DNA of 64,000 nucleotides, from contig JANLPG010000129.1 in assembly GCA_031367105.1 (NCBI GenBank), positions 24,690 to 88,689 of the forward strand. Reading direction: 5' to 3'. The translations under genes and the position numbers were made by a program. The notes under the pieces are model-generated. The model was not told where the DNA came from. It was given only the letters and a program-made list of their open reading frames with translations, and ran no database searches. Shown piece by piece: positions 1 to 64,000 of this stretch. The DNA comes from Gemmatimonadota bacterium. Its GTDB lineage: Bacteria; Gemmatimonadota; Gemmatimonadetes; Gemmatimonadales; GWC2-71-9. The number at the start of each line of letters is the position of its first letter. Within the stretch, counting starts at the first letter, position 1.

Positions 1-1296
1 ATGCAGCAGGGGATGAACTGGTGGCAGGCGATGCTGACGATTCTCCTCGGCAACGTCATCGTACTGATCCCGATGATTCTCAACGCTCACGCCGGCACCC
101 GCTACGGCATCTCCTTCCCGGTCCTCTGCCGCGCGTCCTTCGGCGTGCGTGGCGCCAACGTGGCGGCCCTCCTCCGCGCCGCCGTGGCGTGCGGCTGGTT
201 CGGGATTCAGACCTGGATCGGCGCCCTGGCGCTCAACCTCCTGCTCGGTGCCGCCTTTCCTTCGTGGACCGGGTTGGCGCACGGAATCTGGTTCTCCTTT
301 GCGGCGTTCTGGTTGATCCAGGTCGCGATCATCATCACCGGCACGGAAGGGATCAAGCAGTTGGAGAGCTGGGCTGCGCCACTACTCCTCGCCGGTGGTC
401 TCCTCCTGCTCTGGTGGGGGGTGAGCCACGGTGGCGGGTTGAGCAACGTGCTGACCCAGTCGCAGAAACTGCAGGGCGGTCACACCGCGTTCTGGGTCAT
501 CTTCCCGGCCGCGCTGACCGCCAATGTCGGCTACTGGGCGACACTTTCGCTCAACATTCCCGACTTCACCCGGTACGCGAAGAATCAGCGCTCGCAGGTG
601 CTCGGCCAGGCACTCGGCCTCCCTACTACGATGACCCTCTTCGCCTTCATCGGTGTGGCGGTGACGAGCGCTACGATCGTGATTTTCGGCGAGCCGATCT
701 GGGATCCCGTCGTCCTGGTGAGCCGGATCGGCGGTACCGGAGTGATCGTCTTCGCCGCGCTCGTGGTGCTCGCCGCGCAGCTCACCACCAATATGGCAGC
801 CAATGTCGTCTCACCATCCAACGACTTCTCCAATCTCTCGCCGCGAAGGATTTCGTATGTCACCGGCGGCCTGATTACCGCGGTGATCGGCGTGCTGATG
901 ATGCCGTGGCGCCTCTACTCCGACGCCGCGGCATACATCTTCACCTGGCTGCTGGGCTATTCGTCGCTGATGGGCGCCCTCGGCGGGATCCTGATTGCCG
1001 ACTACTGGATCATCCGCCGTCAGCAGCTGAATGTGTCGGCACTCTTTCAGCTCGACGGCGAATACAGCTACCGGCGTGGCGTGAACCCCTGTGCCATCAT
1101 CGCGCTCGTGGTGGCCGTGCTGCCGGTGATTCCCGGCTTTGTGCGGGCGGTGGGCACTCCCGGAGGGATGGTCGCCAACCCCGGCTTCTTCGATCATCTG
1201 TATCAGTACGCCTGGTTCGTCACTTTTGCGCTGAGCTTCCTGATCTACCTCAAGCTGATGTGGCCCTATCGGCCCAGTCCTTCCGTGGAGAGTTGA
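1..1296 (+). CDS. NCS1 family nucleobase/hydantoin/allantoin:cation symporter, probably 5'-truncated by the window edge
   Basis: The ORF begins at base 1 and encodes 431 aa with about 11 hydrophobic helices. The N-terminal stretch NWWQAMLTILLGNVIVLIPMILNAHAGTRYGISFPVLCRASFG looks like NCS1 (Mhp1/PucI/cytosine permease) TM1-TM2. Family members are usually about 480-500 aa, so the true start probably lies upstream of the window. Confidence 0.8.
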   Translation: MQQGMNWWQAMLTILLGNVIVLIPMILNAHAGTRYGISFPVLCRASFGVRGANVAALLRAAVACGWFGIQTWIGALALNLLLGAAFPSWTGLAHGIWFSFAAFWLIQVAIIITGTEGIKQLESWAAPLLLAGGLLLLWWGVSHGGGLSNVLTQSQKLQGGHTAFWVIFPAALTANVGYWATLSLNIPDFTRYAKNQRSQVLGQALGLPTTMTLFAFIGVAVTSATIVIFGEPIWDPVVLVSRIGGTGVIVFAALVVLAAQLTTNMAANVVSPSNDFSNLSPRRISYVTGGLITAVIGVLMMPWRLYSDAAAYIFTWLLGYSSLMGALGGILIADYWIIRRQQLNVSALFQLDGEYSYRRGVNPCAIIALVVAVLPVIPGFVRAVGTPGGMVANPGFFDHLYQYAWFVTFALSFLIYLKLMWPYRPSPSVES

Positions 1297-1297
1297 A

Positions 1298-2167
1298 ATG
1301 GCCCGAACCGTCAAGTGCGGCCTGATCCAGGCATCGCACGCCTGCGGCACCGAGGAGAAACTGGAGATCATCCGCGATGCCAATATCAACAAGCACCTCG
1401 AGCTGATCGAGCAGGCCGGTCGGGAGGGGGTCCAGATCCTCTGTATGCAGGAAATCTTCACTGGGCCGTATTTCTGCGCCGAGCAGACCACGCGCTGGTA
1501 CGATACCACGGAGGCAATTCCCGACGGTCACACCACGCGGCTGATGCAGGAAGTCGCCCGCCGACTCCAGATGGTGATCATCGTCCCGATCTATGAACAG
1601 GATGGTTCGGGGATCTACTACAACACCGCGGCGGTCATCGATGCCGATGGCAGCTATCTCGGCAAGTACCGCAAGAACCACATTCCGCACTGTGGCCCGG
1701 GCTTCTGGGAGAAGTTCTACTTCAAGCCCGGCAACCTCGGCTACCCGGTGTTCAAGACCCAGTACGCCGACATCGGTGTCTACATCTGCTACGACCGCCA
1801 CTTCCCGGAAGGCGCTCGCCAGCTGGGACTCAACGGCGCCGAGATCGTCTTCAACCCCTCGGCCACCGTGGCCGGCTTGTCGGAATATCTCTGGAAGCTG
1901 GAGCAGCCGGCGCACGCGGTGGCCAACGCCTATTACATCGGGGCGATCAACCGAGTGGGATTCGAGGAGCCGTGGCGGATCGGTGAGTTCTACGGGCAGA
2001 GCTACTTCTGCGATCCGCGCGGGCAGATGGTGGCCGAGGGGAGTCGCGATCGGGACCAGCTGATCACTGCCGAGCTGGATCTCGACCGGATCCGGGAGGT
2101 CAGGAACATCTGGCAGTTCTACCGCGACCGGCGGCCGGAGACGTACGGGGGGCTCACGGCGCTGTGA
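1298..2167 (+). CDS. beta-ureidopropionase / N-carbamoyl amidohydrolase (nitrilase superfamily)
   Basis: 289 aa with nitrilase-superfamily Glu/Lys/Cys contexts ILCMQE, GKYRKNHIP and VYICYDRHFPE. It starts 1 nt after the permease stop, which suggests co-transcription. Confidence 0.8.
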   Translation: MARTVKCGLIQASHACGTEEKLEIIRDANINKHLELIEQAGREGVQILCMQEIFTGPYFCAEQTTRWYDTTEAIPDGHTTRLMQEVARRLQMVIIVPIYEQDGSGIYYNTAAVIDADGSYLGKYRKNHIPHCGPGFWEKFYFKPGNLGYPVFKTQYADIGVYICYDRHFPEGARQLGLNGAEIVFNPSATVAGLSEYLWKLEQPAHAVANAYYIGAINRVGFEEPWRIGEFYGQSYFCDPRGQMVAEGSRDRDQLITAELDLDRIREVRNIWQFYRDRRPETYGGLTAL

Positions 2168-2242
2168 GATCTTCCCGGAATCGTGTAATCGGGCACGGTC
2201 CGTGCATTTGACTGTGGCATCCACCCCGTTCCCGGAGGCACC

Positions 2243-2923
2243 GTGCGCTTGCGCGTCGAGGTCCTGATCGCCCTGCTTGCCGTTCCCACCGTCCTAACGG
2301 CGCAGCGCGCCGGAAAGCACGGGTCTGATGTGTCGATCGGCGTTCGCGCCAGCACCCTCGGCTTCGGGGTCGAGGTCTCGAAGCTGGTCACCTCGCATCT
2401 CGGCTTGCGCGTCGGCACCAACACCTACTCGCTCAACAAAAGCGTCGACCAGAGCGACGTCACCTTCGACGCCAAGCTCAAGATGAAGGCTCGCACGGCG
2501 CTCGTCGATCTCTATCCCGCGAGCCGCGGTTCGTTCCACCTCACCGGCGGCCTGATTACCAACCCGGTCGAGATCACCGCCGTGGGACAGCCCAAGGCGA
2601 CCGGCACCTTCACCATCAATAATCGTGAATACACCACGGCGCAGGTCGGCACCCTCACGGGTACCGGGAAGTGGCCGAAGACGTCGCCCTATGCCGGCAT
2701 CGGCTTCGGCACTCCAGCGAATTCGCACGCCGCCCTCAAGTTTGTCTTCGACCTCGGCGCCGCGCTGAGCAAGTCCACCATCGCACTCACCGCAACCGGT
2801 GCGGCCAACAACGCGCAGCTGCAGTCGGACCTGAATGCCCAGGTTGCCAAGACTCAGAAGGATGTCGACAAGTACGCCAAGGTGTACCCGATCCTCTCCT
2901 TCGGCCTGACATTCCGCTTCTGA
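2243..2923 (+). CDS. outer-membrane beta-barrel protein (function unknown)
   Basis: GTG start and a signal-like LIALLAVPTVLTAQ leader. Short amphipathic strands alternate through the sequence, and the C-terminus LSFGLTFRF ends in an aromatic residue as in OMP beta-barrels. Confidence 0.55.
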   Translation: MRLRVEVLIALLAVPTVLTAQRAGKHGSDVSIGVRASTLGFGVEVSKLVTSHLGLRVGTNTYSLNKSVDQSDVTFDAKLKMKARTALVDLYPASRGSFHLTGGLITNPVEITAVGQPKATGTFTINNREYTTAQVGTLTGTGKWPKTSPYAGIGFGTPANSHAALKFVFDLGAALSKSTIALTATGAANNAQLQSDLNAQVAKTQKDVDKYAKVYPILSFGLTFRF

Positions 2924-3367
2924 TCAGTCGGCCGCCTCGACCTTGACGTGCCCCCGCATTCCCAAGGGGGCGTGCGGATCGCACTGGAAGTAGTAGCTCT
3001 TCCCCGGCGCGAAGCTCACCGGCACATCGAAGGTCTGCCCCGGCAACTGGAGCAGGTCGCTCGCGGGCGGGAGATTCGGCATGCCGGGGTTGCTGTCGGG
3101 AAGAAAATGGACGTTGTGGACACCGACCCCGAGCGTAAAGCGCAGCACGTCACCTGGATGCGCTTCGACCAGCTTCGGCTTGAAGTAGCTGCCGGTTTCG
3201 TCGGTGATCATCTCGATGGTGATGACCTTTCCGGTGGCAGCCGCCGCCGGTTCCGGCGCACCCGGAGTGGTCCCCGGCGCCGACGCGTCCTTGCCCCCAC
3301 CGCAGGCGAGGGAAAAAATCACGGCCGTCAATGGAACAACAGACCGAAAAGGCAATTGGATCGACAT
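2924..3367 (-). CDS. type-1 (blue) copper cupredoxin lipoprotein, plastocyanin/pseudoazurin-like
   Basis: The ATG at 3367 is preceded by AGGGAG 6 nt upstream. The leader has a lipobox (VIFSLAC). The type-1 Cu ligand pattern is present as HNVHF ... FQCDPHAPLGM (His, Cys-x2-His-x4-Met). It is the last gene of the nos operon. Confidence 0.8.
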   Translation of the reverse strand: MSIQLPFRSVVPLTAVIFSLACGGGKDASAPGTTPGAPEPAAAATGKVITIEMITDETGSYFKPKLVEAHPGDVLRFTLGVGVHNVHFLPDSNPGMPNLPPASDLLQLPGQTFDVPVSFAPGKSYYFQCDPHAPLGMRGHVKVEAAD

Positions 3368-3390
3368 CACGACTCCCTTGATGAATGACA

Positions 3391-4182
3391 CTAGAAACTC
3401 TTCCGTTGAAACGCGCGTGCCGCAATTCCGAGCGGCAGCACCAGCCAGAGGGAGAGCGTTGCAACCAGCACCGCGCGGCCTGCTCCGGTCCCGAGTGCGT
3501 GTTGCAGGACGGCCCCGGTGTAACCGAGCAACGCGGAGGCATCGGTCCCGAGCAGCAGCAGGACGCGGGCGAGGTCGAGCGGGTTAAGCGCCAGCATCAC
3601 CAGCATTGCTCCTTCCAGTGGCCGCTGCCCGAACAACATCGCGATCAGCAGGATCACACCATCCCAGACGACGGCCGCAACCAGCCAGGCACCGAGTGCG
3701 ATTCCCAGCGCCCGGACCCGATCATCGACCCTGAGCGCCACCAGGAAGGCGAGCGCGGTGCTGATGAAGGTCAGGATGATCGCGGCGCCCAGCACCGGGA
3801 CCAGCCGGGCGCCCAGCGCACCGAAGACCATCCCGTGCCACACGAACGGAGCGATCAGGCCGAGCGAGATAGCGACCGCGAGCGGCAGTGCGTTGCCGAG
3901 ATAGAGACCGAGAAAGAGCCGGCGACGCGAGACGGGCTGCGCGAGCAGCAATTCCGTGAGGTCCCGCGCGTGATGCACTTGCACCGTACCGGCGACGAGC
4001 CCCACCAGTGGTGTCGCGATCAGCACGATATCGATCAGCGACACCACGGTCGTAGCACCGCCGCCGCCGAAGCGAAGCAGCAGCTCACCCGCGACGGCAA
4101 GGGTGACCGCGATTCCGACCAGCCAGCGACCGCGGATTGCTTCGCGGACCGCCAGACGAAGGAGTGGCAGCAGGGTATTCAC
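3391..4182 (-). CDS. nosY: ABC-2 type permease NosY
   Basis: Polytopic membrane protein directly downstream of nosF. The GTG at 4182 forms a GTGA overlap with the nosF stop. The track ORF extends to 4218, but that would overlap nosF by 40 nt. Confidence 0.75.
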   Translation of the reverse strand: MNTLLPLLRLAVREAIRGRWLVGIAVTLAVAGELLLRFGGGGATTVVSLIDIVLIATPLVGLVAGTVQVHHARDLTELLLAQPVSRRRLFLGLYLGNALPLAVAISLGLIAPFVWHGMVFGALGARLVPVLGAAIILTFISTALAFLVALRVDDRVRALGIALGAWLVAAVVWDGVILLIAMLFGQRPLEGAMLVMLALNPLDLARVLLLLGTDASALLGYTGAVLQHALGTGAGRAVLVATLSLWLVLPLGIAARAFQRKSF

Positions 4183-4904
4183 GCGACCGCCAGGATGGCC
4201 CGGCCCGACAGCAGGCACGCGATCGCGCGCTCGAGCGTCGGTTGACCGGTGGTGACTTTCAGCTCGTGGACGCCACCCTGCCAGCGCGCGACCCCCTCCG
4301 TGAGGAAGAGGACGTCATCTGCCAACTCCTCCAGCTCCGGGAGGACGTGCGACGTGATCAGCACGGTTGCGCCAGCAGCACGATCGGCGAGGATTCGATC
4401 CTTGAGGACGCGCGCGGCCACCGGGTCGAGCCCCGCAGTCGGCTCATCCAGTACCAGCAGTTCCGGCCGGAATGCAAACGCCAGCACGGCATTGACCTTC
4501 TGCCGCGTCCCGCCTGACAGCACCCCAAGCGGACGATCGAACGCCTCCCCGAGGTCGAACGCCTCCGCGAGCGAGAGCTCCGGCACGATCGCTCCCCCAC
4601 GCAATGCGACCAGCGTGTGCAACAATTCCCGCCCGGAGAGGTGCGCCGGAAAGCGGGCGATCTGCGGCATATAGCCGATGGTCGCACGGTACTTGGGGCT
4701 GCCATCCAGGAAATGGCTTCCCAGGGCAATCGTGCCGGCCTCGGGGGTCGCCAGCCCGAGCAACAGCTTCAGCAAGGTGGTCTTCCCGGCGCCGTTCGGG
4801 CCCACCAGACCGGTGACTCGCCCCGTGGCGATCTCGGCCGTGAGACCCTGCAGGACGGTGCGACGGCCGAAACGCTTGGAGACACTCCGAAACCGGATCA
4901 TCAC
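4179..4904 (-). CDS. nosF: ABC transporter ATPase NosF
   Basis: Walker A GPNGAGKTT, ABC signature LSGGTRQK and Walker B LLVLDEP are all present. There is an ATGA overlap with the nosD stop. Confidence 0.85.
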   Translation of the reverse strand: MMIRFRSVSKRFGRRTVLQGLTAEIATGRVTGLVGPNGAGKTTLLKLLLGLATPEAGTIALGSHFLDGSPKYRATIGYMPQIARFPAHLSGRELLHTLVALRGGAIVPELSLAEAFDLGEAFDRPLGVLSGGTRQKVNAVLAFAFRPELLVLDEPTAGLDPVAARVLKDRILADRAAGATVLITSHVLPELEELADDVLFLTEGVARWQGGVHELKVTTGQPTLERAIACLLSGRAILAVA

Positions 4905-6121
4905 TCCCCCCCAGTTGGTGCGCGCATCAGTGGTCGCGCATCCACGACATTCGGTGGCGTCAGCACCGGTAGCACCCGTTCGGCAGCATCCAGCAAGCGG
5001 ACGAAGAGCGAGCGCTGCAGCAACAACGCCGGCTGGGCGTGCTCCACCAGCAGGGCGAAGAGCCGCACCGGATGGTGTGGCACATCACCGCGACCGTCGT
5101 GGTTGAGATCCCAGCCGCGGTAGGACTCCCACCAGTTCCCGGTGAAGGTGGCGGACGTCCCACGGCCATTCACGGCCACATCAAAGGAGTTGCGGCGGAA
5201 GGCGTTGCTGCTGAACTCGGCTCCCGAGGTGCTGCCGAACAGCCGCAGTGCCCAGCCGTTTTCTTCGAACCGGTTGCCGGTGGCGACCAGGCGATCGGCG
5301 CCATCGGCGAGCAATCCGGTGGTGTTCCGTCGGAAGAGGTTGCCCGTGAGATGCGCATCTTCGATCTCCTTGAGCAGTAGTCCGTAGGAGGTCGGTCCGC
5401 CGTTGTCGGCGAAGGTATTGCCTGACATCGTCACGACTTTGGTGTACATCACCGCCACCCCGCCACCGTTCGCCGCGAACGTGTTGCCCACATAGCGGGA
5501 GGAGTCCGAGTACATGAAGTGCATTCCGTAGCGGAAATTGTGCTCGCTGCGGTTGTTTCGTACCTCGGCGTCACGATTGAACTCGAGATAGATCCCGTCG
5601 CGATGTCCGCTGATCACATTGTCGTGAATCCTGGCGCTGCGTGACGACCACGAATGGACTCCGTTGCCGATCGCAGCCTCGCTCTTCCCCGCCACGCCAC
5701 TGATCCGGTTGAAGCCCACCTCGCAGCCGTCGGTCGCGGCGAGATAAATCGCGAAGAAGGTGTTGTCGAACTGATTCCGCAGCAGGTGACAGCGATGGGC
5801 GTCCTCCACCCGCAGCGCGGCGCGATCTTCCCGGAACGACCCGCCGGTCGCGGTGAAGCGGAGCCCCTGCACCGTGACGTCATCGGCGCGCACCACCATC
5901 AGGGCGTGGGCCATTTCGCCGTCGAGCAGCGCGCCGGGCTCGCCGATAATGGTCAAGGGCCGATCCACCACGATCATCGGCTCGCGGTAATGCCCCGCCT
6001 TCACCACCACGACGCCCCCGCTCGGCGACGCCGCCACGGCGGCAGCCACCGTCTGAAACGGCCCGGTGGGGGAGACCACGAGTGGCAACTGCAATGCGGC
6101 CAGCAGCGCGAGGATATTCAC
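4901..6121 (-). CDS. nosD: periplasmic copper-binding parallel beta-helix protein NosD
   Basis: Signal peptide followed by repeated beta-helix turns (GNTFAANGGG, GNTFADNGG, GNLFRRNTTG, GNRFEENGW, SNAFRRNSF). It sits in the canonical position between nosZ and nosF. Confidence 0.85.
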   Translation of the reverse strand: MNILALLAALQLPLVVSPTGPFQTVAAAVAASPSGGVVVVKAGHYREPMIVVDRPLTIIGEPGALLDGEMAHALMVVRADDVTVQGLRFTATGGSFREDRAALRVEDAHRCHLLRNQFDNTFFAIYLAATDGCEVGFNRISGVAGKSEAAIGNGVHSWSSRSARIHDNVISGHRDGIYLEFNRDAEVRNNRSEHNFRYGMHFMYSDSSRYVGNTFAANGGGVAVMYTKVVTMSGNTFADNGGPTSYGLLLKEIEDAHLTGNLFRRNTTGLLADGADRLVATGNRFEENGWALRLFGSTSGAEFSSNAFRRNSFDVAVNGRGTSATFTGNWWESYRGWDLNHDGRGDVPHHPVRLFALLVEHAQPALLLQRSLFVRLLDAAERVLPVLTPPNVVDARPLMRAPTGGE

Positions 6122-6702
6122 GACGCCGCTCGACGAGGGCGGCTAGTCCACCAGATCAGTGCGGCACCGGTGAACGCCACGCCGAGGGCGAGTGCCGCAC
6201 CACTGGGCCAGGATGATGCCGTGAAGTTGAGCAGCTGCTTGCTCCCGATCAGCGGTGGCTGATAGCTCATCCCCGGAATCACGATGATGGCACTTTCCAT
6301 ATCGAGGTGATGCCCGTAGTTGTATTCCCAGCGCCAGAAGTCCCAGAGTCCTGCGAGGGCGAGGGCTGCAAACGCCACCAGCCACCCCATCAGCAGCCGG
6401 CGTGAGTTGCGCACCGCTGCCACCACCCCCGTGAGGACGAGGAGCGCCAGAATCCACGGCATCCAGCGCAACTCGGGGATGGCATCGGCGTGAATCGGCA
6501 TCATCCCGATGTAATGGTTGAGTCCATTGATATTGTCGAGATCGTTCGGCTTGATCCCTTTCACGGTATAGGCAAAGATCCGCATCCCCAGTCCCTCGGG
6601 ATATTGCGGCGCCAGCAGGCGCACCTCCCAGAGTGGCCAGAGTGCTGCGGCAGCAGGGAGCACCGCCGCGAGGGCCAGGAGGAGACGCGCCCGCCGGGTC
6701 AT
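6118..6702 (-). CDS. 4-TM membrane protein, NosB-like by position and topology
   Basis: 194 aa with four hydrophobic segments. It starts 3 nt after the nosZ stop and overlaps the nosD start by 4 nt. Clade II nos clusters characteristically have a small polytopic nosB directly after nosZ. The assignment rests on context, not on a recognised motif. Confidence 0.5.
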   Translation of the reverse strand: MTRRARLLLALAAVLPAAAALWPLWEVRLLAPQYPEGLGMRIFAYTVKGIKPNDLDNINGLNHYIGMMPIHADAIPELRWMPWILALLVLTGVVAAVRNSRRLLMGWLVAFAALALAGLWDFWRWEYNYGHHLDMESAIIVIPGMSYQPPLIGSKQLLNFTASSWPSGAALALGVAFTGAALIWWTSRPRRAAS

Positions 6703-6704
6703 CT

Positions 6705-8729
6705 TCAGCGCCCGCCCGCGGCGCCGTGCTGGTGCTCAGCAACCTGGGGCACCGCCTTCAATCGGCTGATCTGGGTCGCAGCCTTGGCCGACGTATTGGC
6801 CTTCAGCGGCACGTTGGCCCCCGCGGCGCTCACCCGGATGTACCCCTGCATCTCCTGGTGCAGCGCCGAGCAGAAGTCGGTGCAGTAGAACGGATAGACG
6901 CCAGGCGACCTGGGGATCCACAGCATCGAGCGCGTCTCGCCGGGCTGGAGGATCAATTCGGCGGTGTTCATTCCCAGCACTGCGAAGCCGTGCAGGATGT
7001 CCCAGTCCTGCTCGATGTTGGTGACGTGGAAGTAGACGCTGTCGCCGACCTCGACTCCTTCGAGGTTGTCGGGTGCGAAATGGCTGCGAATCGCGATCAT
7101 CTTGATGTGGACCGCCTTCCCCGCTCGCGTGATGTTCCCCTCGGACTCGGCGCGCGTCACCCACGGCGAGCTGTTCTTGGCAAGCGAGAAGAACTTCACC
7201 TGCTTGTCCTTGAGTACGCTGGCCGGCAGTGCCTGGGCGTAGTGCGGCTCGCCCTGCGTCGGGAAGTCGAGCAACAGCTTCATCTTGTCGCCGCTGATGT
7301 CGTAGAGCTGCGCCGACTGCGCCAGCTCGCCGCCAGTCGGGAGGTAGCGATCCTTGGTGATCTTGTTCAACGCCAGGAGATACTTGCCCCACGGCTTCTT
7401 CGAGTCGCCACCAGGAATCATCAGGTGGCCCGGTGAGTAGTAGGTCGGCGCCCGATCGAGCACTTCCCACGTCCCCAGCTTCCACTTCACCACTTCCGAT
7501 GAAATGAACATCGTGGTGTATGCGTTGCCCTTCCCGTCGAACTCGGTATGCAGCGGGCCGAGCCCCGGCTTCTGGACTTCGCCGGCGATGGTCGCCTCGT
7601 ACTTGAGCACCGGAATCCCGCCGATGTCTCCGTCGAAGGCCTTGGCCGCAATCGCTGCCTTGATCTTGGTGGCAGAGTGCACCGGGATCACGGTGGCGAG
7701 CTTGCCGCCGCCCACGATGTACTCACCGGTCGGGTCGATATCGACGCCGTGCGGCGACTTCGGTGTGGGCAGCAAGTAGACGACGCCGGGGCAGGCTGCG
7801 GGATCCAGCATCTGGACCGAGGTCCGGAATTCGACTTTCGCCTGGCGTGTGTCCGGATCCATATAGTTGTGGGCATACCGCGACGGGAAGGCCTTTGCCT
7901 TGCCCTCTTTCACGCACTGTTCGGCCAGCTTCCAGTTGACCGCAGCGATGTAATCCTTGTCGTTCTTCGACGCGTTCAGCTCGAGCTTGGTATATGCCTG
8001 CTCGGTGTTGTAGGTCGTGAAGAAGAACCACCCCTCCGACGGTCCCTTGCCGGCGTGGCCGAGGTCGTAGTTGTAGCCCGGCATCAGCAACTGGAAAGCA
8101 ATGTCCATCTTGCCGGGAACATCCGCCTTGATGAATGAGAGCGTCCCCTTGAAGTTGGTCTTGAAGCTCTCAATCGGCACATCGGCGTTCGGGATCGGCA
8201 CCGAGAACCGGGTGGCCGAGACGATGTATTCCGAGTTCCCGGTCGTGAACGGCGAAGCGTGGCCACCGGCCGCGTTCGGAATCTGGAGGATTTCGTCGGT
8301 CTCGAAGCGCGTCAGGTCGATCCGGGCGACGCGTGGGGTGTTGTTGCCGTTGATGAAGAGCCAGCGCCCGTCGGGAACGCCATCGGTCTGTGACAGTTCC
8401 GTGTGGTGGGTGTCATCCCAGGGTACCGTGCCGAAGGTGGTCTCGAGCATCGGCTTGGTCTCTTCGTTGTAGCCATAACCGTTCTCGGGAAACTGCGAGA
8501 AGACCGGAATCGTCTTCAGCTGCCGACCCGATGGCAGGGCATACACCGTCACCTGCCCGCTGAATCCACCGGAGAGGAAGGCGTAGAACTCGTCGTATTG
8601 CCCTGGCGCGACATACACGGCCTTGGCGGCGTCACCGTTCACCAGATCCTGCGGTGCGGGCGCCTTGCACCCGACCGTCACGACCAGTGCGGTGAGAAGA
8701 ATGGACCAACGAATGCGGGAACACGGCAT
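6705..8729 (-). CDS. nosZ: nitrous-oxide reductase NosZ, Sec-type (clade II-like)
   Basis: CuA motif YCTDFCSALHQEM (C-x3-C-x3-H-x2-M) near the C-terminus and the DDTHH motif in the propeller region. The ATG at 8729 is preceded by GAGG. The leader MPCSRIRWSILLTALVVTVGC has no twin-arginine. The track ORF extends to a GTG at 8774. Confidence 0.9.
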   Translation of the reverse strand: MPCSRIRWSILLTALVVTVGCKAPAPQDLVNGDAAKAVYVAPGQYDEFYAFLSGGFSGQVTVYALPSGRQLKTIPVFSQFPENGYGYNEETKPMLETTFGTVPWDDTHHTELSQTDGVPDGRWLFINGNNTPRVARIDLTRFETDEILQIPNAAGGHASPFTTGNSEYIVSATRFSVPIPNADVPIESFKTNFKGTLSFIKADVPGKMDIAFQLLMPGYNYDLGHAGKGPSEGWFFFTTYNTEQAYTKLELNASKNDKDYIAAVNWKLAEQCVKEGKAKAFPSRYAHNYMDPDTRQAKVEFRTSVQMLDPAACPGVVYLLPTPKSPHGVDIDPTGEYIVGGGKLATVIPVHSATKIKAAIAAKAFDGDIGGIPVLKYEATIAGEVQKPGLGPLHTEFDGKGNAYTTMFISSEVVKWKLGTWEVLDRAPTYYSPGHLMIPGGDSKKPWGKYLLALNKITKDRYLPTGGELAQSAQLYDISGDKMKLLLDFPTQGEPHYAQALPASVLKDKQVKFFSLAKNSSPWVTRAESEGNITRAGKAVHIKMIAIRSHFAPDNLEGVEVGDSVYFHVTNIEQDWDILHGFAVLGMNTAELILQPGETRSMLWIPRSPGVYPFYCTDFCSALHQEMQGYIRVSAAGANVPLKANTSAKAATQISRLKAVPQVAEHQHGAAGGR

Positions 8730-8826
8730 ACCAGCCTCGTGTGAAGGGCCCCACTGGGGCCGGTCGGGTGTCACACCGCCGTTGCGGGGACACGACAGCA
8801 GTTTCGGGTCAGGAGCGTCGCGGCGC

Positions 8827-8842
8827 TGTGATGCTTGTCACA
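8827..8842. promoter_or_regulatory. perfect TGTGA-N6-TCACA palindrome (candidate Crp/Fnr-family operator) upstream of nosZ
   Basis: The sequence TGTGATGCTTGTCACA is centred about 105 nt upstream of the nosZ ATG. Apart from its first base and one spacer base it repeats the element at 9664-9679. Confidence 0.5.
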
Positions 8843-8858
8843 CCGGCGGCCCATCGCA

Positions 8859-9287
8859 TCAGGGGCGCGCCCGGATCCGGGTGAGCGACAACGCGGCGCT
8901 GTCGAGCGTGCGCCAGAGATTCCAGGCGAGGAGGTAGGCGCCGATCGCCGAGGCGGTCGCACCGACGCCGAGGATTGCGCCACCGGTCACGGGATCGTGG
9001 AGGCGCCACCCGAAGCCAAGGGCCATCGCGGCCACGCCGATGTTGGCGAGGAGCAGGTGACTCCGCGCCATCGCGGGGGAAAAGAGCGGTGTCGCCGCAA
9101 AGCGCGGAAAGACGTGGTAGGCGACGCCGGAGATCATCATCGTGACGAAGCCGAGCAGCATCAGATGCAGATGGGCAGTGCGATACACTCCCCACGCCGG
9201 GTGCACTGCCATCGCGACCCCGACTGACACACCGGTCACCAGCCAGAGCAGCGAGGCCCGCAGGAATCCGGTGGTGTACGCTTCCAT
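8859..9287 (-). CDS. 4-helix membrane protein resembling helix X region of heme-copper oxidase subunit I
   Basis: The ATG at 9287 overlaps the cupin stop (TGATG); an alternative start lies at 9302. There are four hydrophobic helices. The segment AHLHLMLLGFVTMMISGVAYHVFPRF has the same spacing as COX1 helix X [26 protein letters not shown]. Confidence 0.55.
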   Translation of the reverse strand: MEAYTTGFLRASLLWLVTGVSVGVAMAVHPAWGVYRTAHLHLMLLGFVTMMISGVAYHVFPRFAATPLFSPAMARSHLLLANIGVAAMALGFGWRLHDPVTGGAILGVGATASAIGAYLLAWNLWRTLDSAALSLTRIRARP

Positions 9288-9610
9288 CAGCAGACCCCGC
9301 AACAGCCGGCGATCAGGTGGACGGTGACCTCCAGCCCGGCCTCCCCGGCCGTAACGGCGTGGAGGACGTTCGGGTCGACCTGCACCCGATCGCCGGTCGC
9401 GAGGGGCGCTGCTGTTCCATCCGAGATGGTGCAGCTGCCCGAGCCTCGCGTCACGGTGATCAGGATGCGCGACGCGTTCCGGTGCGCTGGCAACTCCTGC
9501 CAGGGATCGAAGGTGATCGTGAAATGGCGGCCATCCGAATCGTCGCTGACGTCCGAAACGATCGGACGGCCAGCGGACGGTGAGATGGGAACTTCGGCGG
9601 ATGGCAGCAT
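9287..9610 (-). CDS. cupin-fold protein with Cys-rich C-terminus (AGCCGVC)
   Basis: The ATG at 9610 has GGAG 7 nt upstream. The small beta-rich sequence (ILITVTRGSGSCTISDG...GDRVQVDPNVLHAV) looks like a single cupin barrel. The terminal CCGVC is visible in the translation. Confidence 0.6.
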   Translation of the reverse strand: MLPSAEVPISPSAGRPIVSDVSDDSDGRHFTITFDPWQELPAHRNASRILITVTRGSGSCTISDGTAAPLATGDRVQVDPNVLHAVTAGEAGLEVTVHLIAGCCGVC

Positions 9611-9663
9611 CGGGTGCTCCAGTAAGGGTCGCCCCAATCGTCGCCGGAGGCCCCCGCCCGTGC

Positions 9664-9679
9664 CGTGACGCTTGTCACA
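9664..9679. promoter_or_regulatory. CGTGA-N6-TCACA palindrome in the divergent cupin / crp-fnr intergenic region
   Basis: The sequence CGTGACGCTTGTCACA lies 28 nt upstream of the regulator ATG (9707) and 54 nt upstream of the cupin ATG (9610). It shares 14 of 16 positions with the 8827-8842 element. Confidence 0.5.
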
Positions 9680-9706
9680 GAGCGGTTCCCGCGCTTCATT
9701 CGCTGT

Positions 9707-10405
9707 ATGCCATCGCTCGTCGCCGTCCTGCAGCAGATCCCGATCTTTGCCGAACTGGAGCAGCGTGTCGTGGCCCAGCTCGCCGCGCGCTGCGTGCCGC
9801 GAACCGTCGGTGAGGGGTTCACGCTCTTTCGTGCGGGAGAGCGCTGCGCGGGGTTGTACGTCGTGCTGGAGGGGCGGGTGCGGGTCTATCGGTCGTCACC
9901 CGATGGCCGCGAGCAGACGGTGGCGGTGGAGGGGGCCGGTCGCCCGGTGGCGGAGTTACCACTCTTCGACGGGGGCCCCTACCCAGCGAGCGCCGTGACG
10001 ATGACACCGAGTCAGCTGGTGTTCCTCCCGCGCGGTGAGTTTGAGCACGCCTTCCGCGCCGATCCCGATGTCGCCGCGGCCGTGGTGCGCTCGCTCGGCG
10101 GGCGATTGCGTCACCTGGTGCAATTGCTCGAGACGGTGGCGTTCCGGGATGTCGCCGCACGGCTGGCAATGCTGCTGGCCGACTACGCCGACCAGACCGG
10201 AGCAGCTCAGGGCGACGGCGTGGCGTTCGAGTTGGATCGGACGCAGGAAGAACTCGCTGCCGAAATCGGCACGGCGCGGGAATCGGTCTCGCGGGCGCTC
10301 AAGCAGCTGACCACCCGCGGGCTGATCCGGAATCGGGCCGGCAACCGCTTTCTGGTGGCTCCCAGCGAACAGTTGCGCGCCTGGGCCCGCACCGGTGGGA
10401 TGTGA
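9707..10405 (+). CDS. Crp/Fnr family transcriptional regulator (no FNR-type N-terminal Cys cluster; Dnr/NnrR-like by context)
   Basis: cNMP-binding-like barrel (FRAGERCAGLYVVLEGRVRVY) and a C-terminal HTH (TQEELAAEIGTARESVSRALKQL). ATG at 9707; the track ORF begins at 9665. Confidence 0.85.
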   Translation: MPSLVAVLQQIPIFAELEQRVVAQLAARCVPRTVGEGFTLFRAGERCAGLYVVLEGRVRVYRSSPDGREQTVAVEGAGRPVAELPLFDGGPYPASAVTMTPSQLVFLPRGEFEHAFRADPDVAAAVVRSLGGRLRHLVQLLETVAFRDVAARLAMLLADYADQTGAAQGDGVAFELDRTQEELAAEIGTARESVSRALKQLTTRGLIRNRAGNRFLVAPSEQLRAWARTGGM

Positions 10406-10451
10406 GACATCCGTCACAGCGGGCCGGCGGCACAGCCGACATCATTGCTCC

Positions 10452-11003
10452 ATGAGCACCGTCAATCAGATGGTCGACACGCCGCTGCCGGAGTTCGATC
10501 CCGCGCGAATCATCGAGCTCGATGTGCGCGAGTTGCTGCGCAGCGGCGGCGAGCCCCGCAGCCAGATTATCGCGGCCGCCGACGCCCTGCCCAAGGGCTA
10601 TGTCCTGCATCTCCGGACCACCTTCCGCCCCGAGCCACTCCTCAAGCTGATGCACCAGCGAGGGTTCCACTTTCATACTGCGGACTTTGGCGAGTCGGAC
10701 TGGTCCAGCTGGTTCTGGCGCACGGCCCCGCCTCCCACCGCGACCCGTCCCGGCAGCGGGAGCGGCATCGACCGCGAAGGCGCCGAGGACTACCGCCTGC
10801 TACCACCGCCGGAACCGCTGCTCCGCATCCTCGCGCGGATCAGCGCCGAAACGGCGCCGTTCGATGTCCTGCTGCCGTTCTATCCGGAGCCGTTGATCGC
10901 CCTGCTCCGCGACGAGCCGTGGTCGCTGGAGTTGGTGGCGGAGGCCTCTGATGGCGTGCGGGTGCGCTTGACGCCACGATCCGACCCGCCGTCGGAGGCG
11001 TAA
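10452..11003 (+). CDS. tandem DUF2249 domain protein
   Basis: Two repeats fit the DUF2249 pattern: LDVRELL...PKGYVLHLRTTFRPEPLLKLM...W and LPPPEPLLRILARI...FDVLLPFYPEPLIALL...W. ATG at 10452 (MSTVNQ). Confidence 0.65.
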   Translation: MSTVNQMVDTPLPEFDPARIIELDVRELLRSGGEPRSQIIAAADALPKGYVLHLRTTFRPEPLLKLMHQRGFHFHTADFGESDWSSWFWRTAPPPTATRPGSGSGIDREGAEDYRLLPPPEPLLRILARISAETAPFDVLLPFYPEPLIALLRDEPWSLELVAEASDGVRVRLTPRSDPPSEA

Positions 11004-11047
11004 CGAGCCAGCGGCGGACACCGCTTTCGCGAGTTCCGCCGCCCGAG

Positions 11048-11118
<71 letters not shown>

Positions 11119-11199
11119 AACGGCCGGGATTCTACCCCCGATCGGGGCCAGCGGCAATGCGCGATGCCAGCCGATCCTCACCCCGCGCCAGAAGCCGAA

Positions 11200-12231
11200 T
11201 CAGTTATCGAGCAGCTCCCCGAATGCCTTCAGCGGCCCCACTCGGTCGGCCACCACCTTCACCAGCACCGTCAGCGGTACCGCCAGCACCGCGCCGGTGA
11301 TCCCCCAGACCCAACCCCAGAAAAGCAGGCCGATGAAGATCGCCACCGGATTGAGCGGCAGCCGGCGACCAAGCAGCATCGGCGTGGCGATGTTGCTCTC
11401 GATCATATTGATCACAAAGAAGGCGCCCATCGCAAGTAGCGGTTCTCGAGTCGTATCGAACGTCACCAGGCCAGCCAGCCCGATCACCAGCAGCGTGACG
11501 ACCGCTCCGATGTACGGGATGAAGTTGAGCACCGCCGCCACGACAGCCCACAGCGCTGGATTGGGAAAGTCGATCAGGACGAGGGCACCCCAGGTGAGCA
11601 GGCCGACTCCCGCATTGATCACCGTGCTGAGGAGGAGGAAATGAGACATCCGCGCCTGCATCTCGACAATGGCGGCCGCCATTTCGCGGCGATGTCGCTC
11701 CGGCAGCATATCGGCAAATTTTTCCCGAAAGCGATCACCGCTCGCGAGCAGGAAATACGTCAGGAAGATCACCGTCATCAGGGCGCCGAGCAGGCTCAGC
11801 GTGGTGCCCGAGAGCTTGCTCAGCAGGCCGGCCGGCGCCACCGTCACCGAGGGCGCTGGCGCGCTCCCACCCACCACTCCGCCCTGGGTGACTTGCTGCA
11901 CCTTCTCTGCCGTCTGCTGCAGCTGCTGGAGCGGCTTGGCGAGTCGCCGGATCTTCCGCTCGATCTGCCCCAGCGATTTGGGAGCGCGATCGAGCCAGTC
12001 CGCCGCAGGTGAGGCGAGCAACCCGAGCGAGGTGACCCCCACCGCTGTGACGCCCAATACAATCAGTCCGGCCGCCAGCGCCGCCGGCACGCGGCGGCGA
12101 ACCAGCCAACGCACCGTCGGCGCCAGCAGCAGCGCCATCAGCCCCGAGACCGCGACCGGGAGGAGGAAGGAACTGCCGAGACGGAGCGCCGCGACAACGA
12201 GCAGGAGGAAGATGCCGATAACAGGAGTCAC
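11200..12231 (-). CDS. AI-2E family transporter (PerM/UPF0118)
   Basis: 343 aa with about 8 TM helices. The overall layout and C-terminal region (FLLLSTVINAGVGLLTW...LNFIPYIGAVV...LFWGWVWGITGAVLAVPLT) are typical of the AI-2E family. Confidence 0.8.
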   Translation of the reverse strand: MTPVIGIFLLLVVAALRLGSSFLLPVAVSGLMALLLAPTVRWLVRRRVPAALAAGLIVLGVTAVGVTSLGLLASPAADWLDRAPKSLGQIERKIRRLAKPLQQLQQTAEKVQQVTQGGVVGGSAPAPSVTVAPAGLLSKLSGTTLSLLGALMTVIFLTYFLLASGDRFREKFADMLPERHRREMAAAIVEMQARMSHFLLLSTVINAGVGLLTWGALVLIDFPNPALWAVVAAVLNFIPYIGAVVTLLVIGLAGLVTFDTTREPLLAMGAFFVINMIESNIATPMLLGRRLPLNPVAIFIGLLFWGWVWGITGAVLAVPLTVLVKVVADRVGPLKAFGELLDN

Positions 12232-12306
12232 GTGAGTTACCTCGGAGGAAAACCGCGATCGGCAAAGCTACTCCCCCGGTGCGGCCCCGGGGCGCGATGT
12301 ACCGCG

Positions 12307-13101
12307 TCAGGCGTGGGCGAGACCCCGATTCCGAGACGTCCCACGATAAAACACCACCGCCGTCGCGATCCAGAGCGGCAAGTCGCCGATCAGCTTCATC
12401 ACCAATCCGGCGAGCTGGATGTCTTCGTTGGCTGTAAAGTGTGCTGACACGCGCGGTGCCAGTTCGTAGAGCCGGTAGATCGGCCAGTCGGAGAACACCA
12501 TCATCATTGCGGGGATCGTCGGCACCACGGTCGCACCGAAGAGATATCCCATCATCCCGAAGACGCCCAGTCGGACCAGGCCGGCTGGTGCCAGAATCGG
12601 CCACCAGAGAAAGCAGCCCGCCACCAGCCAGGCAATGTCGATCGCGAAGGACCCCAGTTGGGTCGTCATCGCCGCATCGACCACCGACGGAAAATGCGTT
12701 GTCAGCACCAGGAGGTTATAGGCCAGCAATCCCGGCAGTGCCCCCGCGAAGAAGTGCAGCAGCCGGGAGCGGCGGGATCCCGCGGGAGCCAGCCGCTGCC
12801 AGCCATCGGCCGGTATGCTCCGCAGCAGCGATGGCGCCACCAGCAACGTGAGGGTCAGGAATTGCACCGTGTGCACGCTGGCCAGGTACCCTGCCCCAAG
12901 CTTGCCGACCGGCCAGTCGAGCGTCAGCAACAAGCCGACCCACGCGACTGCGAACCAGGCCGTCGGCCGACGCGACCAGCGTTGCCGGCGCCCCAGGATC
13001 CACCAGAACCCGCCGAGCAACAGGAGGAGGAGGTGCACCCCAGGATACCACTGCCAGTTCCAGTTCCACGGGAGTCCTGTTGCGGCGCACCACCACTGCA
13101 T
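12307..13101 (-). CDS. cytochrome c oxidase assembly factor CtaG (Bacillus caa3-CtaG type)
   Basis: 264 aa with about 7 TM helices, Trp-rich, and adjacent to Sco. It resembles the Caa3_CtaG family by eye (WPVGKLG...HTVQFLTL...FLWWPIL). Confidence 0.6.
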   Translation of the reverse strand: MQWWCAATGLPWNWNWQWYPGVHLLLLLLGGFWWILGRRQRWSRRPTAWFAVAWVGLLLTLDWPVGKLGAGYLASVHTVQFLTLTLLVAPSLLRSIPADGWQRLAPAGSRRSRLLHFFAGALPGLLAYNLLVLTTHFPSVVDAAMTTQLGSFAIDIAWLVAGCFLWWPILAPAGLVRLGVFGMMGYLFGATVVPTIPAMMMVFSDWPIYRLYELAPRVSAHFTANEDIQLAGLVMKLIGDLPLWIATAVVFYRGTSRNRGLAHA

Positions 13102-13186
13102 CGCTAGTTCGCTCCGCCAACGACATCGCTCCGCGCCGCTCCGACGACGCGACCCCTGGCTGCGGACTCGAGCGGGATTGAGTTAC

Positions 13187-13825
13187 TCACGGCGAGCGAC
13201 CGTACGCGACCAGCGCCGGAAGATCGTGCGCCCAGTCGCGCTGCCGGGTCCCGAACGGATACACCACTCGGCCCCGGCCATCGCGCGTGTAGGCGATGAC
13301 CGTGGCCGCGTGCCCCACACCATATCCCCCGCTGGCGTCACGCACGGAGTCACGCTCGGCGGGGAGGAGTTTCACCATCGCCTGTGCCGCTGCGAGCACC
13401 GAGTCGGAGGCGGTAAGCCCGATAAATGCCGGGCTGAATCCCTTCACCCAGTGGTCGAGCACCGACAGCGAATCGCGCGCCGGGTCGGTGGTCACGAAAA
13501 TCACCAGCACGTCGCGCTGGATCTCGTCGGGAAGTTTGTCGAGCACCGCAGCGATGTTCGCCAGGTGCACCGGGCAGATGTCGGGACAATGCGTGTATCC
13601 GAAGAACAGCAGTGTCACCTTTCCGGCCGTCTTCGCAACGAAAGGAAAGGGCGCCCCCTTCGAGTCGGTAAACGTGAAGTCGGGCTTGGCCACCGGCGTG
13701 GGCAATTCGGCGCCGAAAAATCCGCCAGGCGAAAGCGCTCGCTGCTCCCCCCCCCTGCACCCGGCCGCCGCGGCAAGCAAGCCAGCGGCGGGTACGACCA
13801 GCAGGGTCTTCAACAGCATCGTCAC
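13187..13825 (-). CDS. SCO1/SenC copper chaperone / thiol-disulfide oxidoreductase
   Basis: Thioredoxin fold with the diagnostic FGYTHCPDICP motif and a downstream His. The leader is lipoprotein-like (LLAAAAGC). Confidence 0.85.
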   Translation of the reverse strand: MTMLLKTLLVVPAAGLLAAAAGCRGGEQRALSPGGFFGAELPTPVAKPDFTFTDSKGAPFPFVAKTAGKVTLLFFGYTHCPDICPVHLANIAAVLDKLPDEIQRDVLVIFVTTDPARDSLSVLDHWVKGFSPAFIGLTASDSVLAAAQAMVKLLPAERDSVRDASGGYGVGHAATVIAYTRDGRGRVVYPFGTRQRDWAHDLPALVAYGRSP

Positions 13826-13874
13826 ACGATCTCGCAGGGTCAGGGTTCCGGTCCGTCCGTGGAGCCGTCAGTGG

Positions 13875-14285
13875 CTACTGTTCCAACACCTTGACGGAAT
13901 CCACATAATAGGCCGTCTCGCCGAAGCAGGTCGTCGGCACGCCCCGATGCTCGGCGTACTGCAGCACGACCCGTCGGCCGAGCCCGGCTGCGACCTGCTT
14001 CGCGACGGCCGCATCACGCACCGTAAAATTCCACAGCGTCGGCGCGACTCCTGGCACCGTGGTCATCGCGAGCTCGCCCTCCCACGTCTTGCAAACCCAG
14101 CCCTTGCGGGAAAACTTCTGGAGGATCCCTGCCCGGTCGCCCTCGGAGTATGACCAGTCAAGCGCCATCCCGACATAGATCGAGAAGAGCAGCACTGGCA
14201 CAACGACCACCGCCAAGGCGATCAAAAGCGGGCGACGCCGCCGGGGCGTCGGGGTTGGCTCGGAACTCGGGGTCAGGTCGGTCAC
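13875..14285 (-). CDS. membrane-anchored hypothetical protein
   Basis: 136 aa with good G/C third-position bias. A single N-terminal TM (LLIALAVVVVPVLLFSIYVGMAL) is followed by a soluble domain containing two Cys. No family recognised. Confidence 0.5.
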   Translation of the reverse strand: MTDLTPSSEPTPTPRRRRPLLIALAVVVVPVLLFSIYVGMALDWSYSEGDRAGILQKFSRKGWVCKTWEGELAMTTVPGVAPTLWNFTVRDAAVAKQVAAGLGRRVVLQYAEHRGVPTTCFGETAYYVDSVKVLEQ

Positions 14286-14317
14286 CGGCTGCTCACGAAG
14301 AAAAGGTCGAGTGAAGT

Positions 14318-15889
14318 TTAGCGCACCGCGCGGGCACTCGTCGAGAAGACGAACCCTTTGCCCACGACAAAAACCCAGCCCGCTGGTTGCCGGTCCGACG
14401 CGAACCGTCGCACCAGATCCAACCGGCTCGCGCCATCATCTGGCGCCCGGGACGGACCGAGTCGGAGGCCGACACCGGCATCCCAGCCGGTGCGCCGTGG
14501 TGTACCGCGGTACCAAGCCCCGCCGTAGTCAACGAACGTCGCCAATCCCACCCCGGTGACCTTCGCCAGTTCCTTGAAGGCGGTATAGCGGTATTCGATC
14601 GTCCCGAAAAACTGGCGGTCGCCGGTAAAGGCGTGCTCCCGAAATCCCCGAGGGCCGGCGCCGAGGCCGAGATCATATTCGCTGCCCACCACCGGGTTCC
14701 GGAGCATCCCGCCCTCGGCGTGGAAGAGGAACTGGTGCCGCGCTGAGGGCAGCAGTGCGGCAGTCGCCGCCAGCTGCACCTGACCGGAATCGAGGCCGTT
14801 GCCGGTGAACAGCCCGGCGGCGATGAAATCGGCGGTGAGGAAGCCCCCGGGGAGGCGAGTGCCAGTATGGGCTCCCACACCGGGAGCGATGCCGTTTTCG
14901 GCGTACCCGAAGGCAGTTGGCGCCGCGAAGAGCGAGAGCCGCACCACCGAGCTCAGGTCGACATCCTCAGGCCGACCGAACGACTGATATCCACGCACCA
15001 CCAGGTAGTCGGCGCGGCGCAACTCGACGTATCCGCCCACTGCCGCCGTCACTGAACGGGTCGGGATCCGGTCGACATCATACCGGCGCTGGGTCGCGAA
15101 ATCGTCGCGCCGCACCTGCGCCACCGCCCCGACTCGCAGATAGCCGCGTGACGAGGCCGACAGCGCGCGACTCACATCGAGTCGGGTGAGCAGGTAGCGC
15201 CGCTGGAAGGTGTCGCTCGGCGCCGCAAATCCGTCGCGAAAGGTGAAGATCCGCTCGCGCCGGGTATCGAACTCGAGGTAGGCACCGCTCCGCGTGGCCA
15301 GCGAAAAGTAGGGCTTGCTGATCACGGTGGAGAGCAACTTGCCATCGGAGCGATTGGCGTAGACCAGATTGATGCCGACCGAATTGGCCAGCAGTCGTTG
15401 CTTCCGGAACTGAAGGATCGTGCTGGTGCGGTCGGGATCCTTCTTGTACAGCAACTGCGTCTGGGTCAGTGTGCCGAGGAGGTTGTCCTCGATCAGCGCC
15501 AGGGTGTATGCCACCGAACCGCCGGTCGACTTGAAGCGGAAGTCGGGGCGGGTACTCCAACCGTCGCGCGTGAAGACCTGCATCGTGAGGCCGGAATCGG
15601 TGCGGACCGAGTCGACGCGCACGGTACTGAAGACGCCAAGCCGACGGAGATTGCGGGCCGTTTCGGCCGACAGTGCCGCGTCGAAGCGGTCGCCGCGCTG
15701 GAATAACAGTTCACGCCGGATCAGCGGCGCCCGCGTCGGGACGTGCAACGCGTTGATGATGCGAATCCCGAAGAAGGACCCCTCGGAGGCGTCGAAAATA
15801 TTGCGACGGTCGAGGGTGATCGCGGTGATGACGCGGGAGCTGTCCGGCGACGCCTGTGCCATCACCGGCAGCGGTGTCAGCAAGGCCAT
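14318..15889 (-). CDS. Omp85/BamA-family outer membrane protein (single POTRA-like region plus surface-antigen barrel)
   Basis: The C-terminal barrel ends ...GWVFVVGKGFVFS. A POTRA-like segment (ITLDRRNIFD...LLFQRGDRFD) is present. The likely start is the Met of MALLTPLPVMAQA at 15889. The upstream 130 codons of the track ORF are Arg/Pro-rich and collide with the ORF at 15934-16197. Confidence 0.7.
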   Translation of the reverse strand: MALLTPLPVMAQASPDSSRVITAITLDRRNIFDASEGSFFGIRIINALHVPTRAPLIRRELLFQRGDRFDAALSAETARNLRRLGVFSTVRVDSVRTDSGLTMQVFTRDGWSTRPDFRFKSTGGSVAYTLALIEDNLLGTLTQTQLLYKKDPDRTSTILQFRKQRLLANSVGINLVYANRSDGKLLSTVISKPYFSLATRSGAYLEFDTRRERIFTFRDGFAAPSDTFQRRYLLTRLDVSRALSASSRGYLRVGAVAQVRRDDFATQRRYDVDRIPTRSVTAAVGGYVELRRADYLVVRGYQSFGRPEDVDLSSVVRLSLFAAPTAFGYAENGIAPGVGAHTGTRLPGGFLTADFIAAGLFTGNGLDSGQVQLAATAALLPSARHQFLFHAEGGMLRNPVVGSEYDLGLGAGPRGFREHAFTGDRQFFGTIEYRYTAFKELAKVTGVGLATFVDYGGAWYRGTPRRTGWDAGVGLRLGPSRAPDDGASRLDLVRRFASDRQPAGWVFVVGKGFVFSTSARAVR

Positions 15890-15933
15890 CACGAGGTAGT
15901 GGGGAAGCACACGGACCGGCGTCGGCACCAGCG

Positions 15934-16197
15934 TCAGCTCAGACTCTCCAGCAGGCGCCAGAGCTCGAGGGGGGAGAATTCGGCGAAGCGGCTCTTCAGG
16001 TCGGGGACGCTCCACTCGCGAAAGATCCACGACGAGGAGCGCCGGACGTCGCCGGCGACGAAGTGGACCCGTCCGGCGATGACCGGTCCGTCCTGCCGTG
16101 TCTCGAGATGCACCGACCACGTCGTCCCCCCACGGGCGAGGTCGCCCATATGGTCGGCGTTGCTGAGGTCGATGGTGTCGGACGGCGGAGTGGTCAT
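15934..16197 (-). CDS. hypothetical 87-aa protein
   Basis: ATG start, consistently G/C-ending codons and a non-repetitive, balanced composition. It occupies the space between the Omp85 gene and the divergent zinc-ribbon gene. Confidence 0.45.
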   Translation of the reverse strand: MTTPPSDTIDLSNADHMGDLARGGTTWSVHLETRQDGPVIAGRVHFVAGDVRRSSSWIFREWSVPDLKSRFAEFSPLELWRLLESLS

Positions 16198-16291
16198 CGG
16201 GGCCAGTGCTGAGGACTCCCAAGGGTAGCAACGCTCCCCGGCCTGCGCCAGCAGGGAACGCTATATTGGGCCGCATACCTCAGGAGACTCC

Positions 16292-17113
16292 GTGAGCCAG
16301 AACGCCCCGACTACCTGCCCCCGCTGCGGCGCCACCTCGCAGGGAAACTTTTGCGGCTCCTGCGGCACCGCGCTGGGGCCTCGCCCCTGCACCGGCTGCG
16401 GGACCACACTAGCTCCCGGGGCCCGGTTCTGCGCCAGCTGCGGCACCGCCGTCCCCGGTGAGACTGCCCCGGCCGGCGGCGGCCTGGCTCCGTCCCTGAT
16501 CGGAGCCCGGACCAGCAGCCCGACCCCGTGGATCGTCGCGGGGATCCTCTGCGTCGTGGCCATCGGGAGCATCGTCTACTCAGCTCGGAGCGGCAACGAG
16601 CCGACCGGCGCGAATATGCCGAACGCCGGAAATGCGAGGGGTGTCGGCGCTGCCGACTCCACCCCCGCCACTCGTGCCCCCGATATCTCGAATATGACCC
16701 CGCGGGAACGCTTCACCCGGCTGGCCGACCGGATCCAGACGGCGATCGAGGCACGCGACTCCAATCAGGTCTTCCAGTTTTTCCCGATGGCCGAGGGCGC
16801 CTTCACCCAACTCCCAGCAGCCGACCGCGACGTCGACGCGCGCTACCATATGGGAATGCTGTGGGCACAGGTCGGTGACTTCGTCAAGGCGAAGGGTCAG
16901 GCCGACTCGCTGATGAAGGCCGCTCCCGGAAACCTCTTCGGCTCCTATCTCTACGCGATGATCGCCGAATTTCGGGGCGATTCGGTCAATGCGAAGCAGT
17001 ACCGGGCCGATTTCCGCGACCACTACGATGCGGAGATGAAGTCCGGCCGCGTGGAGTACAAGGAACACGCGCCATTTCTCGAACAGTTCCGCAAGGGCGC
17101 CGGAGCGAAGTAA
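16292..17113 (+). CDS. double zinc-ribbon membrane protein with helical-repeat C-terminal domain
   Basis: Four CxxC pairs (CPRCG...CGSCG...CTGCG...CASCG), then one TM (IVAGILCVVAIGSIVY), then a helical domain. Its stop overlaps the next start (TAATG). Confidence 0.6.
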   Translation: MSQNAPTTCPRCGATSQGNFCGSCGTALGPRPCTGCGTTLAPGARFCASCGTAVPGETAPAGGGLAPSLIGARTSSPTPWIVAGILCVVAIGSIVYSARSGNEPTGANMPNAGNARGVGAADSTPATRAPDISNMTPRERFTRLADRIQTAIEARDSNQVFQFFPMAEGAFTQLPAADRDVDARYHMGMLWAQVGDFVKAKGQADSLMKAAPGNLFGSYLYAMIAEFRGDSVNAKQYRADFRDHYDAEMKSGRVEYKEHAPFLEQFRKGAGAK

Positions 17114-17976
17114 TGACCACCACCATCCAGGTCGCGCACAGCCCTGACTCCGACGACGCCTTTATGTTCTACGCCCTCGCCGAGGGAAAGATCGACACCG
17201 GCGACCTGCGCTACGAGCACGAGCTCTGCGATATCGAGACCCTCAATCAGCGCGCCCGGAACAAGGAGCTGGACGTCTCCGCCGTGTCGATCCACGCCTA
17301 TGCCTATATCGCCAATGAGTACGCCCTGCTCTCGAGCGGCTCCTCGATGGGTGACGGCTACGGCCCCCGGCTGGTTGCACGCAACGCCCCACCTGCCGAC
17401 CGGCTCACCGGTAGCGCGACCGTCCGCGCGGCGGCCAGGGGGAAGCGGATCGCGGTGCCCGGCCTGCTGACCACGGCGTATCTCTCGCTCCGGCTCTGGC
17501 AGCCGGACTTCGAGGTGGTGGTGCTGCCCTTCGACCAGATCGAGGCGGCGGTGCATCGCGGTGATGTGGAGCTGGGGTTGCTCATCCACGAGGGTCAGCT
17601 CACCTACGCCGATGACGGTCTCCATCTCTGGGCCGATATGGGTGAATGGTGGCTGAGCGAGACCGGCCTTCCGCTCCCGCTCGGCGGCAACGTCGTCCGC
17701 CGCGATCTCGGCCGCGACGTGGTGGAGCAGGTCGCCCGTGACCTGCGTGACAGCATCGTCTATTCGCTGGAGCATCGTGCCGAAGCGCTCGCGCACGCAG
17801 CGCAGTACAACCGCGGCATCTCGGAGGCGCGCACCGACGAATTCGTCGGGATGTACGTCAACCAGTGGACGGTGGACTATGGCGAACGCGGCCGCGCAGC
17901 GGTCCGGTTGCTGCTGGAGCGAGCGGCCGAGGCGGGGATCATTCCGACGCGGGTGGATGTCGAATTTATTGGATGA
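17113..17976 (+). CDS. MqnA/MqnD family protein (futalosine-pathway menaquinone biosynthesis, MqnD-like)
   Basis: The N-terminal AHSPDSDDAFMFYAL and ELDVSAVSIHAYAYI...YALL..GSSMGDGYGP match the VitK2 biosynthesis (MqnA/MqnD) pattern. Confidence 0.7.
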   Translation: MTTTIQVAHSPDSDDAFMFYALAEGKIDTGDLRYEHELCDIETLNQRARNKELDVSAVSIHAYAYIANEYALLSSGSSMGDGYGPRLVARNAPPADRLTGSATVRAAARGKRIAVPGLLTTAYLSLRLWQPDFEVVVLPFDQIEAAVHRGDVELGLLIHEGQLTYADDGLHLWADMGEWWLSETGLPLPLGGNVVRRDLGRDVVEQVARDLRDSIVYSLEHRAEALAHAAQYNRGISEARTDEFVGMYVNQWTVDYGERGRAAVRLLLERAAEAGIIPTRVDVEFIG

Positions 17977-17998
17977 TGGATGATGGATGATGGATGGT
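17971..17998. repeat. heptamer tandem repeat (GGATGAT)x3 + GGATGGT
   Basis: Read directly from the sequence. It starts inside the last codons of the mqn-like gene and extends into the convergent spacer. The same unit occurs in the opposite orientation at 24855-24897. Confidence 0.7.
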
Positions 17999-18062
17999 GG
18001 GGAGGGGCCGACATCTCGATGAGGTGCCGGCCCTTCAGCTTTCCGCGCCGGTCGCATCTCGC

Positions 18063-19892
18063 TCAGGGGCCCGGGGTCTTGTTCTCGAACCAGAGAATGC
18101 CACCGCTGCCGACCCCGATGAGGAAATCGAGGTCGCCATCGCCATCGAGGTCAGCCACTGCCGGTGCCGAGAGGTCGAAGGTCGGCAGTTTGAAGGTGGA
18201 ATCACGCACGAAGGTGAACGCTCCGACAGCGCCCACATTCCGCCACAGCTGCACCCCGCCATCCTCGCTGCCGATCAGCAGATCGAGTCTGCCATCGCCA
18301 TCGAGATCGGCGAGCACCGGGGTGCTCCGTCGACCGACATCGAGGCCGAGGAAATGGTCGCTCACCAGCGCGAAGCTCGGAGCGGTGCGCGTACCGGCAT
18401 TACGATAGAGGTTCAGCTCGCCCGACGCCTCGCCAACCACCATATCGAGGAGCCCGTCGCCGTTGAGATCACCCAGTGTTGGCACGGTGTTACTGCCTCG
18501 CGTGATCGTCACCAGCGCGGAATCCGCCAGCGTCCACCGTGGCTCGCCGCGCGAACCGCTATTTCGGAACCATTTCACCTTGTCACGCCAGCTGCCGACA
18601 ATCAGGTCCGGCAGCCCATCGCCATCGAGATCGGCAATCGCGGGCGCCGGATGGAACTCGGTGGGAATCGGCAGCACCCCCCGATCGCGGTAGGCTGGCA
18701 CCTTCGCGGTTCCGACGTTCTCGAACCAAGTGATGGTACCGAGCTCGTTGTTCCCGGGAGAAATCCTGTTGGCAATCAGCAAGTCGAAGTCGCCATCACC
18801 GTCGACGTCGCCGAGCGTTGGCAGCGCCTCGCTACCCACGTCGATCGTGGGAATCAGCCGCGAAGTACGGGTGATGAACTTTCCCTTGCTCACCTGCTCC
18901 AGATAGTACAGGTTGTTGATCGAAGTGGTGCTCGGCTTGAACGCACCGCCAATCACTCCCAGCACCAGATCGACATCGCCGTCGGCATCAACATCCCCGA
19001 AGGCAGGGGCGTTGTAACCACTGGTCAGCAGTGGCATCCCCACCGGGAACTGCACCGGCGTGCTGCTGTGCAGATTGGGTTGCGTGCAGCTGCCACTGTT
19101 TTCGATCTGCAGCAGACCCGGTTCGAAGAAATCTCCCCAGTAGAGATCGAGGTCCCCGTCGCCATCGACGTCCGCAAACGCCATCGTGTTGGCACCGTGC
19201 AACGAAGGCCTGCCTATTGCGGCTTCCCCGCCGATGATCTCGATCCCTTCCCAGCGTTCGGTCAGGAAGCGGAAGCGGGGCATCCCGTCGTCGCCACGCG
19301 CACCCTCTTCGTAGCGGTCCACCGTGCCGCTCACTCGTCCGATGAACAGATCCAGCTTCCCGTTGCAGTCGATATCGACGGTGTTGAGAATGTTCTGCTG
19401 GTCGGCGAAGATTGCCTTGCCATCGCTGTCGCGGAGCGAATCGGGGAGCGCGGTGAAGTGTGCCGCTGCCCGGGTACCATCGTTCCGCCAGATCCGGATA
19501 AAGCTGTTTCGCAGCTCCCCCATCAGGTCGAAGTCGCCGTCGTGGTCGAGATCGACGAATCGGAACCACTCCCCCACATTCAGATCCTGGTAGCGGTCAC
19601 TGCGCCAGACGTATTTCCCCTCCCGGTTCTCGAACAGCATCACTTGCCCGCCCCGCTCCTGCACGAAGAGATCGAGGTCGCCATCACCATCAATATCGAC
19701 CAGCTGCGGCCGGGGGACATCGAAGCCACCCAGAAACGGCTGCGCCATCTGCGTCCCAGCGGTATCGGCGACGGCGATTCCGTCGACGTGGCGGAGGAAC
19801 TGCCAGGCGCGGGGTGCCTGCGCTGGCAAGGGAACCGCGAGCGCCACGGCGCCGAGCAGCAGCGTTGCGGCCTGTGCCCACCCACCCCTCAT
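18063..19892 (-). CDS. secreted FG-GAP/VCBS repeat protein (CRTAC1/ASPIC-UnbV-like)
   Basis: Signal peptide followed by more than 8 repeats of the D-x-D-G-D-G-x-x-D-L type (DIDGDGDLDLF, DLDHDGDFDL, DVDGDGDLDL, DVDADGDVDL, DLDGDGLPDL ...). Confidence 0.8.
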   Translation of the reverse strand: MRGGWAQAATLLLGAVALAVPLPAQAPRAWQFLRHVDGIAVADTAGTQMAQPFLGGFDVPRPQLVDIDGDGDLDLFVQERGGQVMLFENREGKYVWRSDRYQDLNVGEWFRFVDLDHDGDFDLMGELRNSFIRIWRNDGTRAAAHFTALPDSLRDSDGKAIFADQQNILNTVDIDCNGKLDLFIGRVSGTVDRYEEGARGDDGMPRFRFLTERWEGIEIIGGEAAIGRPSLHGANTMAFADVDGDGDLDLYWGDFFEPGLLQIENSGSCTQPNLHSSTPVQFPVGMPLLTSGYNAPAFGDVDADGDVDLVLGVIGGAFKPSTTSINNLYYLEQVSKGKFITRTSRLIPTIDVGSEALPTLGDVDGDGDFDLLIANRISPGNNELGTITWFENVGTAKVPAYRDRGVLPIPTEFHPAPAIADLDGDGLPDLIVGSWRDKVKWFRNSGSRGEPRWTLADSALVTITRGSNTVPTLGDLNGDGLLDMVVGEASGELNLYRNAGTRTAPSFALVSDHFLGLDVGRRSTPVLADLDGDGRLDLLIGSEDGGVQLWRNVGAVGAFTFVRDSTFKLPTFDLSAPAVADLDGDGDLDFLIGVGSGGILWFENKTPGP

Positions 19893-20998
19893 CGAGCGCC
19901 CGCCGCACCCATCCCGGTCGGGCCGGTACCAAGCATCAGTGTCTTGATCACCTTCCCCTGCTTCACGTCGATGATCGAGAGCCAGCCATCGCGCGGGTTC
20001 ATCCCCTGCATCCCGGTCATCCCCGGCATATGGTCGTGCGCGCTCTCACCCGGTTTCACGGCACCGGTGTTCTGGTTCACGACGAAGAGCAGCTTCCCGT
20101 CGCGACGCAGGATCAGGTCGTACGGCTGGGCCAGATCGCCCGTGATCGTGCGCCGCACCCTGCCGTGCTTCACATCGACCACGGCGACGGCATTTCCGCC
20201 GAACAGGGTCACGAAGACGGTCTTTCCATCGGCGCTGAACATCGGATCCCACGGCTTCCCTGCGAGCGGAATTTCGCGCACCGGGGTGAACGGAGGCGGT
20301 CGGGTCAGATCGAACACGAGCAACGTGTTGGAAAGTTCGCCTCCGACCACCATCGTCTTCCCGTCCGGGCTCTGGGCGAACTGCACCAGCGAGCGCGTCA
20401 CTCCCGCGAGGGTCGTCAGGGTGACCTGTCCGGTCGCGGTGGCGACCGAGGCGATCCGGTTTTCCGCCAGCGAAGCCGTATGCACCCACTGCCCGTCGCG
20501 ACTCGCCAGCAGCGCGTGCGGTCGGGGGAGCTGAATTTCCTGCGGTTCCAGCAGCGTGAAATCGGAGCGCCGGATCACCGCGAGTGACTTCGGAGGATTG
20601 ACCGCCGTCATCGAGCGACCAACGTAGAGCGAATCGTGCATCGGGTCGAGCGCCAGCAGTCCCGGCGTCTCCATCTTCACCTGACCGACCACGTGGTTAT
20701 TGCGGTCCAACTTCACGACGAGGCCGTCACCAATCAAGGAGACGTACCAGAAGGAGCCGTCCTGTTCCACCACAACGTGGTGCGGCTTGGCGTTGCCGGT
20801 GAAGCCCATCGTTTTCAAGTCAAGCACCGTGTCGATCGTCAACTTGAACTGGTCGACCACGGTGATGGAGGCGCCAGACTGGTTCACGATGTAGAGCTTC
20901 GCCCCCGCCGGCGGAACGGGGGCCCCCGAAGGGGCCCCCGCGCCGAGACCGACCACTGCCGCGAGGAGCCCAGCAGATCGCGTCAGGAGCGCGATCAC
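19889..20998 (-). CDS. secreted YVTN/YncE-like beta-propeller protein with Met/His-rich C-terminal loop
   Basis: Signal peptide followed by repeated propeller blades (LYIVNQSGASITVVD, FWYVSLIGDG, LYVG..., VFVTLFGGNAVAVVD, LLFVVNQNTG). The loop SAHDHMPGMTGMQGM is visible. It has 4-nt overlaps with both neighbouring genes. Confidence 0.7.
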   Translation of the reverse strand: MIALLTRSAGLLAAVVGLGAGAPSGAPVPPAGAKLYIVNQSGASITVVDQFKLTIDTVLDLKTMGFTGNAKPHHVVVEQDGSFWYVSLIGDGLVVKLDRNNHVVGQVKMETPGLLALDPMHDSLYVGRSMTAVNPPKSLAVIRRSDFTLLEPQEIQLPRPHALLASRDGQWVHTASLAENRIASVATATGQVTLTTLAGVTRSLVQFAQSPDGKTMVVGGELSNTLLVFDLTRPPPFTPVREIPLAGKPWDPMFSADGKTVFVTLFGGNAVAVVDVKHGRVRRTITGDLAQPYDLILRRDGKLLFVVNQNTGAVKPGESAHDHMPGMTGMQGMNPRDGWLSIIDVKQGKVIKTLMLGTGPTGMGAAGAR

Positions 20999-23394
20999 GG
21001 GATTGCCTGGGTGCGGTCACGGATCAGGAAGATGCCCGTTTCCATATTGTTGATCAGGATCGCCCCGTTCTTGAAGAACGGATAGTTGTTCCAGCTACCG
21101 GAGAAGCCGGGGACGTTCTGCCCCGGCGCCACGTCGAAGAAGCCGACTTCGCGCGGCTTGATGGGATCGGTGATGTCGATAATCCGCAGCCCGGCCATAT
21201 AGTTCGACTGGTACATCCGGTTGCCCTTGACGTACAGATTGTGGTCGGACGCCTTGGTCGTGCCGAGGAACGGTCCCACGAACACGGGATCGTCGAGCTT
21301 GGCCATATCGAAGATCAGGGTGCGCGTGGCCTTGGCAGCGTCGCCCTTCCCGCTGGTCTCGTCAAGTTCGTCGTCGACGTAGAAGTAGCGCATATCCTCG
21401 GTCCACCATCCCTGGTGGGTGTAGCCAACATCGGGATAGGTCGCCCGCGAGAGGATCGCCGGGTTCTTCTTATCGGTGACATCCGTGATGGAGAGCGCCG
21501 TTTCGTTCGAGCCGACGCAAATCTCCTTCCCGGTGTAGCGTGTGTCGGGACCGTGGTACATCCGGCAGAGGCCGTCGTGGGTGTAGCCAGTGCCGGCACG
21601 CCCGGTCTTGGTGTCGGCAAAGCAACCGACGAAGACCGGGTGGAGCGGGTCGTGCATATCGATCATATGGTAGCCGCCACCACAGGTCTCCCCGCCACCG
21701 TTGCTGCCCACGGCATAGGCGAACTGGGAGCCATCATTGGTCATGATGTCGTGAATGGAATACAGCGCGTCGTACCAGGCATCGGTCGTGAAGATTTGCG
21801 GCGTCTTGACCGCGCGCAGATGGTGGAGGTCGAAGATCTGGATGCCGTGGTGGCCCGCGCCGTCGGAGACGATCAGTGCGTAGTGACCAAGGGTCTTGAT
21901 CTCCTTCCAGATGGCGACATTGGCGGTCGCCGGTTTCGGCAAGTCGCCGAGGTAGCGGGGATGGCTCGGATCACTGACGTCGATGTAGGAGGTTCCATCA
22001 TTGCGGCCGATGATGGCGTAGTCCTTCCCAGTCTCCGGGTCGGTCCAGCCCCAGTTACCACTGATCATCGTCCCTCGCTTCCCGCCGATTGCCGAGATCG
22101 GCATATAGGAGAGAATGCCGGTGTTGCCACATTCCCACTCCTTCGCCATCCCGTTGTCGCACTTCACTTCGGCTCCGGCGATTGCCGCCCACTTGTCGAC
22201 CACGGGCGGAAATGACGTCCCCTTCAGCATCCAGGCACCGGTGGGCGACTTCGCCAGGAACATCACCGTGCCGAGTCCGCCGCCATCGCCGACCATTCCG
22301 ATGATGGCGTTGTTGCCCGAGATGGCGAAGGCATTGCCAAACGTGCCGCGTGACGGAATGGAGTCGACCAGCAACTTGGTCATTCCGGTAAAATTGCCGT
22401 CCTTCCCGCGCGCAAGCCGGAAGATCCGGCCGACGCCAGCCTCGGCGGCGGGAGCTCCGATCCAGAGTTCCTTGTCGCCAATGGCGACCGAGGCACCGAA
22501 GCGCGACGCGCCACCTTCGAACGACGTAAAGGTCGCCTTCTCGGTCCAGGGGGCGTCCTTGCCCCGCTCGAACAGGACCGCGGAGCCGGCGAAGGTGTTG
22601 GCGGTCGGCGCGCCGGCGAGCAGCTGGTCGCCCCTCACGGTGACCGATGCGCCCAGTTGGGAGTTGTCGAGGATCCGGCGCCCGAGCAGCGCTGCCTCCT
22701 GTTTCCAGGTCCCCTCGGCACCCTTCACGAACGTGTAGATCTTCCCCTTCGACTCCCGGCCCGGCGCACCGACCGCGACCCGGTCGCCATCGATCGAGAT
22801 CGCGGCGCCGAACTTGTCACCTGCGGCAGCGCCTCCCTCAGGCGTCAGCGTCCCGGCTGCGGTCCAACGTCCATCGGCGCCGCGACGGAAGAGGTAGACC
22901 GAGCCGCCTCCGGCTTCGCCCGGTGCGCCCACTAATGCCAGATCGCCACTGAGGGCCAGCGCCTGCCCGAAATTGGCGCGGGCCTTCTGGCCCACGTCGC
23001 CGATGACGCCGGCAGCGGTCCAGTTACCATCGGCGCCGCGGCGAAAGATCTGCACCGTGCCACGGCCGCTGTCGGCGGCGTTGAACGTCCCCACCTGACC
23101 CACCAGCAGCGTCACGCCATCGGTGGCCAGCGACACGCCGAAGCCGTCGCCAATCGCCCCGTTCGGGGCGCTCAGCTTGCCGGTGACTTTCCAGCCGGTC
23201 GGTAGCCGGCGGTAGAGGTGCACCGCACCCTGGCCACGCTGCGCCTCACCCACAAACGCTGCGTCGCCGTGGATCGCCACCGCCGCGCCGAAGCCAGCGA
23301 GACGGGGGCCGTCGGATCGGTCGGACGCGTGACTGACCGTTGCAAACACCGTCACGGCGCAGGAAAGCGTCGCGAAGGAGATTACTCGCTTCAT
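20995..23394 (-). CDS. secreted FG-GAP-like N-terminal region fused to choice-of-anchor B / LVIVD-repeat domain
   Basis: Signal peptide. The N-terminal half has GDxFG repeats (GDGFGVSLA, GDKFGAAIS, SRFGASVA). The C-terminal half has SGNWGWTDPETGKDYAIIGRNDGTSYIDVSDPSHPRYLG and HHGIQIFDL, typical of the choice-of-anchor B family. Confidence 0.7.
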   Translation of the reverse strand: MKRVISFATLSCAVTVFATVSHASDRSDGPRLAGFGAAVAIHGDAAFVGEAQRGQGAVHLYRRLPTGWKVTGKLSAPNGAIGDGFGVSLATDGVTLLVGQVGTFNAADSGRGTVQIFRRGADGNWTAAGVIGDVGQKARANFGQALALSGDLALVGAPGEAGGGSVYLFRRGADGRWTAAGTLTPEGGAAAGDKFGAAISIDGDRVAVGAPGRESKGKIYTFVKGAEGTWKQEAALLGRRILDNSQLGASVTVRGDQLLAGAPTANTFAGSAVLFERGKDAPWTEKATFTSFEGGASRFGASVAIGDKELWIGAPAAEAGVGRIFRLARGKDGNFTGMTKLLVDSIPSRGTFGNAFAISGNNAIIGMVGDGGGLGTVMFLAKSPTGAWMLKGTSFPPVVDKWAAIAGAEVKCDNGMAKEWECGNTGILSYMPISAIGGKRGTMISGNWGWTDPETGKDYAIIGRNDGTSYIDVSDPSHPRYLGDLPKPATANVAIWKEIKTLGHYALIVSDGAGHHGIQIFDLHHLRAVKTPQIFTTDAWYDALYSIHDIMTNDGSQFAYAVGSNGGGETCGGGYHMIDMHDPLHPVFVGCFADTKTGRAGTGYTHDGLCRMYHGPDTRYTGKEICVGSNETALSITDVTDKKNPAILSRATYPDVGYTHQGWWTEDMRYFYVDDELDETSGKGDAAKATRTLIFDMAKLDDPVFVGPFLGTTKASDHNLYVKGNRMYQSNYMAGLRIIDITDPIKPREVGFFDVAPGQNVPGFSGSWNNYPFFKNGAILINNMETGIFLIRDRTQAIP

Positions 23395-23576
23395 GGAGGT
23401 CCTCGTACGGGTTGAAAGGGAGATCTTGAGTATAGTGTCCCCACTCAGGGCGGGAAGATCGTGGTTCTCTACGGAACGCTACCCGGGGGGTTTCGGGGCT
23501 GGAGGCGAAGATTCGACCCGCTCCAGCTGGCGCGTTATTGTTGGGGTGTCACCCCCCCCCCGCCCTTGGAGCCCCA

Positions 23577-24695
23577 ATGACATCCCCAACGATCGTCGAC
23601 CCGCTCGCTCCCCGGGGGCCACTCGACTCCGAGGAGGGGAGCGTCATCACCACCCTCATCGTCGACGACGAGGGATCGGTCCGCGACGCACTGGCGAAGT
23701 TCCTGACCGCGATCGGCCACGAAGTCGTCACCGCCAGCGACAGTGCCGGCGCCATTGCCGAGATTCGCCGCCGCAAGATCGCCTGCATTCTGCTGGATGT
23801 CCGGCTCCCCGACGCCTCGGGGCTCGATCTCGTCCCGGTGATCCTCGAACAGGAGCCGTTCGCGGCGATCCTGATGCTCACCGCGGTGAACGACGCCCAT
23901 TCCGCGGCCCTCTGTATGCAGCGCGGCGCAATGGACTACCTCGTCAAGCCGGTCGACCTCCCCGATCTCCAGCGGGCCATCGTCCGGGCCCTCGCCCGTC
24001 GGCGCGAGACCATCGAGCAGGCGCAGACCCAGGCGTGGCTGCGGCAGGAGATCGTCCAGCGCGGGGCCGACCTGCGTCGCGAGCGAAGCAATCTCGAACG
24101 CATCTCGGTGGCGACACTTGAGGCGCTGGTCAATGCCCTCGAAGCGAAGGATGCCTACCTCCGCGGTCACTCGGCGCGGGTGGCTGACCTCTCGGCGATG
24201 GTGGCCGCGGAGCTGGGGCTGGGTGATGAGCAGATCGAGATGGTGCGCACCGCCGGCCGACTGCACGACATCGGGAAGATCGGCATCCGGGATGAGGTCA
24301 TCAACAAGAAGGGACCGCTCACCGATGTTGAGTTCGAGCACGTCAAGAGCCACGTCGCCATCGGCGCCCAGATCCTGGCACCGCTGACCCACCTGCGCGA
24401 GGTGATTGCCTTCGTGCGGTCGCACCACGAGCGTGCGGATGGCACCGGCTATCCCGACGGTCTCGCGACCAGCGCGATTCCCATCGGCGCCAGGATCCTC
24501 GGCGCTGCCGAGATTTACGATGCCCTCACTACCGCACGACCCTATCAGGAAAAGATGACGCCCGATGAGGCCGTTGCCCGGATGCGCGACCTGGTCGGCA
24601 CCGCGATCGACGCCGACGTCCATCGCGCCCTTTCGGCGGTCGTGGCGCGGCGGAAGACGCTGACGTTCCTGGATGACAGGACGCTGACAGACTGA
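23577..24695 (+). CDS. response regulator with HD-GYP phosphodiesterase output domain
   Basis: The receiver (LIVDDEGSVRD...LLDVRLPDASG...KP) is followed by the HD-GYP motifs RLHDIGK and HHERADGTGYPDGL. The ATG at 23577 has GGAG 6 nt upstream. Confidence 0.85.
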   Translation: MTSPTIVDPLAPRGPLDSEEGSVITTLIVDDEGSVRDALAKFLTAIGHEVVTASDSAGAIAEIRRRKIACILLDVRLPDASGLDLVPVILEQEPFAAILMLTAVNDAHSAALCMQRGAMDYLVKPVDLPDLQRAIVRALARRRETIEQAQTQAWLRQEIVQRGADLRRERSNLERISVATLEALVNALEAKDAYLRGHSARVADLSAMVAAELGLGDEQIEMVRTAGRLHDIGKIGIRDEVINKKGPLTDVEFEHVKSHVAIGAQILAPLTHLREVIAFVRSHHERADGTGYPDGLATSAIPIGARILGAAEIYDALTTARPYQEKMTPDEAVARMRDLVGTAIDADVHRALSAVVARRKTLTFLDDRTLTD

Positions 24696-24724
24696 CCACC
24701 GATGGGCTACAGGCGGCCAAAGCT

Positions 24725-24847
24725 TGTCATCCTGAGCGTAGCGGCCGCAGGCCGCGCAGTCGAAGGATCGTCGGGCCGCCCAGCCGCACAAGTCGAGACC
24801 TCTCGCTTGGGAGATGCCGAGGATCCTTCGCTACGCTCAGGATGACA
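24725..24847. repeat. large palindromic intergenic element (arms TGTCATCCTGAGCGTAGCG ... CGCTACGCTCAGGATGACA)
   Basis: A perfect 19-bp inverted repeat (24725-24743 / 24829-24847) is joined by a second arm pair, CGAAGGATC (24761-24769) / GATCCTTCG (24822-24830). The left copy is interrupted by about 17-18 nt that completes a GCGGCC-GCA-GGCCGC mini-hairpin with the arm end. Spurious translations give RYAQDD on both strands. Confidence 0.75.
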
Positions 24848-24854
24848 CTCAAAA

Positions 24855-24897
24855 CATCATCCACCATCCACCATCCATCATCCATCATCCACCATCC
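24855..24897. repeat. heptamer tandem repeat (CCAYCAT)x5-6, reverse complement of the 17971 repeat
   Basis: The sequence reads CATCAT CCACCAT CCACCAT CCATCAT CCATCAT CCACCAT CC. It abuts the stop codon of the M48 protease gene. Confidence 0.7.
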
Positions 24898-25901
24898 TAC
24901 TCAAACGCCATCCCCCGCAGCCTCGTGATCCGCTCCTCGATCGGCGGATGCGATGCCAGCAGGTTGCCGACGACTCCGCTGAGTCGCGAGAATCGCCCGT
25001 CGCCGGGATCCACGATGCAGAGATGGGCGGCCCCACGGCCGACGGCGCGCGTTGGCGTGCGGGCATTGTCGAGCTTGGCGAGGGCACTGGCCAGCGCCGA
25101 GGGATTCCGGGTGTACTGTGCCGCGGTGGCATCGGCCAGGAATTCGCGCTTGCGGGAGATTGCCATCGCCATCAGCCGCGAGAGCAACGGCGCCAGCAGC
25201 AGGGTCACCAACCAGAGGACCAGCACCACCAGCGCCACCGGGAGGTTCTTCGAGCCGCGCCGCCCGACCGCGCTCACCACACCGCCGCCGGCCCGTCCAC
25301 TGTGCCAGAGGAAGCGGCCAAACCCATCCGACAGCAGGGCAATCGAGCCGACCATCGCTGCCACCAGCGTCAGCAGTTGGGTATCGTAGCGGGCGATGTG
25401 CCCCATCTCGTGCGCGACCACCGCCTGCAATTCGTCACGGTCGAGCAGCGTCAGCAGCCCGTCGGTCACCGCCAGCGAAGCGTGCCCGGGGTCGCGACCG
25501 GTGGCGAAGGCGTTCGGGTCATCATCGGGCACGAGATAGAGCTTCGGCCGCGGTTGCCCCGACGCGATCACCATCTCGTCGACCACATTGACCAACCGCT
25601 GTTGCCCCTCGGTGGCCGGATGGATCAACTCCATCGCGTGCGTCGACCAGAGGACCTGTCGATCGCCATACACCCAGGAGACCCACGCGAAGCCGGACGC
25701 GATCAGCGTCACGGCGATACCGACAAACGGCACGACGTGATGGTAATTGTTGGCGGGAGCATCGCCGGTGGCGAGGTACAGTGCGATGTCGCCACCGAAC
25801 CCTGCCCACGCGAAGAAGACGACGAAGCCGATCAGCAGCCACGACGACTTTCGCCGGTTCGATTCCTGCTGCGCGAAGAGGTTGCGCGGAGCACTATCCA
25901 C
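24897..25901 (-). CDS. M48 family zinc metalloprotease (HtpX-like)
   Basis: HEXXH in AVVAHEMGHIARYD, flanking TM helices, and C-terminal ...EFLADATAAQYT...HPPIEERI, typical of M48/HtpX. Confidence 0.85.
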   Translation of the reverse strand: MDSAPRNLFAQQESNRRKSSWLLIGFVVFFAWAGFGGDIALYLATGDAPANNYHHVVPFVGIAVTLIASGFAWVSWVYGDRQVLWSTHAMELIHPATEGQQRLVNVVDEMVIASGQPRPKLYLVPDDDPNAFATGRDPGHASLAVTDGLLTLLDRDELQAVVAHEMGHIARYDTQLLTLVAAMVGSIALLSDGFGRFLWHSGRAGGGVVSAVGRRGSKNLPVALVVLVLWLVTLLLAPLLSRLMAMAISRKREFLADATAAQYTRNPSALASALAKLDNARTPTRAVGRGAAHLCIVDPGDGRFSRLSGVVGNLLASHPPIEERITRLRGMAFE

Positions 25902-25910
25902 GAACGGTGA

Positions 25911-26471
25911 TCAGCGCAGCGAGATGTCGGCCTTGGGGACGTCACGCTCTCCAGGTTCGGTGATCTCCCAGAGCTCGGCCGGAGTGGCCTTGGCGATTCC
26001 GGCGACGAGGTTGGTCGGGAATTGCTGTTGCGCCACGTTGTACTGCGTCGCAGCGTCGTTGTAGTGCTGTCGCGCGAAGGCGATCTTGTTTTCCGTCGAC
26101 GTCAACTCCTCCTGCAGTTGCGACACATTGCCGAGCGATTTGAGGTCGGGATAGGCCTCAGCCACCGCGAAGAGACGCCCGAGTGCCTGCGTCAATGCTC
26201 CCTCCGCCTGCGCGGTTGCCGCCACGCCAGTCGCCGCCACCGCCTTCGTCCGGGCGGAGATGACCGCCTCGAGCGTCTCGCGCTCGAACTGCAGCGCCCC
26301 CTTCACCGTGTCGACCAGATTGGGGATCAGGTCGTGGCGACGCTTCAGTTGCACGTCGATCTGCTTCCAGGCGTTGGCGACCTGACCCTTGAGGGCGATC
26401 AATTTGTTGTACGCCCCGATCATCCAGAGCACCAGGACGGCGACGACCACCATCAGGACAATGCCGCTCAT
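25911..26471 (-). CDS. lemA: LemA family protein
   Basis: An N-terminal TM is followed by YNKLIALKGQVANAWKQIDVQLKRRHDLIPNLVDTVKG, the hallmark LemA sequence. There is an ATGA overlap with the upstream gene. Confidence 0.9.
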   Translation of the reverse strand: MSGIVLMVVVAVLVLWMIGAYNKLIALKGQVANAWKQIDVQLKRRHDLIPNLVDTVKGALQFERETLEAVISARTKAVAATGVAATAQAEGALTQALGRLFAVAEAYPDLKSLGNVSQLQEELTSTENKIAFARQHYNDAATQYNVAQQQFPTNLVAGIAKATPAELWEITEPGERDVPKADISLR

Positions 26472-27045
26472 GACGACTCCTGCGAAGGGAGGTGGGTGAG
26501 CCCGGATAGTTGACTGACAACAGTGCCAAGACGCGCGCGGTCGGCGAGGAGTGGATGACCGGCGGCCAGGTGTAATTCGACCCCTTCACCGACTGGAAGG
26601 CGATACCACTCGCTGCCGGGCGGAGCCGTTGCGACCGACGGTGGCGAGCTGTCGCGCACCAGTCGTGGCCGGAAGAATGTCGGCCCCAATCGGTCGGCAA
26701 CCTCTCGTTCGAGGGCGCGCTCGCCGAGTCGCGCGCGCGTCGCAGCGATGGCGTCGAGCGTTTCACCGCTCTGCTGCGCCAGTCGAGCGGCCAGCAGCTC
26801 CACCAGGTGACGGTACCCCCAGGAGGAGCCCGCGCCCTTGCCATACGGCGGGTGGATCACCCCTCGTGACACCCAGTACCGGAGCGTCCGCTCTGTCGTC
26901 GGCTTTCCTGCGGTGGCAATCGTCGCCGCCAACAACTCATCGACGAGTGCGAGGAGTTCCGCCAGACGCCATGGCGCCGCACCCTGGTAGCGGCGCAACG
27001 CGCTGACGGCATCGGTTCTGGTGGTCGTGGTCGTGGTCGTGGTCA
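26468..27045 (-). CDS. MerR-like HTH protein with N-terminal Thr8 run
   Basis: The GTG at 27045 is followed by (ACC/ACG)x8. TERTLRYWVSRGVIHPP resembles the MerR-type recognition helix/wing. The upstream part of the track ORF (to 27211) is low-complexity and would overlap the divergent pseudopilin gene. Confidence 0.5.
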
Positions 27046-27115
27046 CGCGGAGAAACGTCGCGCCCCGCGTTCGCGCGCGCCAGCGGGAGGCGGCAGGCGA
27101 GACGATCCTGTACCG

Positions 27116-27541
27116 ATGCGTCGCGGCCTCTCGCTCACCGAATTGCTCCTCGTCGTGGTCCTGATCGGACTCCTGGGCCTGATCGCGGTGCCCCGGATCG
27201 CCGCCCTGCACGACGGTGCCCGGCTCCGCACGGAGAGCTTCCGGCTGGTCGCTGCGGTGGACTATGCCCGCGGTACTGCCGTGCGCCTGGGGACCACGTC
27301 CCGCCTCACGCTGAGTGACCTCAGCTATATCGTGGCGGCTGCACCAGCCGACACACTGACCGAGGTCTGGCGCGCCCCCGGTCCAGCGTCCAATTCCGTC
27401 CGGATCAGTGGCGCCGGGGCACCGATCCTCTTCGGGTCATCCGGGATTGCAGTCGGTGCATCGAATCGTACCCTGTTGCTCACCCGGGGGGGCGTCTCGA
27501 GGCGGATAATCCTCTCCCGATTGGGGCGGATCACCTGGTAG
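27116..27541 (+). CDS. GspH/FimT-like minor (pseudo)pilin with prepilin N-terminal methylation motif
   Basis: MRRG|LSLTELLLVVVLIGLLGLIAVP has Gly at -1, Glu at +5 and a hydrophobic helix. The 141-aa size and beta-rich C-terminus fit GspH/FimT-type proteins. Confidence 0.7.
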   Translation: MRRGLSLTELLLVVVLIGLLGLIAVPRIAALHDGARLRTESFRLVAAVDYARGTAVRLGTTSRLTLSDLSYIVAAAPADTLTEVWRAPGPASNSVRISGAGAPILFGSSGIAVGASNRTLLLTRGGVSRRIILSRLGRITW

Positions 27542-27863
27542 CCTGCAGCCCGTACTTCCTCACCTTGGCAAGCAAGGTTGACCGCGCGATGCCAAGGAGC
27601 AGCGAGGCCTGGCGCTTATTGCCACCGGTGAACCGCAAGGTGGCGGCGAGGTGGCGCGCCTCGGCCCCGTCGAGCGACTCCGGTGTCGGCTGGGCAGTGC
27701 CCTCGCTCACCACAAAATCGGGACCGGCCGACACGCCCGCGGGGAGCTCGCGCGGGTCGTCGGACAGCACCACGTGGCCTGCGGCCTGGAGCGCCGAGCG
27801 AAGGGTCGCGACGTCGTCGCGGTCGGGGTTGGCCACCAGCAGCCGGATGTGGAGGGAGCGCAC
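27531..27863 (-). CDS. small Fis-type (HTH_8) DNA-binding protein with degenerate receiver-like N-terminus
   Basis: GTG start. The C-terminus TGGNKRQASLLLGIARSTLLAKVRKYGL is the Fis/NtrC-type HTH. Its 3' end overlaps the convergent pseudopilin gene by 11 nt. Confidence 0.6.
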   Translation of the reverse strand: MRSLHIRLLVANPDRDDVATLRSALQAAGHVVLSDDPRELPAGVSAGPDFVVSEGTAQPTPESLDGAEARHLAATLRFTGGNKRQASLLLGIARSTLLAKVRKYGLQATR

Positions 27864-27992
27864 CGAGCGAAACTACTTCCCCGGACGCAGTCCGGCCAAC
27901 CGACCGTGCTAAGGCAACCCCGGCGCCACGGTCGCCACGCGGTGGCACAGGCGGGCGTTACACTTCTCCCCGACCTCAACCCGACGCGACCG

Positions 27993-29015
27993 ATGCCAGC
28001 ACCGCTCGACCTGAAGACCCTCGCCGCCGGCGATGCATTGCACCACCCGCTGCTGGTGCTCGACGTGATTGCCAAAAGTGGCGATCACCCCCGAACCACA
28101 CTCGTCCTCGGCAATCGCACCGGACGGATCGAGACCTCACCCTTCTGGGCGGGACGCGACGAGGCGATCAAGGGCATCGGCAAGGGGATGCAGGTGCAGG
28201 TCCTTGGCCAGGTGACGCGCTACCGCGAGTCGCTCCAGCTCGAGGTGACCTCGCTCCGCCCGCTGCCCCACGGGAGCGTGCCGCTCACCGATCTGGTGCC
28301 GAGCGTGGGAGCGGTGGAGAAATACTGGCAGTTCATCGACGACCTGCGCCAGAAGTTCACCGCCCCCAGACTGCGTGCCGTCGTCGATCTCTTTTACACG
28401 AACGAGGCCTTCCGAGAGCGTTATGAGCAATGCCCGGGTGCCCCCGGTACCGGCCATCACGCCGCGCTTGGTGGCCTGCTGCAGCACACCTGCGAGGTGG
28501 TTTCGATCGGTCGCCAGATCGCACGGATCGCGCACGCCGACGAGGAGATCGTGATCGCCGGCGCGTTGCTGCACGACATCGGAAAGCTCGAGGCCTACTC
28601 CTGGAGCAGCGGCGTCTTCGAGACCACCGAACGCGGCCGGATGATCGGGCACGTCGTCGAGGGTGTCCTGATGCTGCGTGATGCCCTCCACGCCGCCACG
28701 GCGGCACCGTGCACCGCCGAAGAGCAGATGCTCCTCGAGCACCTCATTCTTTCGCATCACGGCTTGCTCGAATACGGTGCCCCGGTGCGCCCACTGACAC
28801 TCGAAGCCGAGATCCTTCACACCGCCGACAACGCGAGCGCCAAGACTGCGGCCATCACCGAAGCGTACGCCTCAACCGAGTACTTCCCCGGCGAGGCACG
28901 GGTCGCTGCACGGCGGGTCTGGCAGCTCGACAATCGCTGGCTGGTCCGGCTGGCTGCCGATTTCGGGCGCGCGGCCGGTGGGGGAAAAGACGAAGCGGCC
29001 GATCAGACAAGCTGA
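27993..29015 (+). CDS. OB-fold plus HD-domain phosphohydrolase, YhaM-like 3'-5' exoribonuclease
   Basis: ATG at 27993. An N-terminal OB-like segment (VLGNRTGRIETSPFWAG...VQVLGQV) is followed by the HD motifs HHAALGGLLQHT and LLHDIGK. The upstream 114 codons of the track ORF are antisense to the Fis-like gene. Confidence 0.7.
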   Translation: MPAPLDLKTLAAGDALHHPLLVLDVIAKSGDHPRTTLVLGNRTGRIETSPFWAGRDEAIKGIGKGMQVQVLGQVTRYRESLQLEVTSLRPLPHGSVPLTDLVPSVGAVEKYWQFIDDLRQKFTAPRLRAVVDLFYTNEAFRERYEQCPGAPGTGHHAALGGLLQHTCEVVSIGRQIARIAHADEEIVIAGALLHDIGKLEAYSWSSGVFETTERGRMIGHVVEGVLMLRDALHAATAAPCTAEEQMLLEHLILSHHGLLEYGAPVRPLTLEAEILHTADNASAKTAAITEAYASTEYFPGEARVAARRVWQLDNRWLVRLAADFGRAAGGGKDEAADQTS

Positions 29016-29026
29016 TCGACCGCTTC
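28992..29026 (+). terminator. 15-bp stem-loop spanning the stop codon of the YhaM-like gene
   Basis: GAAGCGGCCGATCAG-acaag-CTGATCGACCGCTTC forms a stem with one mismatch. No U-tract follows, so it may be a processing or stability hairpin rather than an intrinsic terminator. Confidence 0.35.
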
Positions 29027-29340
29027 ACATTCCGCCGCCTGCGCTCGGGGGCGCCACGTCGGGATGGGTGCTGTGGGTCAGAGCGGCTCGCGGACCACTC
29101 GCCCACAGGGCTCTCCGAGGCACCGGATCGGAGAGGACGAGACGCGCGAAACGCCCCATCAGCTTCTTGCTAAGCTAGGGGCGTGCCAGAATCCCGCAAG
29201 TGCCTGATTCTATTCGGGTTAGCTCATTTCAACGTGGAAGCTTTGTGGCTTCGAACTCAGCGCCGCTTCGTCACTTGCCGGCTTTGTCCACGCAATGTGG
29301 AGATGTTGATCCACAATTCCACGTCCTGATTACCGCCGCG

Positions 29341-29916
29341 CTACATATTGATCGCCGACCTGAAGCCCTTCGGATCCATCGGAATCTGCAATGTCTTCAG
29401 CAAGACGTTGAGCTTCCATTCGTACTTCTTGACGGCATCCGCGGAGGCCAGTGCGATGCGGAAGAGCGGCTCTTCAGTGGGGCCCTTCGGCGCGGCGAGA
29501 GCGGCTTCCAGTGTTTTGTCGCACCCCTTCATCGCCCGCTCAAGGTCGCCAAGCCCCTTGGTGTAATCGAGGATTACCGCCTTGCCTCGGGTATCGCTGG
29601 TGCCGACCGCAGCCATCCTGGTCCGCATCACGGCGGTCGCACGGGTGGCGCGAGTGCACTCCGACCGAAGAGTCCGCGCAGACGAAACCACCACTGCAGG
29701 GGAGTTCCCCACCTTGGCGCGCACCAGCCGCGCCGATACCGCATCGACCGCATAGAGCGTGTCGCGCAGAATCAGGACATCGGACTTCAGCTTCTGACGC
29801 ATTGGATCGAGCTTTACCTCTTCACCGAAGATCTGCGCCTGAGCCAGCAGCGGCGCGCCTGCCAACGGTGCAGCGACCACGACCAGCCCCAGGAGTGCCA
29901 CGAATCGATACATCAC
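29341..29916 (-). CDS. secreted hypothetical protein (helical)
   Basis: 191 aa with signal peptide [27 protein letters not shown]. It has a 4-nt overlap with the upstream gene. No family recognised. Confidence 0.55.
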   Translation of the reverse strand: MMYRFVALLGLVVVAAPLAGAPLLAQAQIFGEEVKLDPMRQKLKSDVLILRDTLYAVDAVSARLVRAKVGNSPAVVVSSARTLRSECTRATRATAVMRTRMAAVGTSDTRGKAVILDYTKGLGDLERAMKGCDKTLEAALAAPKGPTEEPLFRIALASADAVKKYEWKLNVLLKTLQIPMDPKGFRSAINM

Positions 29917-30527
29917 GAATCAATCCCCACTTCGATGTAACGCCAGGTCGCTTCACCAGCATCGTCGCCGATGAACAGCGCCCCCCCGGCGGAAGCTGCG
30001 AACCATCCCGCGACCAGTCGGCGCGGCCCATCCAGCTCTTGTACGATCGGCGCCAGCCAGCGGCGCAGATGCCGCAGCTCCGGCGCCCGGCGCCCCAGCT
30101 GCGCGAACAGCGCCCCGGCTCCTCCCGTCGCACGAAGGAAGTGCGCCAGCGCGTTGGCCCGATCGCCGAAACCGATCGCCATCACCCCAGGCTCATTCAA
30201 CAGCAGTTCGCCGTCGTACGCCTCGAGGCGGAGCGCGTCGAGGCGGGGCCCCAAAAAGATGAAGCGACGCCCCTCGGGCGTCCGCCGCTCGACCACGGCT
30301 GCGGCCGTCTCGTCGGTGAGCCGTCCGGCGTGGAGCAGGTCGTCATCCGGGAGGACTCCGACGACGCGAGTCCACTCCAGCGCCCCGAGTGCCTGCTCTA
30401 CCGGGCAGCCGATGGCGTCGTCGAAGGCGACGACGCGGGGCGATTCCCCGGCGCGCAGGATACAGTGCGCGAGGGCCTCGGCCCGGTCGGTGAAGCTGCG
30501 GACAACCAGCGAAGTGGGGGACGACAT
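29913..30527 (-). CDS. hypothetical cytoplasmic protein with internal duplication
   Basis: The ATG at 30527 gives 204 aa. Two repeats share the motif [14 protein letters not shown] / [14 protein letters not shown]. The upstream part of the 325-aa track ORF is antisense to the MCP gene start. Confidence 0.5.
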
Positions 30528-30609
30528 AGCCGGGATGATAGACCAGGCAGCGGACCTCGGAAAGGGGCTCCCGCTTGCCAAGGCGCTCTGTTCGCCCGCA
30601 CCATTCAGC

Positions 30610-32268
30610 ATGGCTGATCTTCCGTCCCTCCGCAGCAGAGTCACCGCAGGGACGGCACTCCTGCTCCTTCTGGTCTTCGCGATGACGCTCCTGGGCGTCT
30701 CGGCCGTCAATTCCCTGGACACGGCGGTCCGCGAAGAACTGGTCACGGTTCGGGAGCGCACCGTCCTCGCCCAGACCATCACGCGCGAGGTGGTGACGGC
30801 CATCCGCGACGGTGACGCACTGTCGGTGCGGCCCGACTCGGCCCAGCAGGTCGAGCTCGACTCGGCGTTCGCTGCCATCCGGGCTGCCACCCTCGCCTAT
30901 ACCCAGTCCGAGCTCACCCCGGCCGAACTCCGCTCGGTCACCCGCGTCGGCGTCCTTGCGAGCGAACTTGCCCGCCGGTCTCCCGGGGGCTCCGCCGCCA
31001 CCGGGCTGGCCCGAGCTCCGGTGGCCGATTCCCTGCTCGATGAGGTCCGGGCGCTCAGTGCCGTACAGGAGGCCGCTGCCTCGGCGCGGGCAGCGAATCT
31101 CGCGAAGAGCAGTGAGGATCGAAGGTTCATTGTCTGGATTCTCTTCGTGGTGGCGCTCGTCATCGGCGCCGGCTCGGCCGTCACCACCGTGCGTGCCGTG
31201 ATCCTGCCGTTGCGCCGAATGATCGAGGCCACCGAACGGGTCGGAGCAGGCGACCTGCGTCCGCTTGACCTGGGACCTATGCCGAGCGAACTCGGTGTCC
31301 TTGCTGCAGCAGTGCGACGGATGAGCGAGGGGCTGCGAGGGGTGGTTGGAAGCGTCGCCGACGTTTCCGCCTCACTGACCGAAAACGCCGCGCAACTCAA
31401 TTCCCGCTCCGAGCAGCTGACCGAGAGTGCGACCCAGGTGTCGCGGGCGATCGGCGAGGTCTCCGCCAGTGCTGAGCGGCAGGCGACCGGAATGCGCGAG
31501 AGCGACATCGCCCTGGGAGACCTCCGCGCGGCGGCAGCTCGGAGCTCGGGTGCCGGTCAGCGGGTGGTGGCGGTTGCCGATGGGATTCGTCGAACCGCCG
31601 CGACCAACCAGGGACACCTCGGCGCGGCCTCGGCAACCCTCCTGGAACTCCACGAGGTGGTCGAGCGCACCATCAGCTCCGTCGATCGGCTCACCGACGC
31701 CGCAGCGGCCGTGTCCGAGTTCGTCGCCCTGACCGGCCAATTGGCGGCCCAGACTGAATTGCTGGCGCTGAACGCAGCGATTGAAGCGGCCCGGGCCGGG
31801 GAAGCGGGCGAGGGATTCGCGGTGGTGGCCGGAGAGATTCGGCAACTCGCCGAGACCAGCGCCGAGGGTGCGCGCCGGATTGCCAAAACGGTGGCCACGC
31901 TCGACGATCAGGTCCGCCTGGTCGCTGCAACGGTGGGGGCTGGCAAGGAACGAGTCGCCGGGGTGGAAGGCGTGGCCGACGGAGTGACCCGGGCGCTGGC
32001 GGAGATCGTCGGCGCGGTCGAAGAAGTCTCCTCCGCGGCCGGAACCGTAGCACGCGAGGCGGCGGCCCACCGCGAACTCGCCGATCGGCTGGCAGCCACC
32101 GGGGCCGACGTGGCCCGCTCGGCTCAGGTCAACGCCCACGCCGCGCAGGCCGTCACCGACTCCGCCCTCGAGCAATCGTCCGCCACTCAGGAAATCGCAA
32201 CGGCGGCGACCACTCTGGTGGCCACCGCCGATCGACTCACTCGCCTGGTGAAAGGCTTCCGACTCTAG
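30610..32268 (+). CDS. methyl-accepting chemotaxis protein (2 TM, HAMP, MCP signalling domain)
   Basis: ATG at 30610 (MADLPSLRS). TM1 is followed by a periplasmic region, TM2 and HAMP ([19 protein letters not shown]). The conserved hairpin [32 protein letters not shown] is present. Confidence 0.85.
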
Positions 32269-32933
32269 CGCTTCTTCCGGGCCGGTGCTGGCTTGGCGGC
32301 CGGCTTGGCCGGAGCTTTCCCAGGGGCCTTGGCCGGTGGCTTCGCCGGCGCCTTGGCAACCGGCTTGACAGGGGCCTTGGCGACCGCCTTGGCGACCGGC
32401 TTGGCGACCGGCTTGGGGGCGGCCTTCGGCAGTACTTTGGCTGCCGCTTTCGGGGTGGGTTTCGGCGCCGCTTTGGCGGCCGGGGGCGGAGGCTTCGGGG
32501 CAGGCTTTGCCAGTTCTGCCTTCGGTGCCGGCGAGGCCTTGGCGGCGGCCGGAGCGGGGGTCAGCTGTGCCACCGCCGCTGCTGGCACAGGCGGCTTAGC
32601 GGGCTCCGGAGACCTTGGGGCGGGTGCGGTCGAGAAGGGCTTCGGCGGAAGCTTCTTCACCTTTTCGACGACGACCTCGATCTTCTTGGGACGGGAGGCG
32701 ACCACCACCCGCAGTTCTGCCAGAACGGTATCGACTTCGTCCTGGGTCAACAGATTCCGACGCACTCCGAACCGCAATAACTCCTCAGCGTGGGCGGCGT
32801 CAAACTCCTCCAACCCAGCAGCAGCCCGCGAAAGCGCGACAATAGCGTTAGCCACCGGGCTGCGGAGCACGGCGGCGATGCCCGGAAGGGCTTCCATCAA
32901 GGATGAGATCTGGGGCGCGGCCAGCTCGGTCAT
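32265..32933 (-). CDS. protein with histone-H1/AlgP-like Lys-Ala-Pro repeat tail
   Basis: ATG at 32933 (MTELAAPQ). The C-terminal ~130 aa are almost entirely K/A/P ([49 protein letters not shown]). The DNA shows 12-nt periodic repeats. Confidence 0.6.
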
Positions 32934-33089
32934 ACGGGCCCTCGGAAAAGGCCGAACGTAGACGATCGGCCACCCCGCCGTCAAGAGATCAGGCGGTTGT
33001 CCCCTTGACGGGGTCACCAGAACTGCCTAGCTAGGAAGGACGCGAAACGGCCGGGATTCCCTCGGTCTGCTGCGTGGAAAGGACCCGCA

Positions 33090-33326
33090 ATGGGCCGGCG
33101 CCACGTCAAGGAGTTTCGCCCGGACGAGGCCTTGAGCCTCATCAGCGCCGACCGCGAAGGGAAGCAATTGAGGTGCCCGTCCTGTGGCAGCGAATCGGTG
33201 GAAAGGACCCCGCCGCGCCCCGGTGACGGAAGCCCGACCCCCGGCCGAGTCGGACTGATCTGCGGTGCGTGTGGTCGGGTGGTCTCGTATATCGATCGAG
33301 GCGAAGTCCCCGCCGCTCTGCACTGA
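33090..33326 (+). CDS. small zinc-ribbon protein (CxxC ... CxxC)
   Basis: 78 aa with CPSCG and CGACG pairs, and GGAAAGGA upstream of the ATG. Third-position bias is only moderate, so the coding status is uncertain. Confidence 0.4.
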   Translation: MGRRHVKEFRPDEALSLISADREGKQLRCPSCGSESVERTPPRPGDGSPTPGRVGLICGACGRVVSYIDRGEVPAALH

Positions 33327-33395
33327 GCCGTCCGCGCGATACCCGCAGCTCACCGCAGGCAACCCGGGAGGTCCTTCCCGCGGGGTGCCGATGCG

Positions 33396-34109
33396 CTATT
33401 CCGGAACGTGAAAGATTCGCTTCCAGCGCACTTCCGTGAAGAACGGGAACGCCTTCCAACTCTCCGCGTCGTAGCTGAAATACACGAGGAGCGGTCGGCC
33501 CCTCACATTCGCTCGGGGGAGAAAGCCCCAGTAGCGGCCGTCGTAGGAGCCATCGCGATTGTCCCCCATCACGAAGAGCGATTCCGGCGGCACCACCACC
33601 GGCCCCCAGGCGTGCAGGTCGGGGGCGTAGCCCTCGGGCACTGTGCCGGCATAGTGCTTCACCTGCCATTCGCGCATCCGGGCCCGCATCACCGGGTCTT
33701 CGGTCCGACCGGGTTCGTCGTTGCGGGCGTAGGGTTCAGTCAATCGCCTGCCATTGCGATACAGCACGCCGCTTGTCATCTGCAGTGTGTCGCCGGGGAT
33801 TCCGATCAGCCGCTTGACGACCTTGAGATCCTCCTCGACTGAATCGAAGACCACGATGTCGCCCCGCTCCGGCTCGCGCACCGCCGGGAGCCGCTTATGG
33901 ATCAGCGGCACCTCCGCCCCATAGAGGAACTTGTTGACGAAAAGGAAATCGCCGATCAGGAGTGTGTTCTGCATACTCCCGGACGGAATCCGGAATGCCT
34001 CGACCAGGAACGTGCGCAGGAAAAGCCACACCACCAGGGCAATGGTGATGGACTTGACCCACTCGATGAACCATCGCCCGATGGAAGCGCCGCGTCCCGG
34101 AGCCGCCAT
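33396..34109 (-). CDS. lepB: signal peptidase I
   Basis: An N-terminal TM is followed by the catalytic Ser box IPSGSMQNTL, the Lys box VKRLIGIPGD and GDNRDGSYDGRYWGF. Confidence 0.9.
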   Translation of the reverse strand: MAAPGRGASIGRWFIEWVKSITIALVVWLFLRTFLVEAFRIPSGSMQNTLLIGDFLFVNKFLYGAEVPLIHKRLPAVREPERGDIVVFDSVEEDLKVVKRLIGIPGDTLQMTSGVLYRNGRRLTEPYARNDEPGRTEDPVMRARMREWQVKHYAGTVPEGYAPDLHAWGPVVVPPESLFVMGDNRDGSYDGRYWGFLPRANVRGRPLLVYFSYDAESWKAFPFFTEVRWKRIFHVPE

Positions 34110-34112
34110 CGA

Positions 34113-35174
34113 TCACTCCTTCCAGTCGGCGATGAAGAGGTCGGTCTCGCCCGCGGTCTTGCCGTGCCGGTTGGATGCGAACACCAGCTTCCGGCCATCG
34201 GGCGAAAACATCGGGAAGCCATCGAATTCGCCCGACGTGGTGACCTTCTCCAGTCCCGTGCCGTCGGTGTGGACGATGAAGAGGTCGAAGTTCCGGCCAC
34301 GCGGATTCTCGAAGTTCGAGGCGAAGATGATCCGCTTGCCATCGGGGTGGAAGAACGGCGCAAAGTTCGCCCCACCCAGGTGGGTGATCTGGTGCGGATT
34401 GCTCCCGTCGGCATCGGCCATCCACAGCTCGAGCTTGGAGGGCCGTACCAGGCGCCGGCCCAGCAGCGACTTGTAGTCGGCCGAATCGGCTGTGGTGACA
34501 GGATACTGCGCCCGCCACAGAATGGATTTGCCGTCGGGCGAGAAGAACGCGCCCCCGTCGTAGCCGACACGGTTGGTGATTCGCCTGATGCCAGTGCCAT
34601 CCGACTGCATCACGTACAGGTCGATATCGCCGTCGCGGGTTGACGTGAAGATGATCGTCTTCCCATCGGGCGATGCGGTGCCCTCCGCGTTGTAGAAGCC
34701 GTTGTTGGTGATCTGCCGAGTGTCAGAGCCGTCGGGATTGGCGGTATAGATCTCGAAATGGCCCAGCGGCCAGACGTAGCCGAGCGAGCGGTCCACCGGT
34801 GGCGGGCAGTTGGGGTCGTTCGCGGCGGTCGAGGCGTAGAGGATGCGCCGGTCCCGTTCAATGAAGTAGCCGCAGGTCGTCCGGCCCTTGCCATTCGACA
34901 CCCGCCGGAGCTTCGAGCCGTCGATGTTCATCACGTATTCCTGATCACACCCCGAGTCAACTTCGGTCTGGCGCTGAAAGATCAGCCGCTTGCCATCGGC
35001 GGAGAAATACGATTCGGCGTTGTTGCCACCGAAGGTCAGCTGCCGGATGTTCGCGAGATGGCGTTCGCCCGGCTCCGGGGCCCAGCGCACGCGGGAAGCA
35101 CCGTGGGGTGCGCAACTACCGAGGACCGCCGCTCCGGAGAGCACAAGCATCGTGGTACGAATGGTCAACCTCAC
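34113..35174 (-). CDS. PD40/TolB-like beta-propeller lipoprotein
   Basis: Repeats YFSADGKRLIF, ASPDGKTIIFTS, FFSPDGKSILW, FFHPDGKRIIFAS and MFSPDGRKLVFAS. The likely start is the GTG at 35174 or the ATG at 35150, ahead of the lipobox LGSC. Confidence 0.75.
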   Translation of the reverse strand: MRLTIRTTMLVLSGAAVLGSCAPHGASRVRWAPEPGERHLANIRQLTFGGNNAESYFSADGKRLIFQRQTEVDSGCDQEYVMNIDGSKLRRVSNGKGRTTCGYFIERDRRILYASTAANDPNCPPPVDRSLGYVWPLGHFEIYTANPDGSDTRQITNNGFYNAEGTASPDGKTIIFTSTRDGDIDLYVMQSDGTGIRRITNRVGYDGGAFFSPDGKSILWRAQYPVTTADSADYKSLLGRRLVRPSKLELWMADADGSNPHQITHLGGANFAPFFHPDGKRIIFASNFENPRGRNFDLFIVHTDGTGLEKVTTSGEFDGFPMFSPDGRKLVFASNRHGKTAGETDLFIADWKE

Positions 35175-35190
35175 TGAAGATGTCACGCCA

Positions 35191-35649
35191 TCACTCCACC
35201 AGCGCCGCGAGCACCCGAGCGGCGTGCCCCTTGGTTCGCACTCTCGGGAAGCATCGTTCGATCCTTCCCGCGGCGTCAATCACGAACGTGGTGCGGATCA
35301 TTCCGACGACCGCGCGCCCGTACAACGATTTTTCACCCCAGACGCCGTACGCCGTGGCGACGGCGTGGTCGGGGTCCGACAGCAACGAAAACGGCAAGCC
35401 ATACTTCTTGCGAAACCGCTGATGTGCCGCCGGCGGATCCGGCGAGATTCCCACCACGACCGCACCTGTCGCCACCAGCTCCGACCAGCCGTCACGGAAC
35501 TCGCAGGCCTGAGCCGTGCACGTGGGAGTGTCGTCCTGAGGGTAAAAGTACACGACGAGGCGCCGTCCCTCGAAATCCGCCAGCGACACGGCGTTCCCCG
35601 CCTGATCGGGGAGGGTGAACGGTGGCGCCGGTTCGCCGATGGCAGGCAT
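35191..35649 (-). CDS. bcp: thioredoxin-dependent peroxiredoxin Bcp
   Basis: PAPPFTLPDQAGNAVSLADFEGRRLVVYFYPQDDTPTCTAQAC contains the peroxidatic and resolving Cys of Bcp/PrxQ. The ATG at 35649 is preferred over 35670. Confidence 0.85.
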   Translation of the reverse strand: MPAIGEPAPPFTLPDQAGNAVSLADFEGRRLVVYFYPQDDTPTCTAQACEFRDGWSELVATGAVVVGISPDPPAAHQRFRKKYGLPFSLLSDPDHAVATAYGVWGEKSLYGRAVVGMIRTTFVIDAAGRIERCFPRVRTKGHAARVLAALVE

Positions 35650-35666
35650 CCGTACTACTCCGGAGC

Positions 35667-37388
35667 TCACGGAGATGCGGTACGCAAGGAGGCGGGGAGC
35701 ACTCGCACGCGACGCACCGGATGCGGCGCGTGCGCACGCAAGCTGCGATCGAAGAAGTTCCAGGTGGTGTAGCCGTCCTCGGAGGACGGCTCCAGCAGGA
35801 AGGCCGCGAGGAGGCCGAATCGTTGATTGGTCGGGACCAGAAAGCTTCTGGCGCGGACGGAGTCGGCGGCAGTGGCCATCCAGTGACCTTCAACCCGCAC
35901 GCCACAGTGCCCCTCGTTGGGCCGGGCCGAACGAATCACGGTGTCCACAAGGAAGCGCTCCATCGGACCCACCCACGACTGCTGCATTCGCTCCACCATC
36001 ACGCCCTGACGCCGGAGCAGATCGATCACCTTGCCGTCTGCTGCGTCGACGAGGTACGCCGCCGGCATTGCCTCCTTGCGCACGGCGCCGAAGCGGTCGT
36101 GCACCTCCATCCAGACTGGCCGTGACTCACCGGTGAGGAACAGCTCTTTGCGCGGGCCCGGCGCCGGCGGACGAGCGACACCACGTGGCGGTCCAGCGGG
36201 GGCGGCATTGCTCGTCGCGACGCAGCCCACCGGCTCGGCAATGACCGGCGGGCGTGGCGCGTTGGCCATCGCCGCTGAATCGGGCGCGGGCAGCTGTTCG
36301 GTGCGAGTGATTGCCACCAGCACGCTATCCATCCGCGATGGCGACGAGGCCAGCACGTTGCCGCGCACGATGACAGAGTCCGGTCGCCACGCTGCGGTCA
36401 GCGCCCTGTGGCGCCGCATCGCGACGTTGTGTTCGGCGAAGTAGCGGATAGTTTCGAGCACGAACGCGTAGCTGGCTTCGATCCGATTCGGAAAGCTGTC
36501 GTGACTCATCGCCTCACTGAGGATCGAGAAGCGGGTCATCCCGTTCAGGTTGGTGCCGTAACGCGGCAGCGACTCGTAGCTGTCCCAGCCCGTGGGATTT
36601 GCGTTGCCACCGCGGAAGTTGCCGTACGAATAGGTCTCCAGCTTGTAGCGCTCGCGCAACCGCTGTCGCACCTGCTCGAGCACGGTATCCTGGACCCAGG
36701 CGGTGCTGACGGTCCGGTTGGGATTGAGGCCGGGCGACCAGGTGAGGGCGTAGCCGTGGTAGCTGCCGTCGGTGGTGTGCAGATCCATGAAGAGGTCGGG
36801 GTCCCACGCCGTGATGAGTGCCAGCGACCCCCGCGTCTCCGGAGCGTCCTGCTTGACGTAGTCGCGGTTGAGATCGTAGCCCTGGCCATTGGGGCGCAGG
36901 CCGACCAGCGCGGGACCGCGCTGCTCGCTGCGATTGCGCTCCTGCGGACCGAACGCGTCGTTGCCGTCGGCATTGTAGATCGGCACGAAGATGAGCACGA
37001 CGCTGTCGAGCAGCGGCTTGAGCGAGCCAAGGGTCAGCTCGCGCATCAGTTGCTGCACCGCTTCCTTTCCCTCCACCTCTCCGGCGTGGATGTTGGCCTG
37101 GATGTAGAGCACGGGCTTGCCACTGCGCCTTGCCGCTACCGGTGTCGTGACCAGTGGATGCGAGAGCACGACAAAGGGCACGCGCTTCCCCTGGGGGGAC
37201 TGCCCGAGCGTGCCCAGGTGCAGCTTCGCTCCGCGGTGAGTCAGCGCGTCGATGAAGGCGAGCACCTCGGCGTGACTCGAGGTCCGCGCGCCGTTGCTCG
37301 CCTCGGGGACGGTACGCTGTCCTGCCGCCGGGGCTGCGATCAGCAGCAGGGGCAGGACGACACCAGACAGCCGATGATGCGGCATCAA
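35667..37388 (-). CDS. secreted M14 family metallocarboxypeptidase
   Basis: Signal peptide, then the Zn motif in YIQANIHAGEVEGKEA (HxxE) with a downstream His (DLHTTDGSYHG). The size and layout fit bacterial M14 peptidases. Confidence 0.75.
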   Translation of the reverse strand: MMPHHRLSGVVLPLLLIAAPAAGQRTVPEASNGARTSSHAEVLAFIDALTHRGAKLHLGTLGQSPQGKRVPFVVLSHPLVTTPVAARRSGKPVLYIQANIHAGEVEGKEAVQQLMRELTLGSLKPLLDSVVLIFVPIYNADGNDAFGPQERNRSEQRGPALVGLRPNGQGYDLNRDYVKQDAPETRGSLALITAWDPDLFMDLHTTDGSYHGYALTWSPGLNPNRTVSTAWVQDTVLEQVRQRLRERYKLETYSYGNFRGGNANPTGWDSYESLPRYGTNLNGMTRFSILSEAMSHDSFPNRIEASYAFVLETIRYFAEHNVAMRRHRALTAAWRPDSVIVRGNVLASSPSRMDSVLVAITRTEQLPAPDSAAMANAPRPPVIAEPVGCVATSNAAPAGPPRGVARPPAPGPRKELFLTGESRPVWMEVHDRFGAVRKEAMPAAYLVDAADGKVIDLLRRQGVMVERMQQSWVGPMERFLVDTVIRSARPNEGHCGVRVEGHWMATAADSVRARSFLVPTNQRFGLLAAFLLEPSSEDGYTTWNFFDRSLRAHAPHPVRRVRVLPASLRTASP

Positions 37389-39277
37389 TGCTCCTGGGGG
37401 TGTGCGGGGATCAGCAGTCGTCGCGACAGCTTCTCGGCGACGCCGTCGTCCCAGGTGAAATCGATCTCTGGAATGACCCCGGGACTGACCGGGCGATTGA
37501 GCCGGATCGGCTCACCACTGCGCACCGGAAGGTCGAGCCGGTATTCGCGTGCCAGCGCCACGGGATCGTGCAGCAACCGGATCAGGCGTTCGCGCAGCAG
37601 CGCCGGGTCGCTGCTGCGGGTCGCGAGCGCCCGGACGAGCAGATAGCCCAGGACGTGAGGGTCGTCTGCTCCGGTCAGGCCAATGCTGCCGCGCTTCAAC
37701 GCCTCCATCAACGGCAGGAGCGGCGTCGAGCGACGCGCCGGCGCAAGCACGGCCTCGGTCGCCCACTCGGCCGCGCCCTCGGCGAGCCACGGATTCCCCT
37801 CGAGGAGACGGAGTTCGTCCCGGGTCTCGACGAGTCCGGCTGCGCTTCCCTCCAGCCGCGCGCCTTCCAGCAAGAGATGCTGCCACTCGTGGATGGCGGT
37901 CACCACGGCAAAAATCGGTGCGATCGCCGGTTCGATCCGGATGGCATCGTGTCCCGCGAGGAAGCCGCCGAGTCGACTGCGTGCCACCGCCGCCGGGGCG
38001 GTGAGCTGCATCGAGCGCCCATTCCGCACCACCGTCAACGTGTCGGCAACGTCCACCGCCCGCCAGACTGCGAGCGCATCCGCCTGACCGCCTTGCGAGA
38101 GCCATTCAGCAGCGATGGCGTTCAGCGGGCGGATCAGCCGCACACCGAGGCGGGACGCTCCGACCACCGGCACTGCCTGAACGCTGCCAAAATGTGTCGG
38201 CTCAAGTGGCGGCAGCGGCAGGAGCGGCCGACCCCAGAACGTGGCGACCAGATTCGCAGGCGAGCGCCAACCCTGCGGCGTCTCCAACCACGCGTTGGTC
38301 AACAGCCAGCGCACTGCGTCTGTCCACCACCCGACCGACTCGTCATACCCAGCCAGAATCGCACGCACCGCGCGAAAGGCAACGGGATCTCGTACCGCCA
38401 GCGCCTCGAGCAGTCGCTGCGATTCGGTGGTATCGGTGCGCGACCGGCTCCAGGCCCGCCACGCCGCGGCGTACAACGCGAGCGAATCAGCCGCGAGTGG
38501 GACACCGGGTGCGAACACGGCGAGTCCGCGCGCCAGCACATCGGGGATGAGCCGCTCCGGGGAACGTTTCGCCGCGACGGACGCGAACGCCACCTGGTGC
38601 AGGTCGAAGCGGAGCTGGTCGGCCGTCCCGAAGAGTTGGTGGAATGCATTGTCGGCGGAGGGACCTGTCGCAATCCGTCGGAGCAGGGCGCGCGCCACTG
38701 CACGACTGGCACTGTCGAACCCGAGCGCTACTCGCTGGGCGTTCAAGAGCTCGTTGGCAGTGGGCAGCGGCAATCCGGCCGAATGTGCCAGTGAGTCGCG
38801 TTCGGCAATGAGAGCGGAGGCGGGGGGAAGGATCGCGCGCCAACCCGCCGGGAGGACCACGGTACTCGGCCCCGACCCAAGCAAAAGCTGCCGTACCTGA
38901 ACCCGTGGGCGCACCGGCCAGCGACTGATTCCCGCCGGGATACGCTCGGCACTCCAGCGCAGCGACCGCCCATCCGATTCGACCAGCGTCCCCTGCATCA
39001 GGACCGCATCGAAGGCGCCATCGAAGCGGCGCCCGCTCGCGGGAAGCCAGAAGGCGATCCTCCCATCCGCCACCCGGAGCCCGCCGAGGCGGACCCAGGC
39101 GGTGTCGGCACTCTCCAGCAGGAGGCGTCCACCTTGCCCATCGAGTCGCAGCTCGCCGTGTTCAGCGCCGGTCGGGCCGCGGATTTCAAGCGCCCAGCGA
39201 GAATCGGCTTGCGCCGATGCCTGCCCTGCGATCAACAGCAGCGCTCCGCCCCACGCGAGCGCCGCCGACCACCTCAC
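37385..39277 (-). CDS. secreted protein with gluzincin-type HExxH ... E signature (putative MA-clan metallopeptidase)
   Basis: The GTG start overlaps the upstream stop (GTGA). A signal peptide is present. AIHEWQHLLLEG is followed about 25 residues later by NPWLAEGAAEWATE, as in M1-like WLxEGxA. Confidence 0.55.
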   Translation of the reverse strand: MRWSAALAWGGALLLIAGQASAQADSRWALEIRGPTGAEHGELRLDGQGGRLLLESADTAWVRLGGLRVADGRIAFWLPASGRRFDGAFDAVLMQGTLVESDGRSLRWSAERIPAGISRWPVRPRVQVRQLLLGSGPSTVVLPAGWRAILPPASALIAERDSLAHSAGLPLPTANELLNAQRVALGFDSASRAVARALLRRIATGPSADNAFHQLFGTADQLRFDLHQVAFASVAAKRSPERLIPDVLARGLAVFAPGVPLAADSLALYAAAWRAWSRSRTDTTESQRLLEALAVRDPVAFRAVRAILAGYDESVGWWTDAVRWLLTNAWLETPQGWRSPANLVATFWGRPLLPLPPLEPTHFGSVQAVPVVGASRLGVRLIRPLNAIAAEWLSQGGQADALAVWRAVDVADTLTVVRNGRSMQLTAPAAVARSRLGGFLAGHDAIRIEPAIAPIFAVVTAIHEWQHLLLEGARLEGSAAGLVETRDELRLLEGNPWLAEGAAEWATEAVLAPARRSTPLLPLMEALKRGSIGLTGADDPHVLGYLLVRALATRSSDPALLRERLIRLLHDPVALAREYRLDLPVRSGEPIRLNRPVSPGVIPEIDFTWDDGVAEKLSRRLLIPAHPQEH

Positions 39278-39546
39278 GGTTCGCGCACTCCCTGCGGTCG
39301 GCGGACGACGTCCGCGACCAGGACACCGAAGTCATCGGCCCGGTCACGGTCGAAGTTCACGGTCCGGTCCGGCCTGTTCACACTCAGGTCGGTGTCGACG
39401 TGCAGCACGCCGGGAATCCCGTCAGGCTTCGGCCGGATGCCCTGCGACGACTTGAGTCCACCCGGCAACCGCACCGAGAGCACCAGGGCAAGCGACATCA
39501 TCGAGGCAAATACCGGCCGCGAAATCGAGACTTCGGAGATCTTCAT
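39274..39546 (-). pseudogene. remnant of an RND (AcrB-type) efflux transporter gene
   Basis: The 90-aa ORF begins MKISEVSISRPVFASMMSLALVL, the canonical AcrB/RND N-terminus and TM1. It then jumps to IPGVLHVDTDLSVNRPDRTVNFDRDRADDFGVLVADV, which in intact RND pumps lies about 150 residues further on, and it then terminates. Confidence 0.45.
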
Positions 39547-39590
39547 GCGACGGCCCTATCTTCAGCAGGGAGACGGGAGGCGTGTGCCTG

Positions 39591-40001
39591 ATGCTCTGTA
39601 CGCACGAGCCCGCCGGTTGGTTCATCGTGCAGCAGGAGTGGATCGTGGCCCCGAAACTGACCTCGCGACAGCAGGTACAACTCCACTGGCTGGAAGCGGT
39701 CCCTCCACGCCTGGATCGTGCCGCCCGCATCATCGAGATGATGTCGACCCATCACGCCGACGATACCCAGCTGCGCTCGCTCCGGCGCCAGCTCGACGAA
39801 ATGAAGGCGCAGGCTGCCGGGCTGGGACTCGGCGCCCTGGCGGACGGATTCGGCTATATGGGAATGCTGCTGCGGCGGACGGGGGGCCACGAGGTCAAGG
39901 TCCGCGGGCTGCGGGAACTGCTCGCCGGTGTCAGGGTGAACTTCGAGGGCGCCTTTCGGGCAGCCTCGACGCCGGAACCGGACGCCGAGGACGACGCGTA
40001 A
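39591..40001 (+). CDS. hypothetical helical protein (possible degenerate Hpt-like segment)
   Basis: Good third-position G/C bias. GGGAGG lies 10 nt before the ATG at 39591; the track uses the GTG at 39582. LDEMKAQAAGLGLGALADG resembles the Hpt HxxKG..G motif but lacks the His. Confidence 0.4.
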   Translation: MLCTHEPAGWFIVQQEWIVAPKLTSRQQVQLHWLEAVPPRLDRAARIIEMMSTHHADDTQLRSLRRQLDEMKAQAAGLGLGALADGFGYMGMLLRRTGGHEVKVRGLRELLAGVRVNFEGAFRAASTPEPDAEDDA

Positions 40002-40011
40002 CCCCGGAAGG

Positions 40012-40164
40012 TCACTCCTTGAAGAGTTTGTCGAGAATCGGCGCAGCGGTGAACGCGAACATCGCGAAGATGACGACGGTAAGCATCAACGTCACAAAAG
40101 CGAGCGCCGTGATCAGCACACCCGCCCCGACCCCCGCCATCACCATTCCAAAGTAGTACAGCAT
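40012..40164 (-). CDS. 50-aa two-helix membrane peptide (below the ORF-track size cutoff)
   Basis: My own translation is MLYYFGMVMAGVGAGVLITALAFVTLMLTVVIFAMFAFTAAPILDKLFKE*. AGGAG lies 7 nt upstream of the ATG. It is on the same strand as, and 49 nt downstream of, the M28 peptidase gene. Confidence 0.45.
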   Translation of the reverse strand: MLYYFGMVMAGVGAGVLITALAFVTLMLTVVIFAMFAFTAAPILDKLFKE

Positions 40165-40213
40165 CGCGCTTCTCCTGGGGCGTTCCCGCCTCTCACACAG
40201 GGCGGAGAAGCTA

Positions 40214-42736
40214 TCACGGCAACGGGTTGAGCCGCAACCGCGCCCAGTCCCATCCGGCCATCCCTCGCCGGTTCACCGCCCGGACCTGCACGATCATCCC
40301 CGGCGTAGCCCCCGGCAGGCGCGCACTGGCCCCCGTCGTCGAGATCCGGTGAGCCGTCGGGTCCGCCTCCGGCCCCCAGGTGACGTCGTAGCGCGCCACC
40401 CTCCCCTCTCGGCTCGGCGTCCAGTGAACGTCGGCCACGCCATCGCGCCACCGCTCCACGGCCAGCCCCCCGAGCCGCGACGGCGACGAGGCCAGCAGCA
40501 TCAGCGTCGCAACGGTCGTCTTGCTCACTTCGGCGATGAGCTGATGGTTCTCGTACTCCAGGACATCGTGCGGCATATGGTAGTGCGGATTGCCCAGCAC
40601 CGGGTACGAGCCGATCCCACCGACGATGTCGCCCCACGCCTCGTAATACGCGGCCGCGTCGGTGTTCTTGTAGTAGAGCGCGTCGTAGGTAATCAGTGCC
40701 GAAAACTGTTGCGCCGCCGCGTGCTGGATATCCCGGATCCCGGGATTCGAATACCGGATCGTGTTGTCGAGCCGGCCGTCGTTGGCCCAGCCGATCATAT
40801 CGTTGTTCAGCGCGCCGACCACCTGAACACTGTCGGCGATCGCGCGGCGGACAAATTCCCGGCTTCCCAGCAACCCCGCCTCTTCTCCCGTGAACGACGC
40901 GAAGATGATGGTCGCCGGCTGCGGATGCGCCGCGAGCACACGCGCGGCCTCGAGCAACGCCGCCGTCCCCGAGCTGTTGTCGTCGGCCCCCGGCCCCTCG
41001 GCCCGGGAGTCGAAGTGCGAACTGACCACGTACACCAGCTCCGGATGTTCGCTGCCCTTGAGGACGGCGAGGACGTTGGCACTCTTCCCGCCGAGGGCAT
41101 CTCGCAGCGCGAACCACTGCGGTCCGGCGACATAGCCGAAGGAGCGGTAGGTATCCGTCAGGTACTGGATCGCCTTGGCATTCCCAGGCTGGGAGATGTG
41201 CTTCGAGTCGAAGTCGAAGAGTGATTTTTCATAGCCAGCAATCCGGGCGACATCCACTTCCTGCGTCACCTGACGCACGGCCGCGGCAATCGGGCGAAAC
41301 GACGCACGCCCGCGATCGCGCAGCGACACCTCGGCGGCACGATCACTCCGGATCCGTGCCAGCAGGGCAGCATCGAGGACCTTGTCGTCGAGATCGGCGA
41401 GGTAAACGCCCCGCTCCGGCGAAACAGTATTGCCATCCCGCTCCGCCACGATCAACACCCGGCAACCATCGGCACTCACCACCCATTCGTACTCCGGCGC
41501 GATGGTGCGGATGGTGTTGTTGTGAAACAGGCGCGTTCGCTGCAGCGTGGTCGCATCGTAGAGGTAGCTGCGCCGGTGCCGTGGTTCGCCGATCACCGAG
41601 AGCACCCTGTTGCCATTCATCCAGACCGGGAGCACGTCGTGCTGGATCTCGCGGGTGAGCCGTACTTCGTTCTTTCCGTCACTCCCGATCAGGTACAGTT
41701 CCCAGTCGTACAGCGGCATCTGCTGGAACACCACGCGACTGCCGTCGGGCGAAAGCGCCGGGTTGGCGAGCGGCTCGCTGGCGCTCTTCACCACCACCGG
41801 TTCACCGCCGGCAATCGGGGCGACCACGATGTTGGTCATCCCGTTTGGCGATCGCGTGAGGTAGGTGACCGCGGTGCCCTGCGCCGCGATCGAGGCATTC
41901 GCGCCGTCCACCCGCCGGGCCGTTCCCGTCTCGAGGTCGACAATCGCAAACGCCGTTGCGCCCCGGAGTCCTGCCGCACCGTGCGCCAGGCGCACCGGAA
42001 TGCCGGCGACGATCGCGTGCACCAGGTATCGACCACCGCGCAACGGGATCGGCGCAGCTTTGAATCCATCGAGTGGCGCCACCGGACCGGCGACCGTGTA
42101 ACTGCCGTCACGCAGCACCAGCTTGAGGATCTCGTTACGTGGCGCTATCTCGCCGTCGCGGGCCGCCACCACGAACAGCACTCCATCGGTTACGCCGAAC
42201 ACCACTCCCGTCGGATGCCACGGCGCCATCCCCACGATCGGCACGGCTCGTCCACTCACCAACTGTTCGACGACAAGCTCCGACGCCGCACCAGCGACCC
42301 GGAGGTAGGCGAGCAGCGTGTCACTCAGTGATATCGCTGCCGCCACGCCGTTGACTTCGCGCACGGACTTCAGCCCCGGGGCGGAGCGGACGATCCGGGT
42401 CACACGGCCCACCGCCGGGCCAGTCTCGAAGGTGGCGAGCGCGCCACTCGGCGAGAAGGCGGGACGACTTCCGTCGGCCGTGAGTTCTCCCGTCTGATAC
42501 AGTTCGCCGGTGATCAACGCGATCGAGTCGCGAAAGCTGGGCGCGATCGGACTGGCGAGGATCCGCGTGAAACCGTCAAGCGCCGCGATGTACGCACCGT
42601 GCTCCCAGGCCAGCGCGGCCGCACGATAGTCGCCCGCGGACCGCGGAGGCGGCGTGGGGGCCACCCGGGTACGCTGCTGAGCGGCGAGGGTCGCGGGGAG
42701 CAGGAGGGTGAGCAGGAGGAGCTGGCGGTGCTGCAT
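40214..42736 (-). CDS. secreted PD40-propeller / M28 aminopeptidase / FN3-like multidomain protein
   Basis: Signal peptide, a PD40 repeat (ALSPDGSRVVFQQ), the M28 zinc site region SSHFDSRAEGPGADDNSSGTAALLEAARVLA and a C-terminal FN3-like strand pattern. Confidence 0.8.
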   Translation of the reverse strand: MQHRQLLLLTLLLPATLAAQQRTRVAPTPPPRSAGDYRAAALAWEHGAYIAALDGFTRILASPIAPSFRDSIALITGELYQTGELTADGSRPAFSPSGALATFETGPAVGRVTRIVRSAPGLKSVREVNGVAAAISLSDTLLAYLRVAGAASELVVEQLVSGRAVPIVGMAPWHPTGVVFGVTDGVLFVVAARDGEIAPRNEILKLVLRDGSYTVAGPVAPLDGFKAAPIPLRGGRYLVHAIVAGIPVRLAHGAAGLRGATAFAIVDLETGTARRVDGANASIAAQGTAVTYLTRSPNGMTNIVVAPIAGGEPVVVKSASEPLANPALSPDGSRVVFQQMPLYDWELYLIGSDGKNEVRLTREIQHDVLPVWMNGNRVLSVIGEPRHRRSYLYDATTLQRTRLFHNNTIRTIAPEYEWVVSADGCRVLIVAERDGNTVSPERGVYLADLDDKVLDAALLARIRSDRAAEVSLRDRGRASFRPIAAAVRQVTQEVDVARIAGYEKSLFDFDSKHISQPGNAKAIQYLTDTYRSFGYVAGPQWFALRDALGGKSANVLAVLKGSEHPELVYVVSSHFDSRAEGPGADDNSSGTAALLEAARVLAAHPQPATIIFASFTGEEAGLLGSREFVRRAIADSVQVVGALNNDMIGWANDGRLDNTIRYSNPGIRDIQHAAAQQFSALITYDALYYKNTDAAAYYEAWGDIVGGIGSYPVLGNPHYHMPHDVLEYENHQLIAEVSKTTVATLMLLASSPSRLGGLAVERWRDGVADVHWTPSREGRVARYDVTWGPEADPTAHRISTTGASARLPGATPGMIVQVRAVNRRGMAGWDWARLRLNPLP

Positions 42737-42866
42737 CGTGGAACTCCAGGTTGTCGATGACCCTGCTCAGCTCTCCCGTCGGCCCGCCATCAGCCCCACA
42801 GATCGACGGAAGCAGAAACTACCGCCCCACTACCCCCGGCGCATCCGCCCCGGCACGTTTCGCCGG

Positions 42867-44183
42867 ATGCAGGATTCCACACCTCTCGCCGCCGGCTCCG
42901 AACTCGCCGACGTCATCTTCCAGGCGATCGTCACCGCCGGCCTGGCCGGCTTCGCGCTGGTCCTCTACCGCCGCGTCCGGGAGCGGTGGCTCGCCTGGTG
43001 GGCCGCCGCGTGGGCGCTCTACTTCGTGCGCCTCACCGCGATCCTCGCCTTTCTCGCGACCGGCAAACTGACCTGGCTGTTCTGGCACCAGGTGGCCACC
43101 GGCTGGGTGGCGCTGGCGATTCTCTGGGCCGCCCTGGTCTTCTCGCGCGGACTCCCCTGGCGGCACCGCTATGCCGCGCTGGCCCTCGTGCCGCTCGTCG
43201 GGGCCGGGCTCGCCGTCGCCTTCCTCGACCAATTCCTGCTGGTCGCGATTCCGATGGTGGCGGTGATCTCGGGCGCGACGCTGTGGACCGCCTGGGTCTT
43301 CTGGCGCCACGGCCGGCAAACCGATTCCAGCGGTGCCCGATTTGTGGCGTTTGCCTTCCTCCTCTGGGGACTGCACCACCTCGACTATCCCTTTCTCCGT
43401 GCCAAGGGCGCCTGGACGCCGTGGGGATACTACCTCGACATTCTCTTCGAACTCGCCGTGGGTGTCGGTTTCGGCCTGATGGTGCTCTCCGACCTCGCCA
43501 CCCGACTGGCCGGACGCACGGACGACCTCGCTCGGCTCTCCGGACTGATGGTGCGACAGCACGAGGCGGAGCGGCGACGGCTCTCTCGCGACCTGCACGA
43601 CGAGACTGCGCAGACCCTGTCAGCGGTCAAGCTCGAGGTCGGAATGCTGCGCGAGAGCGGCGACGAGCTCGCCCGCGCGCGGTTCGACCGGATTCTCCAG
43701 CTTGTCGACAACGGCATCCGAGGCATTCGCCGCGTGATGAACGACCTCCGCCCCGCGCTGCTCGATGACCTCGGGCTCCTCCCGGCGATCCGCTCCCTGG
43801 CCCAGGATGTCCGGCAACGAAGTTCGCTGCTGATCGAGACCGACCTCCCCGACGCAATGCCGGCGCTCACCGTCGATGCCGAACTCGCGCTCTTCCGGGC
43901 GGTACAGGAGGCCCTCGCCAATACGGTGCGCCACGCGGCTGCTTCCCGCGTGTCCATCCGGATCCGGACCGACGAGGCCGGCGTCCAGATCATTGTCCGT
44001 GACGATGGTCGCGGCTTCCCTCCCGGGCGTGACCTCCTCAGCTTCGAGCGCGAAGGCCATCTCGGTCTCGCAGGAATGCGCGAGCGGATTGCCGGGCTGG
44101 GCGGCACGTTCCGGGTGGATGGCAGCGTTGGCGTGGTGGTGATGGTGTCGGCGCCGATCACCGCAGCGTCTCCCGAGTCGTGA
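42867..44183 (+). CDS. membrane sensor histidine kinase (HisKA_3 / NarX-DesK type)
   Basis: ATG at 42867. About 6 TM helices with no large periplasmic loop. The H-box is HEAERRRLSRDLHDETAQTL, and the ATPase boxes are EALANTVRHA and DDGRGF. Confidence 0.85.
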   Translation: MQDSTPLAAGSELADVIFQAIVTAGLAGFALVLYRRVRERWLAWWAAAWALYFVRLTAILAFLATGKLTWLFWHQVATGWVALAILWAALVFSRGLPWRHRYAALALVPLVGAGLAVAFLDQFLLVAIPMVAVISGATLWTAWVFWRHGRQTDSSGARFVAFAFLLWGLHHLDYPFLRAKGAWTPWGYYLDILFELAVGVGFGLMVLSDLATRLAGRTDDLARLSGLMVRQHEAERRRLSRDLHDETAQTLSAVKLEVGMLRESGDELARARFDRILQLVDNGIRGIRRVMNDLRPALLDDLGLLPAIRSLAQDVRQRSSLLIETDLPDAMPALTVDAELALFRAVQEALANTVRHAAASRVSIRIRTDEAGVQIIVRDDGRGFPPGRDLLSFEREGHLGLAGMRERIAGLGGTFRVDGSVGVVVMVSAPITAASPES

Positions 44184-44235
44184 CGACGCGCCGCGCCGCC
44201 ACGGCGGCGGCAGGAACTTTCCAGGAGTGGGAACG

Positions 44236-44895
44236 ATGACTCATCCACCGATCCGCGTCGCCGTCGTCGACGACCACGCGGTCGTCCGCGAAGGCATTCG
44301 CCGCGTCCTCGAGGGCGAGCCGGGTGTCACGGTCGTGGGCGAAGGGAAGAACGCCGAAGAGGCGCTTGCGCTGGTAGCGAGCGCACAGCCGGACGTCCTG
44401 GTGATGGATGTCGCGATGCCCGGGCGCACGGGACTCTCGGTGGCGGCAGAACTGAATCGCCGTGGGAGCCCAACCAAGGTGCTGATTCTCTCGATGTACG
44501 ACCAGCCGGAGTATGTACTCGAGAGCGTGAAGGCGGGCGCGCGAGGTTACCTGTTGAAGGATTCAGCGCCGGCGGAATTGCGTCGCGCAGTGCGCACCGT
44601 GTTCGCCGGCGAAAGTTATTTTCCGCCCGCCGTTGCCGCCCAGTTGACCGCAGCGATGCGCGCCGACGCGATGCCGCCGTCACCGCTCACGTTGCTCACG
44701 CCACGGGAGCGCGATGTGCTCGTCGGGATCACGCGCGGCGACACCAACAAGCAGATCGCTTCGCAGCTCGGCATCTCGCACCGCACCGTCGAGACGCATC
44801 GCGAATCGCTGATGGACAAGCTCGGCATCCGCACCGTGGCGGGACTGACCAAGCTGGTGATGGAGGAGGGGCGGCGGAGCGATCGTTCGTCCTGA
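44236..44895 (+). CDS. NarL/FixJ (LuxR-type HTH) response regulator
   Basis: AGGAG lies upstream of the ATG at 44236. The receiver is VAVVDDHAVVREG...VLVMDVAMPG and the LuxR HTH is LTPRERDVLVGITRGDTNKQIASQLGISHRTVETHR. Confidence 0.9.
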   Translation: MTHPPIRVAVVDDHAVVREGIRRVLEGEPGVTVVGEGKNAEEALALVASAQPDVLVMDVAMPGRTGLSVAAELNRRGSPTKVLILSMYDQPEYVLESVKAGARGYLLKDSAPAELRRAVRTVFAGESYFPPAVAAQLTAAMRADAMPPSPLTLLTPRERDVLVGITRGDTNKQIASQLGISHRTVETHRESLMDKLGIRTVAGLTKLVMEEGRRSDRSS

Positions 44896-44948
44896 CCAGC
44901 ACCATCATCCCGGTTACCCGACCGTTCCTCGTTGTCCCTGAGTCGCCA

Positions 44949-46166
44949 ATGTCGCACGCTCCGCGCACCCGGTTCTCCGCCCTCGGCCTCCTCCTCGCAC
45001 TCGGCACTGCATCGTTGCCGGCCCAGACGCGTCCGACCATCGTCCTCGACCGGGGAGCCCGGGAATTCCCGCAGACCTTCTCGAAAGTGGCGCAGCTGGT
45101 CGAGTTGCGTGACGGGCGGGCGCTCCTGCTCGACACCGGCGAATCCGCGCTGTTGCTGGTCGATATGGTGGCCAACACCTCCCGGAAGGTGTCGCGTCAG
45201 GGGGGCGGGCCGCTCGAATATCAGTCCCCTGGGCTGCTGCTCGGCGGGGTCCCGGACACGCTCCTCTACCTCGATATGATGCAGCAGCGCTTCCTGTTGC
45301 TCTCGCCAACGGCGACCCCGCTGGGGACGGCGCGGTTCGGTTCCGGCGACAGCGAACAGCGGCTCGCCGGGATGATGCCGAGCACGACCGACTCGCGGGG
45401 ACGCGTCTACGGGGTGACGACGGGCTTCTCGATGGTTGAACCCGGCGGAAAGACCCGGACGATGCCGACCATTGCCGACACCGTCGAGGTGCAGCGACTT
45501 GACCGAAAGAGCGGCAAGACGACGACGCTGACCCGCATCCGCAATGTCGCATCGCAGATGAAGCCGAAGATCGAGCCGAGCAGCACGGGCATCAAGCTGA
45601 CGATGACGGCGCCGGACGGTCAGCCGTCCGATGCCTGGGCCGCACTTCCGGATGGCCGCGTCGCCGTCCTGCGTGACGGCGTGTATCAGGTGCGCTTCGT
45701 GACCGACGCCGGGAAGGAGACGCCGGGGCCGGTCATTGCGTACGTCGCGGTCCCGATCACGCCCACGGAACGGAAGGCGATGGTCGATTCCTTGCGCGCT
45801 GCAATGGACAAGATGGTCACCGCTTCGCAGAAGTCGTTCAGCGCGGCGGCGGGCGCCAGCCGGAAGGCCCCGCCGAAGATCGAGGCCATCGTGCTGGAGC
45901 CGTCGAAATGGGCCGCAACCAAGCCAGCGTACATCTCGCTGATCAGCGCACCGGACGGCCGGCTCTGGGTGGCCCTCTCCGGTCCGACCGGCTCCCGCAC
46001 GGTGCGTTTCGACGTGCTGAGCGGCACCGGCGCGCTGCTCGCGCACATCCAGTTGGCTCCGGGTGAATCCCTAGCCGGCATCGGGCGAGGGACCGTCTAC
46101 ACGATTCGCATGGATGAGGATGACTTGCAGTACCTGAGGCGCTACCAGCTCCCGGTGCTGAAATAG
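44949..46166 (+). CDS. secreted hypothetical protein (beta-rich, possibly propeller)
   Basis: Signal peptide MSHAPRTRFSALGLLLALGTASLPAQ. 405 aa, lying downstream of the two-component system. No family recognised. Confidence 0.55.
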   Translation: MSHAPRTRFSALGLLLALGTASLPAQTRPTIVLDRGAREFPQTFSKVAQLVELRDGRALLLDTGESALLLVDMVANTSRKVSRQGGGPLEYQSPGLLLGGVPDTLLYLDMMQQRFLLLSPTATPLGTARFGSGDSEQRLAGMMPSTTDSRGRVYGVTTGFSMVEPGGKTRTMPTIADTVEVQRLDRKSGKTTTLTRIRNVASQMKPKIEPSSTGIKLTMTAPDGQPSDAWAALPDGRVAVLRDGVYQVRFVTDAGKETPGPVIAYVAVPITPTERKAMVDSLRAAMDKMVTASQKSFSAAAGASRKAPPKIEAIVLEPSKWAATKPAYISLISAPDGRLWVALSGPTGSRTVRFDVLSGTGALLAHIQLAPGESLAGIGRGTVYTIRMDEDDLQYLRRYQLPVLK

Positions 46167-46181
46167 CGCCATCCGTCGGGC

Positions 46182-47843
46182 CTAGTGACCGCCGAACACG
46201 ACCTCGCCAGCGATGATCGTCATCACGTTCTGCGTCTTGAGAATCCGGGGTTCGGGGATCACCATGATATCCGAATCCAGCACGGTGAAGTCCGCCGCCT
46301 TCCCCACCACGATCGAGCCGTGACGATCCTCCTCGAACGCCGCGAAGGCCGGATACCAGGTGAACATCTTCAGCGCCTGGGCCCGGGTAACCCGCTCTTC
46401 GGGATGCCACCCCGGCCCCGACTTCCCCTCGAGTGATTTGCGCGCGACCGCCGCATAAAACTCGATCATCGGCTCCCCGCGCTCCACCGGCGCGTCGGAT
46501 CCACCTGCCACCGGGACGCCCAGTTTCAGGAAGCTCTTCCAGGCATAGGCGCCCTTGATCCGCGCCATCCCGATCCGGCTCGGCACGAAGAAAAGATCAC
46601 CGATCGCGTGGGAGGGCTGCATCGAGGCAATCAGTCCAAGTTGCTTGAAGCGCGGCAGGTCGCTGGGAGTGATGACCTGCGAGTGCTCGATCCGCCAGCG
46701 CGGTTGCTTCACCTTGCGCTGCGCCGGCGGCACCGCCTTGAGCGCGGCGGCGTACATGTCCAGCGTGATGTGATTGCCGCGATCGCCGATGGCGTGCGTT
46801 TCCACCTGAATCCCGGCCCGCAGCGCCCGCTCCAGCATTCCCTTGACGGCGATGGTGTCGGTGGTAATCAATCCCGCGCTGTGCGGATCGTCGGAATACG
46901 GCGCCAGCATTGCGGCACCACGTGAACCCAGCGCGCCATCCATCACCACCTTGATGTCGCGCACCACGAGGCGGTCACTGAATTCCGGTGCACCCGGCCC
47001 CTGGGCGATCAGGCGATCGGCGTCGGCGCTCGGACCGGAGATCGTTTTGTAGATGCGTACCTTGATCCGGCCCTCCCGGTACAGCTTGCGCATCCGCTCC
47101 ACCTCGACCCAGCTGCCGTTTGCATCCTGCACCTGGGTCCAGCCCAGTGCGACCTCTCGCTCCGACGCCAGCTCCAGCGCTCGTTCCAGGTCGTTCTCGG
47201 TGGTGGCCGGTACGAAGCGACGCACCAGGCCCTGCGCCTTGTCGATCAGCATGCCCGTCGGCTGGTTGTCACCATCGAGATTGAGGGCGCCACCGGCCGG
47301 TGCGGCACTGGTACCGGTGATCCCGGCAATCTTCAGCGCTGCACTGTTGGCGATCGAGGCGTGGCCATCGGCACGGGTGAGCACCACGGGATTGTTCGGC
47401 GCGATCTGGTCGAGATCGTGGCGCGTCGGGAACACCGGCGGTGACCAGAAGGTCTCGATCCAGCCGCGGCCGGTCACCCACTCCCCCGGCTTGGCGCGCT
47501 TCACCGCCGCCTCAACCTTGGCGAGGAATGCCGCCTTGGTCCGGGTGCCTTCGAGGTTCAGCGTCATCTCCCGCAGACCGATCCCGGTGAAGTGCGCGTG
47601 GGCGTCGACGAATCCGGGGTAGACGAAGCGTCCCGCCAGATTTAGCGTCCGGGTCGCAGGCCCGATGAATTTCGCCACCGCCACCTCGCTCCCCACAAAC
47701 AGAATCTTCCCATCCTTGACGGCCACCGCCTGCGCCTTCGGGCGCGCGGCAGCTCCGGTGTAGACCGTCGCGTGCCGGAGTACCAGGTCTGCCGTCTGCG
47801 CGGCGAGGGGAAGCGGGAGGAGCATTAGTGCGAGGGCGCGCAT
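46182..47843 (-). CDS. secreted amidohydrolase family protein (Amidohydro_3 / YtcJ-like)
   Basis: ATG at 47843 (MRALALMLLPLPLAAQ). The metal site PGFVDAHAHF is present, and the C-terminal GSDAPVE is typical of the family. The upstream 94 codons of the track ORF are Arg-rich and overlap the next gene. Confidence 0.8.
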   Translation of the reverse strand: MRALALMLLPLPLAAQTADLVLRHATVYTGAAARPKAQAVAVKDGKILFVGSEVAVAKFIGPATRTLNLAGRFVYPGFVDAHAHFTGIGLREMTLNLEGTRTKAAFLAKVEAAVKRAKPGEWVTGRGWIETFWSPPVFPTRHDLDQIAPNNPVVLTRADGHASIANSAALKIAGITGTSAAPAGGALNLDGDNQPTGMLIDKAQGLVRRFVPATTENDLERALELASEREVALGWTQVQDANGSWVEVERMRKLYREGRIKVRIYKTISGPSADADRLIAQGPGAPEFSDRLVVRDIKVVMDGALGSRGAAMLAPYSDDPHSAGLITTDTIAVKGMLERALRAGIQVETHAIGDRGNHITLDMYAAALKAVPPAQRKVKQPRWRIEHSQVITPSDLPRFKQLGLIASMQPSHAIGDLFFVPSRIGMARIKGAYAWKSFLKLGVPVAGGSDAPVERGEPMIEFYAAVARKSLEGKSGPGWHPEERVTRAQALKMFTWYPAFAAFEEDRHGSIVVGKAADFTVLDSDIMVIPEPRILKTQNVMTIIAGEVVFGGH

Positions 47844-47925
47844 AAAGGACCCGCTGATGGAGAAGGGAGAAGGGAGAAAGCTAGTATGTCTCGCGTCTCG
47901 CGTCTTGCTTCTCCCTTGTCGGCGG

Positions 47926-48525
47926 TCAGGCCGCGGGCCGATGCTTCGGCGTCCGCGCCAGGGAGGCGTTGATCGCGACCAGGTCGACGTACTCGGGGTC
48001 GAATTCTTCCGGCAGCCAGGCGCGCATCTCCGCCGAGCGGGGATCGAGCGGTTCGGCGAGCGCGGCCAGCATCGCCCGATATCCGCTCGGGCCATCGCAG
48101 TCGTCCGGCGGTGCCGCCCGACCACCAGCCAGACAAGTCGGGAGACGCTGGCCGATCATTCGCGGCGCCACCAGTTCGAGAATCACCCGGTCGTGCCACG
48201 GCTCGCCGTGATGTTGTACGGCGTGCCGCGCCACCGCACCGGGATGCAGCTCGAGCATTTCCAGCGAGGTGTCATCCGCCTCGTGGCCCGGCTCCGGATC
48301 GTCGATCGAATCGAGGTAGCGCACGCCGTCGACCTCGAACGCGTATGCCACCTCGGCGTCACGCCCCATCGCCCGCTGGATCACGCCGTGCAATTCCTGC
48401 AGCGAGGCGCGGCCCGACACGGCGACTCGCCGCCAGACGACAGGAGTGATCCCTTCGAGTTCGATCCGGAACTGCAGCACCGCACCATCACCGAATCGAA
48501 TCCGGTAGCGCGCCGGTGCGCCCAC
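47926..48525 (-). CDS. pRiA4b ORF-3-like family protein
   Basis: The N-terminus YRIRFGDGAVLQFRIELEGITPVVWRRVAVSGRASLQELHGVIQRAMG matches the family pattern (..L.gi.P.iWRR..V....L..LH.viq.amG). The GTG start immediately follows the upstream stop (TGAGTG). Confidence 0.65.
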   Translation of the reverse strand: MGAPARYRIRFGDGAVLQFRIELEGITPVVWRRVAVSGRASLQELHGVIQRAMGRDAEVAYAFEVDGVRYLDSIDDPEPGHEADDTSLEMLELHPGAVARHAVQHHGEPWHDRVILELVAPRMIGQRLPTCLAGGRAAPPDDCDGPSGYRAMLAALAEPLDPRSAEMRAWLPEEFDPEYVDLVAINASLARTPKHRPAA

Positions 48526-48903
48526 TCAGGTGCCCTTCTTGAAGAAGAACTGGTAGAGCGCGGTATGATCCGGGTCCTCGCAGTTCGCCTCCCATCGACC
48601 GTCCCGGTTGGGGGGAGCGAAACGGCAGGCCAGACCACCATCAACGACGCCGAGGACGATCTCGAACCCGGAGGTGTAGGCGCGCTGATCAACCAGCGGT
48701 AACTCGTTCTCGCCCTTGTCGTCGGGCTGCCAGAGATGCACGACGGTCGAATCGCCCTTCTTTTCCACGAGGAGCTTGAGCGGAATGATCTGGGTCGATC
48801 CGGCGGGCGTGGCGCCCGCCGAATAGGTCCCGGGCTCCGGATACTGCGCGAGCAGCGGGAGCGGCACGGCAAGAGCGGCGAGGAGAAGCGCGGCGACACG
48901 CAT
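48526..48903 (-). CDS. small secreted hypothetical protein
   Basis: 125 aa with signal peptide MRVAALLLAALAVPLPLLAQ and two Cys. It has zero spacing to the downstream pRiA4b-like gene. Confidence 0.5.
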   Translation of the reverse strand: MRVAALLLAALAVPLPLLAQYPEPGTYSAGATPAGSTQIIPLKLLVEKKGDSTVVHLWQPDDKGENELPLVDQRAYTSGFEIVLGVVDGGLACRFAPPNRDGRWEANCEDPDHTALYQFFFKKGT

Positions 48904-48943
48904 GACACACTCCCGGGTCGAGGCGGCAGACCTCCCTAAGCTA

Positions 48944-49519
48944 TCACCCCTTGGGGCGGCGGTCCACGAGATGCGACTCGACGAACCAGAGCCACTGGTC
49001 GATCCCGCGAACGATCTCGGTCAGGATGTCGGCGCTGGCCGCGTCCTCGAGATCATCCATCTCCTCGATTCCCATCCGGACTGAACGGCCGAAGGCGGCG
49101 AGCGAGTCCGACAGCGCAGCCGAGTGTTCCTGGCCGGTGGTCAGCACCAGGGGATAGTCGATCAGGTCCGACCGCACCGCAACGATCCGGACGGTTCCTT
49201 CGGCAATGCCGCCCAGCTGCACAATGCGCTCGGCCAGCTCGTCGACATAGGCCTCGACCGACTCGTTGATCTCATCGAACAGCTTGTGCAGCGCGATGAA
49301 ATCGGGTCCCTTCACGTTCCAGTGCGCCTGCTTGCACTGCGTCTGGAGTTCGATCGATTCGGCCAGCCGCTGGTTGAGGAGTGCGATGACTTCCGTGCGG
49401 GTGGTAACCGGGAGGTCATTCTTGGTCGGATAGAGCAGCGGGGTCGAGGTCTGGGCAGAGGTGGTGCGGCGAGGAATCGCCTTCTTACCCGCGGGGACTT
49501 TCTTGCGACTGGTAGCCAT
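48944..49519 (-). CDS. dps: Dps (DNA starvation/stationary-phase protection ferritin-like protein) with Lys/Arg-rich N-terminal tail
   Basis: ATG at 49519. The ferroxidase region is QTQCKQAHWNVKGPDFIALHKLFDE...ELAERI. The N-terminal tail is MATSRKKVPAGKKAIPRR. The upstream part of the 356-aa track ORF is not Dps-like. Confidence 0.9.
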   Translation of the reverse strand: MATSRKKVPAGKKAIPRRTTSAQTSTPLLYPTKNDLPVTTRTEVIALLNQRLAESIELQTQCKQAHWNVKGPDFIALHKLFDEINESVEAYVDELAERIVQLGGIAEGTVRIVAVRSDLIDYPLVLTTGQEHSAALSDSLAAFGRSVRMGIEEMDDLEDAASADILTEIVRGIDQWLWFVESHLVDRRPKG

Positions 49520-49622
49520 TGAATGCTCCGAAAACTGAGGGAGGTGTGGCAGACGGGACGGGCGAAACCCATTCGCTTGCACACCGAACCCCTGGCCGGC
49601 TCGACCGCCTGCGATGGGGACT

Positions 49623-50972
49623 TCAAGCGGGTCCCGTATCGATCCGGAAGGGCTCCTCGAACCGCAGCGTGACCACTGGCAGGAGTACATCCGGCGGGGT
49701 ATCGGGCAGCACCACCGACAGCCTCCCGTTGACGAGCGCGACCGGCAACTCTGCGGGCCGCGGCCCGAGGAGAGTGGCCTTGACCGGGCGAGTTCGCAAG
49801 CCCGGAAGGGCGAGCGCACCCGCCTTCCAATCCAGGAGAAAGAGATGGAGGCGGGTCGGGGTCTCGGTGGTGGAGAGGAATCCCTGCGGCCTGGGAAAGC
49901 GTGACGCCGTGGTGCCGTAGATGGTCTTGCCGTGCAGGCGCATCCACACACCAATGGCCTCCAGTCGCTCCACCGCCTCCGGCGGGAAGCGACCATCGGC
50001 CATCGGACCGACATTCAGCAGAAGATTGCCCCCCTTCGATGCAGTCTCGACCAGCAGTTCCACCAGCGTGCGAGCCGACTTCCAGTTGTGGTCGCTCGCC
50101 TTGAATCCCCAGTTGTCGTTCATCGTGATGCACGACTCCCAGTCCTCGCCGGGGAGCCCGGTGACGGGGATCGTCTGCTCTGGCGTGCCGAAATCACCGA
50201 GACCGCCAGCCTTCGGCGCACCCGCGCCGTCGATCCGGTTGTTGATCAACAACTTTGGCGCCTTGGAGCGAACCTGCGCCTCGAGCGCGAGCGCCAGCTT
50301 GTGGGTCCAGGTCGCCTCCCACTGACCGTCGAACCAGAGGATGTCGATCGGTCCATAGCTGGAGAGCAACTCATCGACCTGGGTGTGCAGATAGGTCACG
50401 TAGCGGTCGAAGCGTGCGTCACCCACCGGACGCGAGGTCGCTTCCCAGTCCCGGCGCGGGAGGTAGTCGGGATGATGCCAGTCCATGATCGAGTGATACC
50501 AGCCGACTCTGATGTCACGCTTGCGGAGTGCCTGGGCGAGGTCCCGGCAGATGTCCCGCTGCGAAGGCGTCTGCTTCACGTCGAACTCACCCAGCGGTGA
50601 GTTCCAGAGGCAGAAGCCATCGTGGTGCTTGGTGGTGAGCACCGCGTATTTCATCCCGGCACGCTTGGCCAACGCGGCCCATTCATCAGGGTCGAAGGCG
50701 GCAGGGTTCCACTGTTGCAGCAGGCTGTCATACTCCTTCACCGGGATTCGGGCGTTGTTGCGGATCCATTCCGCCCAGCGCTCATCCTCTTTCCACTTCC
50801 CCGCCAAAATCGAGTAGAGGCCCCAGTGGAGGAACAACCCGAAGCGAGCCTCACGCCACCACGCCATCCGGTCTGCGCTGCCGGCCGCGGCGAGTGCGGG
50901 GCGAATGCGGTGCACCACCGGGACGGCCAGCCCCGCTGCGGTGACGAAGTCGCGCCGGGAGAGTGGGGTCAC
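49623..50972 (-). CDS. GH29 alpha-L-fucosidase with twin-arginine signal
   Basis: The leader SRRDFVTAAGLAV is followed by WWREARFGLFLHWGLYS and KYAVLTTKHHDGFCLW, which are GH29 hallmarks. Confidence 0.85.
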   Translation of the reverse strand: MTPLSRRDFVTAAGLAVPVVHRIRPALAAAGSADRMAWWREARFGLFLHWGLYSILAGKWKEDERWAEWIRNNARIPVKEYDSLLQQWNPAAFDPDEWAALAKRAGMKYAVLTTKHHDGFCLWNSPLGEFDVKQTPSQRDICRDLAQALRKRDIRVGWYHSIMDWHHPDYLPRRDWEATSRPVGDARFDRYVTYLHTQVDELLSSYGPIDILWFDGQWEATWTHKLALALEAQVRSKAPKLLINNRIDGAGAPKAGGLGDFGTPEQTIPVTGLPGEDWESCITMNDNWGFKASDHNWKSARTLVELLVETASKGGNLLLNVGPMADGRFPPEAVERLEAIGVWMRLHGKTIYGTTASRFPRPQGFLSTTETPTRLHLFLLDWKAGALALPGLRTRPVKATLLGPRPAELPVALVNGRLSVVLPDTPPDVLLPVVTLRFEEPFRIDTGPA

Positions 50973-53749
50973 GGCTTCGCTCGCAACCGCGCCTGCGTCC
51001 GCCGAGACTCGACCGTCGCCGGCTTGTCACTCCACGTCGGCCAATTCCGGTCGTTGGCGAGCCGCTGGACCACGTCAACAAACATCGCGGCATCCTCCAC
51101 CGCGCCGCCGAGGTCCCAGTCGCTGCGGAGTTCGTCGTTCACCTGATGATATTCACGAGCGAGGTACGCATCGTTGCGCTGCTTCCCCCACCCGGTGGGT
51201 CGTGCGATGTAGTCCATTCCGGAACCAGCGAAGAGCCCGGGGATTCCCGCCTTCGCAAAGGCGTAGTGATCCGAGCGCACATAGAAGTTCTGCTCCGGGA
51301 ACGGATCACGGGTCAGCACCCGTCCCTGCCGTGCTGCCGCGTTTCGCAGCAGCGTGTCGAGCGAGCTCATCCCGTCACCAATCGAGACGACATCACGCGT
51401 GCGTCCCCACGGTGCCATGAAGTCGAGGTTGAGCACCCCCGTCGTCTTGGCCAGCGGAACCAGCGGATGCCGGACATACCACTCGGCACCGAGGAGCCCA
51501 AGCTCCTCCACCGCCGTCGCGATGAAGAGCACCGACCGGCGCAGCCGGGGACCGGCCGTGATCGCCCGGGCCATCTCGAGGAACTGGGCGACACCACCGG
51601 CGTTGTCGAGCGCACCGTTGAAGATCTGATCGCCTTTGAGTGTGGTATCGCGGCCGAGGTGATCGTGGTGCGCCGACACGACGACGTACTCGTCACGCGC
51701 CGCAGGGTCGCTGCCCCGCACCATCCCGACGACGTTGTTGGTCGTGAAGCGCTCCACCGTCGGAGTATATGAGATGCTCAGCTGGCCGGGAATCGCCAGA
51801 GGGTGAAACAACTTGGTGCGCGCGACGGTCGTCAGCGCGTCCAGTGTGCCGATGGGGGCCACCAGGTGCGCGCCGGAGACATCGGCGCGAAGCAACAGGG
51901 TGGTCAGCGCGGGCACCGACGTCGCGTCGGCGGCCAGTGAGGAGATCGGCCGTGAAACCCTTCGCCGGTTGGCGCGGACCACCATATCCGAGGCGAGCGT
52001 CACGACACCGATGGCGCCACGATCCCTTGCCACCTCCGCCTTCAGACTGGTCGGGAAACTCACCGTGAGCGCGTCCCATTCCGGCCCGCTCGGCAGACCG
52101 GCGAGCTGGACCACGATCTTGCCTCGGACATCGACGTTTTTGTAGTCATCCCAGCGGTGGTCGAGGGTCACGATGCCGTACCCGACGAAGGTCATCTCGC
52201 CCTTGACGCTCCGCGGTGTCTCGCCGCCTGAGGCCAGCACGACGGCTCCGCTGTCGGCGTAGGCGATGGACACGCCATCACGGAACAGGGCGGCGCTGCC
52301 ACTCCCGCGGATGCGCGTCATCTCCACGGGTTGGAAGAATGTCCCGTCGCGGACCCCGCTCGTCAGGCCGAGCGTGCGAAGCTCCTGGCGCACGTACGCT
52401 TCGGCGAGTGCGTCGCCCCGGGTCCCAGGACCGCGCCCTTCGAACGAATCCGAGGCAAGGATGCGAACATGTTGGAACATCCGCGCGGCAACCACATCCA
52501 TTTCGTCCGTGACCGCGGTGCGCAGCATCGCGCGGGTGGAATCCGGCGAACCATCATTCGGGGCCGGTGTGAGGCCGAGGATGGCACACATCAGGTCGTA
52601 GACGTGAATGTTCTGGAACGAAGGCACGACTTGCCCGCGGCGGAAGGCCGGTCCACCCGCAACGAAAAGTGCTCGCATCGACGGAAGCGTGTTATCCCAG
52701 CCGTGTGAGGCACTCGTCGCCGACCAACTCTCGACCCGGCCTCGGCGAGTGATGCTCCAGCCTTCGTCGGCGACGAGTACCAGCGGCGTGATGCGGGGAT
52801 TGTTGTTGAAATGGAACCGTGCCGGCACCTCGCCCTTGCGATACACTTGCAGATGCGGGTGCGCGCGCTTGAGCCTGGCGTACACGGCCTCCAGCTTCCC
52901 CGGCTTCGGTGCAATCGCGCCCACCGGCGTCCAGTCGATCACGTCGACATCGTCGAGCGAGATGTAGTCGTCGATCACGATCAACTGATCGCTGGGCGTC
53001 CGCTGCATCCCGTGATCGGCCACCACAATCACATTGACGCGTTGAGCAAGGGTGCGCGCCGTCAGTCCATCGAGCAATCGGCCGATCATCGAGTCGACCC
53101 GAGCGATCGCGGCGTCCGTCTCGGGCGCGTCGGGGCCGTACGTGTGACCCGCGTGATCGACGTCGCTGAAATAGAGCGTAACCAGGGAGGGCGCTGTCCC
53201 CCGGGGCCGGGAGAGCCAGGTCAGGACCGAGTCGACCCGTGCCGCATTGGGAAACGAGTCGACAAAACGTTTCCAGATCGTGGCACGCACTCCGCCGATC
53301 GCTGCCTCAGAGCCGGGCCAGAAGAAATTCGCGGCCCGCTTGCCCTGCTTCTCGGCCGTGACCCAGATCGGCTCGCCGCCCCACCAGCGCGCATCCCGCA
53401 CGGCGACAGAATCCGCCATCGTGAAGGAACCGAGCAGCGAGTCGCGGATGTTGTTCGCGACGATGCCGTGATGTTCCGGATAGAGTCCGGTGACGATGGT
53501 GTAGTGGTTGGGAAAGGTCTTGGTGGGAAACGAAGGCGTCATCCATTCAGCACGGACGCCGCCCCGAGCCAGTCGCTGCAGGTTCTTCGCGACCGGACGG
53601 TCGAGATAATCGGCCCGGAAGCCATCGAGCGAGACCAGGACAATGGCCTGATCACTCGCGGCAGGGCTGGCGCCCGTGCCGGGCCGGGAGGCCGTTGAGC
53701 AGGCGGCGAGGAGCAGCAGGGCAGCGGACCGAACGATGTGGTTGCGCAT
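50969..53749 (-). CDS. fusion of nucleotide pyrophosphatase/phosphodiesterase (NPP) and M28 peptidase domains
   Basis: ATG at 53749 with a lipoprotein-like leader (LLLLAACS). The NPP motifs are VLVSLDGFRADYL and FPTKTFPNHYTIVTGLYPEHHGIV. The C-terminal half has the M28 motifs NNVVGMVRGS...VVVSAHHDHLG and NGALDNAGGVAQFLEMARA. Confidence 0.8.
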   Translation of the reverse strand: MRNHIVRSAALLLLAACSTASRPGTGASPAASDQAIVLVSLDGFRADYLDRPVAKNLQRLARGGVRAEWMTPSFPTKTFPNHYTIVTGLYPEHHGIVANNIRDSLLGSFTMADSVAVRDARWWGGEPIWVTAEKQGKRAANFFWPGSEAAIGGVRATIWKRFVDSFPNAARVDSVLTWLSRPRGTAPSLVTLYFSDVDHAGHTYGPDAPETDAAIARVDSMIGRLLDGLTARTLAQRVNVIVVADHGMQRTPSDQLIVIDDYISLDDVDVIDWTPVGAIAPKPGKLEAVYARLKRAHPHLQVYRKGEVPARFHFNNNPRITPLVLVADEGWSITRRGRVESWSATSASHGWDNTLPSMRALFVAGGPAFRRGQVVPSFQNIHVYDLMCAILGLTPAPNDGSPDSTRAMLRTAVTDEMDVVAARMFQHVRILASDSFEGRGPGTRGDALAEAYVRQELRTLGLTSGVRDGTFFQPVEMTRIRGSGSAALFRDGVSIAYADSGAVVLASGGETPRSVKGEMTFVGYGIVTLDHRWDDYKNVDVRGKIVVQLAGLPSGPEWDALTVSFPTSLKAEVARDRGAIGVVTLASDMVVRANRRRVSRPISSLAADATSVPALTTLLLRADVSGAHLVAPIGTLDALTTVARTKLFHPLAIPGQLSISYTPTVERFTTNNVVGMVRGSDPAARDEYVVVSAHHDHLGRDTTLKGDQIFNGALDNAGGVAQFLEMARAITAGPRLRRSVLFIATAVEELGLLGAEWYVRHPLVPLAKTTGVLNLDFMAPWGRTRDVVSIGDGMSSLDTLLRNAAARQGRVLTRDPFPEQNFYVRSDHYAFAKAGIPGLFAGSGMDYIARPTGWGKQRNDAYLAREYHQVNDELRSDWDLGGAVEDAAMFVDVVQRLANDRNWPTWSDKPATVESRRTQARLRAKP

Positions 53750-53874
53750 CCGCTGAGGATGCCACGAAACGCCGCTGAACGCCACCCCCGACGGGAACGC
53801 CAAGGGAGATTCCCCCCAGGCCGAATATCCGAGCGTCGCGCAGGGCCAGACGGCAGCGGCGTTCTATCCATCCA

Positions 53875-55650
53875 TCACCGCGCGTCCGCGAATCTCCAAT
53901 TGGCCGTGTAGTCTCGCTTCAGCGCCAGCTCCGGCCTGAGGATCACCCGCACCATCGCGATCGGCATCGGCCCGGTGGCCAGTACCGCGTCGTGGAACTG
54001 CCGCTCGGTCATCTTCTTGCCGGTCACCAGCTCTGCGTAGAGTGCTCGCAACTGCATTCCACCGAGCAGGTAGCCGGCCTGATAGAGTGGCGAGTAGTTG
54101 CCGTTGAAGGAGCGTCGCACCTCCCCCGTTGCGGAGGCGCGCTCGTGACCGACCGTGTCCACCAGAAAATCGATGCACTGCTGCGCGGTCCAGTCGCCGA
54201 GATGGAACTTGAGCGAGAAGATGATCCGGGCGGCGCGATGCATCCGCCAGAAGAGCGCTCCCATCCGCTGATCGGGAGTGGCGTGGAAGCCGAGATCCCA
54301 GAGGTGGAGTTCCCACCAGAGCGACCACCCTTCCCCATAGAACGGTGTCTCGAAAAGGCTGCGCTGAGGGTTGTTCCGATCGGCCAGGAAGCCCTGCAGG
54401 TGGTGCCCGGGGATCAATTCGTGTTGCACCGTGGCGCGCGACATCGGCGCGTTGTTGGCGCGCAGTGCCTGCAGCTTTTCGTCCTCACTCATCCCGTCGG
54501 TAGGTGACGATACCAGAATGACTTCGCCGCCCAGAAAGAACGGGTTGGTCTTCTGTGCCTCGGGTGTCATCATCTCCATCCGCCAGATTTCCTTGGCGAG
54601 CGGTGGCACGCTGATCAGGTTGTGGGATTCGACGTAGCGGGTCGCTTCCCACGCCATATCGCGCACCGCAGTGGCCTGCTCCCCCACCGGCGGGTACTCC
54701 GTCTTCACCTTCTCGAGAGCCGCCTTCCAGTCCTCACCGAAACCCATCTCCCGGGCGGCGTGCTTCGCCTCGTTCTCGAGCAAGCGGTATTCCTGTTCGG
54801 CGATGGTGATCAGTTCGGCGGGTGTGTAGGGAATCATCTCGCCGGCAAGATCCACGGTGAGCCCCTCCGCCCCGATCGGGTCGCCCACGATTGGCTCATC
54901 CTCCCCTTCCTTGGTACCAACCACCTTTTCGCGCAGCGACTTGCGATAGCGATCGAGTGTGGCGTCGAACTTTTTCGCCGGATCGGCGATCCACCACGTC
55001 ATCTGGGGGTCGTAGCCCTGGTAGAAGCGGAGCCACAGTGCGAACTGCCGTTGGTACCCGGCGAGTGCATCCGCGGCACGATAGGCGATGATCTTTGACG
55101 TCTTGGGTCCGTTGGGCACGCCGTCGGTGCTGCCGAGTTGCTTGCTCACCCGGTCAATCAGTGCCGTCATCCCCGCGATGGTGCGAGCCGCGGTCGCGGG
55201 ATCGGGGCGCTGCAGCGCCCGCCGCTGTTCCAGCAACGCACCGAGGGAGTCGGCAAAGGGCAGCAGCGGCGCCATCTCGCCGGCGAGTTTTGCCTCGCGA
55301 TCGAGCAGGGCGAGGTCATAGCGGAGCTTGTTGTCGAGCAGCAGGTAATCGACCTGACCCTGCCGGGAGAGTTTCTCGAACGGCAGCGCCTGGAGCTGTG
55401 CCCGCCACGTCGTGTGAAAGTGGCGGAGTCGATCTCGGCGGACCGCCGAGTATTCGGTGCTGTAGCGCCGGCCCAACGCATCGCGATCCGAGCGCCACCG
55501 CTCCAGCACCGGAGCGAGCTCGCTTCTCGGCTGGGCCAGCAGCGCAACCAGGTCAGGAACCGTGGCATCGCGCGACTGGGCCACCCCGGAGACGGGGCAC
55601 AGCAGCACGATGGCGAGCAGGCCGCGAAGCCCGCAGGGAGAGCTGGACAC
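53875..55650 (-). CDS. DUF885 family protein (putative metallopeptidase-like)
   Basis: HELIPGHHLQ and the surrounding helical architecture are typical of DUF885. The likely GTG start at 55650 precedes a signal-like LLAIVLLCPVSGVAQS. The upstream Arg-rich extension to 55923 overlaps thiC. Confidence 0.7.
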   Translation of the reverse strand: MSSSPCGLRGLLAIVLLCPVSGVAQSRDATVPDLVALLAQPRSELAPVLERWRSDRDALGRRYSTEYSAVRRDRLRHFHTTWRAQLQALPFEKLSRQGQVDYLLLDNKLRYDLALLDREAKLAGEMAPLLPFADSLGALLEQRRALQRPDPATAARTIAGMTALIDRVSKQLGSTDGVPNGPKTSKIIAYRAADALAGYQRQFALWLRFYQGYDPQMTWWIADPAKKFDATLDRYRKSLREKVVGTKEGEDEPIVGDPIGAEGLTVDLAGEMIPYTPAELITIAEQEYRLLENEAKHAAREMGFGEDWKAALEKVKTEYPPVGEQATAVRDMAWEATRYVESHNLISVPPLAKEIWRMEMMTPEAQKTNPFFLGGEVILVSSPTDGMSEDEKLQALRANNAPMSRATVQHELIPGHHLQGFLADRNNPQRSLFETPFYGEGWSLWWELHLWDLGFHATPDQRMGALFWRMHRAARIIFSLKFHLGDWTAQQCIDFLVDTVGHERASATGEVRRSFNGNYSPLYQAGYLLGGMQLRALYAELVTGKKMTERQFHDAVLATGPMPIAMVRVILRPELALKRDYTANWRFADAR

Positions 55651-55771
55651 GATTGCGACTCCGGGACGGAGGGGCTGGACGCAGGAAGTGTAGGCGGGTG
55701 GCCACCCGACGGTCGCCGGGATCCCTCGCGCGACTGGAGGTGCGCCCGCCAGCGTGCCGACAACGGATCCG

Positions 55772-57572
<1,801 letters not shown>

Positions 57573-57725
57573 AAAGATAGGGGAAGATCGATCATCGATC
57601 ATTGACCATCGCGGATCGAAGGCCGAGCTTCGTCACACTTTGGAACCTCTGAAACGTTCCCCTCGTAGGGCCCCCTATTCCACGACCACCACCCTCCCAC
57701 CGGCCTCGCCGCACGGGGAAGCACG

Positions 57726-58637
57726 ATGCCAAGAGCGCTTCGCCTCGCGATCCTCGCCCTCCCGCTCTTCGGATGCGGTGGGGCCGACGGCCGTGCGATG
57801 GACCTCTCCGACCCTGCCGTTCTGGCCTCGCACCAGAAGAAGCAGCTGGAGGGAGCCGCCGCTATCAGCCGCGCCAGCGACAGCATCACTCGAGCGATGA
57901 CGCACGATGAGGCGGCGATCCAGCTCGCCGACCGCCCCGCCACGCCGGTCGACTCCCTCGCAGAGTACCGCGCCCGAGTCGACTCACTCCGCACCCTGAA
58001 TCGCTCCCGGCTGGTAACCATCACCCATCTGCACCGGCAACTCGACGCCCTCGGCCCCGGTGTGCAGTTCGTCAACGATTCACTCCGCGTTGCCCGGCGG
58101 CACCTCGCCGACCTCGAGACGCTGCTCCTGCGGCGCGAACAGCGCATCGTCCAGCTCGAGACCGAGGTGGATTCCCTGCTGCGGGCCAATGGCATTCTGG
58201 TCGAAGCAAACGCCGGGCTGCGCGACACCATCGTGGTGTTGCGTGACACCATCTTCGGACTCCGGCACCGGGTCGACAGCATCAGCGGCCTCACGCGTGC
58301 ACCCGCCGAGCTGGAGCGTGCCAGCACTGCCAACGCGCTGTATGCCGTGCTCACGAAGGAGGAGGTGCAGCGGATGGATCTGGTGGGTGCGGATGATTTC
58401 CTGCGCTGCGACCGGATGCCGAGCGGCTCGGTCGCCCTCGATCCCGGGCACGCCGCGCAGATCCGGCTGCCGCGTACCCGCAAGGGGTACGACCTCGTCG
58501 GCCGCCCGGATGTGCGGGCAATGCAGCAGGCCCGTGAGGCGGTCTGGTCGTTCGACGACGAGACGATGCTGTTCACGATTCACGACGCCGAGCGCTTCTG
58601 GAGAGGCTCGTCCTGCCTGGTCTTCGTCACCCAGTGA
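57726..58637 (+). CDS. coiled-coil lipoprotein, unknown function
   Basis: Lipobox LPLFGC. A central heptad-like region (LADLETLLLRREQRIVQLETEVDSLLRANGILVEANAGLRDTIVVLRDTI) is followed by a globular C-terminal domain. There is a GTGA overlap with the next gene. Confidence 0.6.
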   Translation: MPRALRLAILALPLFGCGGADGRAMDLSDPAVLASHQKKQLEGAAAISRASDSITRAMTHDEAAIQLADRPATPVDSLAEYRARVDSLRTLNRSRLVTITHLHRQLDALGPGVQFVNDSLRVARRHLADLETLLLRREQRIVQLETEVDSLLRANGILVEANAGLRDTIVVLRDTIFGLRHRVDSISGLTRAPAELERASTANALYAVLTKEEVQRMDLVGADDFLRCDRMPSGSVALDPGHAAQIRLPRTRKGYDLVGRPDVRAMQQAREAVWSFDDETMLFTIHDAERFWRGSSCLVFVTQ

Positions 58638-61600
58638 ACCGCCTCGCGCTGACCGTGCGGCAGACCGTCCTGTCGCTCCCCGGTATCGCACTGCTCTCCG
58701 GCCTGACGGTCGTCATTGTTGCAGGGAGTGCACCGTCACGGGTGCTCACGGTGGCATTGCTGATCGAGATCCTCTGGATTGCCGGCGCGGCCTGGCGCGT
58801 GTTGCGCCGGGAGCACGTCGCCAATGGACTGCTCCCCGCCTTCCTTTGCGTGGTGCTGGTCGGCGTCGCTGCCTCGTACTTCGCCCTGATGAATCAGGCG
58901 AGTCAGACCCGTCTCGAACTCCGTGGCGTTGTCTTTCCGATGCGGCGCGGACACTTCACGGTGGGCACGGTGCCCGGGGTCTCCGCCAGACTTGCGATAC
59001 CAGGCGACTCGATTCCGGGGTGGCAGCTCTTCATCACCCGACAGGACAGCGGTGCCTTCCGTCTCGATTCCCTCGATGGCATCGATGCCGTTGCTGCTCG
59101 CCCGGTGCGCGGCAGCGGTCCGCTCCGTGGGGCAGCGCTCGTCACCGACGGTGCGCCGCTCCAGTTGAGCGATCGTGACTCCGGCACCCGTTCCGCCCCG
59201 CTCGCTCTGGTGCGCGATCCGGGGGGCAAGCCGGTGCTCGTGACCGGTGCCGACACCGCCTTTCTCGCTCCAGGGGGGCGGATCGACGCCGATCCGGTGC
59301 TGGAGCACCGCCGTGAACACGATCTGCGCGCCGGTCTGACACTCGACCGATTGCACTGGTCTCAGGCGCCGCCCGAGTGGGCTTCCTCCTTTTCCGTCTC
59401 CCTCCCCGATGATGACGCGCTGCAACGACTCCTCCGACTGACGGGGTTTCGCCCGAAGCAGGATCTGATCCTCACCCCGTCGGCGCTCGGCGCCGACCTC
59501 GCTTCGACAGTGGTGGCCGCAGCGGTCGAACCGGGTGACACCATCGAGGTGTCAAGCGGTGGGCGGCGTTGGGAGTTTGCATTGGAGTCACGCGGTGTCC
59601 AGGATGAAGACACCAGGCTCGCCGTCGTTCGGTTCGTGCGGAATCCCCGTCCGCTCCTCTCCGCACTTCCGCCGCGAAGCGTCTGTACCTCGAACGGTGT
59701 GAACGATGGCGAGTGCGGCCTCGTCTCCAGCCACCTGATTCCGGGCACATCACCGCTGCTGTACTTCGCCGGACTCGGCCTCGACACCGCTCGCTACTTC
59801 GCCATCGGCCGCGCCGTCGAAGGAAAGGCGGGAGTCATCTTCGCGACTCACACCGCAACGCGTGACACCTTGCGCTTCGGTGAGGAGGCTCTGGTCGCGG
59901 CCTTTCCTACCCGGGCTTCGGCTGGCTATCTGCTCCGCTTCACCCACCTCACAGCGTCCGACGGCGCCCGGATCATCGTTGCCTGCATCGGCCTGCTCCT
60001 GATGGTGTTCGGCGCGATCGGGATTGCCAAGCGTGGCGCCCGCTCCGACGCCGATGAGCGTCTCCCTGTCATCCGGGGTGCCGACGCCACGGTTCTCGGG
60101 ATGGTGGTGCTCGCGATTCTTGGCCTCCGCCTGACGCTCGGCCTGCGCATCGCCGAGGCCAACCCCTATGTCGAGAGTGGGAGGAATACCGCCTTTGCGA
60201 TGTGGTGTGTCGTGGTCCTCGGGTTCGTCCTGGTGATCCGTGGAGCGGCACTGATCGAATGGCTTGATCGCTTCGGACGGCGGCACGCGCTGGTTCTCGC
60301 CACCGCGGCAGCGGCAGTGCTGCTGCCCGCCTATGCGCTCAACCCCGGCCGTGCTCCGCTGGCTTCCGGTGGCATCGTGATCGTCATCCTGTGCGGGCTC
60401 GCGTTCCTCTCGCGTCGCGGGACCGAGCGCGAGCGGCTTCGGGAGAAGCTGCCGATGATCGCCCTCTGTGGTGGGACACTGGTGGTGCTGTTCGCGGGCG
60501 TGAGTGGGGAGACGGCTCGACTGCCGCTGGATGTCCTGGCGCGCGTCGCCGGGTACGCACTGATCGCGGCCGCCGCCTCGCTCGGTTGGTCGACGGCACT
60601 CCGCGGCCTCGGCAGCTGGGCGGTGCAAGGGCAGCGCTTCCTGGCGGCTGCCCTCACCGCCACGGTGTTCCTGATCGTGGTGATTTCGCCTGCCTCCCGG
60701 CTCGGCCGCATGGCACTGTTCGCCACAATTCTGGTGGCGCTCAACGTCTTCGCACGACGAGGCCGGGCATTCGAGCAGTTGTCCGACTCGTTCCGTTCTC
60801 CAAGCCGATCCCGCTGGCTCTGGGCCGCGATGCCCGCCGTGCTTCTGGTGCTGATGGCGCGTGCAGATACCGGCCTCGCACTCGTGGCTGGTATCCCGCT
60901 CACGCTGGCGCTTCTCCTCGCGATCCCCCCGGGTGCCGCACTCTGGCGTCGCCGCCTGCTCTGGAGCTACGGGCTCGTGGGGTTGGTGGCGGCGCTCTGC
61001 ATCTACCCGGTGTTTTTCCCCCGCACCGACGTGCTGAAGAGCGCCATTCGGTGTGGCAGCTCCGCCGTCGAGCAGGATGAGGCGTTTCGCGGCCTCGGCG
61101 GACCGCTGCGATTCTGGCCGTCTTCGTCGCGGGCGCTGGTGCGTGGCATCGCGGCACACGATCCGGAATATCTCGAGGCGATGCTGCTGACCGCGGGACC
61201 GTCGGCCGCGCGCGAAGAGATCATTCGCTCGATCGAGCAGGTGCAGGGTGGACTCGCCTATGCTGTGGCGGGGTGGAGCGGCGAAGGCCTGGTATCGCCT
61301 GCCCCACTCGGCCGCGGTGTCCCGACTGCTGTGGCCTACGCCGAAAACACCTTCGATGTCTTCGTGGTGCAGGAACACGGTGTGCTTGGCGCACTCGCCG
61401 TCCTGATCCTCTACCTCTCACTCCCGACCCTCCTGCTTCTGCCGCTCCTTCGCCGGCCCGCCGTCGAGACGCACGATGCCGCCTTCCTCTTTGCGGCCGC
61501 CCTGCTGATTTCGATTCCGGCGTGGTACGTCGCCGGTGCCAATCTCGGAATCTTCCCGCTCACCGGACAGAACATTCCCTTCCTCGGCCTCAACTCGTGG

Positions 61601-61702
61601 GTCGACGTGCTGCTCTACGGCGGACTCGCCGCCCAGGGCGCGGCCTTCATCGGGCGCGGCGAAGTGGCATCCCTCGCCGTATCGGGGAGCAGCGCGTCGT
61701 GA
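58634..61702 (+). CDS. giant SEDS (FtsW/RodA/SpoVE)-like polytopic membrane protein with ~470-aa N-terminal extension
   Basis: 1022 aa. In the C-terminal half, ARADTGLALV, GWSGEGLVSPAPLGRGVPTAVAYAENTFDVFVVQEHGVLGALAVLILY and GIFPLTGQNIPFLGLNSWVDVLLYGG align by eye with SEDS landmarks (PDLGTALV; GxGxG..LPexhTDFIFaxigEExG; lPvTGvxLPfxSYGGSS). Key residues are substituted. The N-terminal part has 2-3 TM plus beta-rich, FHA-like segments. Confidence 0.6.
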   Translation: MNRLALTVRQTVLSLPGIALLSGLTVVIVAGSAPSRVLTVALLIEILWIAGAAWRVLRREHVANGLLPAFLCVVLVGVAASYFALMNQASQTRLELRGVVFPMRRGHFTVGTVPGVSARLAIPGDSIPGWQLFITRQDSGAFRLDSLDGIDAVAARPVRGSGPLRGAALVTDGAPLQLSDRDSGTRSAPLALVRDPGGKPVLVTGADTAFLAPGGRIDADPVLEHRREHDLRAGLTLDRLHWSQAPPEWASSFSVSLPDDDALQRLLRLTGFRPKQDLILTPSALGADLASTVVAAAVEPGDTIEVSSGGRRWEFALESRGVQDEDTRLAVVRFVRNPRPLLSALPPRSVCTSNGVNDGECGLVSSHLIPGTSPLLYFAGLGLDTARYFAIGRAVEGKAGVIFATHTATRDTLRFGEEALVAAFPTRASAGYLLRFTHLTASDGARIIVACIGLLLMVFGAIGIAKRGARSDADERLPVIRGADATVLGMVVLAILGLRLTLGLRIAEANPYVESGRNTAFAMWCVVVLGFVLVIRGAALIEWLDRFGRRHALVLATAAAAVLLPAYALNPGRAPLASGGIVIVILCGLAFLSRRGTERERLREKLPMIALCGGTLVVLFAGVSGETARLPLDVLARVAGYALIAAAASLGWSTALRGLGSWAVQGQRFLAAALTATVFLIVVISPASRLGRMALFATILVALNVFARRGRAFEQLSDSFRSPSRSRWLWAAMPAVLLVLMARADTGLALVAGIPLTLALLLAIPPGAALWRRRLLWSYGLVGLVAALCIYPVFFPRTDVLKSAIRCGSSAVEQDEAFRGLGGPLRFWPSSSRALVRGIAAHDPEYLEAMLLTAGPSAAREEIIRSIEQVQGGLAYAVAGWSGEGLVSPAPLGRGVPTAVAYAENTFDVFVVQEHGVLGALAVLILYLSLPTLLLLPLLRRPAVETHDAAFLFAAALLISIPAWYVAGANLGIFPLTGQNIPFLGLNSWVDVLLYGGLAAQGAAFIGRGEVASLAVSGSSAS

Positions 61703-64000
61703 GCGACGTCCTGCAACTCAAGCCGGGCTCCCGCTCGTTCGATATTCGCTGGGTGATCACGATCATCATCGTGCTCAACCTCTGCGGCTTCCTGTACGTC
61801 GGCTTGACGCTGTGGGTCACCTCACTCGGACCCAGGCGGCCGTTTGCGGTGGCCTATGCCGCCCTCGAGCGCCGGATGGAGACGATCCTCAGTGCCAGGC
61901 GAGAGCTGAACCCACTCGCGCGCGGCGTCACGGTGCAGCGATTCGGCGTTGGGCGGGCCGGCGGCTCCACCGTCTGTGCCGATAGCCTGAGGGTCGACCC
62001 CGCTGAACGGGCGCGCTATCCCTCGCTGCGCGACGGCGGATTCCTCGCCGACCAGATTCAGCTGTACAACACCATCCGTCGCAAGCAGGTACGGCTCGCT
62101 CGCCTCGGGCAACTCGACCTCGAGGAGATCTGCGGCTCGCCAACCCCCTCGATCCTCCTCGCCGGTGAAGAGGGCGCCGATTCCAGCCAGCTTTCCCGGC
62201 GCGTTGCCATCGAGAACCTCAGGGTGCGCGCCCCCGTGGCGTCCACCACCTTCGGTGTATTGGGTCGAGGAGCAATGGGGGGAAAGTTTGGACTCACCTC
62301 GCGCGATGGCATCGCGCTCCTCGGTGGCCGCGATTCACTCTCACCGAGTGGATGCCAGCTCCGGGCCGTCACGCCGCCCGGCATCACGGCGCTGCAATGC
62401 CTGGAACGTGGCGGTCCACCGAGAGAGGTCAACTTCAGCGAGGCCGGACGACTCGGCCCGCTGTCGGTCCGGGTGATTCCGGCGAAGCTCAAGCTTCGGC
62501 TCGATGGTGCCCTCGTGCCTCCTGGCAAGGACGTCTCGCTGCCGCGCGGCACGCTGGTGGACCTCCGACTCGGCGACAGCGCGCTCATCGAGCCCGCCGT
62601 GGTGACACGCACGCCGGGGAAACCGCTTGGTGGAGTGCGCTGGATCAACGGCCGGTTGCAGTGGGTCCCGATGCTTCCGGGGTTGCCGATCTATCTGCGC
62701 GACGCCCTGGCGGCCGGCGCGTTGCTGCCCGATTCGCTCGTGGCGAAGTCCGGCGCCGATCGCTTCCTCCGACTGACGATCGACCCCGAGCTCACGGTCG
62801 AGTTGAACGCACGGCTGAATCACTTCGTCGCGGGCGATAGCAAGGTGCTGCGAAGTGACTTGCGCTTCGCTTCGGTCCTGCTTCTCGACATTGCCACCGG
62901 GGAGATCCGCGCAATCGGGGAGGTGGGCCGTGCTCGCGACGGCCTCAGCTGGTTCCGCCAGCCGGTTACGGTGGGATCAGCGATCAAACCGGTACTGGCC
63001 GTGTCGATCCTGAGTCAGCGGCCGGCGCTGGGGTCGCTGGAGGTCTATCACGGAAGCGAGGCAACGGTGAACTCGCTCGGAGGAATCTCATTCGGCACTG
63101 CCACCTTCGAGGTGGGTCACGCCTGCCCGGCGAATCAGTGGATCGGCTTGCGGCGCTTCCTCGCGTGTTCAAGCAACCTCTACGCTGCGTCGCTCACTGC
63201 ATTGGGACTGCAAAGCGCCGAGGGCCAGTCGCCAGAAGTGACATCCGCTGCATTGCAATCCGGCACGATGCGCCAGTCGTCGAGTACCAGTCGCTATTTC
63301 ATCCCGAAGTTGCCGGCCAGTGGAATTCCGGAGCAGCTGTTTCACGCCAGTGCCCTCCGTGCCGGTCTCGATCGCGTATTCGATCTCACCGCGAGTGCCG
63401 AACTGGCGCGCGCGCAGCGCGAGACCAGGCCGTGGGATTCTCTCGCCATCGGCTTCGTTTCACCCGGCGCAGTGCCATCGCTTGCAACCGTCAATCCCGG
63501 ATCGGTGGCCGAGGTGTTTCCGTCGCGACTCGACCTCCTGCCACAAGGGAAGCAGCGCGAGCCGGCCCGGGGACTCGCCACCTACGCAATCGGTGCGGGA
63601 GAGAATCGCATCTCGCTGTTCCGGCTCGGCGAAGCGTATCTGCGGATCATCACCGACCGCCAGGTCAACATCGCGATGACGGCCTCGCCGGTCGATCGCG
63701 CCCTCGAACGGATGCCTCCGCTGGGCTTCTCTCGCGAGGCGTGGTATCCGCAGCTGATGGGGGGGCTGTCGGATGTCTTTCGTCCCGGCGGCACCGGACG
63801 GACGCTCGGTGACGCCGTCCGTCAGCGATTCCACGACGAAGTCCGACCCCTCGGCAAGACCGGCACACTGGGGGACTCCGACGATCGCGTCTTTGCCAAG
63901 ACTTTGGTGATGGCGCTGGTCCCCGCCCAGGCGTTCGCGGGAGCGGCGGCGCGTTGCGGTGTTCTGGCGGTGGTGTACTTCCGGTTCCGGAACTCCACCA
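61699..64000 (+). CDS. divergent penicillin-binding-protein-like transpeptidase (class B-like), 3' end beyond window
   Basis: This frame-1 ORF is open from the GTG at 61699 to the window end; it is not in the supplied track, and the translation is mine. It has an N-terminal TM (WVITIIIVLNLCGFLYVGLTLWV), LTIDPELTVELNARL, ASVLLLDIATGEIRAIGE, SxxK as GSAIKP (about 62977-62988), SxN as CSSNLY and KTG as GKTGTLGD. There is a GTGA overlap with the SEDS-like gene. Confidence 0.7.
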   Translation, partial: MSDVLQLKPGSRSFDIRWVITIIIVLNLCGFLYVGLTLWVTSLGPRRPFAVAYAALERRMETILSARRELNPLARGVTVQRFGVGRAGGSTVCADSLRVDPAERARYPSLRDGGFLADQIQLYNTIRRKQVRLARLGQLDLEEICGSPTPSILLAGEEGADSSQLSRRVAIENLRVRAPVASTTFGVLGRGAMGGKFGLTSRDGIALLGGRDSLSPSGCQLRAVTPPGITALQCLERGGPPREVNFSEAGRLGPLSVRVIPAKLKLRLDGALVPPGKDVSLPRGTLVDLRLGDSALIEPAVVTRTPGKPLGGVRWINGRLQWVPMLPGLPIYLRDALAAGALLPDSLVAKSGADRFLRLTIDPELTVELNARLNHFVAGDSKVLRSDLRFASVLLLDIATGEIRAIGEVGRARDGLSWFRQPVTVGSAIKPVLAVSILSQRPALGSLEVYHGSEATVNSLGGISFGTATFEVGHACPANQWIGLRRFLACSSNLYAASLTALGLQSAEGQSPEVTSAALQSGTMRQSSSTSRYFIPKLPASGIPEQLFHASALRAGLDRVFDLTASAELARAQRETRPWDSLAIGFVSPGAVPSLATVNPGSVAEVFPSRLDLLPQGKQREPARGLATYAIGAGENRISLFRLGEAYLRIITDRQVNIAMTASPVDRALERMPPLGFSREAWYPQLMGGLSDVFRPGGTGRTLGDAVRQRFHDEVRPLGKTGTLGDSDDRVFAKTLVMALVPAQAFAGAAARCGVLAVVYFRFRNST

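Follow-up and report, generated by a model that had tools for sequence, protein, structure and literature searches.

Single-unit "HCO homology" (HCOH) proteins, which are related to NnrS, were reportedly described by computational means by Pei, Li, Kinch, and Grishin in 2014 (Protein Sci 2014;23:1220). These proteins are said to be most similar to helices 9 to 12 of HCO/NOR subunit I, with the His pair conserved. The same authors reportedly proposed that single-unit homologs form homo- or heterotrimers in a denitrification/NO context that includes DUF2249. Their work on stand-alone four-helix homologs of the heme-copper oxidases (HCOs) is cited in two papers (PMC4602095, PMC11218638). No experimental follow-up on single-unit HCOH proteins was found in the open literature, and the gene cluster described here is not mentioned in the G. 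aurantiaca N2O paper.

The 142-residue membrane protein analyzed here is very probably of this single-unit HCOH kind. It shares with it the four transmembrane helices, an independent gene (a 142-residue ORF, with homologs of 142–165 residues), the strongest similarity to HCO helices 9 to 12, and conserved histidines at the heme-ligand positions. Since the kind was described in 2014, the four-helix protein belongs to a known, computationally described kind. A preliminary description of this DNA had claimed a stand-alone mini-protein without characterized function, which holds for experimental work and not for the kind as such. The subfamily in the window, the 64,000-nucleotide stretch of Gemmatimonadota DNA that was analyzed, is marked by the one-nucleotide coupling to a CCxxC cupin or an ScdA_N protein, by a tandem of two four-helix paralogs in relatives (TM4a/TM4b), and by a CRP-type box.

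NnrS (PF05940) is a membrane protein that contains heme and copper and belongs to NO-response regulons; that copper is present besides heme was reportedly found by Bartnikas et al. in 2002. Its NO-protective role is taken from proteobacterial work. The four-helix protein falls into the same superfamily: the three-unit relatives P0172 (50.2 bits) and P0228 (56.1 bits) pass the Pfam NnrS threshold, and the match of the TM4b paralog falls on the final third of the NnrS profile. NnrS and the locus also share their setting, a regulon for NO and denitrification that a Crp/Fnr-type regulator controls. They differ in that NnrS carries 12 helices (three units) in one chain, whereas the window protein has four, and in that NnrS has no coupled cupin. 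The window protein itself gives no match to PF05940 at E ≤ 1.

CcoN (PDB-ID: 3mk7_A, 8smr_E) is the best match to the four-helix protein in both sequence and structure. Unlike CcoN, the window protein takes up one third of the fold and lacks the CuB ligands of helices VI and VII, and no CcoO or CcoP genes lie nearby; its neighbors are the cupin, nosZ, and the Crp/Fnr gene. The four-helix protein is not an oxidase subunit.

ScdA_N (PF04405) is the N-terminal domain of the RIC/YtfE iron-center repair proteins (RIC/YtfE/ScdA). Together with the redox-disulfide domain DUF1858, it resembles the cupin of the window in that Cys-bearing cytoplasmic domains take the same position, either as a separate, coupled gene upstream or as part of one chain with the membrane units. 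The window partner is a cupin, however, and only the Cys-rich C-terminal tail is common to both. The ScdA_N proteins carry CxCxC, and the DUF1858 protein P0199 ends in CCPEC.

Gene pair, nos cluster, and regulator

The pair consists of a cupin gene and the four-helix gene, which are flanked by a divergent Crp/Fnr gene and by the Sec-type (clade II) nosZ (Table 1). The plus-strand letters CATCA at the junction correspond to TGATG on the minus strand, so that the cupin stop and the four-helix start have one base in common, and this overlap implies translational coupling of the two proteins. The coupling had been claimed in the preliminary description, and it is borne out by the ORF coordinates and the minus-strand letters. 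The distances claimed there are accurate as well: 96 nt separate the cupin start from the divergent Crp/Fnr ATG, and 129 nt separate the four-helix gene from the nosZ ATG, with both ORFs and nosZ on the minus strand. A GGAG is found 7–10 nt 5′ of the cupin ATG. The GC3 of the two ORFs is 0.80–0.84 (cupin 0.80), as in the neighboring genes. Both ORFs have many conserved homologs, and the sequence features of the pair exceed chance. A scan of positions 8650–9760 gave neither consensus sigma-70 promoters nor intrinsic terminators. The sequencing runs that contain the locus are DNA runs from sediment and soil metagenomes, with none among RNA runs.

Table 1. Features of the gene pair and its surroundings in the window
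Feature	Position	Strand	Remark
Plastocyanin-like cupredoxin gene	2924–3391	−	
nosY	3391–4218	−	ABC-2 permease
nosF	4179–4904	−	ABC ATPase
nosD	4901–6121	−	
Gene of 194-residue membrane protein	6118–6702	−	without family match
Rest of nos cluster (the five genes above)	2924–6702	−	
nosZ, Sec-dependent (clade II) nitrous-oxide reductase	6705–8729	−	directly downstream of the pair; ATG 8729, alternative start GTG at 8774
Perfect CRP-type palindrome TGTGATGCTTGTCACA	8827–8842		between four-helix gene and nosZ
Four-helix membrane protein gene	8859–9287	−	142 residues; ATG 9287–9285, stop 8861–8859
His77 codon	9057–9059	−	cytoplasmic end of TM3
TM2, helix-X-like helix, AHLHLMLLGFVTMMISGVAYHVFPRF	9099–9176	−	residues 38–63
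His58 codon	9114–9116	−	
His41 codon	9165–9167	−	
His39 codon	9171–9173	−	
TGATG stop/start overlap	9285–9289	−	cupin and four-helix genes
Cupin gene	9287–9610	−	107 residues; ATG at 9610, stop TGA 9289–9287
Cys tail CCGVC	9290–9304	−	cupin residues 103–107
CRP-type palindrome CGTGACGCTTGTCACA	9664–9679		cupin/Crp-Fnr divergent region
Crp/Fnr-family regulator gene	9665–10405	+	divergent; start ATG 9707 or GTG 9665
DUF2249 protein gene	10395–11003	+	two matched stretches; start overlaps regulator gene end
Third, weaker CRP-type box	10403–10418		near DUF2249 gene start

NosZ scores 914.6 bits against TIGR04246 (cut-off 625), and the gene order of the nos cluster is kept in related loci. No gene of this cluster matches the NosR-, NosG-, or NosH-type families. 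Genes for Caa3-CtaG and SCO1 lie 3–4 kb from the pair.

The regulator is composed of the Pfam domains cNMP_binding and HTH_Crp_2 and carries no N-terminal Cys cluster. Its recognition helix RESVSR resembles RETVGR of CRP. The center of the palindrome in the divergent region lies ∼61 nt upstream of the cupin ATG, and at least 15 related loci have the same box, in the form TGTGAC-AAGC/AACC-GTCAC(G/A), ∼70 nt 5′ of the cupin gene. The equivalent position upstream of nosZ carries a box in 25 related loci, so the CRP-type box TGTGAC-N4-GTCACA is conserved 5′ of both the pair and nosZ. The box is not enriched across the window (three matches versus 1.09 expected, with three reached in 12 of 100 shuffles), and its significance is derived from the position conserved across loci instead of the window-wide count.

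A homolog of oxidase subunit I

The Pfam COX1 profile (PF00115) matches the 142-residue protein with an E-value of 3.4e-9 and 36.5 bits (curated cut-off 34.8), and this significant match agrees with the CcoN profile and the Foldseek results. When a family profile built from 50 sequences was searched against the PDB, the cbb3 subunit CcoN was the sole match (whole-sequence E 5.6e-15 to 3.7e-10). Similarity is highest over CcoN residues 306–401 plus 418–465 (helices IX–XII), and weaker matches fall on the two other four-helix units (13–108 and 213–246). A phmmer search of the PDB with the 142-residue protein as a single sequence gave no relevant match. The AlphaFold2 model (pLDDT 92.1) takes on four helices (3–28, 30–63, 71–94, and 99–129), in line with the four hydrophobic helices and ∼142 residues claimed earlier, and the topology is predicted to be N-in/C-in. 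Foldseek ranks CcoN as the top match (TM 0.82, rmsd 2.7 Å), which is followed by aa3, bo3, and NOR. These results establish genuine homology between the 142-residue protein and subunit I of the heme-copper oxidases, and the protein very probably represents a stand-alone single evolutionary unit of that fold.

The preliminary description had compared TM2 with helix X of bovine/Paracoccus COX1. The peptide given there is exactly bovine COX1 375–400 (1occ_A), and the match is ungapped with the same spacing as claimed, with 10 of 26 residues identical, including both histidines, the later histidine, and F-P..F. The similarity is not confined to a copy of helix X, as had been claimed, since the whole four-helix repeat is homologous and lies closest to CcoN helices IX–XII. 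In the profile alignment, His39, His41, and His58 correspond to His345, His347, and His364 of Pseudomonas stutzeri CcoN, and His77 aligns with His384. CcoN His345 and His347 are heme-ligand histidines. The helices with the CuB ligands are literally absent, as had been stated, but His41 can also be equated with His207, a CuB ligand on helix VI, by a step that runs via the internal three-fold repeat of subunit I and assumes an ungapped extension of the CcoN alignment.

The two histidines are conserved in homologs near and far. His39, His41, and His58 are invariant among 50 close homologs, which have 27 invariant columns, and among 76 distant single-unit representatives that differ mutually by more than 50%, His39 is found in 74, and so is His41. 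The position of His41 is kept in all three repeats of three-unit relatives. His77 is nearly invariant in close homologs, and the 76 distant representatives have His at this position in 52 cases and Gln in 15. Met50 and Met51, which lie on TM2 between the His positions, are invariant or nearly so in the close homologs.

Cupin partner and relatives

The cupin of the window matches Pfam Cupin_2 (PF07883) with an E-value of 1.4e-5 and 25.2 bits, which is below the cut-off of 27.2. Its 107-residue homologs are annotated as PF07883, and a type-B relative scores 28.2 bits. The protein is cytoplasmic, as it has no signal peptide. Its C terminus reads HLIAGCCGVC and hence ends in the AGCCGVC that had been noted before. 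Among the cupins of related loci, all 16 of type A carry a CCxxC-type tail (CCGVC, CCGTC, CCPGC, CCEHC, CCDCC, and similar), which is lacking in the type-B cupins of nirK-linked loci. The canonical cupin metal site (HxH...E in motif 1 and H in motif 2) is absent across 42 cupins, including that of the window; only His43 and His84 are conserved among their histidines, and motif 1 reads P-x-H-R-N. Natural fusions between cupin and four-helix unit were not found among the N-terminally extended representatives P0177, P0246, and P0240, whose cupin-free extensions resemble mis-called ORFs. In Pfam and NCBIfam, the pair matches solely COX1-type and cupin families and none of the classical nos accessory families (nosR, nosX, nosL, nosD/F/Y, nosG/H/C), in accordance with the earlier statement that this is not a classical nos accessory gene.

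An exhaustive search yielded 2136 representatives with one-, two-, and three-unit chains, and relatives of all three sizes match both the COX1 and the NnrS models. The three-unit relative P0121 is predicted to form a complete 12-helix oxidase core; its model (pTM 0.91) superposes on the entire CcoN with a TM of 0.79–0.80. Fusions that occur in nature are ScdA_N–three units–DUF1858 and one unit–DUF1858. As one repeat of the oxidase core that stands alone and retains the heme-ligand histidines, the protein bears on how the 12-helix catalytic subunit of oxidases and NO reductases may have arisen from a trimer.

Neighboring genes were typed by direct tblastn and family scans. The link to denitrification that had been suggested for the pair is reflected in the survey, in which nosZ or nirK lies in the flanks of 59 of 80 Gemmatimonadota loci with four-helix homologs; a NirK representative passes TIGR02376. 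The pair is placed directly upstream of nosZ in 25 loci and adjoins nirK in others. The Crp/Fnr gene is syntenic with the pair in 26 loci and the DUF2249 gene in 20, and in nirK-linked loci the pair occurs without regulator or DUF2249. In 60 of 75 related loci, the stop of the upstream ORF overlaps the ATG of the four-helix gene by one base. The upstream partner is either a cupin, with a CCxxC tail or without Cys, or an ScdA_N protein, and the alternation between cupin and ScdA_N was counted for the NO link of the pair. The divergent TM4b paralog follows directly downstream in 42 of the 75 loci. In several loci the gene directly upstream of the pair is SCO1, and six loci have a CopD-like gene directly downstream. 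The window holds no TM4b, nirK, ScdA_N, or CopD gene, and its closest relatives likewise have no second paralog.

Proposed function and competing readings

From the sequence comparisons, we lean toward the pair being a homotrimeric, heme-binding, NnrS-like module that handles NO. Trimeric heme binding by the four-helix protein is slightly more probable than not, and the NnrS-like, NO-protective role of the pair is a possible but more tentative part of this proposal. Binding of heme or copper by the pair is inferred in either case. Three copies of the four-helix protein would assemble into a 12-helix, oxidase-like bundle, which has indirect support from the CcoN-like core modeled for the three-unit relative P0121. 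As a second paralog is missing from the window and from its closest relatives, the assembly here would be a homotrimer. A b-type heme would be sandwiched near the periplasmic face by His39 of one copy and His41 of its neighbor, which would mirror His60 and His347 holding heme b in CcoN. The cupin would dock on the cytoplasmic side, where His58, Arg62, and His77 are close by, and expose its thiol tail at this site. Expression of the pair and of nosZ would be turned on jointly by the divergent Crp/Fnr regulator. Like NnrS, the pair would then handle or buffer NO or NO-damaged metal centers during denitrification and thereby protect the copper enzymes NosZ and NirK, while N2O itself would not be reduced by the pair. 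Since 42 of 75 loci carry TM4b and two-unit chains exist, hetero-oligomers or non-trimeric assemblies are possible as well. The neighbors are copper enzymes and some loci carry SCO1 or CopD, so copper or electron delivery fits this setting equally well.

The role of NosR comes from clade I organisms. The minimal clade II cluster of the window comprises nosZ, the 194-residue membrane protein, nosDFY, and the cupredoxin and is without NosR/G/H-type matches, and the conserved module sits at nosZ or nirK, which makes it an obvious candidate for an accessory factor. As a co-regulated membrane module before nosZ or beside nirK, it is a candidate accessory factor for Gemmatimonadota NosZ. The pair could replace NosR or NosGH: the heme oligomer and its Cys-tailed partner (thiol or Fe-S) would move electrons across the membrane and keep NosZ, or elsewhere NirK, reduced and active, or feed the cupredoxin of the cluster. 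The 25 loci with the pair directly upstream of nosZ and the nirK-linked loci agree with this, as do the recurring Cys-rich cytoplasmic partners (cupin-CCxxC, ScdA_N-CxCxC, DUF1858) and the position of the His pair near the periplasmic side, as in oxidases. We nevertheless regard a NosR-like role as unlikely, because neither a quinol site nor an Fe-S motif is recognizable, the type-B cupins of nirK-linked loci have no Cys tail, and the NnrS and ScdA_N relatives suggest NO stress instead of respiration.

Copper trafficking is a slightly less likely explanation. The CCxxC tail of the cupin would bind cytoplasmic Cu(I) and pass it to His and Met residues of the membrane oligomer, namely His58/His77, Met50/Met51, and His39/His41 in turn, and the oligomer would move it outward to load periplasmic NosZ and NirK. 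Both recurrent neighbors, NosZ and NirK, are copper enzymes, SCO1 and CopD-like genes border the pair in several and in six loci, respectively, and the Caa3-CtaG and SCO1 genes lie near it in the window. The (nearly) invariant Met50 and Met51 lie between the His positions on TM2, and NnrS was reportedly found by Bartnikas et al. to contain copper besides heme. On the other hand, His39 and His41 align precisely with the heme ligands of real oxidases, ScdA_N and Cys-less cupins replace the CCxxC cupin, three-unit relatives from other contexts often carry the TMMI motif as well, and copper export is normally carried out by P1B ATPases.

It is doubtful that the pair is, as a whole, a living ancestral homotrimeric oxidase core with three symmetric bis-His hemes, one per subunit interface, that is joined by a thiol-tailed cupin and stands in for NosR at NosZ and NirK. 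If true, it would be an unrecognized transmembrane redox or maintenance system in Gemmatimonadota, an important sink of N2O in soil. These bacteria possess clade II nosZ and are abundant members of agricultural soils (PMC9530729).

A membrane sensor is very unlikely; in this reading, NO or O2 would be detected by a heme in the four-helix protein and reported by the cupin to the divergent Crp/Fnr regulator or the DUF2249 protein. The synteny with both genes is fixed in nosZ-linked loci, the regulator itself lacks a Cys cluster, and two DUF2249 proteins of Thermus, DrpA and DrpB, have been put forward as nitrate sensors (PMC11218638). The nirK-linked loci, however, have the pair without either gene, and the pair bears the box of the regulator and therefore looks like a target instead of an input.

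That the ORF is a decaying fragment of ccoN or ctaD, as the NCBI/JGI name and the marginal Pfam COX1 score alone would have it, is effectively refuted by the conservation data: intact ORFs of 142–165 residues occur in at least 376 species genomes with 27 invariant columns, the coupled partner and the promoter box are conserved, and the ccoN equivalog model TIGR00780 gives 16.8 bits (cut-off 583.15). Homologs are named 'cbb3-type cytochrome c oxidase subunit I' at NCBI and JGI. This name is a misnomer for the four-helix protein, and on proteins of ∼140 residues it can inflate oxidase counts in metagenomes.

TM4 as a single-unit homologue of heme-copper oxidases

TM4, the 142-aa four-helix protein encoded upstream of nosZ, scores 36.5 bits against the Pfam COX1 model, slightly over the cut-off of 34.8. 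A profile built from 50 close homologues (A1) and searched against the PDB matched only CcoN, subunit I of cbb3 oxidase (E 5.6e-15 to 3.7e-10). The main match takes in CcoN residues 306-401 plus 418-465, which make up helices IX-XII, and the other two four-helix units of CcoN (13-108 and 213-246) are matched more weakly. The AlphaFold2 model of TM4 (pLDDT 92.1) consists of four helices; in Foldseek, CcoN ranks first against it (TM 0.82, rmsd 2.7 Å), followed by aa3, bo3 and the NO reductases. The preliminary description had likened the protein to helix X of COX1. The peptide that it quoted is exactly bovine COX1 375-400, with a spacing that agrees with TM4, but the likeness is not limited to helix X, as TM4 is homologous over its whole length.

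Counted along the profile alignment, His39, His41, His58 and His77 of TM4 correspond to His345, His347, His364 and His384 of CcoN. In the Pseudomonas stutzeri structure, heme b3 has His345 as its axial ligand, and His347 is one of the ligands of heme b. The weaker unit matches align His39 with His60, the second ligand of heme b, and His41 would fall on His207, a CuB ligand, if the alignment were carried six residues further ungapped. In a set of 76 single-unit representatives with pairwise differences above 50%, 74 retain His39 and 74 retain His41; Arg62 is kept in 73, His58 in 67 (otherwise Gln) and His77 in 52. Because the positive charges read from the sequence are concentrated in the helix 2-3 loop and the C-terminal tail, TM4 should be oriented N-in/C-in, which places its His-x-His close to the periplasmic side, like that of the oxidases.

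An exhaustive profile search returned 2136 representatives at E ≤ 1e-3, of which 587 reach E ≤ 1e-10, with chains of one (~140 aa), two (~290 aa) or three units (~400-420 aa). One of their clusters, checked for names, has members from Nitrospirota MAGs. Several three-unit members exceed the Pfam NnrS threshold and match COX1 as well. The model of one of them, P0121 (413 aa, pTM 0.91), superposes on the entire CcoN (TM 0.79-0.80). P0121, P0153 and P0176 are 12-helix proteins of three similar units, each with a His-x-His, and could thus present six potential heme ligands in a three-fold arrangement. We consider it settled that TM4 is a single-unit homologue of heme-copper oxidases, and neither an oxidase subunit, a remnant nor a classical nos gene; the last point had already been made in the preliminary description.

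The nosZ locus and its relatives

The cupin and TM4 genes lie on the same strand as nosZ (Table). Their TGATG overlap at 9285-9289 is real, since the cupin stop shares one base with the TM4 ATG, and the distances described for the pair are confirmed (96 nt from the divergent Crp/Fnr ATG at 9707, 129 nt from the nosZ ATG at 8729). At 0.80-0.84, the GC3 of both ORFs is that of genuine genes (window GC 66%). The source is an uncultured organism, and the locus was detected in freshwater-sediment and soil metagenomes and in no RNA run.

Features of the nosZ locus and the adjoining regulatory genes, in window positions
Feature	Position	Strand	Remarks
Plastocyanin/pseudoazurin-like cupredoxin	2924-3391	minus	last gene of nos cluster
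194-aa membrane protein	6118-6702	minus	directly 3' of nosZ
Palindrome TGTGATGCTTGTCACA	8827-8842		perfect; between TM4 and nosZ
TM4 ORF, 142 aa	ATG 9287-9285, end 8859	minus	start shares one base with cupin stop
Cupin ORF, 107 aa	ATG 9610 to TGA 9289-9287	minus	C-terminus ...HLIAGCCGVC
Box with one mismatch	9664-9679		between cupin and regulator gene
DUF2249 gene	10395-11003	plus	two matched stretches; overlaps Crp/Fnr stop by 11 nt
Weaker box	10403-10418		regulator/DUF2249 junction

NosZ is of the Sec-dependent, clade II type (TIGR04246 914.6 bits, cut-off 625). It may be anchored as a lipoprotein instead of being soluble in the periplasm, because its N-terminus MPCSRIRWSILLTALVVTVGCKAP (8666-8729, minus) ends in a lipobox-like TVGC. 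The 194-aa protein is followed by nosD, an ABC ATPase, an ABC-2 permease and the cupredoxin, which may be the electron donor of NosZ. The genes of this cluster (2924-8729) gave no NosL-, NosR-, NosX-, NosG- or NosH-type match. The 194-aa protein, without a Pfam or NCBIfam match, is kept at the same position in related nos clusters (53-75% identity) and, judged by position, is a candidate counterpart of NosB of clade II clusters.

The opposite flank of the pair carries the Crp/Fnr and DUF2249 genes, whose 11-nt overlap suggests co-translation, an AI-2E transporter, a Caa3-type CtaG and SCO1. The latter two form a copper-assembly trio (12307-14285, minus, 3-5 kb from the pair) with a 136-aa protein that has no family match. 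The two closest related loci (L001, L002) show this trio in synteny as well. Oxidase structural genes are absent from the annotated ORFs between 1 and 26.5 kb of the window.

Relatives were counted in at least 376 species genomes, and 80 Gemmatimonadota loci were surveyed for context. In 25 of them, closest relatives included, divergent Crp/Fnr and DUF2249 genes face the order partner, TM4, often TM4b (a second, divergent paralogue), nosZ, 194-aa protein, nosDFY and cupredoxin. Many other loci carry nirK and nirV ahead of the pair, in some with SCO1 between or a CopD-like gene after; a NirK representative lies over TIGR02376 (358 bits, cut-off 296) and NirV belongs to the FGE-sulfatase family. 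With many contigs short, a nosZ or NirK-like gene is found in the flanks of 59/80 loci, which agrees with the proposed link to denitrification.

TM4b directly follows TM4 in 42 of 75 loci (among L003-L078, e.g. L038 3722-4177 and L009 4026-4469). Two TM4b sequences that were read keep only the His-x-His of the four conserved histidines and have lost His58 and His77; one of the two matches the last third of the NnrS model. No TM4b was found downstream of the pair or elsewhere in the 64 kb, nor between TM4 and nosZ in L001 and L002. Some relatives (L020, L039, L047, L064, L072, L074, L079) show a different N-oxide gene set. It comprises a ~480-630-aa protein before or after TM4, putatively nitronate-monooxygenase-like by its sequence, along with multicopper oxidases and another NirK-like protein that is divergent (188 bits, under the TIGR02376 cut-off).

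The stop of the upstream ORF shares one base with the TM4 start in 60/75 loci, so the coupling persists although its partner differs between loci. CCxxC-tailed cupins (type A, as in the window) make up 16 of the partners and are nearly all nosZ-linked; 25 are related, nirK-linked cupins that lack the Cys tail and end in TPRPGSR; 13 are ScdA_N/DUF542 proteins ending in CxCxC. A canonical cupin metal site is absent, as only His43 and His84 are conserved across the cupins. ScdA_N is also fused in front of three-unit chains that end in DUF1858, and DUF1858 follows single units, one of which (P0199) ends in CCPEC. What recurs is a small cytoplasmic domain that bears thiols and is attached to the membrane unit on its cytoplasmic side.

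Predicted regulation

The three boxes are of the CRP type (TGTGA-N6-TCACA, core GTGAC-N4-GTCAC), and their enrichment over the window alone is not significant. At equivalent sites, TGTGAC-N4-GTCAC(G/A) precedes the pair in at least 15 loci and nosZ in 25, and of 53 matches across 1.14 Mb of related loci, almost all fall on these two sites. The centres of the boxes before the cupin and before nosZ each lie ~61 nt from a possible start (cupin ATG; nosZ GTG 8774), the latter also ~105 nt from the ATG of nosZ. An FNR-type Cys cluster is absent from the regulator; its recognition helix RESVSR resembles RETVGR of CRP, in agreement with a TGTGA-type box. The interval from the pair to nosZ gave no intrinsic-terminator match. 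We infer that the pair and nosZ form one regulon with separate promoters. Because the first two boxes are position-conserved across many loci, a small regulon is predicted for the divergent Crp/Fnr protein.

Proposed role and earlier descriptions

TM4 would act as a trimer, here a homotrimer. Heme b would sit between neighboring copies, bound by His39 of the first and His41 of the second, on the model of His60/His347 in CcoN and of the three-unit relatives; the cupin would be a stoichiometric cytoplasmic partner. We favor a role like that of NnrS, which would be to cope with NO in the course of denitrification. The kinship with NnrS speaks for it, as do the partners ScdA_N and DUF1858 and the setting of nirK, nosZ, DUF2249 and Crp. 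Two rivals agree with much of this evidence. One is a transmembrane route, similar to NosR, for electrons to NosZ and NirK or for their maintenance, which would suit a nos cluster that lacks NosR/NosGH-type genes. The other is copper delivery by the pair, to which the copper-enzyme neighbors, the SCO1, CopD and CtaG genes, the CCxxC tail and a Met-Met/His ladder on TM2 point. A sensor is less likely, as the pair bears the regulator's box itself and occurs without the regulator in nirK loci.

The observation of the preliminary description is confirmed and its interpretation partly supported: the homology to COX1, the conserved histidines and the tie to denitrification stand, but the cofactor binding is putative and the kind is not new. 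Pei, Li, Kinch and Grishin (Protein Sci 2014) reportedly described four-helix "HCO homology" proteins computationally as single evolutionary units. They are said to have considered that such units may form homo- or heterotrimers, to have counted NnrS as a protein of three units and to have noted a denitrification/NO context. TM4 belongs to a known, computationally defined, experimentally uncharacterized kind; no experimental work on any single-unit member was found in the open literature. Several details added here may or may not already stand in the 2014 paper: the conserved 1-nt coupling to a partner whose three kinds are cupins or carry thiols; the TM4a/TM4b tandem, lost beside nosZ in the window's lineage; the CRP-type box and its conservation; and the association with nosZ/nirK, here counted for Gemmatimonadota. 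A trimer topology like the HCO core is mentioned in a passage of PMC4602095. Passages of PMC11218638 mention the DUF2249 association and denitrification or detoxification roles, and the DUF2249 proteins DrpA and DrpB as proposed nitrate sensors in Thermus.

A word-indexed protein search gave 169 hits, 142-165 aa long and for the most part from Gemmatimonadota MAGs. Those that bear a name are called "cbb3-type cytochrome c oxidase subunit I", as are ~140-aa proteins at NCBI and JGI (e.g. P0007, P0014, P0017). The name is wrong, since TM4 reaches 16.8 bits against the ccoN equivalog model (cut-off 583), and such misannotation could skew oxidase counts in metagenome surveys.

Follow-up and report, generated by a model that had tools for sequence, protein, structure and literature searches.

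Results

A three-gene locus with overlapping reading frames

Three plus-strand genes lie at the end of the window, by which we mean the whole 64,000-nucleotide stretch of DNA that was analyzed. Gene 1 (57726–58637) encodes a coiled-coil lipoprotein of 303 aa, gene 2 (58634–61702) a polytopic membrane protein of 1022 aa with a SEDS-like C-terminal half, and gene 3 (61699–64000) a PBP-like protein whose reading frame of 767 codons is still open at the window end. Orthologues of gene 3 are 798 aa long, so only its final 31 residues fall beyond the window. Genes 1 and 2, and likewise genes 2 and 3, are joined by GTGA start/stop overlaps (58634–58637 and 61699–61702), and the third-position GC of all three, 0.78–0.84, is typical for coding sequence here. 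These ORF coordinates and overlap sequences agree with the gene arrangement described in the first-pass annotation of this DNA.

That annotation also held that cell-wall and kinase genes are absent from the neighborhood. For the cell-wall genes this is true of the full 64 kb, in which no homologue of E. coli rodA, ftsW, mrdA, ftsI, mreBCD, murDEF, mraY or ftsL was found (tblastn, best E = 0.022); for Ser/Thr kinase or phosphatase domains the scan covered the 10 upstream genes at 40.2–57.5 kb, where Pfam detected none. The neighborhood is rich in secreted hydrolases, including a fucosidase, M28 peptidases and a phosphodiesterase. On balance, we favor the reading that genes 1–3 are a single operon whose products make up a non-canonical SEDS-bPBP synthase of peptidoglycan, complete in itself; we consider this reading reasonably probable.

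The SEDS-like core of gene 2

Gene 2 encodes an inner-membrane polytopic protein with ~16–18 TM helices. Its AF2 model is a single packed protein (pLDDT 80.6, pTM 0.85), with low confidence at residues ~550–690. The first-pass annotation had staked the SEDS and transpeptidase assignments on profile searches, and taken literally these went against it: PF01098, PF00905, PF03717 and PF00498 gave no match to the window proteins at E ≤ 1 in direct HMM searches, and window genes 2 and 3 returned nothing from Pfam, NCBIfam or PDB sequence searches. The link of gene 2 to the SEDS family (RodA, FtsW, SpoVE), like that of gene 3 to the PBPs, is drawn from family profiles, predicted structures and transitive matches.

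When the gene 2 model was compared with the PDB by Foldseek, FtsW (8p1u_A and 8bh1_A) and RodA (6pl6_A) were the only matches at a probability above 0.2, scoring 0.99–1.0 with weak E-values of 1.1e-3 to 6.5e-2. RodA 6pl6_A aligned over 322 columns, with a TM score of 0.51 normalized to RodA, and the model displays, at these modest E-values, the ten-helix SEDS fold with a large extracytoplasmic loop before TM8. Alignment of the gene 2 family with RodA by hhalign (RodA 6–370, E = 3e-4, 357 columns) placed residues 540–1019 in register with the whole of RodA. PF01098 was the sole Pfam family to recur among gene 2 homologues, matching 6 of 38 relatives (best E = 6.1e-6) and also homologue L003 (E = 0.0031) and a fused relative (E = 3.6e-4), all below the gathering score. 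One family member was matched directly by E. coli FtsW (tblastn E = 8e-4).

Taken singly, each of these statistics is weak, with hhalign probabilities of 3–40%, Foldseek E-values of at least 1e-3 and Pfam scores below the gathering score, and gene 2 might instead be a transporter or other membrane protein whose likeness to SEDS is convergent or due to chance. We regard this as quite unlikely, given that four independent methods lead to one and the same family and agree in register, aligning the last three helices as well as the large loop in the periplasm, while competing families do not recur. Gene 2 also adjoins, or is fused to, a bPBP homologue, exactly as SEDS genes do. As judged by profiles and predicted structure, gene 2 aa ~546–1022 (60269–61702) are a very remote RodA/FtsW homologue, and the SEDS-like C-terminus first proposed for gene 2 is upheld by Foldseek, hhalign and the PF01098 matches of its relatives.

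In E. coli, TM8 begins with an acidic residue that is essential, D262 in RodA and D297 in FtsW, and D262 is the catalytic Asp of RodA. The gene 2 core contains a periplasmic helical loop (aa 799–905) and the segment AENTFDVF (aa 903–910, nt 61340–61363), whose E904 lies opposite RodA D262 in the deep-profile hhalign alignment; an earlier, shallow alignment was off register by two residues near this site. Position 904 is occupied by D (79) or E (62) in 141 of 141 relatives, and the SEDS hallmark acidic residue, at first thought to be lost, appears to be retained as E904 here and as Asp in most relatives. A second segment, ADTGLALV (nt 60863–60886), aligns with QPDLGTSIL and sets D745 opposite RodA D159, the PDLG aspartate; D745 is kept in 130 of 134 relatives and G747 in 131 of 134. 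The core further includes QEHG (aa 913–916) and PLTGQNIPFLGLNSWVD (aa 975–991, nt 61556–61606). From the C-terminal SEDS motif gene 2 shares P.TG..P only, the remainder reading QNIPFLGLNSWVD, with LGLN.W.D in place of SYGGSS, and nothing in the gene 2 family consensus evidently corresponds to QPSE..K, a region where the alignment is of low confidence.

The N-terminal extension of gene 2

Gene 2 aa 1–91 (58634–58906) comprise a cytoplasmic N-terminus and three extra TM helices (AF2 helices 15–32, 35–59 and 66–88), with hydrophobic segments and an RRE loop. This region is followed by a beta-rich domain of ~350 aa (aa 92–438, 58907–59947), predicted to be periplasmic and modeled as strands with a pLDDT mostly of 70–94. 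The other three of the six extra TM helices come after this domain (aa 439–545, 59948–60268) and carry an invariant R499/R505/P511 motif that reads LRLTLGLRIAEANPY (nt 60125–60169). R505 is invariant in the family, as is G916 of the core. The architecture first described, a SEDS-like core behind a long extension with extra TM helices and a beta region, is supported, except that the extension measures ~545 aa rather than ~470.

The beta-rich domain has homologues in distant relatives at 28–30% identity; it showed no Pfam match, FHA included, in 38 family members and no credible PDB match by Foldseek. It contains a stretch earlier labeled FHA-like, a label that found no support. PF00498 was absent at E ≤ 1 from the window protein and 38 relatives, and no FHA structure appeared among the Foldseek matches listed. 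Moreover, the domain around this stretch connects TM3 to TM4 and has a predicted periplasmic location, whereas a cytoplasmic one would suit phosphothreonine binding.

An ORF of 1022 aa could also arise from a frameshift or mis-assembly joining two genes, although its unusual size is all that speaks for such an artefact. The chance of this appears negligible. Dozens of independent assemblies contain the complete architecture at 22–80% identity, with homology in the N-terminal domain and the C-terminal core alike, and AF2 packs the sequence as one protein at the pTM given above. The extension is truly part of gene 2, and the sequencing frameshift that had been raised as an alternative is effectively refuted.

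Gene 3 resembles class B PBPs

The product of gene 3 is a bitopic protein with a single TM helix as its anchor (aa 13–43, nt 61735–61827), an atypical N-terminal region that includes a beta-rich part (aa 196–322), and a transpeptidase domain that begins at ~aa 360. Three motifs mark this domain: GSAIKP (SxxK; aa 426–431, nt 62974–62991), CSSN (SxN; aa 490–493, nt 63166–63177) and GKTGT (aa 719–723, nt 63853–63867). Across 11 homologues that share only ~30% identity, residues S427, K430, S491, S492, N493, K720, G722 and T723 never vary, and at this level of identity such invariance argues that the motifs are not due to chance.

When the gene 3 family profile was searched against PDB sequences, class B PBPs made up the top 21 of 25 matches (best E = 1.1e-4), and a profile that included fused relatives reached E = 1e-15 against PBP3, MrdA and T. 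thermophilus PBP2. Foldseek returned 282 matches to the AlphaFold model at E ≤ 1e-3 (best E = 4.4e-12); the matches listed, 50 of the 282, are PBP3/FtsI or PBP2-type entries, and against PBP3/PBP2 transpeptidase domains the target-normalized TM score rises to 0.73. The Pfam model PF00905 did not match window gene 3 and reached relatives at E = 5.9e-4 and E = 0.0016, below its 22.1-bit cut-off. The pedestal model PF03717 (PBP_dimer) was likewise unmatched by window gene 3, whose N-terminal 360 aa are modeled at low to moderate confidence; some Foldseek alignments run past the transpeptidase domain, and the pedestal region of MrdA shows a weak match to the fused-family profile. Motifs, family profile and structural matches support the assignment of gene 3 as a divergent class B PBP-type transpeptidase with SxxK, SxN and KTG, as originally suggested.

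The gene 2–gene 3 pair is conserved and often fused

In ~50 of 65 genome loci the gene 2 homologue is followed immediately by a gene 3 homologue, as it is in every distant metagenome locus examined. Both modules reside in one polypeptide in 61 of 70 long relatives (cluster representatives), these fused proteins being ~1,650–1,900 aa long with a median of 1,738 aa. The pairing of genes 2 and 3 noted in the window is conserved in the family. An exhaustive HMM search found 366 relatives among 1.84 billion cluster representatives, a number so small that the gene 2 family search evidently stops short of the huge canonical SEDS family. The module occurs mainly in Gemmatimonadota, has the complete MAG chromosomes OZ245038.1 and OY730414.1 among its carriers, and is a small family that, at the sequence level, is invisible to Pfam and NCBIfam in the window proteins.

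No canonical SEDS or bPBP was found within the 64-kb window, and the module could accordingly be the ordinary RodA-PBP2 or FtsW-FtsI pair of its host, strongly diverged in this lineage. This seems very unlikely to us. A set with 366 representatives in 1.84 billion is not universal, dcw or mre context is absent here and in all loci inspected, and split and fused forms both exist within the Gemmatimonadaceae. Nor would a housekeeping enzyme be expected to lose detection by every curated model. Furthermore, non-canonical SEDS/bPBP chimeras co-exist with canonical sets in a 2025 survey (PMC12516126). We consider the module genuine, an uncatalogued and deeply branching form of SEDS-bPBP synthase, and the trio would probably act as an extra peptidoglycan synthase.

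A lipoprotein partner and the nature of the product

The signal peptide of gene 1 carries the lipobox LFGC (Cys17, nt 57765–57776); the protein has coiled-coil Pfam matches and a conserved C-terminal domain that terminates ...DAERFW..S.LVFV. Homologues adjoin the gene 2–gene 3 pair in 14 loci, upstream or downstream, and border split as well as fused forms, a recurrence that bears out the partnership proposed for the lipoprotein. The NCBIfam model NF052320 matched 10 of 10 scanned members of the gene 1 family (best E = 6.8e-22), while the window protein itself, at 20 bits (E = 3.4e-4), falls short of the model's cut-off of 90. On these profile matches, gene 1 appears distantly related to the Cbp1-family lipoproteins. 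The family takes its name from a collagen adhesin of Bacteroides fragilis (PMC3949742). Members of NF052320 share with gene 1 and its relatives a lipoprotein character, a coiled coil and a C-terminal domain. Unlike Cbp1, gene 1 is genetically tied to a SEDS-bPBP-like pair and gives no hint of collagen binding.

A structural kinship of SEDS proteins with Wzy and WaaL has been proposed, and the module might polymerize or ligate a different undecaprenyl-linked glycan (exopolysaccharide, O-antigen-like or capsule-like) or act as a flippase, with the PBP-like protein serving as a DD-carboxypeptidase/endopeptidase, esterase or sensor. The extreme divergence from SEDS (no PF01098 match in the window protein, no evident QPSE..K), the absence of peptidoglycan genes nearby among abundant secreted hydrolases, and the kinship of the lipoprotein with a family named for an adhesin (PMC3949742) would all fit such a role. 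However, Wzy_C and O-antigen-ligase models were unmatched in 38 of 38 relatives, and the credible structural matches of gene 2 are FtsW and RodA only, not WaaL or other glycosyltransferases. In the obligate partner the full set of three penicilloyl-serine-transferase motifs is kept, and its likeness is specifically to class B PBPs rather than to beta-lactamases or low-molecular-weight PBPs. We therefore consider a product other than peptidoglycan unlikely, if less so than the alternatives above.

Discussion

We infer the substrate and activity of the module, and the roles of its accessory domains and lipoprotein, as follows. The gene 2 core would polymerize lipid II by means of two conserved acidic residues, D745 and E904, predicted to face periplasmic loops. 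Gene 3, held by one TM anchor, would cross-link the stem peptides of the new strands, with S427 of SxxK likely acting together with S491/N493 and K720-T-G. The periplasmic beta domain of gene 2 and the atypical N-terminus of gene 3 may replace the usual pedestal-mediated contact and regulation, and the Cbp1-like lipoprotein may be a periplasmic scaffold or activator. The module would then be accessory to the canonical elongasome or divisome, not a substitute for it.

Known activators of peptidoglycan synthases are LpoA/LpoB for class A PBPs, and FtsQLB/FtsN and MreC for SEDS-bPBP pairs. Like these, gene 1 appears to be a periplasmic accessory protein linked genetically to a synthase, and its coiled coil recalls FtsB/FtsL; no sequence similarity to LpoA/LpoB, FtsQLB/FtsN or MreC was detected, and we offer the likeness as speculation by functional analogy. 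More tentatively still, the giant SEDS protein could be a third deep-branching SEDS lineage that, with its pedestal-less bPBP and Cbp1-like lipoprotein, forms an autonomous synthase independent of MreB/FtsZ-linked regulators and builds a specialized part of the wall in Gemmatimonadota and in a small number of further phyla. We think this less likely than not. The structure in question could serve budding or polar growth, form a layer linked to stress or dormancy, or consist of a glycan of distinct chemistry.

SEDS-bPBP pairs are core polymerases of the bacterial cell wall and targets of beta-lactams. As in RodA-PBP2 and FtsW-FtsI, the genes for polymerase and transpeptidase lie side by side and are translationally coupled. 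The last ~480 aa of gene 2 span all of RodA in alignment and, as modeled, superpose on RodA/FtsW structures; they share the large loop that precedes, on the periplasmic side, the third TM helix from the end, have acidic residues that align with D159 and D262, and keep P.TG..P ahead of the last helix; gene 3 shares the single TM anchor and SxxK/SxN/KTG with class B PBPs. In contrast, gene 2 is ~2.7 times the size of RodA and possesses six TM helices beyond those of RodA as well as a periplasmic beta domain of 350 aa; the window protein has Glu where RodA has D262 and LGLN.W.D where it has SYGGSS, and a QPSE..K counterpart is not evident. Gene 3 differs from canonical bPBPs in having no recognizable pedestal, and the module as a whole differs from canonical SEDS-bPBP systems in its lack of mre/fts/dcw context, its dedicated coiled-coil lipoprotein and the failure of PF01098, PF00905 and PF03717 to match the window proteins.

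Similar themes are found in a 2025 InterPro survey in Microlife, which described SEDS GTases of Bosea lupini with an outward beta-sheet-rich region beside 'only-TPase' bPBPs, as well as 117 SEDS-bPBP chimeras of ~950 aa (PMC12516126). A periplasmic beta-rich GTase domain, a neighboring bPBP without a canonical pedestal and GTase-TPase fusions are shared with the present family. The synthases of the survey were found by virtue of their recognizable IPR001182/PF01098 and PF00905 domains, whereas those models largely miss the present family, which adds six TM helices and a conserved lipoprotein partner, and forms fusions of ~1,650–1,900 aa against their average of ~950 aa (PMC12516126). Gemmatimonadota are absent from the main text of the survey (PMC12516126). 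Surveys of SEDS-bPBP diversity use Pfam/InterPro domains, which miss the window proteins and detect relatives below threshold only. The module offers a handle on the cell-envelope biology of the poorly studied Gemmatimonadota, and its fused relatives are natural single-chain GTase-TPase proteins for structural work. If the module is active, coupling through a pedestal is replaceable, SEDS-type synthases can have a lipoprotein as a fixed partner, and the SEDS fold, at ~1,000 aa when split and ~1,750 aa when fused, tolerates far more divergence and elaboration than has been known.

Gene layout and genomic surroundings

The triad consists of three plus-strand open reading frames: gene 1 (57726-58637, 303 aa), a coiled-coil lipoprotein; gene 2 (58634-61702, 1022 aa), a SEDS-like membrane protein; and gene 3, a PBP-like transpeptidase that starts at 61699 and is still open at the window end (64000) after 767 codons. 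The GTGA overlaps that join these genes lie exactly where the first-pass annotation had put them, and every motif it quoted from genes 2 and 3 was found. Third-position GC is 0.78–0.84 across genes 1, 2 and 3, by which measure all three are coding. A Shine-Dalgarno-like GGGGAG sits 9 nt ahead of the gene 3 start; no such sequence lies close to the start of gene 2, which fits translational coupling. A promoter and terminator scan of 57300-64000 gave nothing exceeding shuffled expectation. On the contig of a close relative (L001), the same triad contains a complete gene 3 of 798 aa; the genes after it (msrB, glyoxalase) are housekeeping genes unrelated to it. The operon therefore comprises three genes, and the window misses only the last 31 codons of gene 3.

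Upstream of the triad lies the divergent thiC gene (55772-57460, minus strand). Between thiC and gene 1, on the strand opposite gene 1, is a TPP riboswitch (57469-57572, minus; Rfam RF00059, 66.8 bits, E=6.2e-11) that belongs to thiC and not to the triad. Beyond thiC are a DUF885 gene, a 944-aa fusion of type I phosphodiesterase/nucleotide pyrophosphatase and M28 peptidase domains (50969-53803, minus), genes for a fucosidase and an amidohydrolase, and a two-component system. Another large M28 protein is encoded at 40214-42736 (minus), and a single tRNA gene lies at 11048-11118 (minus; Rfam RF00005, 67.7 bits). No link was found between the triad and a HisKA_3 histidine kinase with its LuxR-type response regulator (42708-44895, plus), located about 13 kb upstream.

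In agreement with the earlier observation that no mreBCD, mur or fts genes are adjacent, tblastn with E. coli RodA, FtsW, MrdA, FtsI, MreBCD, MurDEF, MraY and FtsL returned nothing in the 64-kb window (best E=0.022). A weak tblastn match to E. coli FtsW aa 290-396 at 22750-23058 (27% identity, E=0.29) is most likely spurious; an 800-aa ORF (20995-23394, minus) occupies the opposite strand there.

Gene 2 contains a putative remote SEDS core

Searched directly, genes 2 and 3 had no match in Pfam or NCBIfam (E<=1) or among all PDB sequences (phmmer), and a gene 2 profile built from seven sequences also found nothing in the PDB. Taken literally, this lack of any SEDS or transpeptidase profile match is an outcome that the first-pass annotation had named as refuting its proposed SEDS-bPBP module. 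Remote homology was therefore tested through relatives. Among 38 full-length gene 2 relatives, the SEDS family PF01098 was the sole Pfam family with repeated matches (6/38, best E=6.1e-6); the homologue at locus L003 matched it at E=0.0031 and one fused relative, in which genes 2 and 3 form a single polypeptide, at E=3.6e-4. E. coli FtsW matched one family member by tblastn (E=8e-4). Using hhalign, the C-terminal half of the family was aligned to E. coli RodA and FtsW, with residues 540-1019 corresponding to RodA 6-370 (357 columns, E=3e-4).

An AF2 model made from an 82-sequence alignment was confident overall (pLDDT 80.6, pTM 0.85), with low confidence at aa 550-690. From the N-terminus it shows three helices, then the beta-rich domain (aa ~92-438) and a long helical transmembrane region; an extracytoplasmic insert, also helical (aa ~799-905), precedes the last three helices. 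Only three PDB structures matched this model with a Foldseek probability above 0.2: FtsW 8p1u_A (E-value 1.1e-3, probability 1.00), FtsW 8bh1_A (0.035, 0.99) and RodA 6pl6_A (0.065, 1.00; 322 columns, TM 0.51 normalised to RodA). The predicted structure and the independent sequence evidence agree in identifying the C-terminal part of gene 2 as a putative remote SEDS core.

Several SEDS landmarks have counterparts in the hhalign alignment. ADTGLALV pairs with QPDLGTSIL, which sets D745 opposite RodA D159. The SEDS GG..G.G loop is matched by AYA.AGW.GEGL, P..G.PLP by PLTGQNIPF, and HTDFIF by AENTF. This last pairing places E904 opposite RodA D262, the catalytic Asp; a shallower alignment gave a register two residues away, so the correspondence is not fixed to the residue. 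An acidic residue occupies position 904 in 141/141 relatives (79 Asp, 62 Glu), 130/134 retain D745, and R505, R837 and G916 are invariant. Since position 904 is strictly acidic, the hallmark earlier described as substituted is better regarded as conserved in its acidic character, with Glu as the residue of this clade. No counterpart of QPSE..K was evident in the alignment to RodA and FtsW, and where SEDS proteins carry SYGGSS the gene 2 family has LGLN.W.D.

To derive the topology, we took the N-terminus of the SEDS core (about aa 546) as cytoplasmic and used positively charged loops (RRE 58-60, KRGAR 467-471, RFGRR 546-550 and RRR 772-774) as further anchors. Three helices are predicted before the beta domain and three after it, which would place this domain in the periplasm and argues against a phosphothreonine-binding FHA role. 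Neither the window protein (E<=1) nor any of the 38 relatives matched FHA in Pfam, and no FHA structure was among the listed Foldseek matches of the model. The FHA-like stretch proposed in the first-pass annotation was accordingly abandoned. A Wzy/O-antigen-ligase assignment was likewise dropped, as none of the 38 relatives matched Wzy_C.

Gene 3 resembles class B PBP transpeptidases

Residues S427, K430, S491, S492, N493, K720, G722 and T723 are invariant in an 11-member alignment of gene 3. Class B PBPs made up the top 21 of 25 matches of the corresponding profile to PDB sequences (best E=1.1e-4), and the alignment covers the characteristic stretch running into SxxK. Adding the fused relatives gave E=1e-15 against PBP3, MrdA and T. 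thermophilus PBP2. Compared with single E. coli proteins, the gene 2 family profile (to RodA) and the gene 3 family profile (to MrdA) aligned in register but were statistically weak (E~0.01-0.02). The AF2 model of gene 3 has an overall pLDDT of 66, with 70–94 over most of the catalytic domain, and gave 282 Foldseek matches at E<=1e-3 (best E=4.4e-12); the 50 listed are all PBP3/FtsI or PBP2-type, with TM up to 0.73 (target-normalised). Invariant motifs, family profiles and structural matches together point to a class B PBP-type transpeptidase.

A single transmembrane helix (aa 13-43) lies at the N-terminus. The atypical N-terminal region remarked on earlier is real: the first ~360 residues are poorly modelled and contain no PBP_dimer signal in Pfam (E<=1), and that assignment was dropped.

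Distribution, fusions and the lipoprotein

A word-indexed homologue search with gene 2 recovered only four close relatives, all Gemmatimonadales; with an alignment as query it also recovered the fused proteins P0016 and P0017 and still missed the distant locus homologues. Gene 3 yielded 11 relatives, with identity down to 30%. Directly upstream of the distant ones, on every contig, an overlapping gene encodes a protein of 1103-1136 aa that is homologous to gene 2 in its N-terminal domain (28–30% identity) and in its C-terminal 280 aa (41–46% identity, E=1e-42 to 1e-58). The architecture is thus conserved in relatives, which refutes the idea that the 1022-aa ORF is a frameshift artefact.

When 1.84 billion cluster representatives were searched exhaustively by HMMER with the gene 2 family alignment A3, 366 relatives scored E<=1e-3, of which 162 reached E<=1e-10. 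The family is small, and its profile falls short of the very large canonical SEDS family. Among the best 149 relatives, 70 exceed 1,350 aa (median 1,738 aa), and in 61 of these 70 a gene 3-like domain follows the gene 2-like part. P0016 matched the gene 3 family by hhalign with 99.5% probability (E=2.4e-23). Natural fusions of the two genes are therefore common.

Scanning one genome per GTDB species gave 65 loci, nearly all in Gemmatimonadota MAGs (Gemmatimonadaceae, Gemmatimonadales, Longimicrobiales), with a few in Myxococcota/Polyangiales, Acidobacteriota, Aminicenantes and Rhodothermales. In about 50 loci the gene 2 homologue is followed immediately by a gene 3 homologue. Complete MAG chromosomes bearing the module include OZ245038.1 and OY730414.1 (Longimicrobiales) and OY969418.1 (Acidobacteriota).

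In some Gemmatimonadaceae loci (L053, at 96-2075 and 2072-3514; also L052, L054 and L056-L058), two conserved genes encoding proteins of ~659 aa and ~480 aa precede a fused gene of ~1,760 aa, the second overlapping its start. These proteins have no Pfam match and may be further components of the fused-form system. Elsewhere, a distant split pair on L002 has a NACHT NTPase gene on one side and an FtsK/SpoIIIE-WXG100 (type VII secretion-like) cluster on the other (intervals 3900-6275 and 15462-19898), and another, on L005, adjoins an Mce-family gene. These settings suggest that the module is not confined to Gemmatimonadota but is also present in other metagenomic lineages.

The gene 1 product combines a lipobox (LFGC, Cys17) with a long coiled coil and a C-terminal domain that is conserved. 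By BLASTP it had no significant match to the ~360-aa proteins found downstream of distant pairs; its homology to them follows instead from transitive clustering, which groups 14 such proteins into one family, and from a shared match to NCBIfam NF052320 (Cbp1-family lipoproteins). All ten scanned members matched this model (best E=6.8e-22), with window gene 1 at 20 bits against a cut-off of 90. The Cbp1 family takes its name from a collagen adhesin of Bacteroides fragilis (PMC3949742). Family members lie 5' of split pairs (the window clade), 3' of split pairs or 3' of fused genes, and the lipoprotein is thus a recurrent third component of the module.

Interpretation and comparison with known systems

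The most economical reading of the homologies and models is that the triad would form a peptidoglycan synthase of the SEDS-bPBP type that is self-contained, belongs to an uncatalogued, deep-branching lineage, and has gained periplasmic and membrane modules as well as a lipoprotein as partner. Both enzymes have homologues among known SEDS and bPBP proteins, their motifs are conserved and their genes are coupled; we infer the substrate, the activity and the accessory status of the module. Chief among the alternatives is that the module serves another lipid-linked glycan, with a PBP-like protein as accessory enzyme; that the proteins resemble class B PBPs and FtsW/RodA specifically speaks against this. 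That genes 2 and 3 are the ordinary elongasome pair of the host seems unlikely.

No account of this family turned up in full-text searches of the literature. A parallel to the proposed synthase comes from a 2025 InterPro-based survey, which reported SEDS GTases with outward-facing beta-rich regions beside pedestal-less bPBPs, and 117 SEDS-bPBP chimeras of about 950 aa (PMC12516126). The gene 2/3 family shares with those proteins a beta-rich region, predicted to be periplasmic, on the putative GTase, a neighbouring bPBP-type protein with no recognisable pedestal, and the occurrence of fusions. However, it largely escapes the domain models used in that survey, and it differs from the chimeras in being roughly twice as large and in having six extra helices and a lipoprotein partner.
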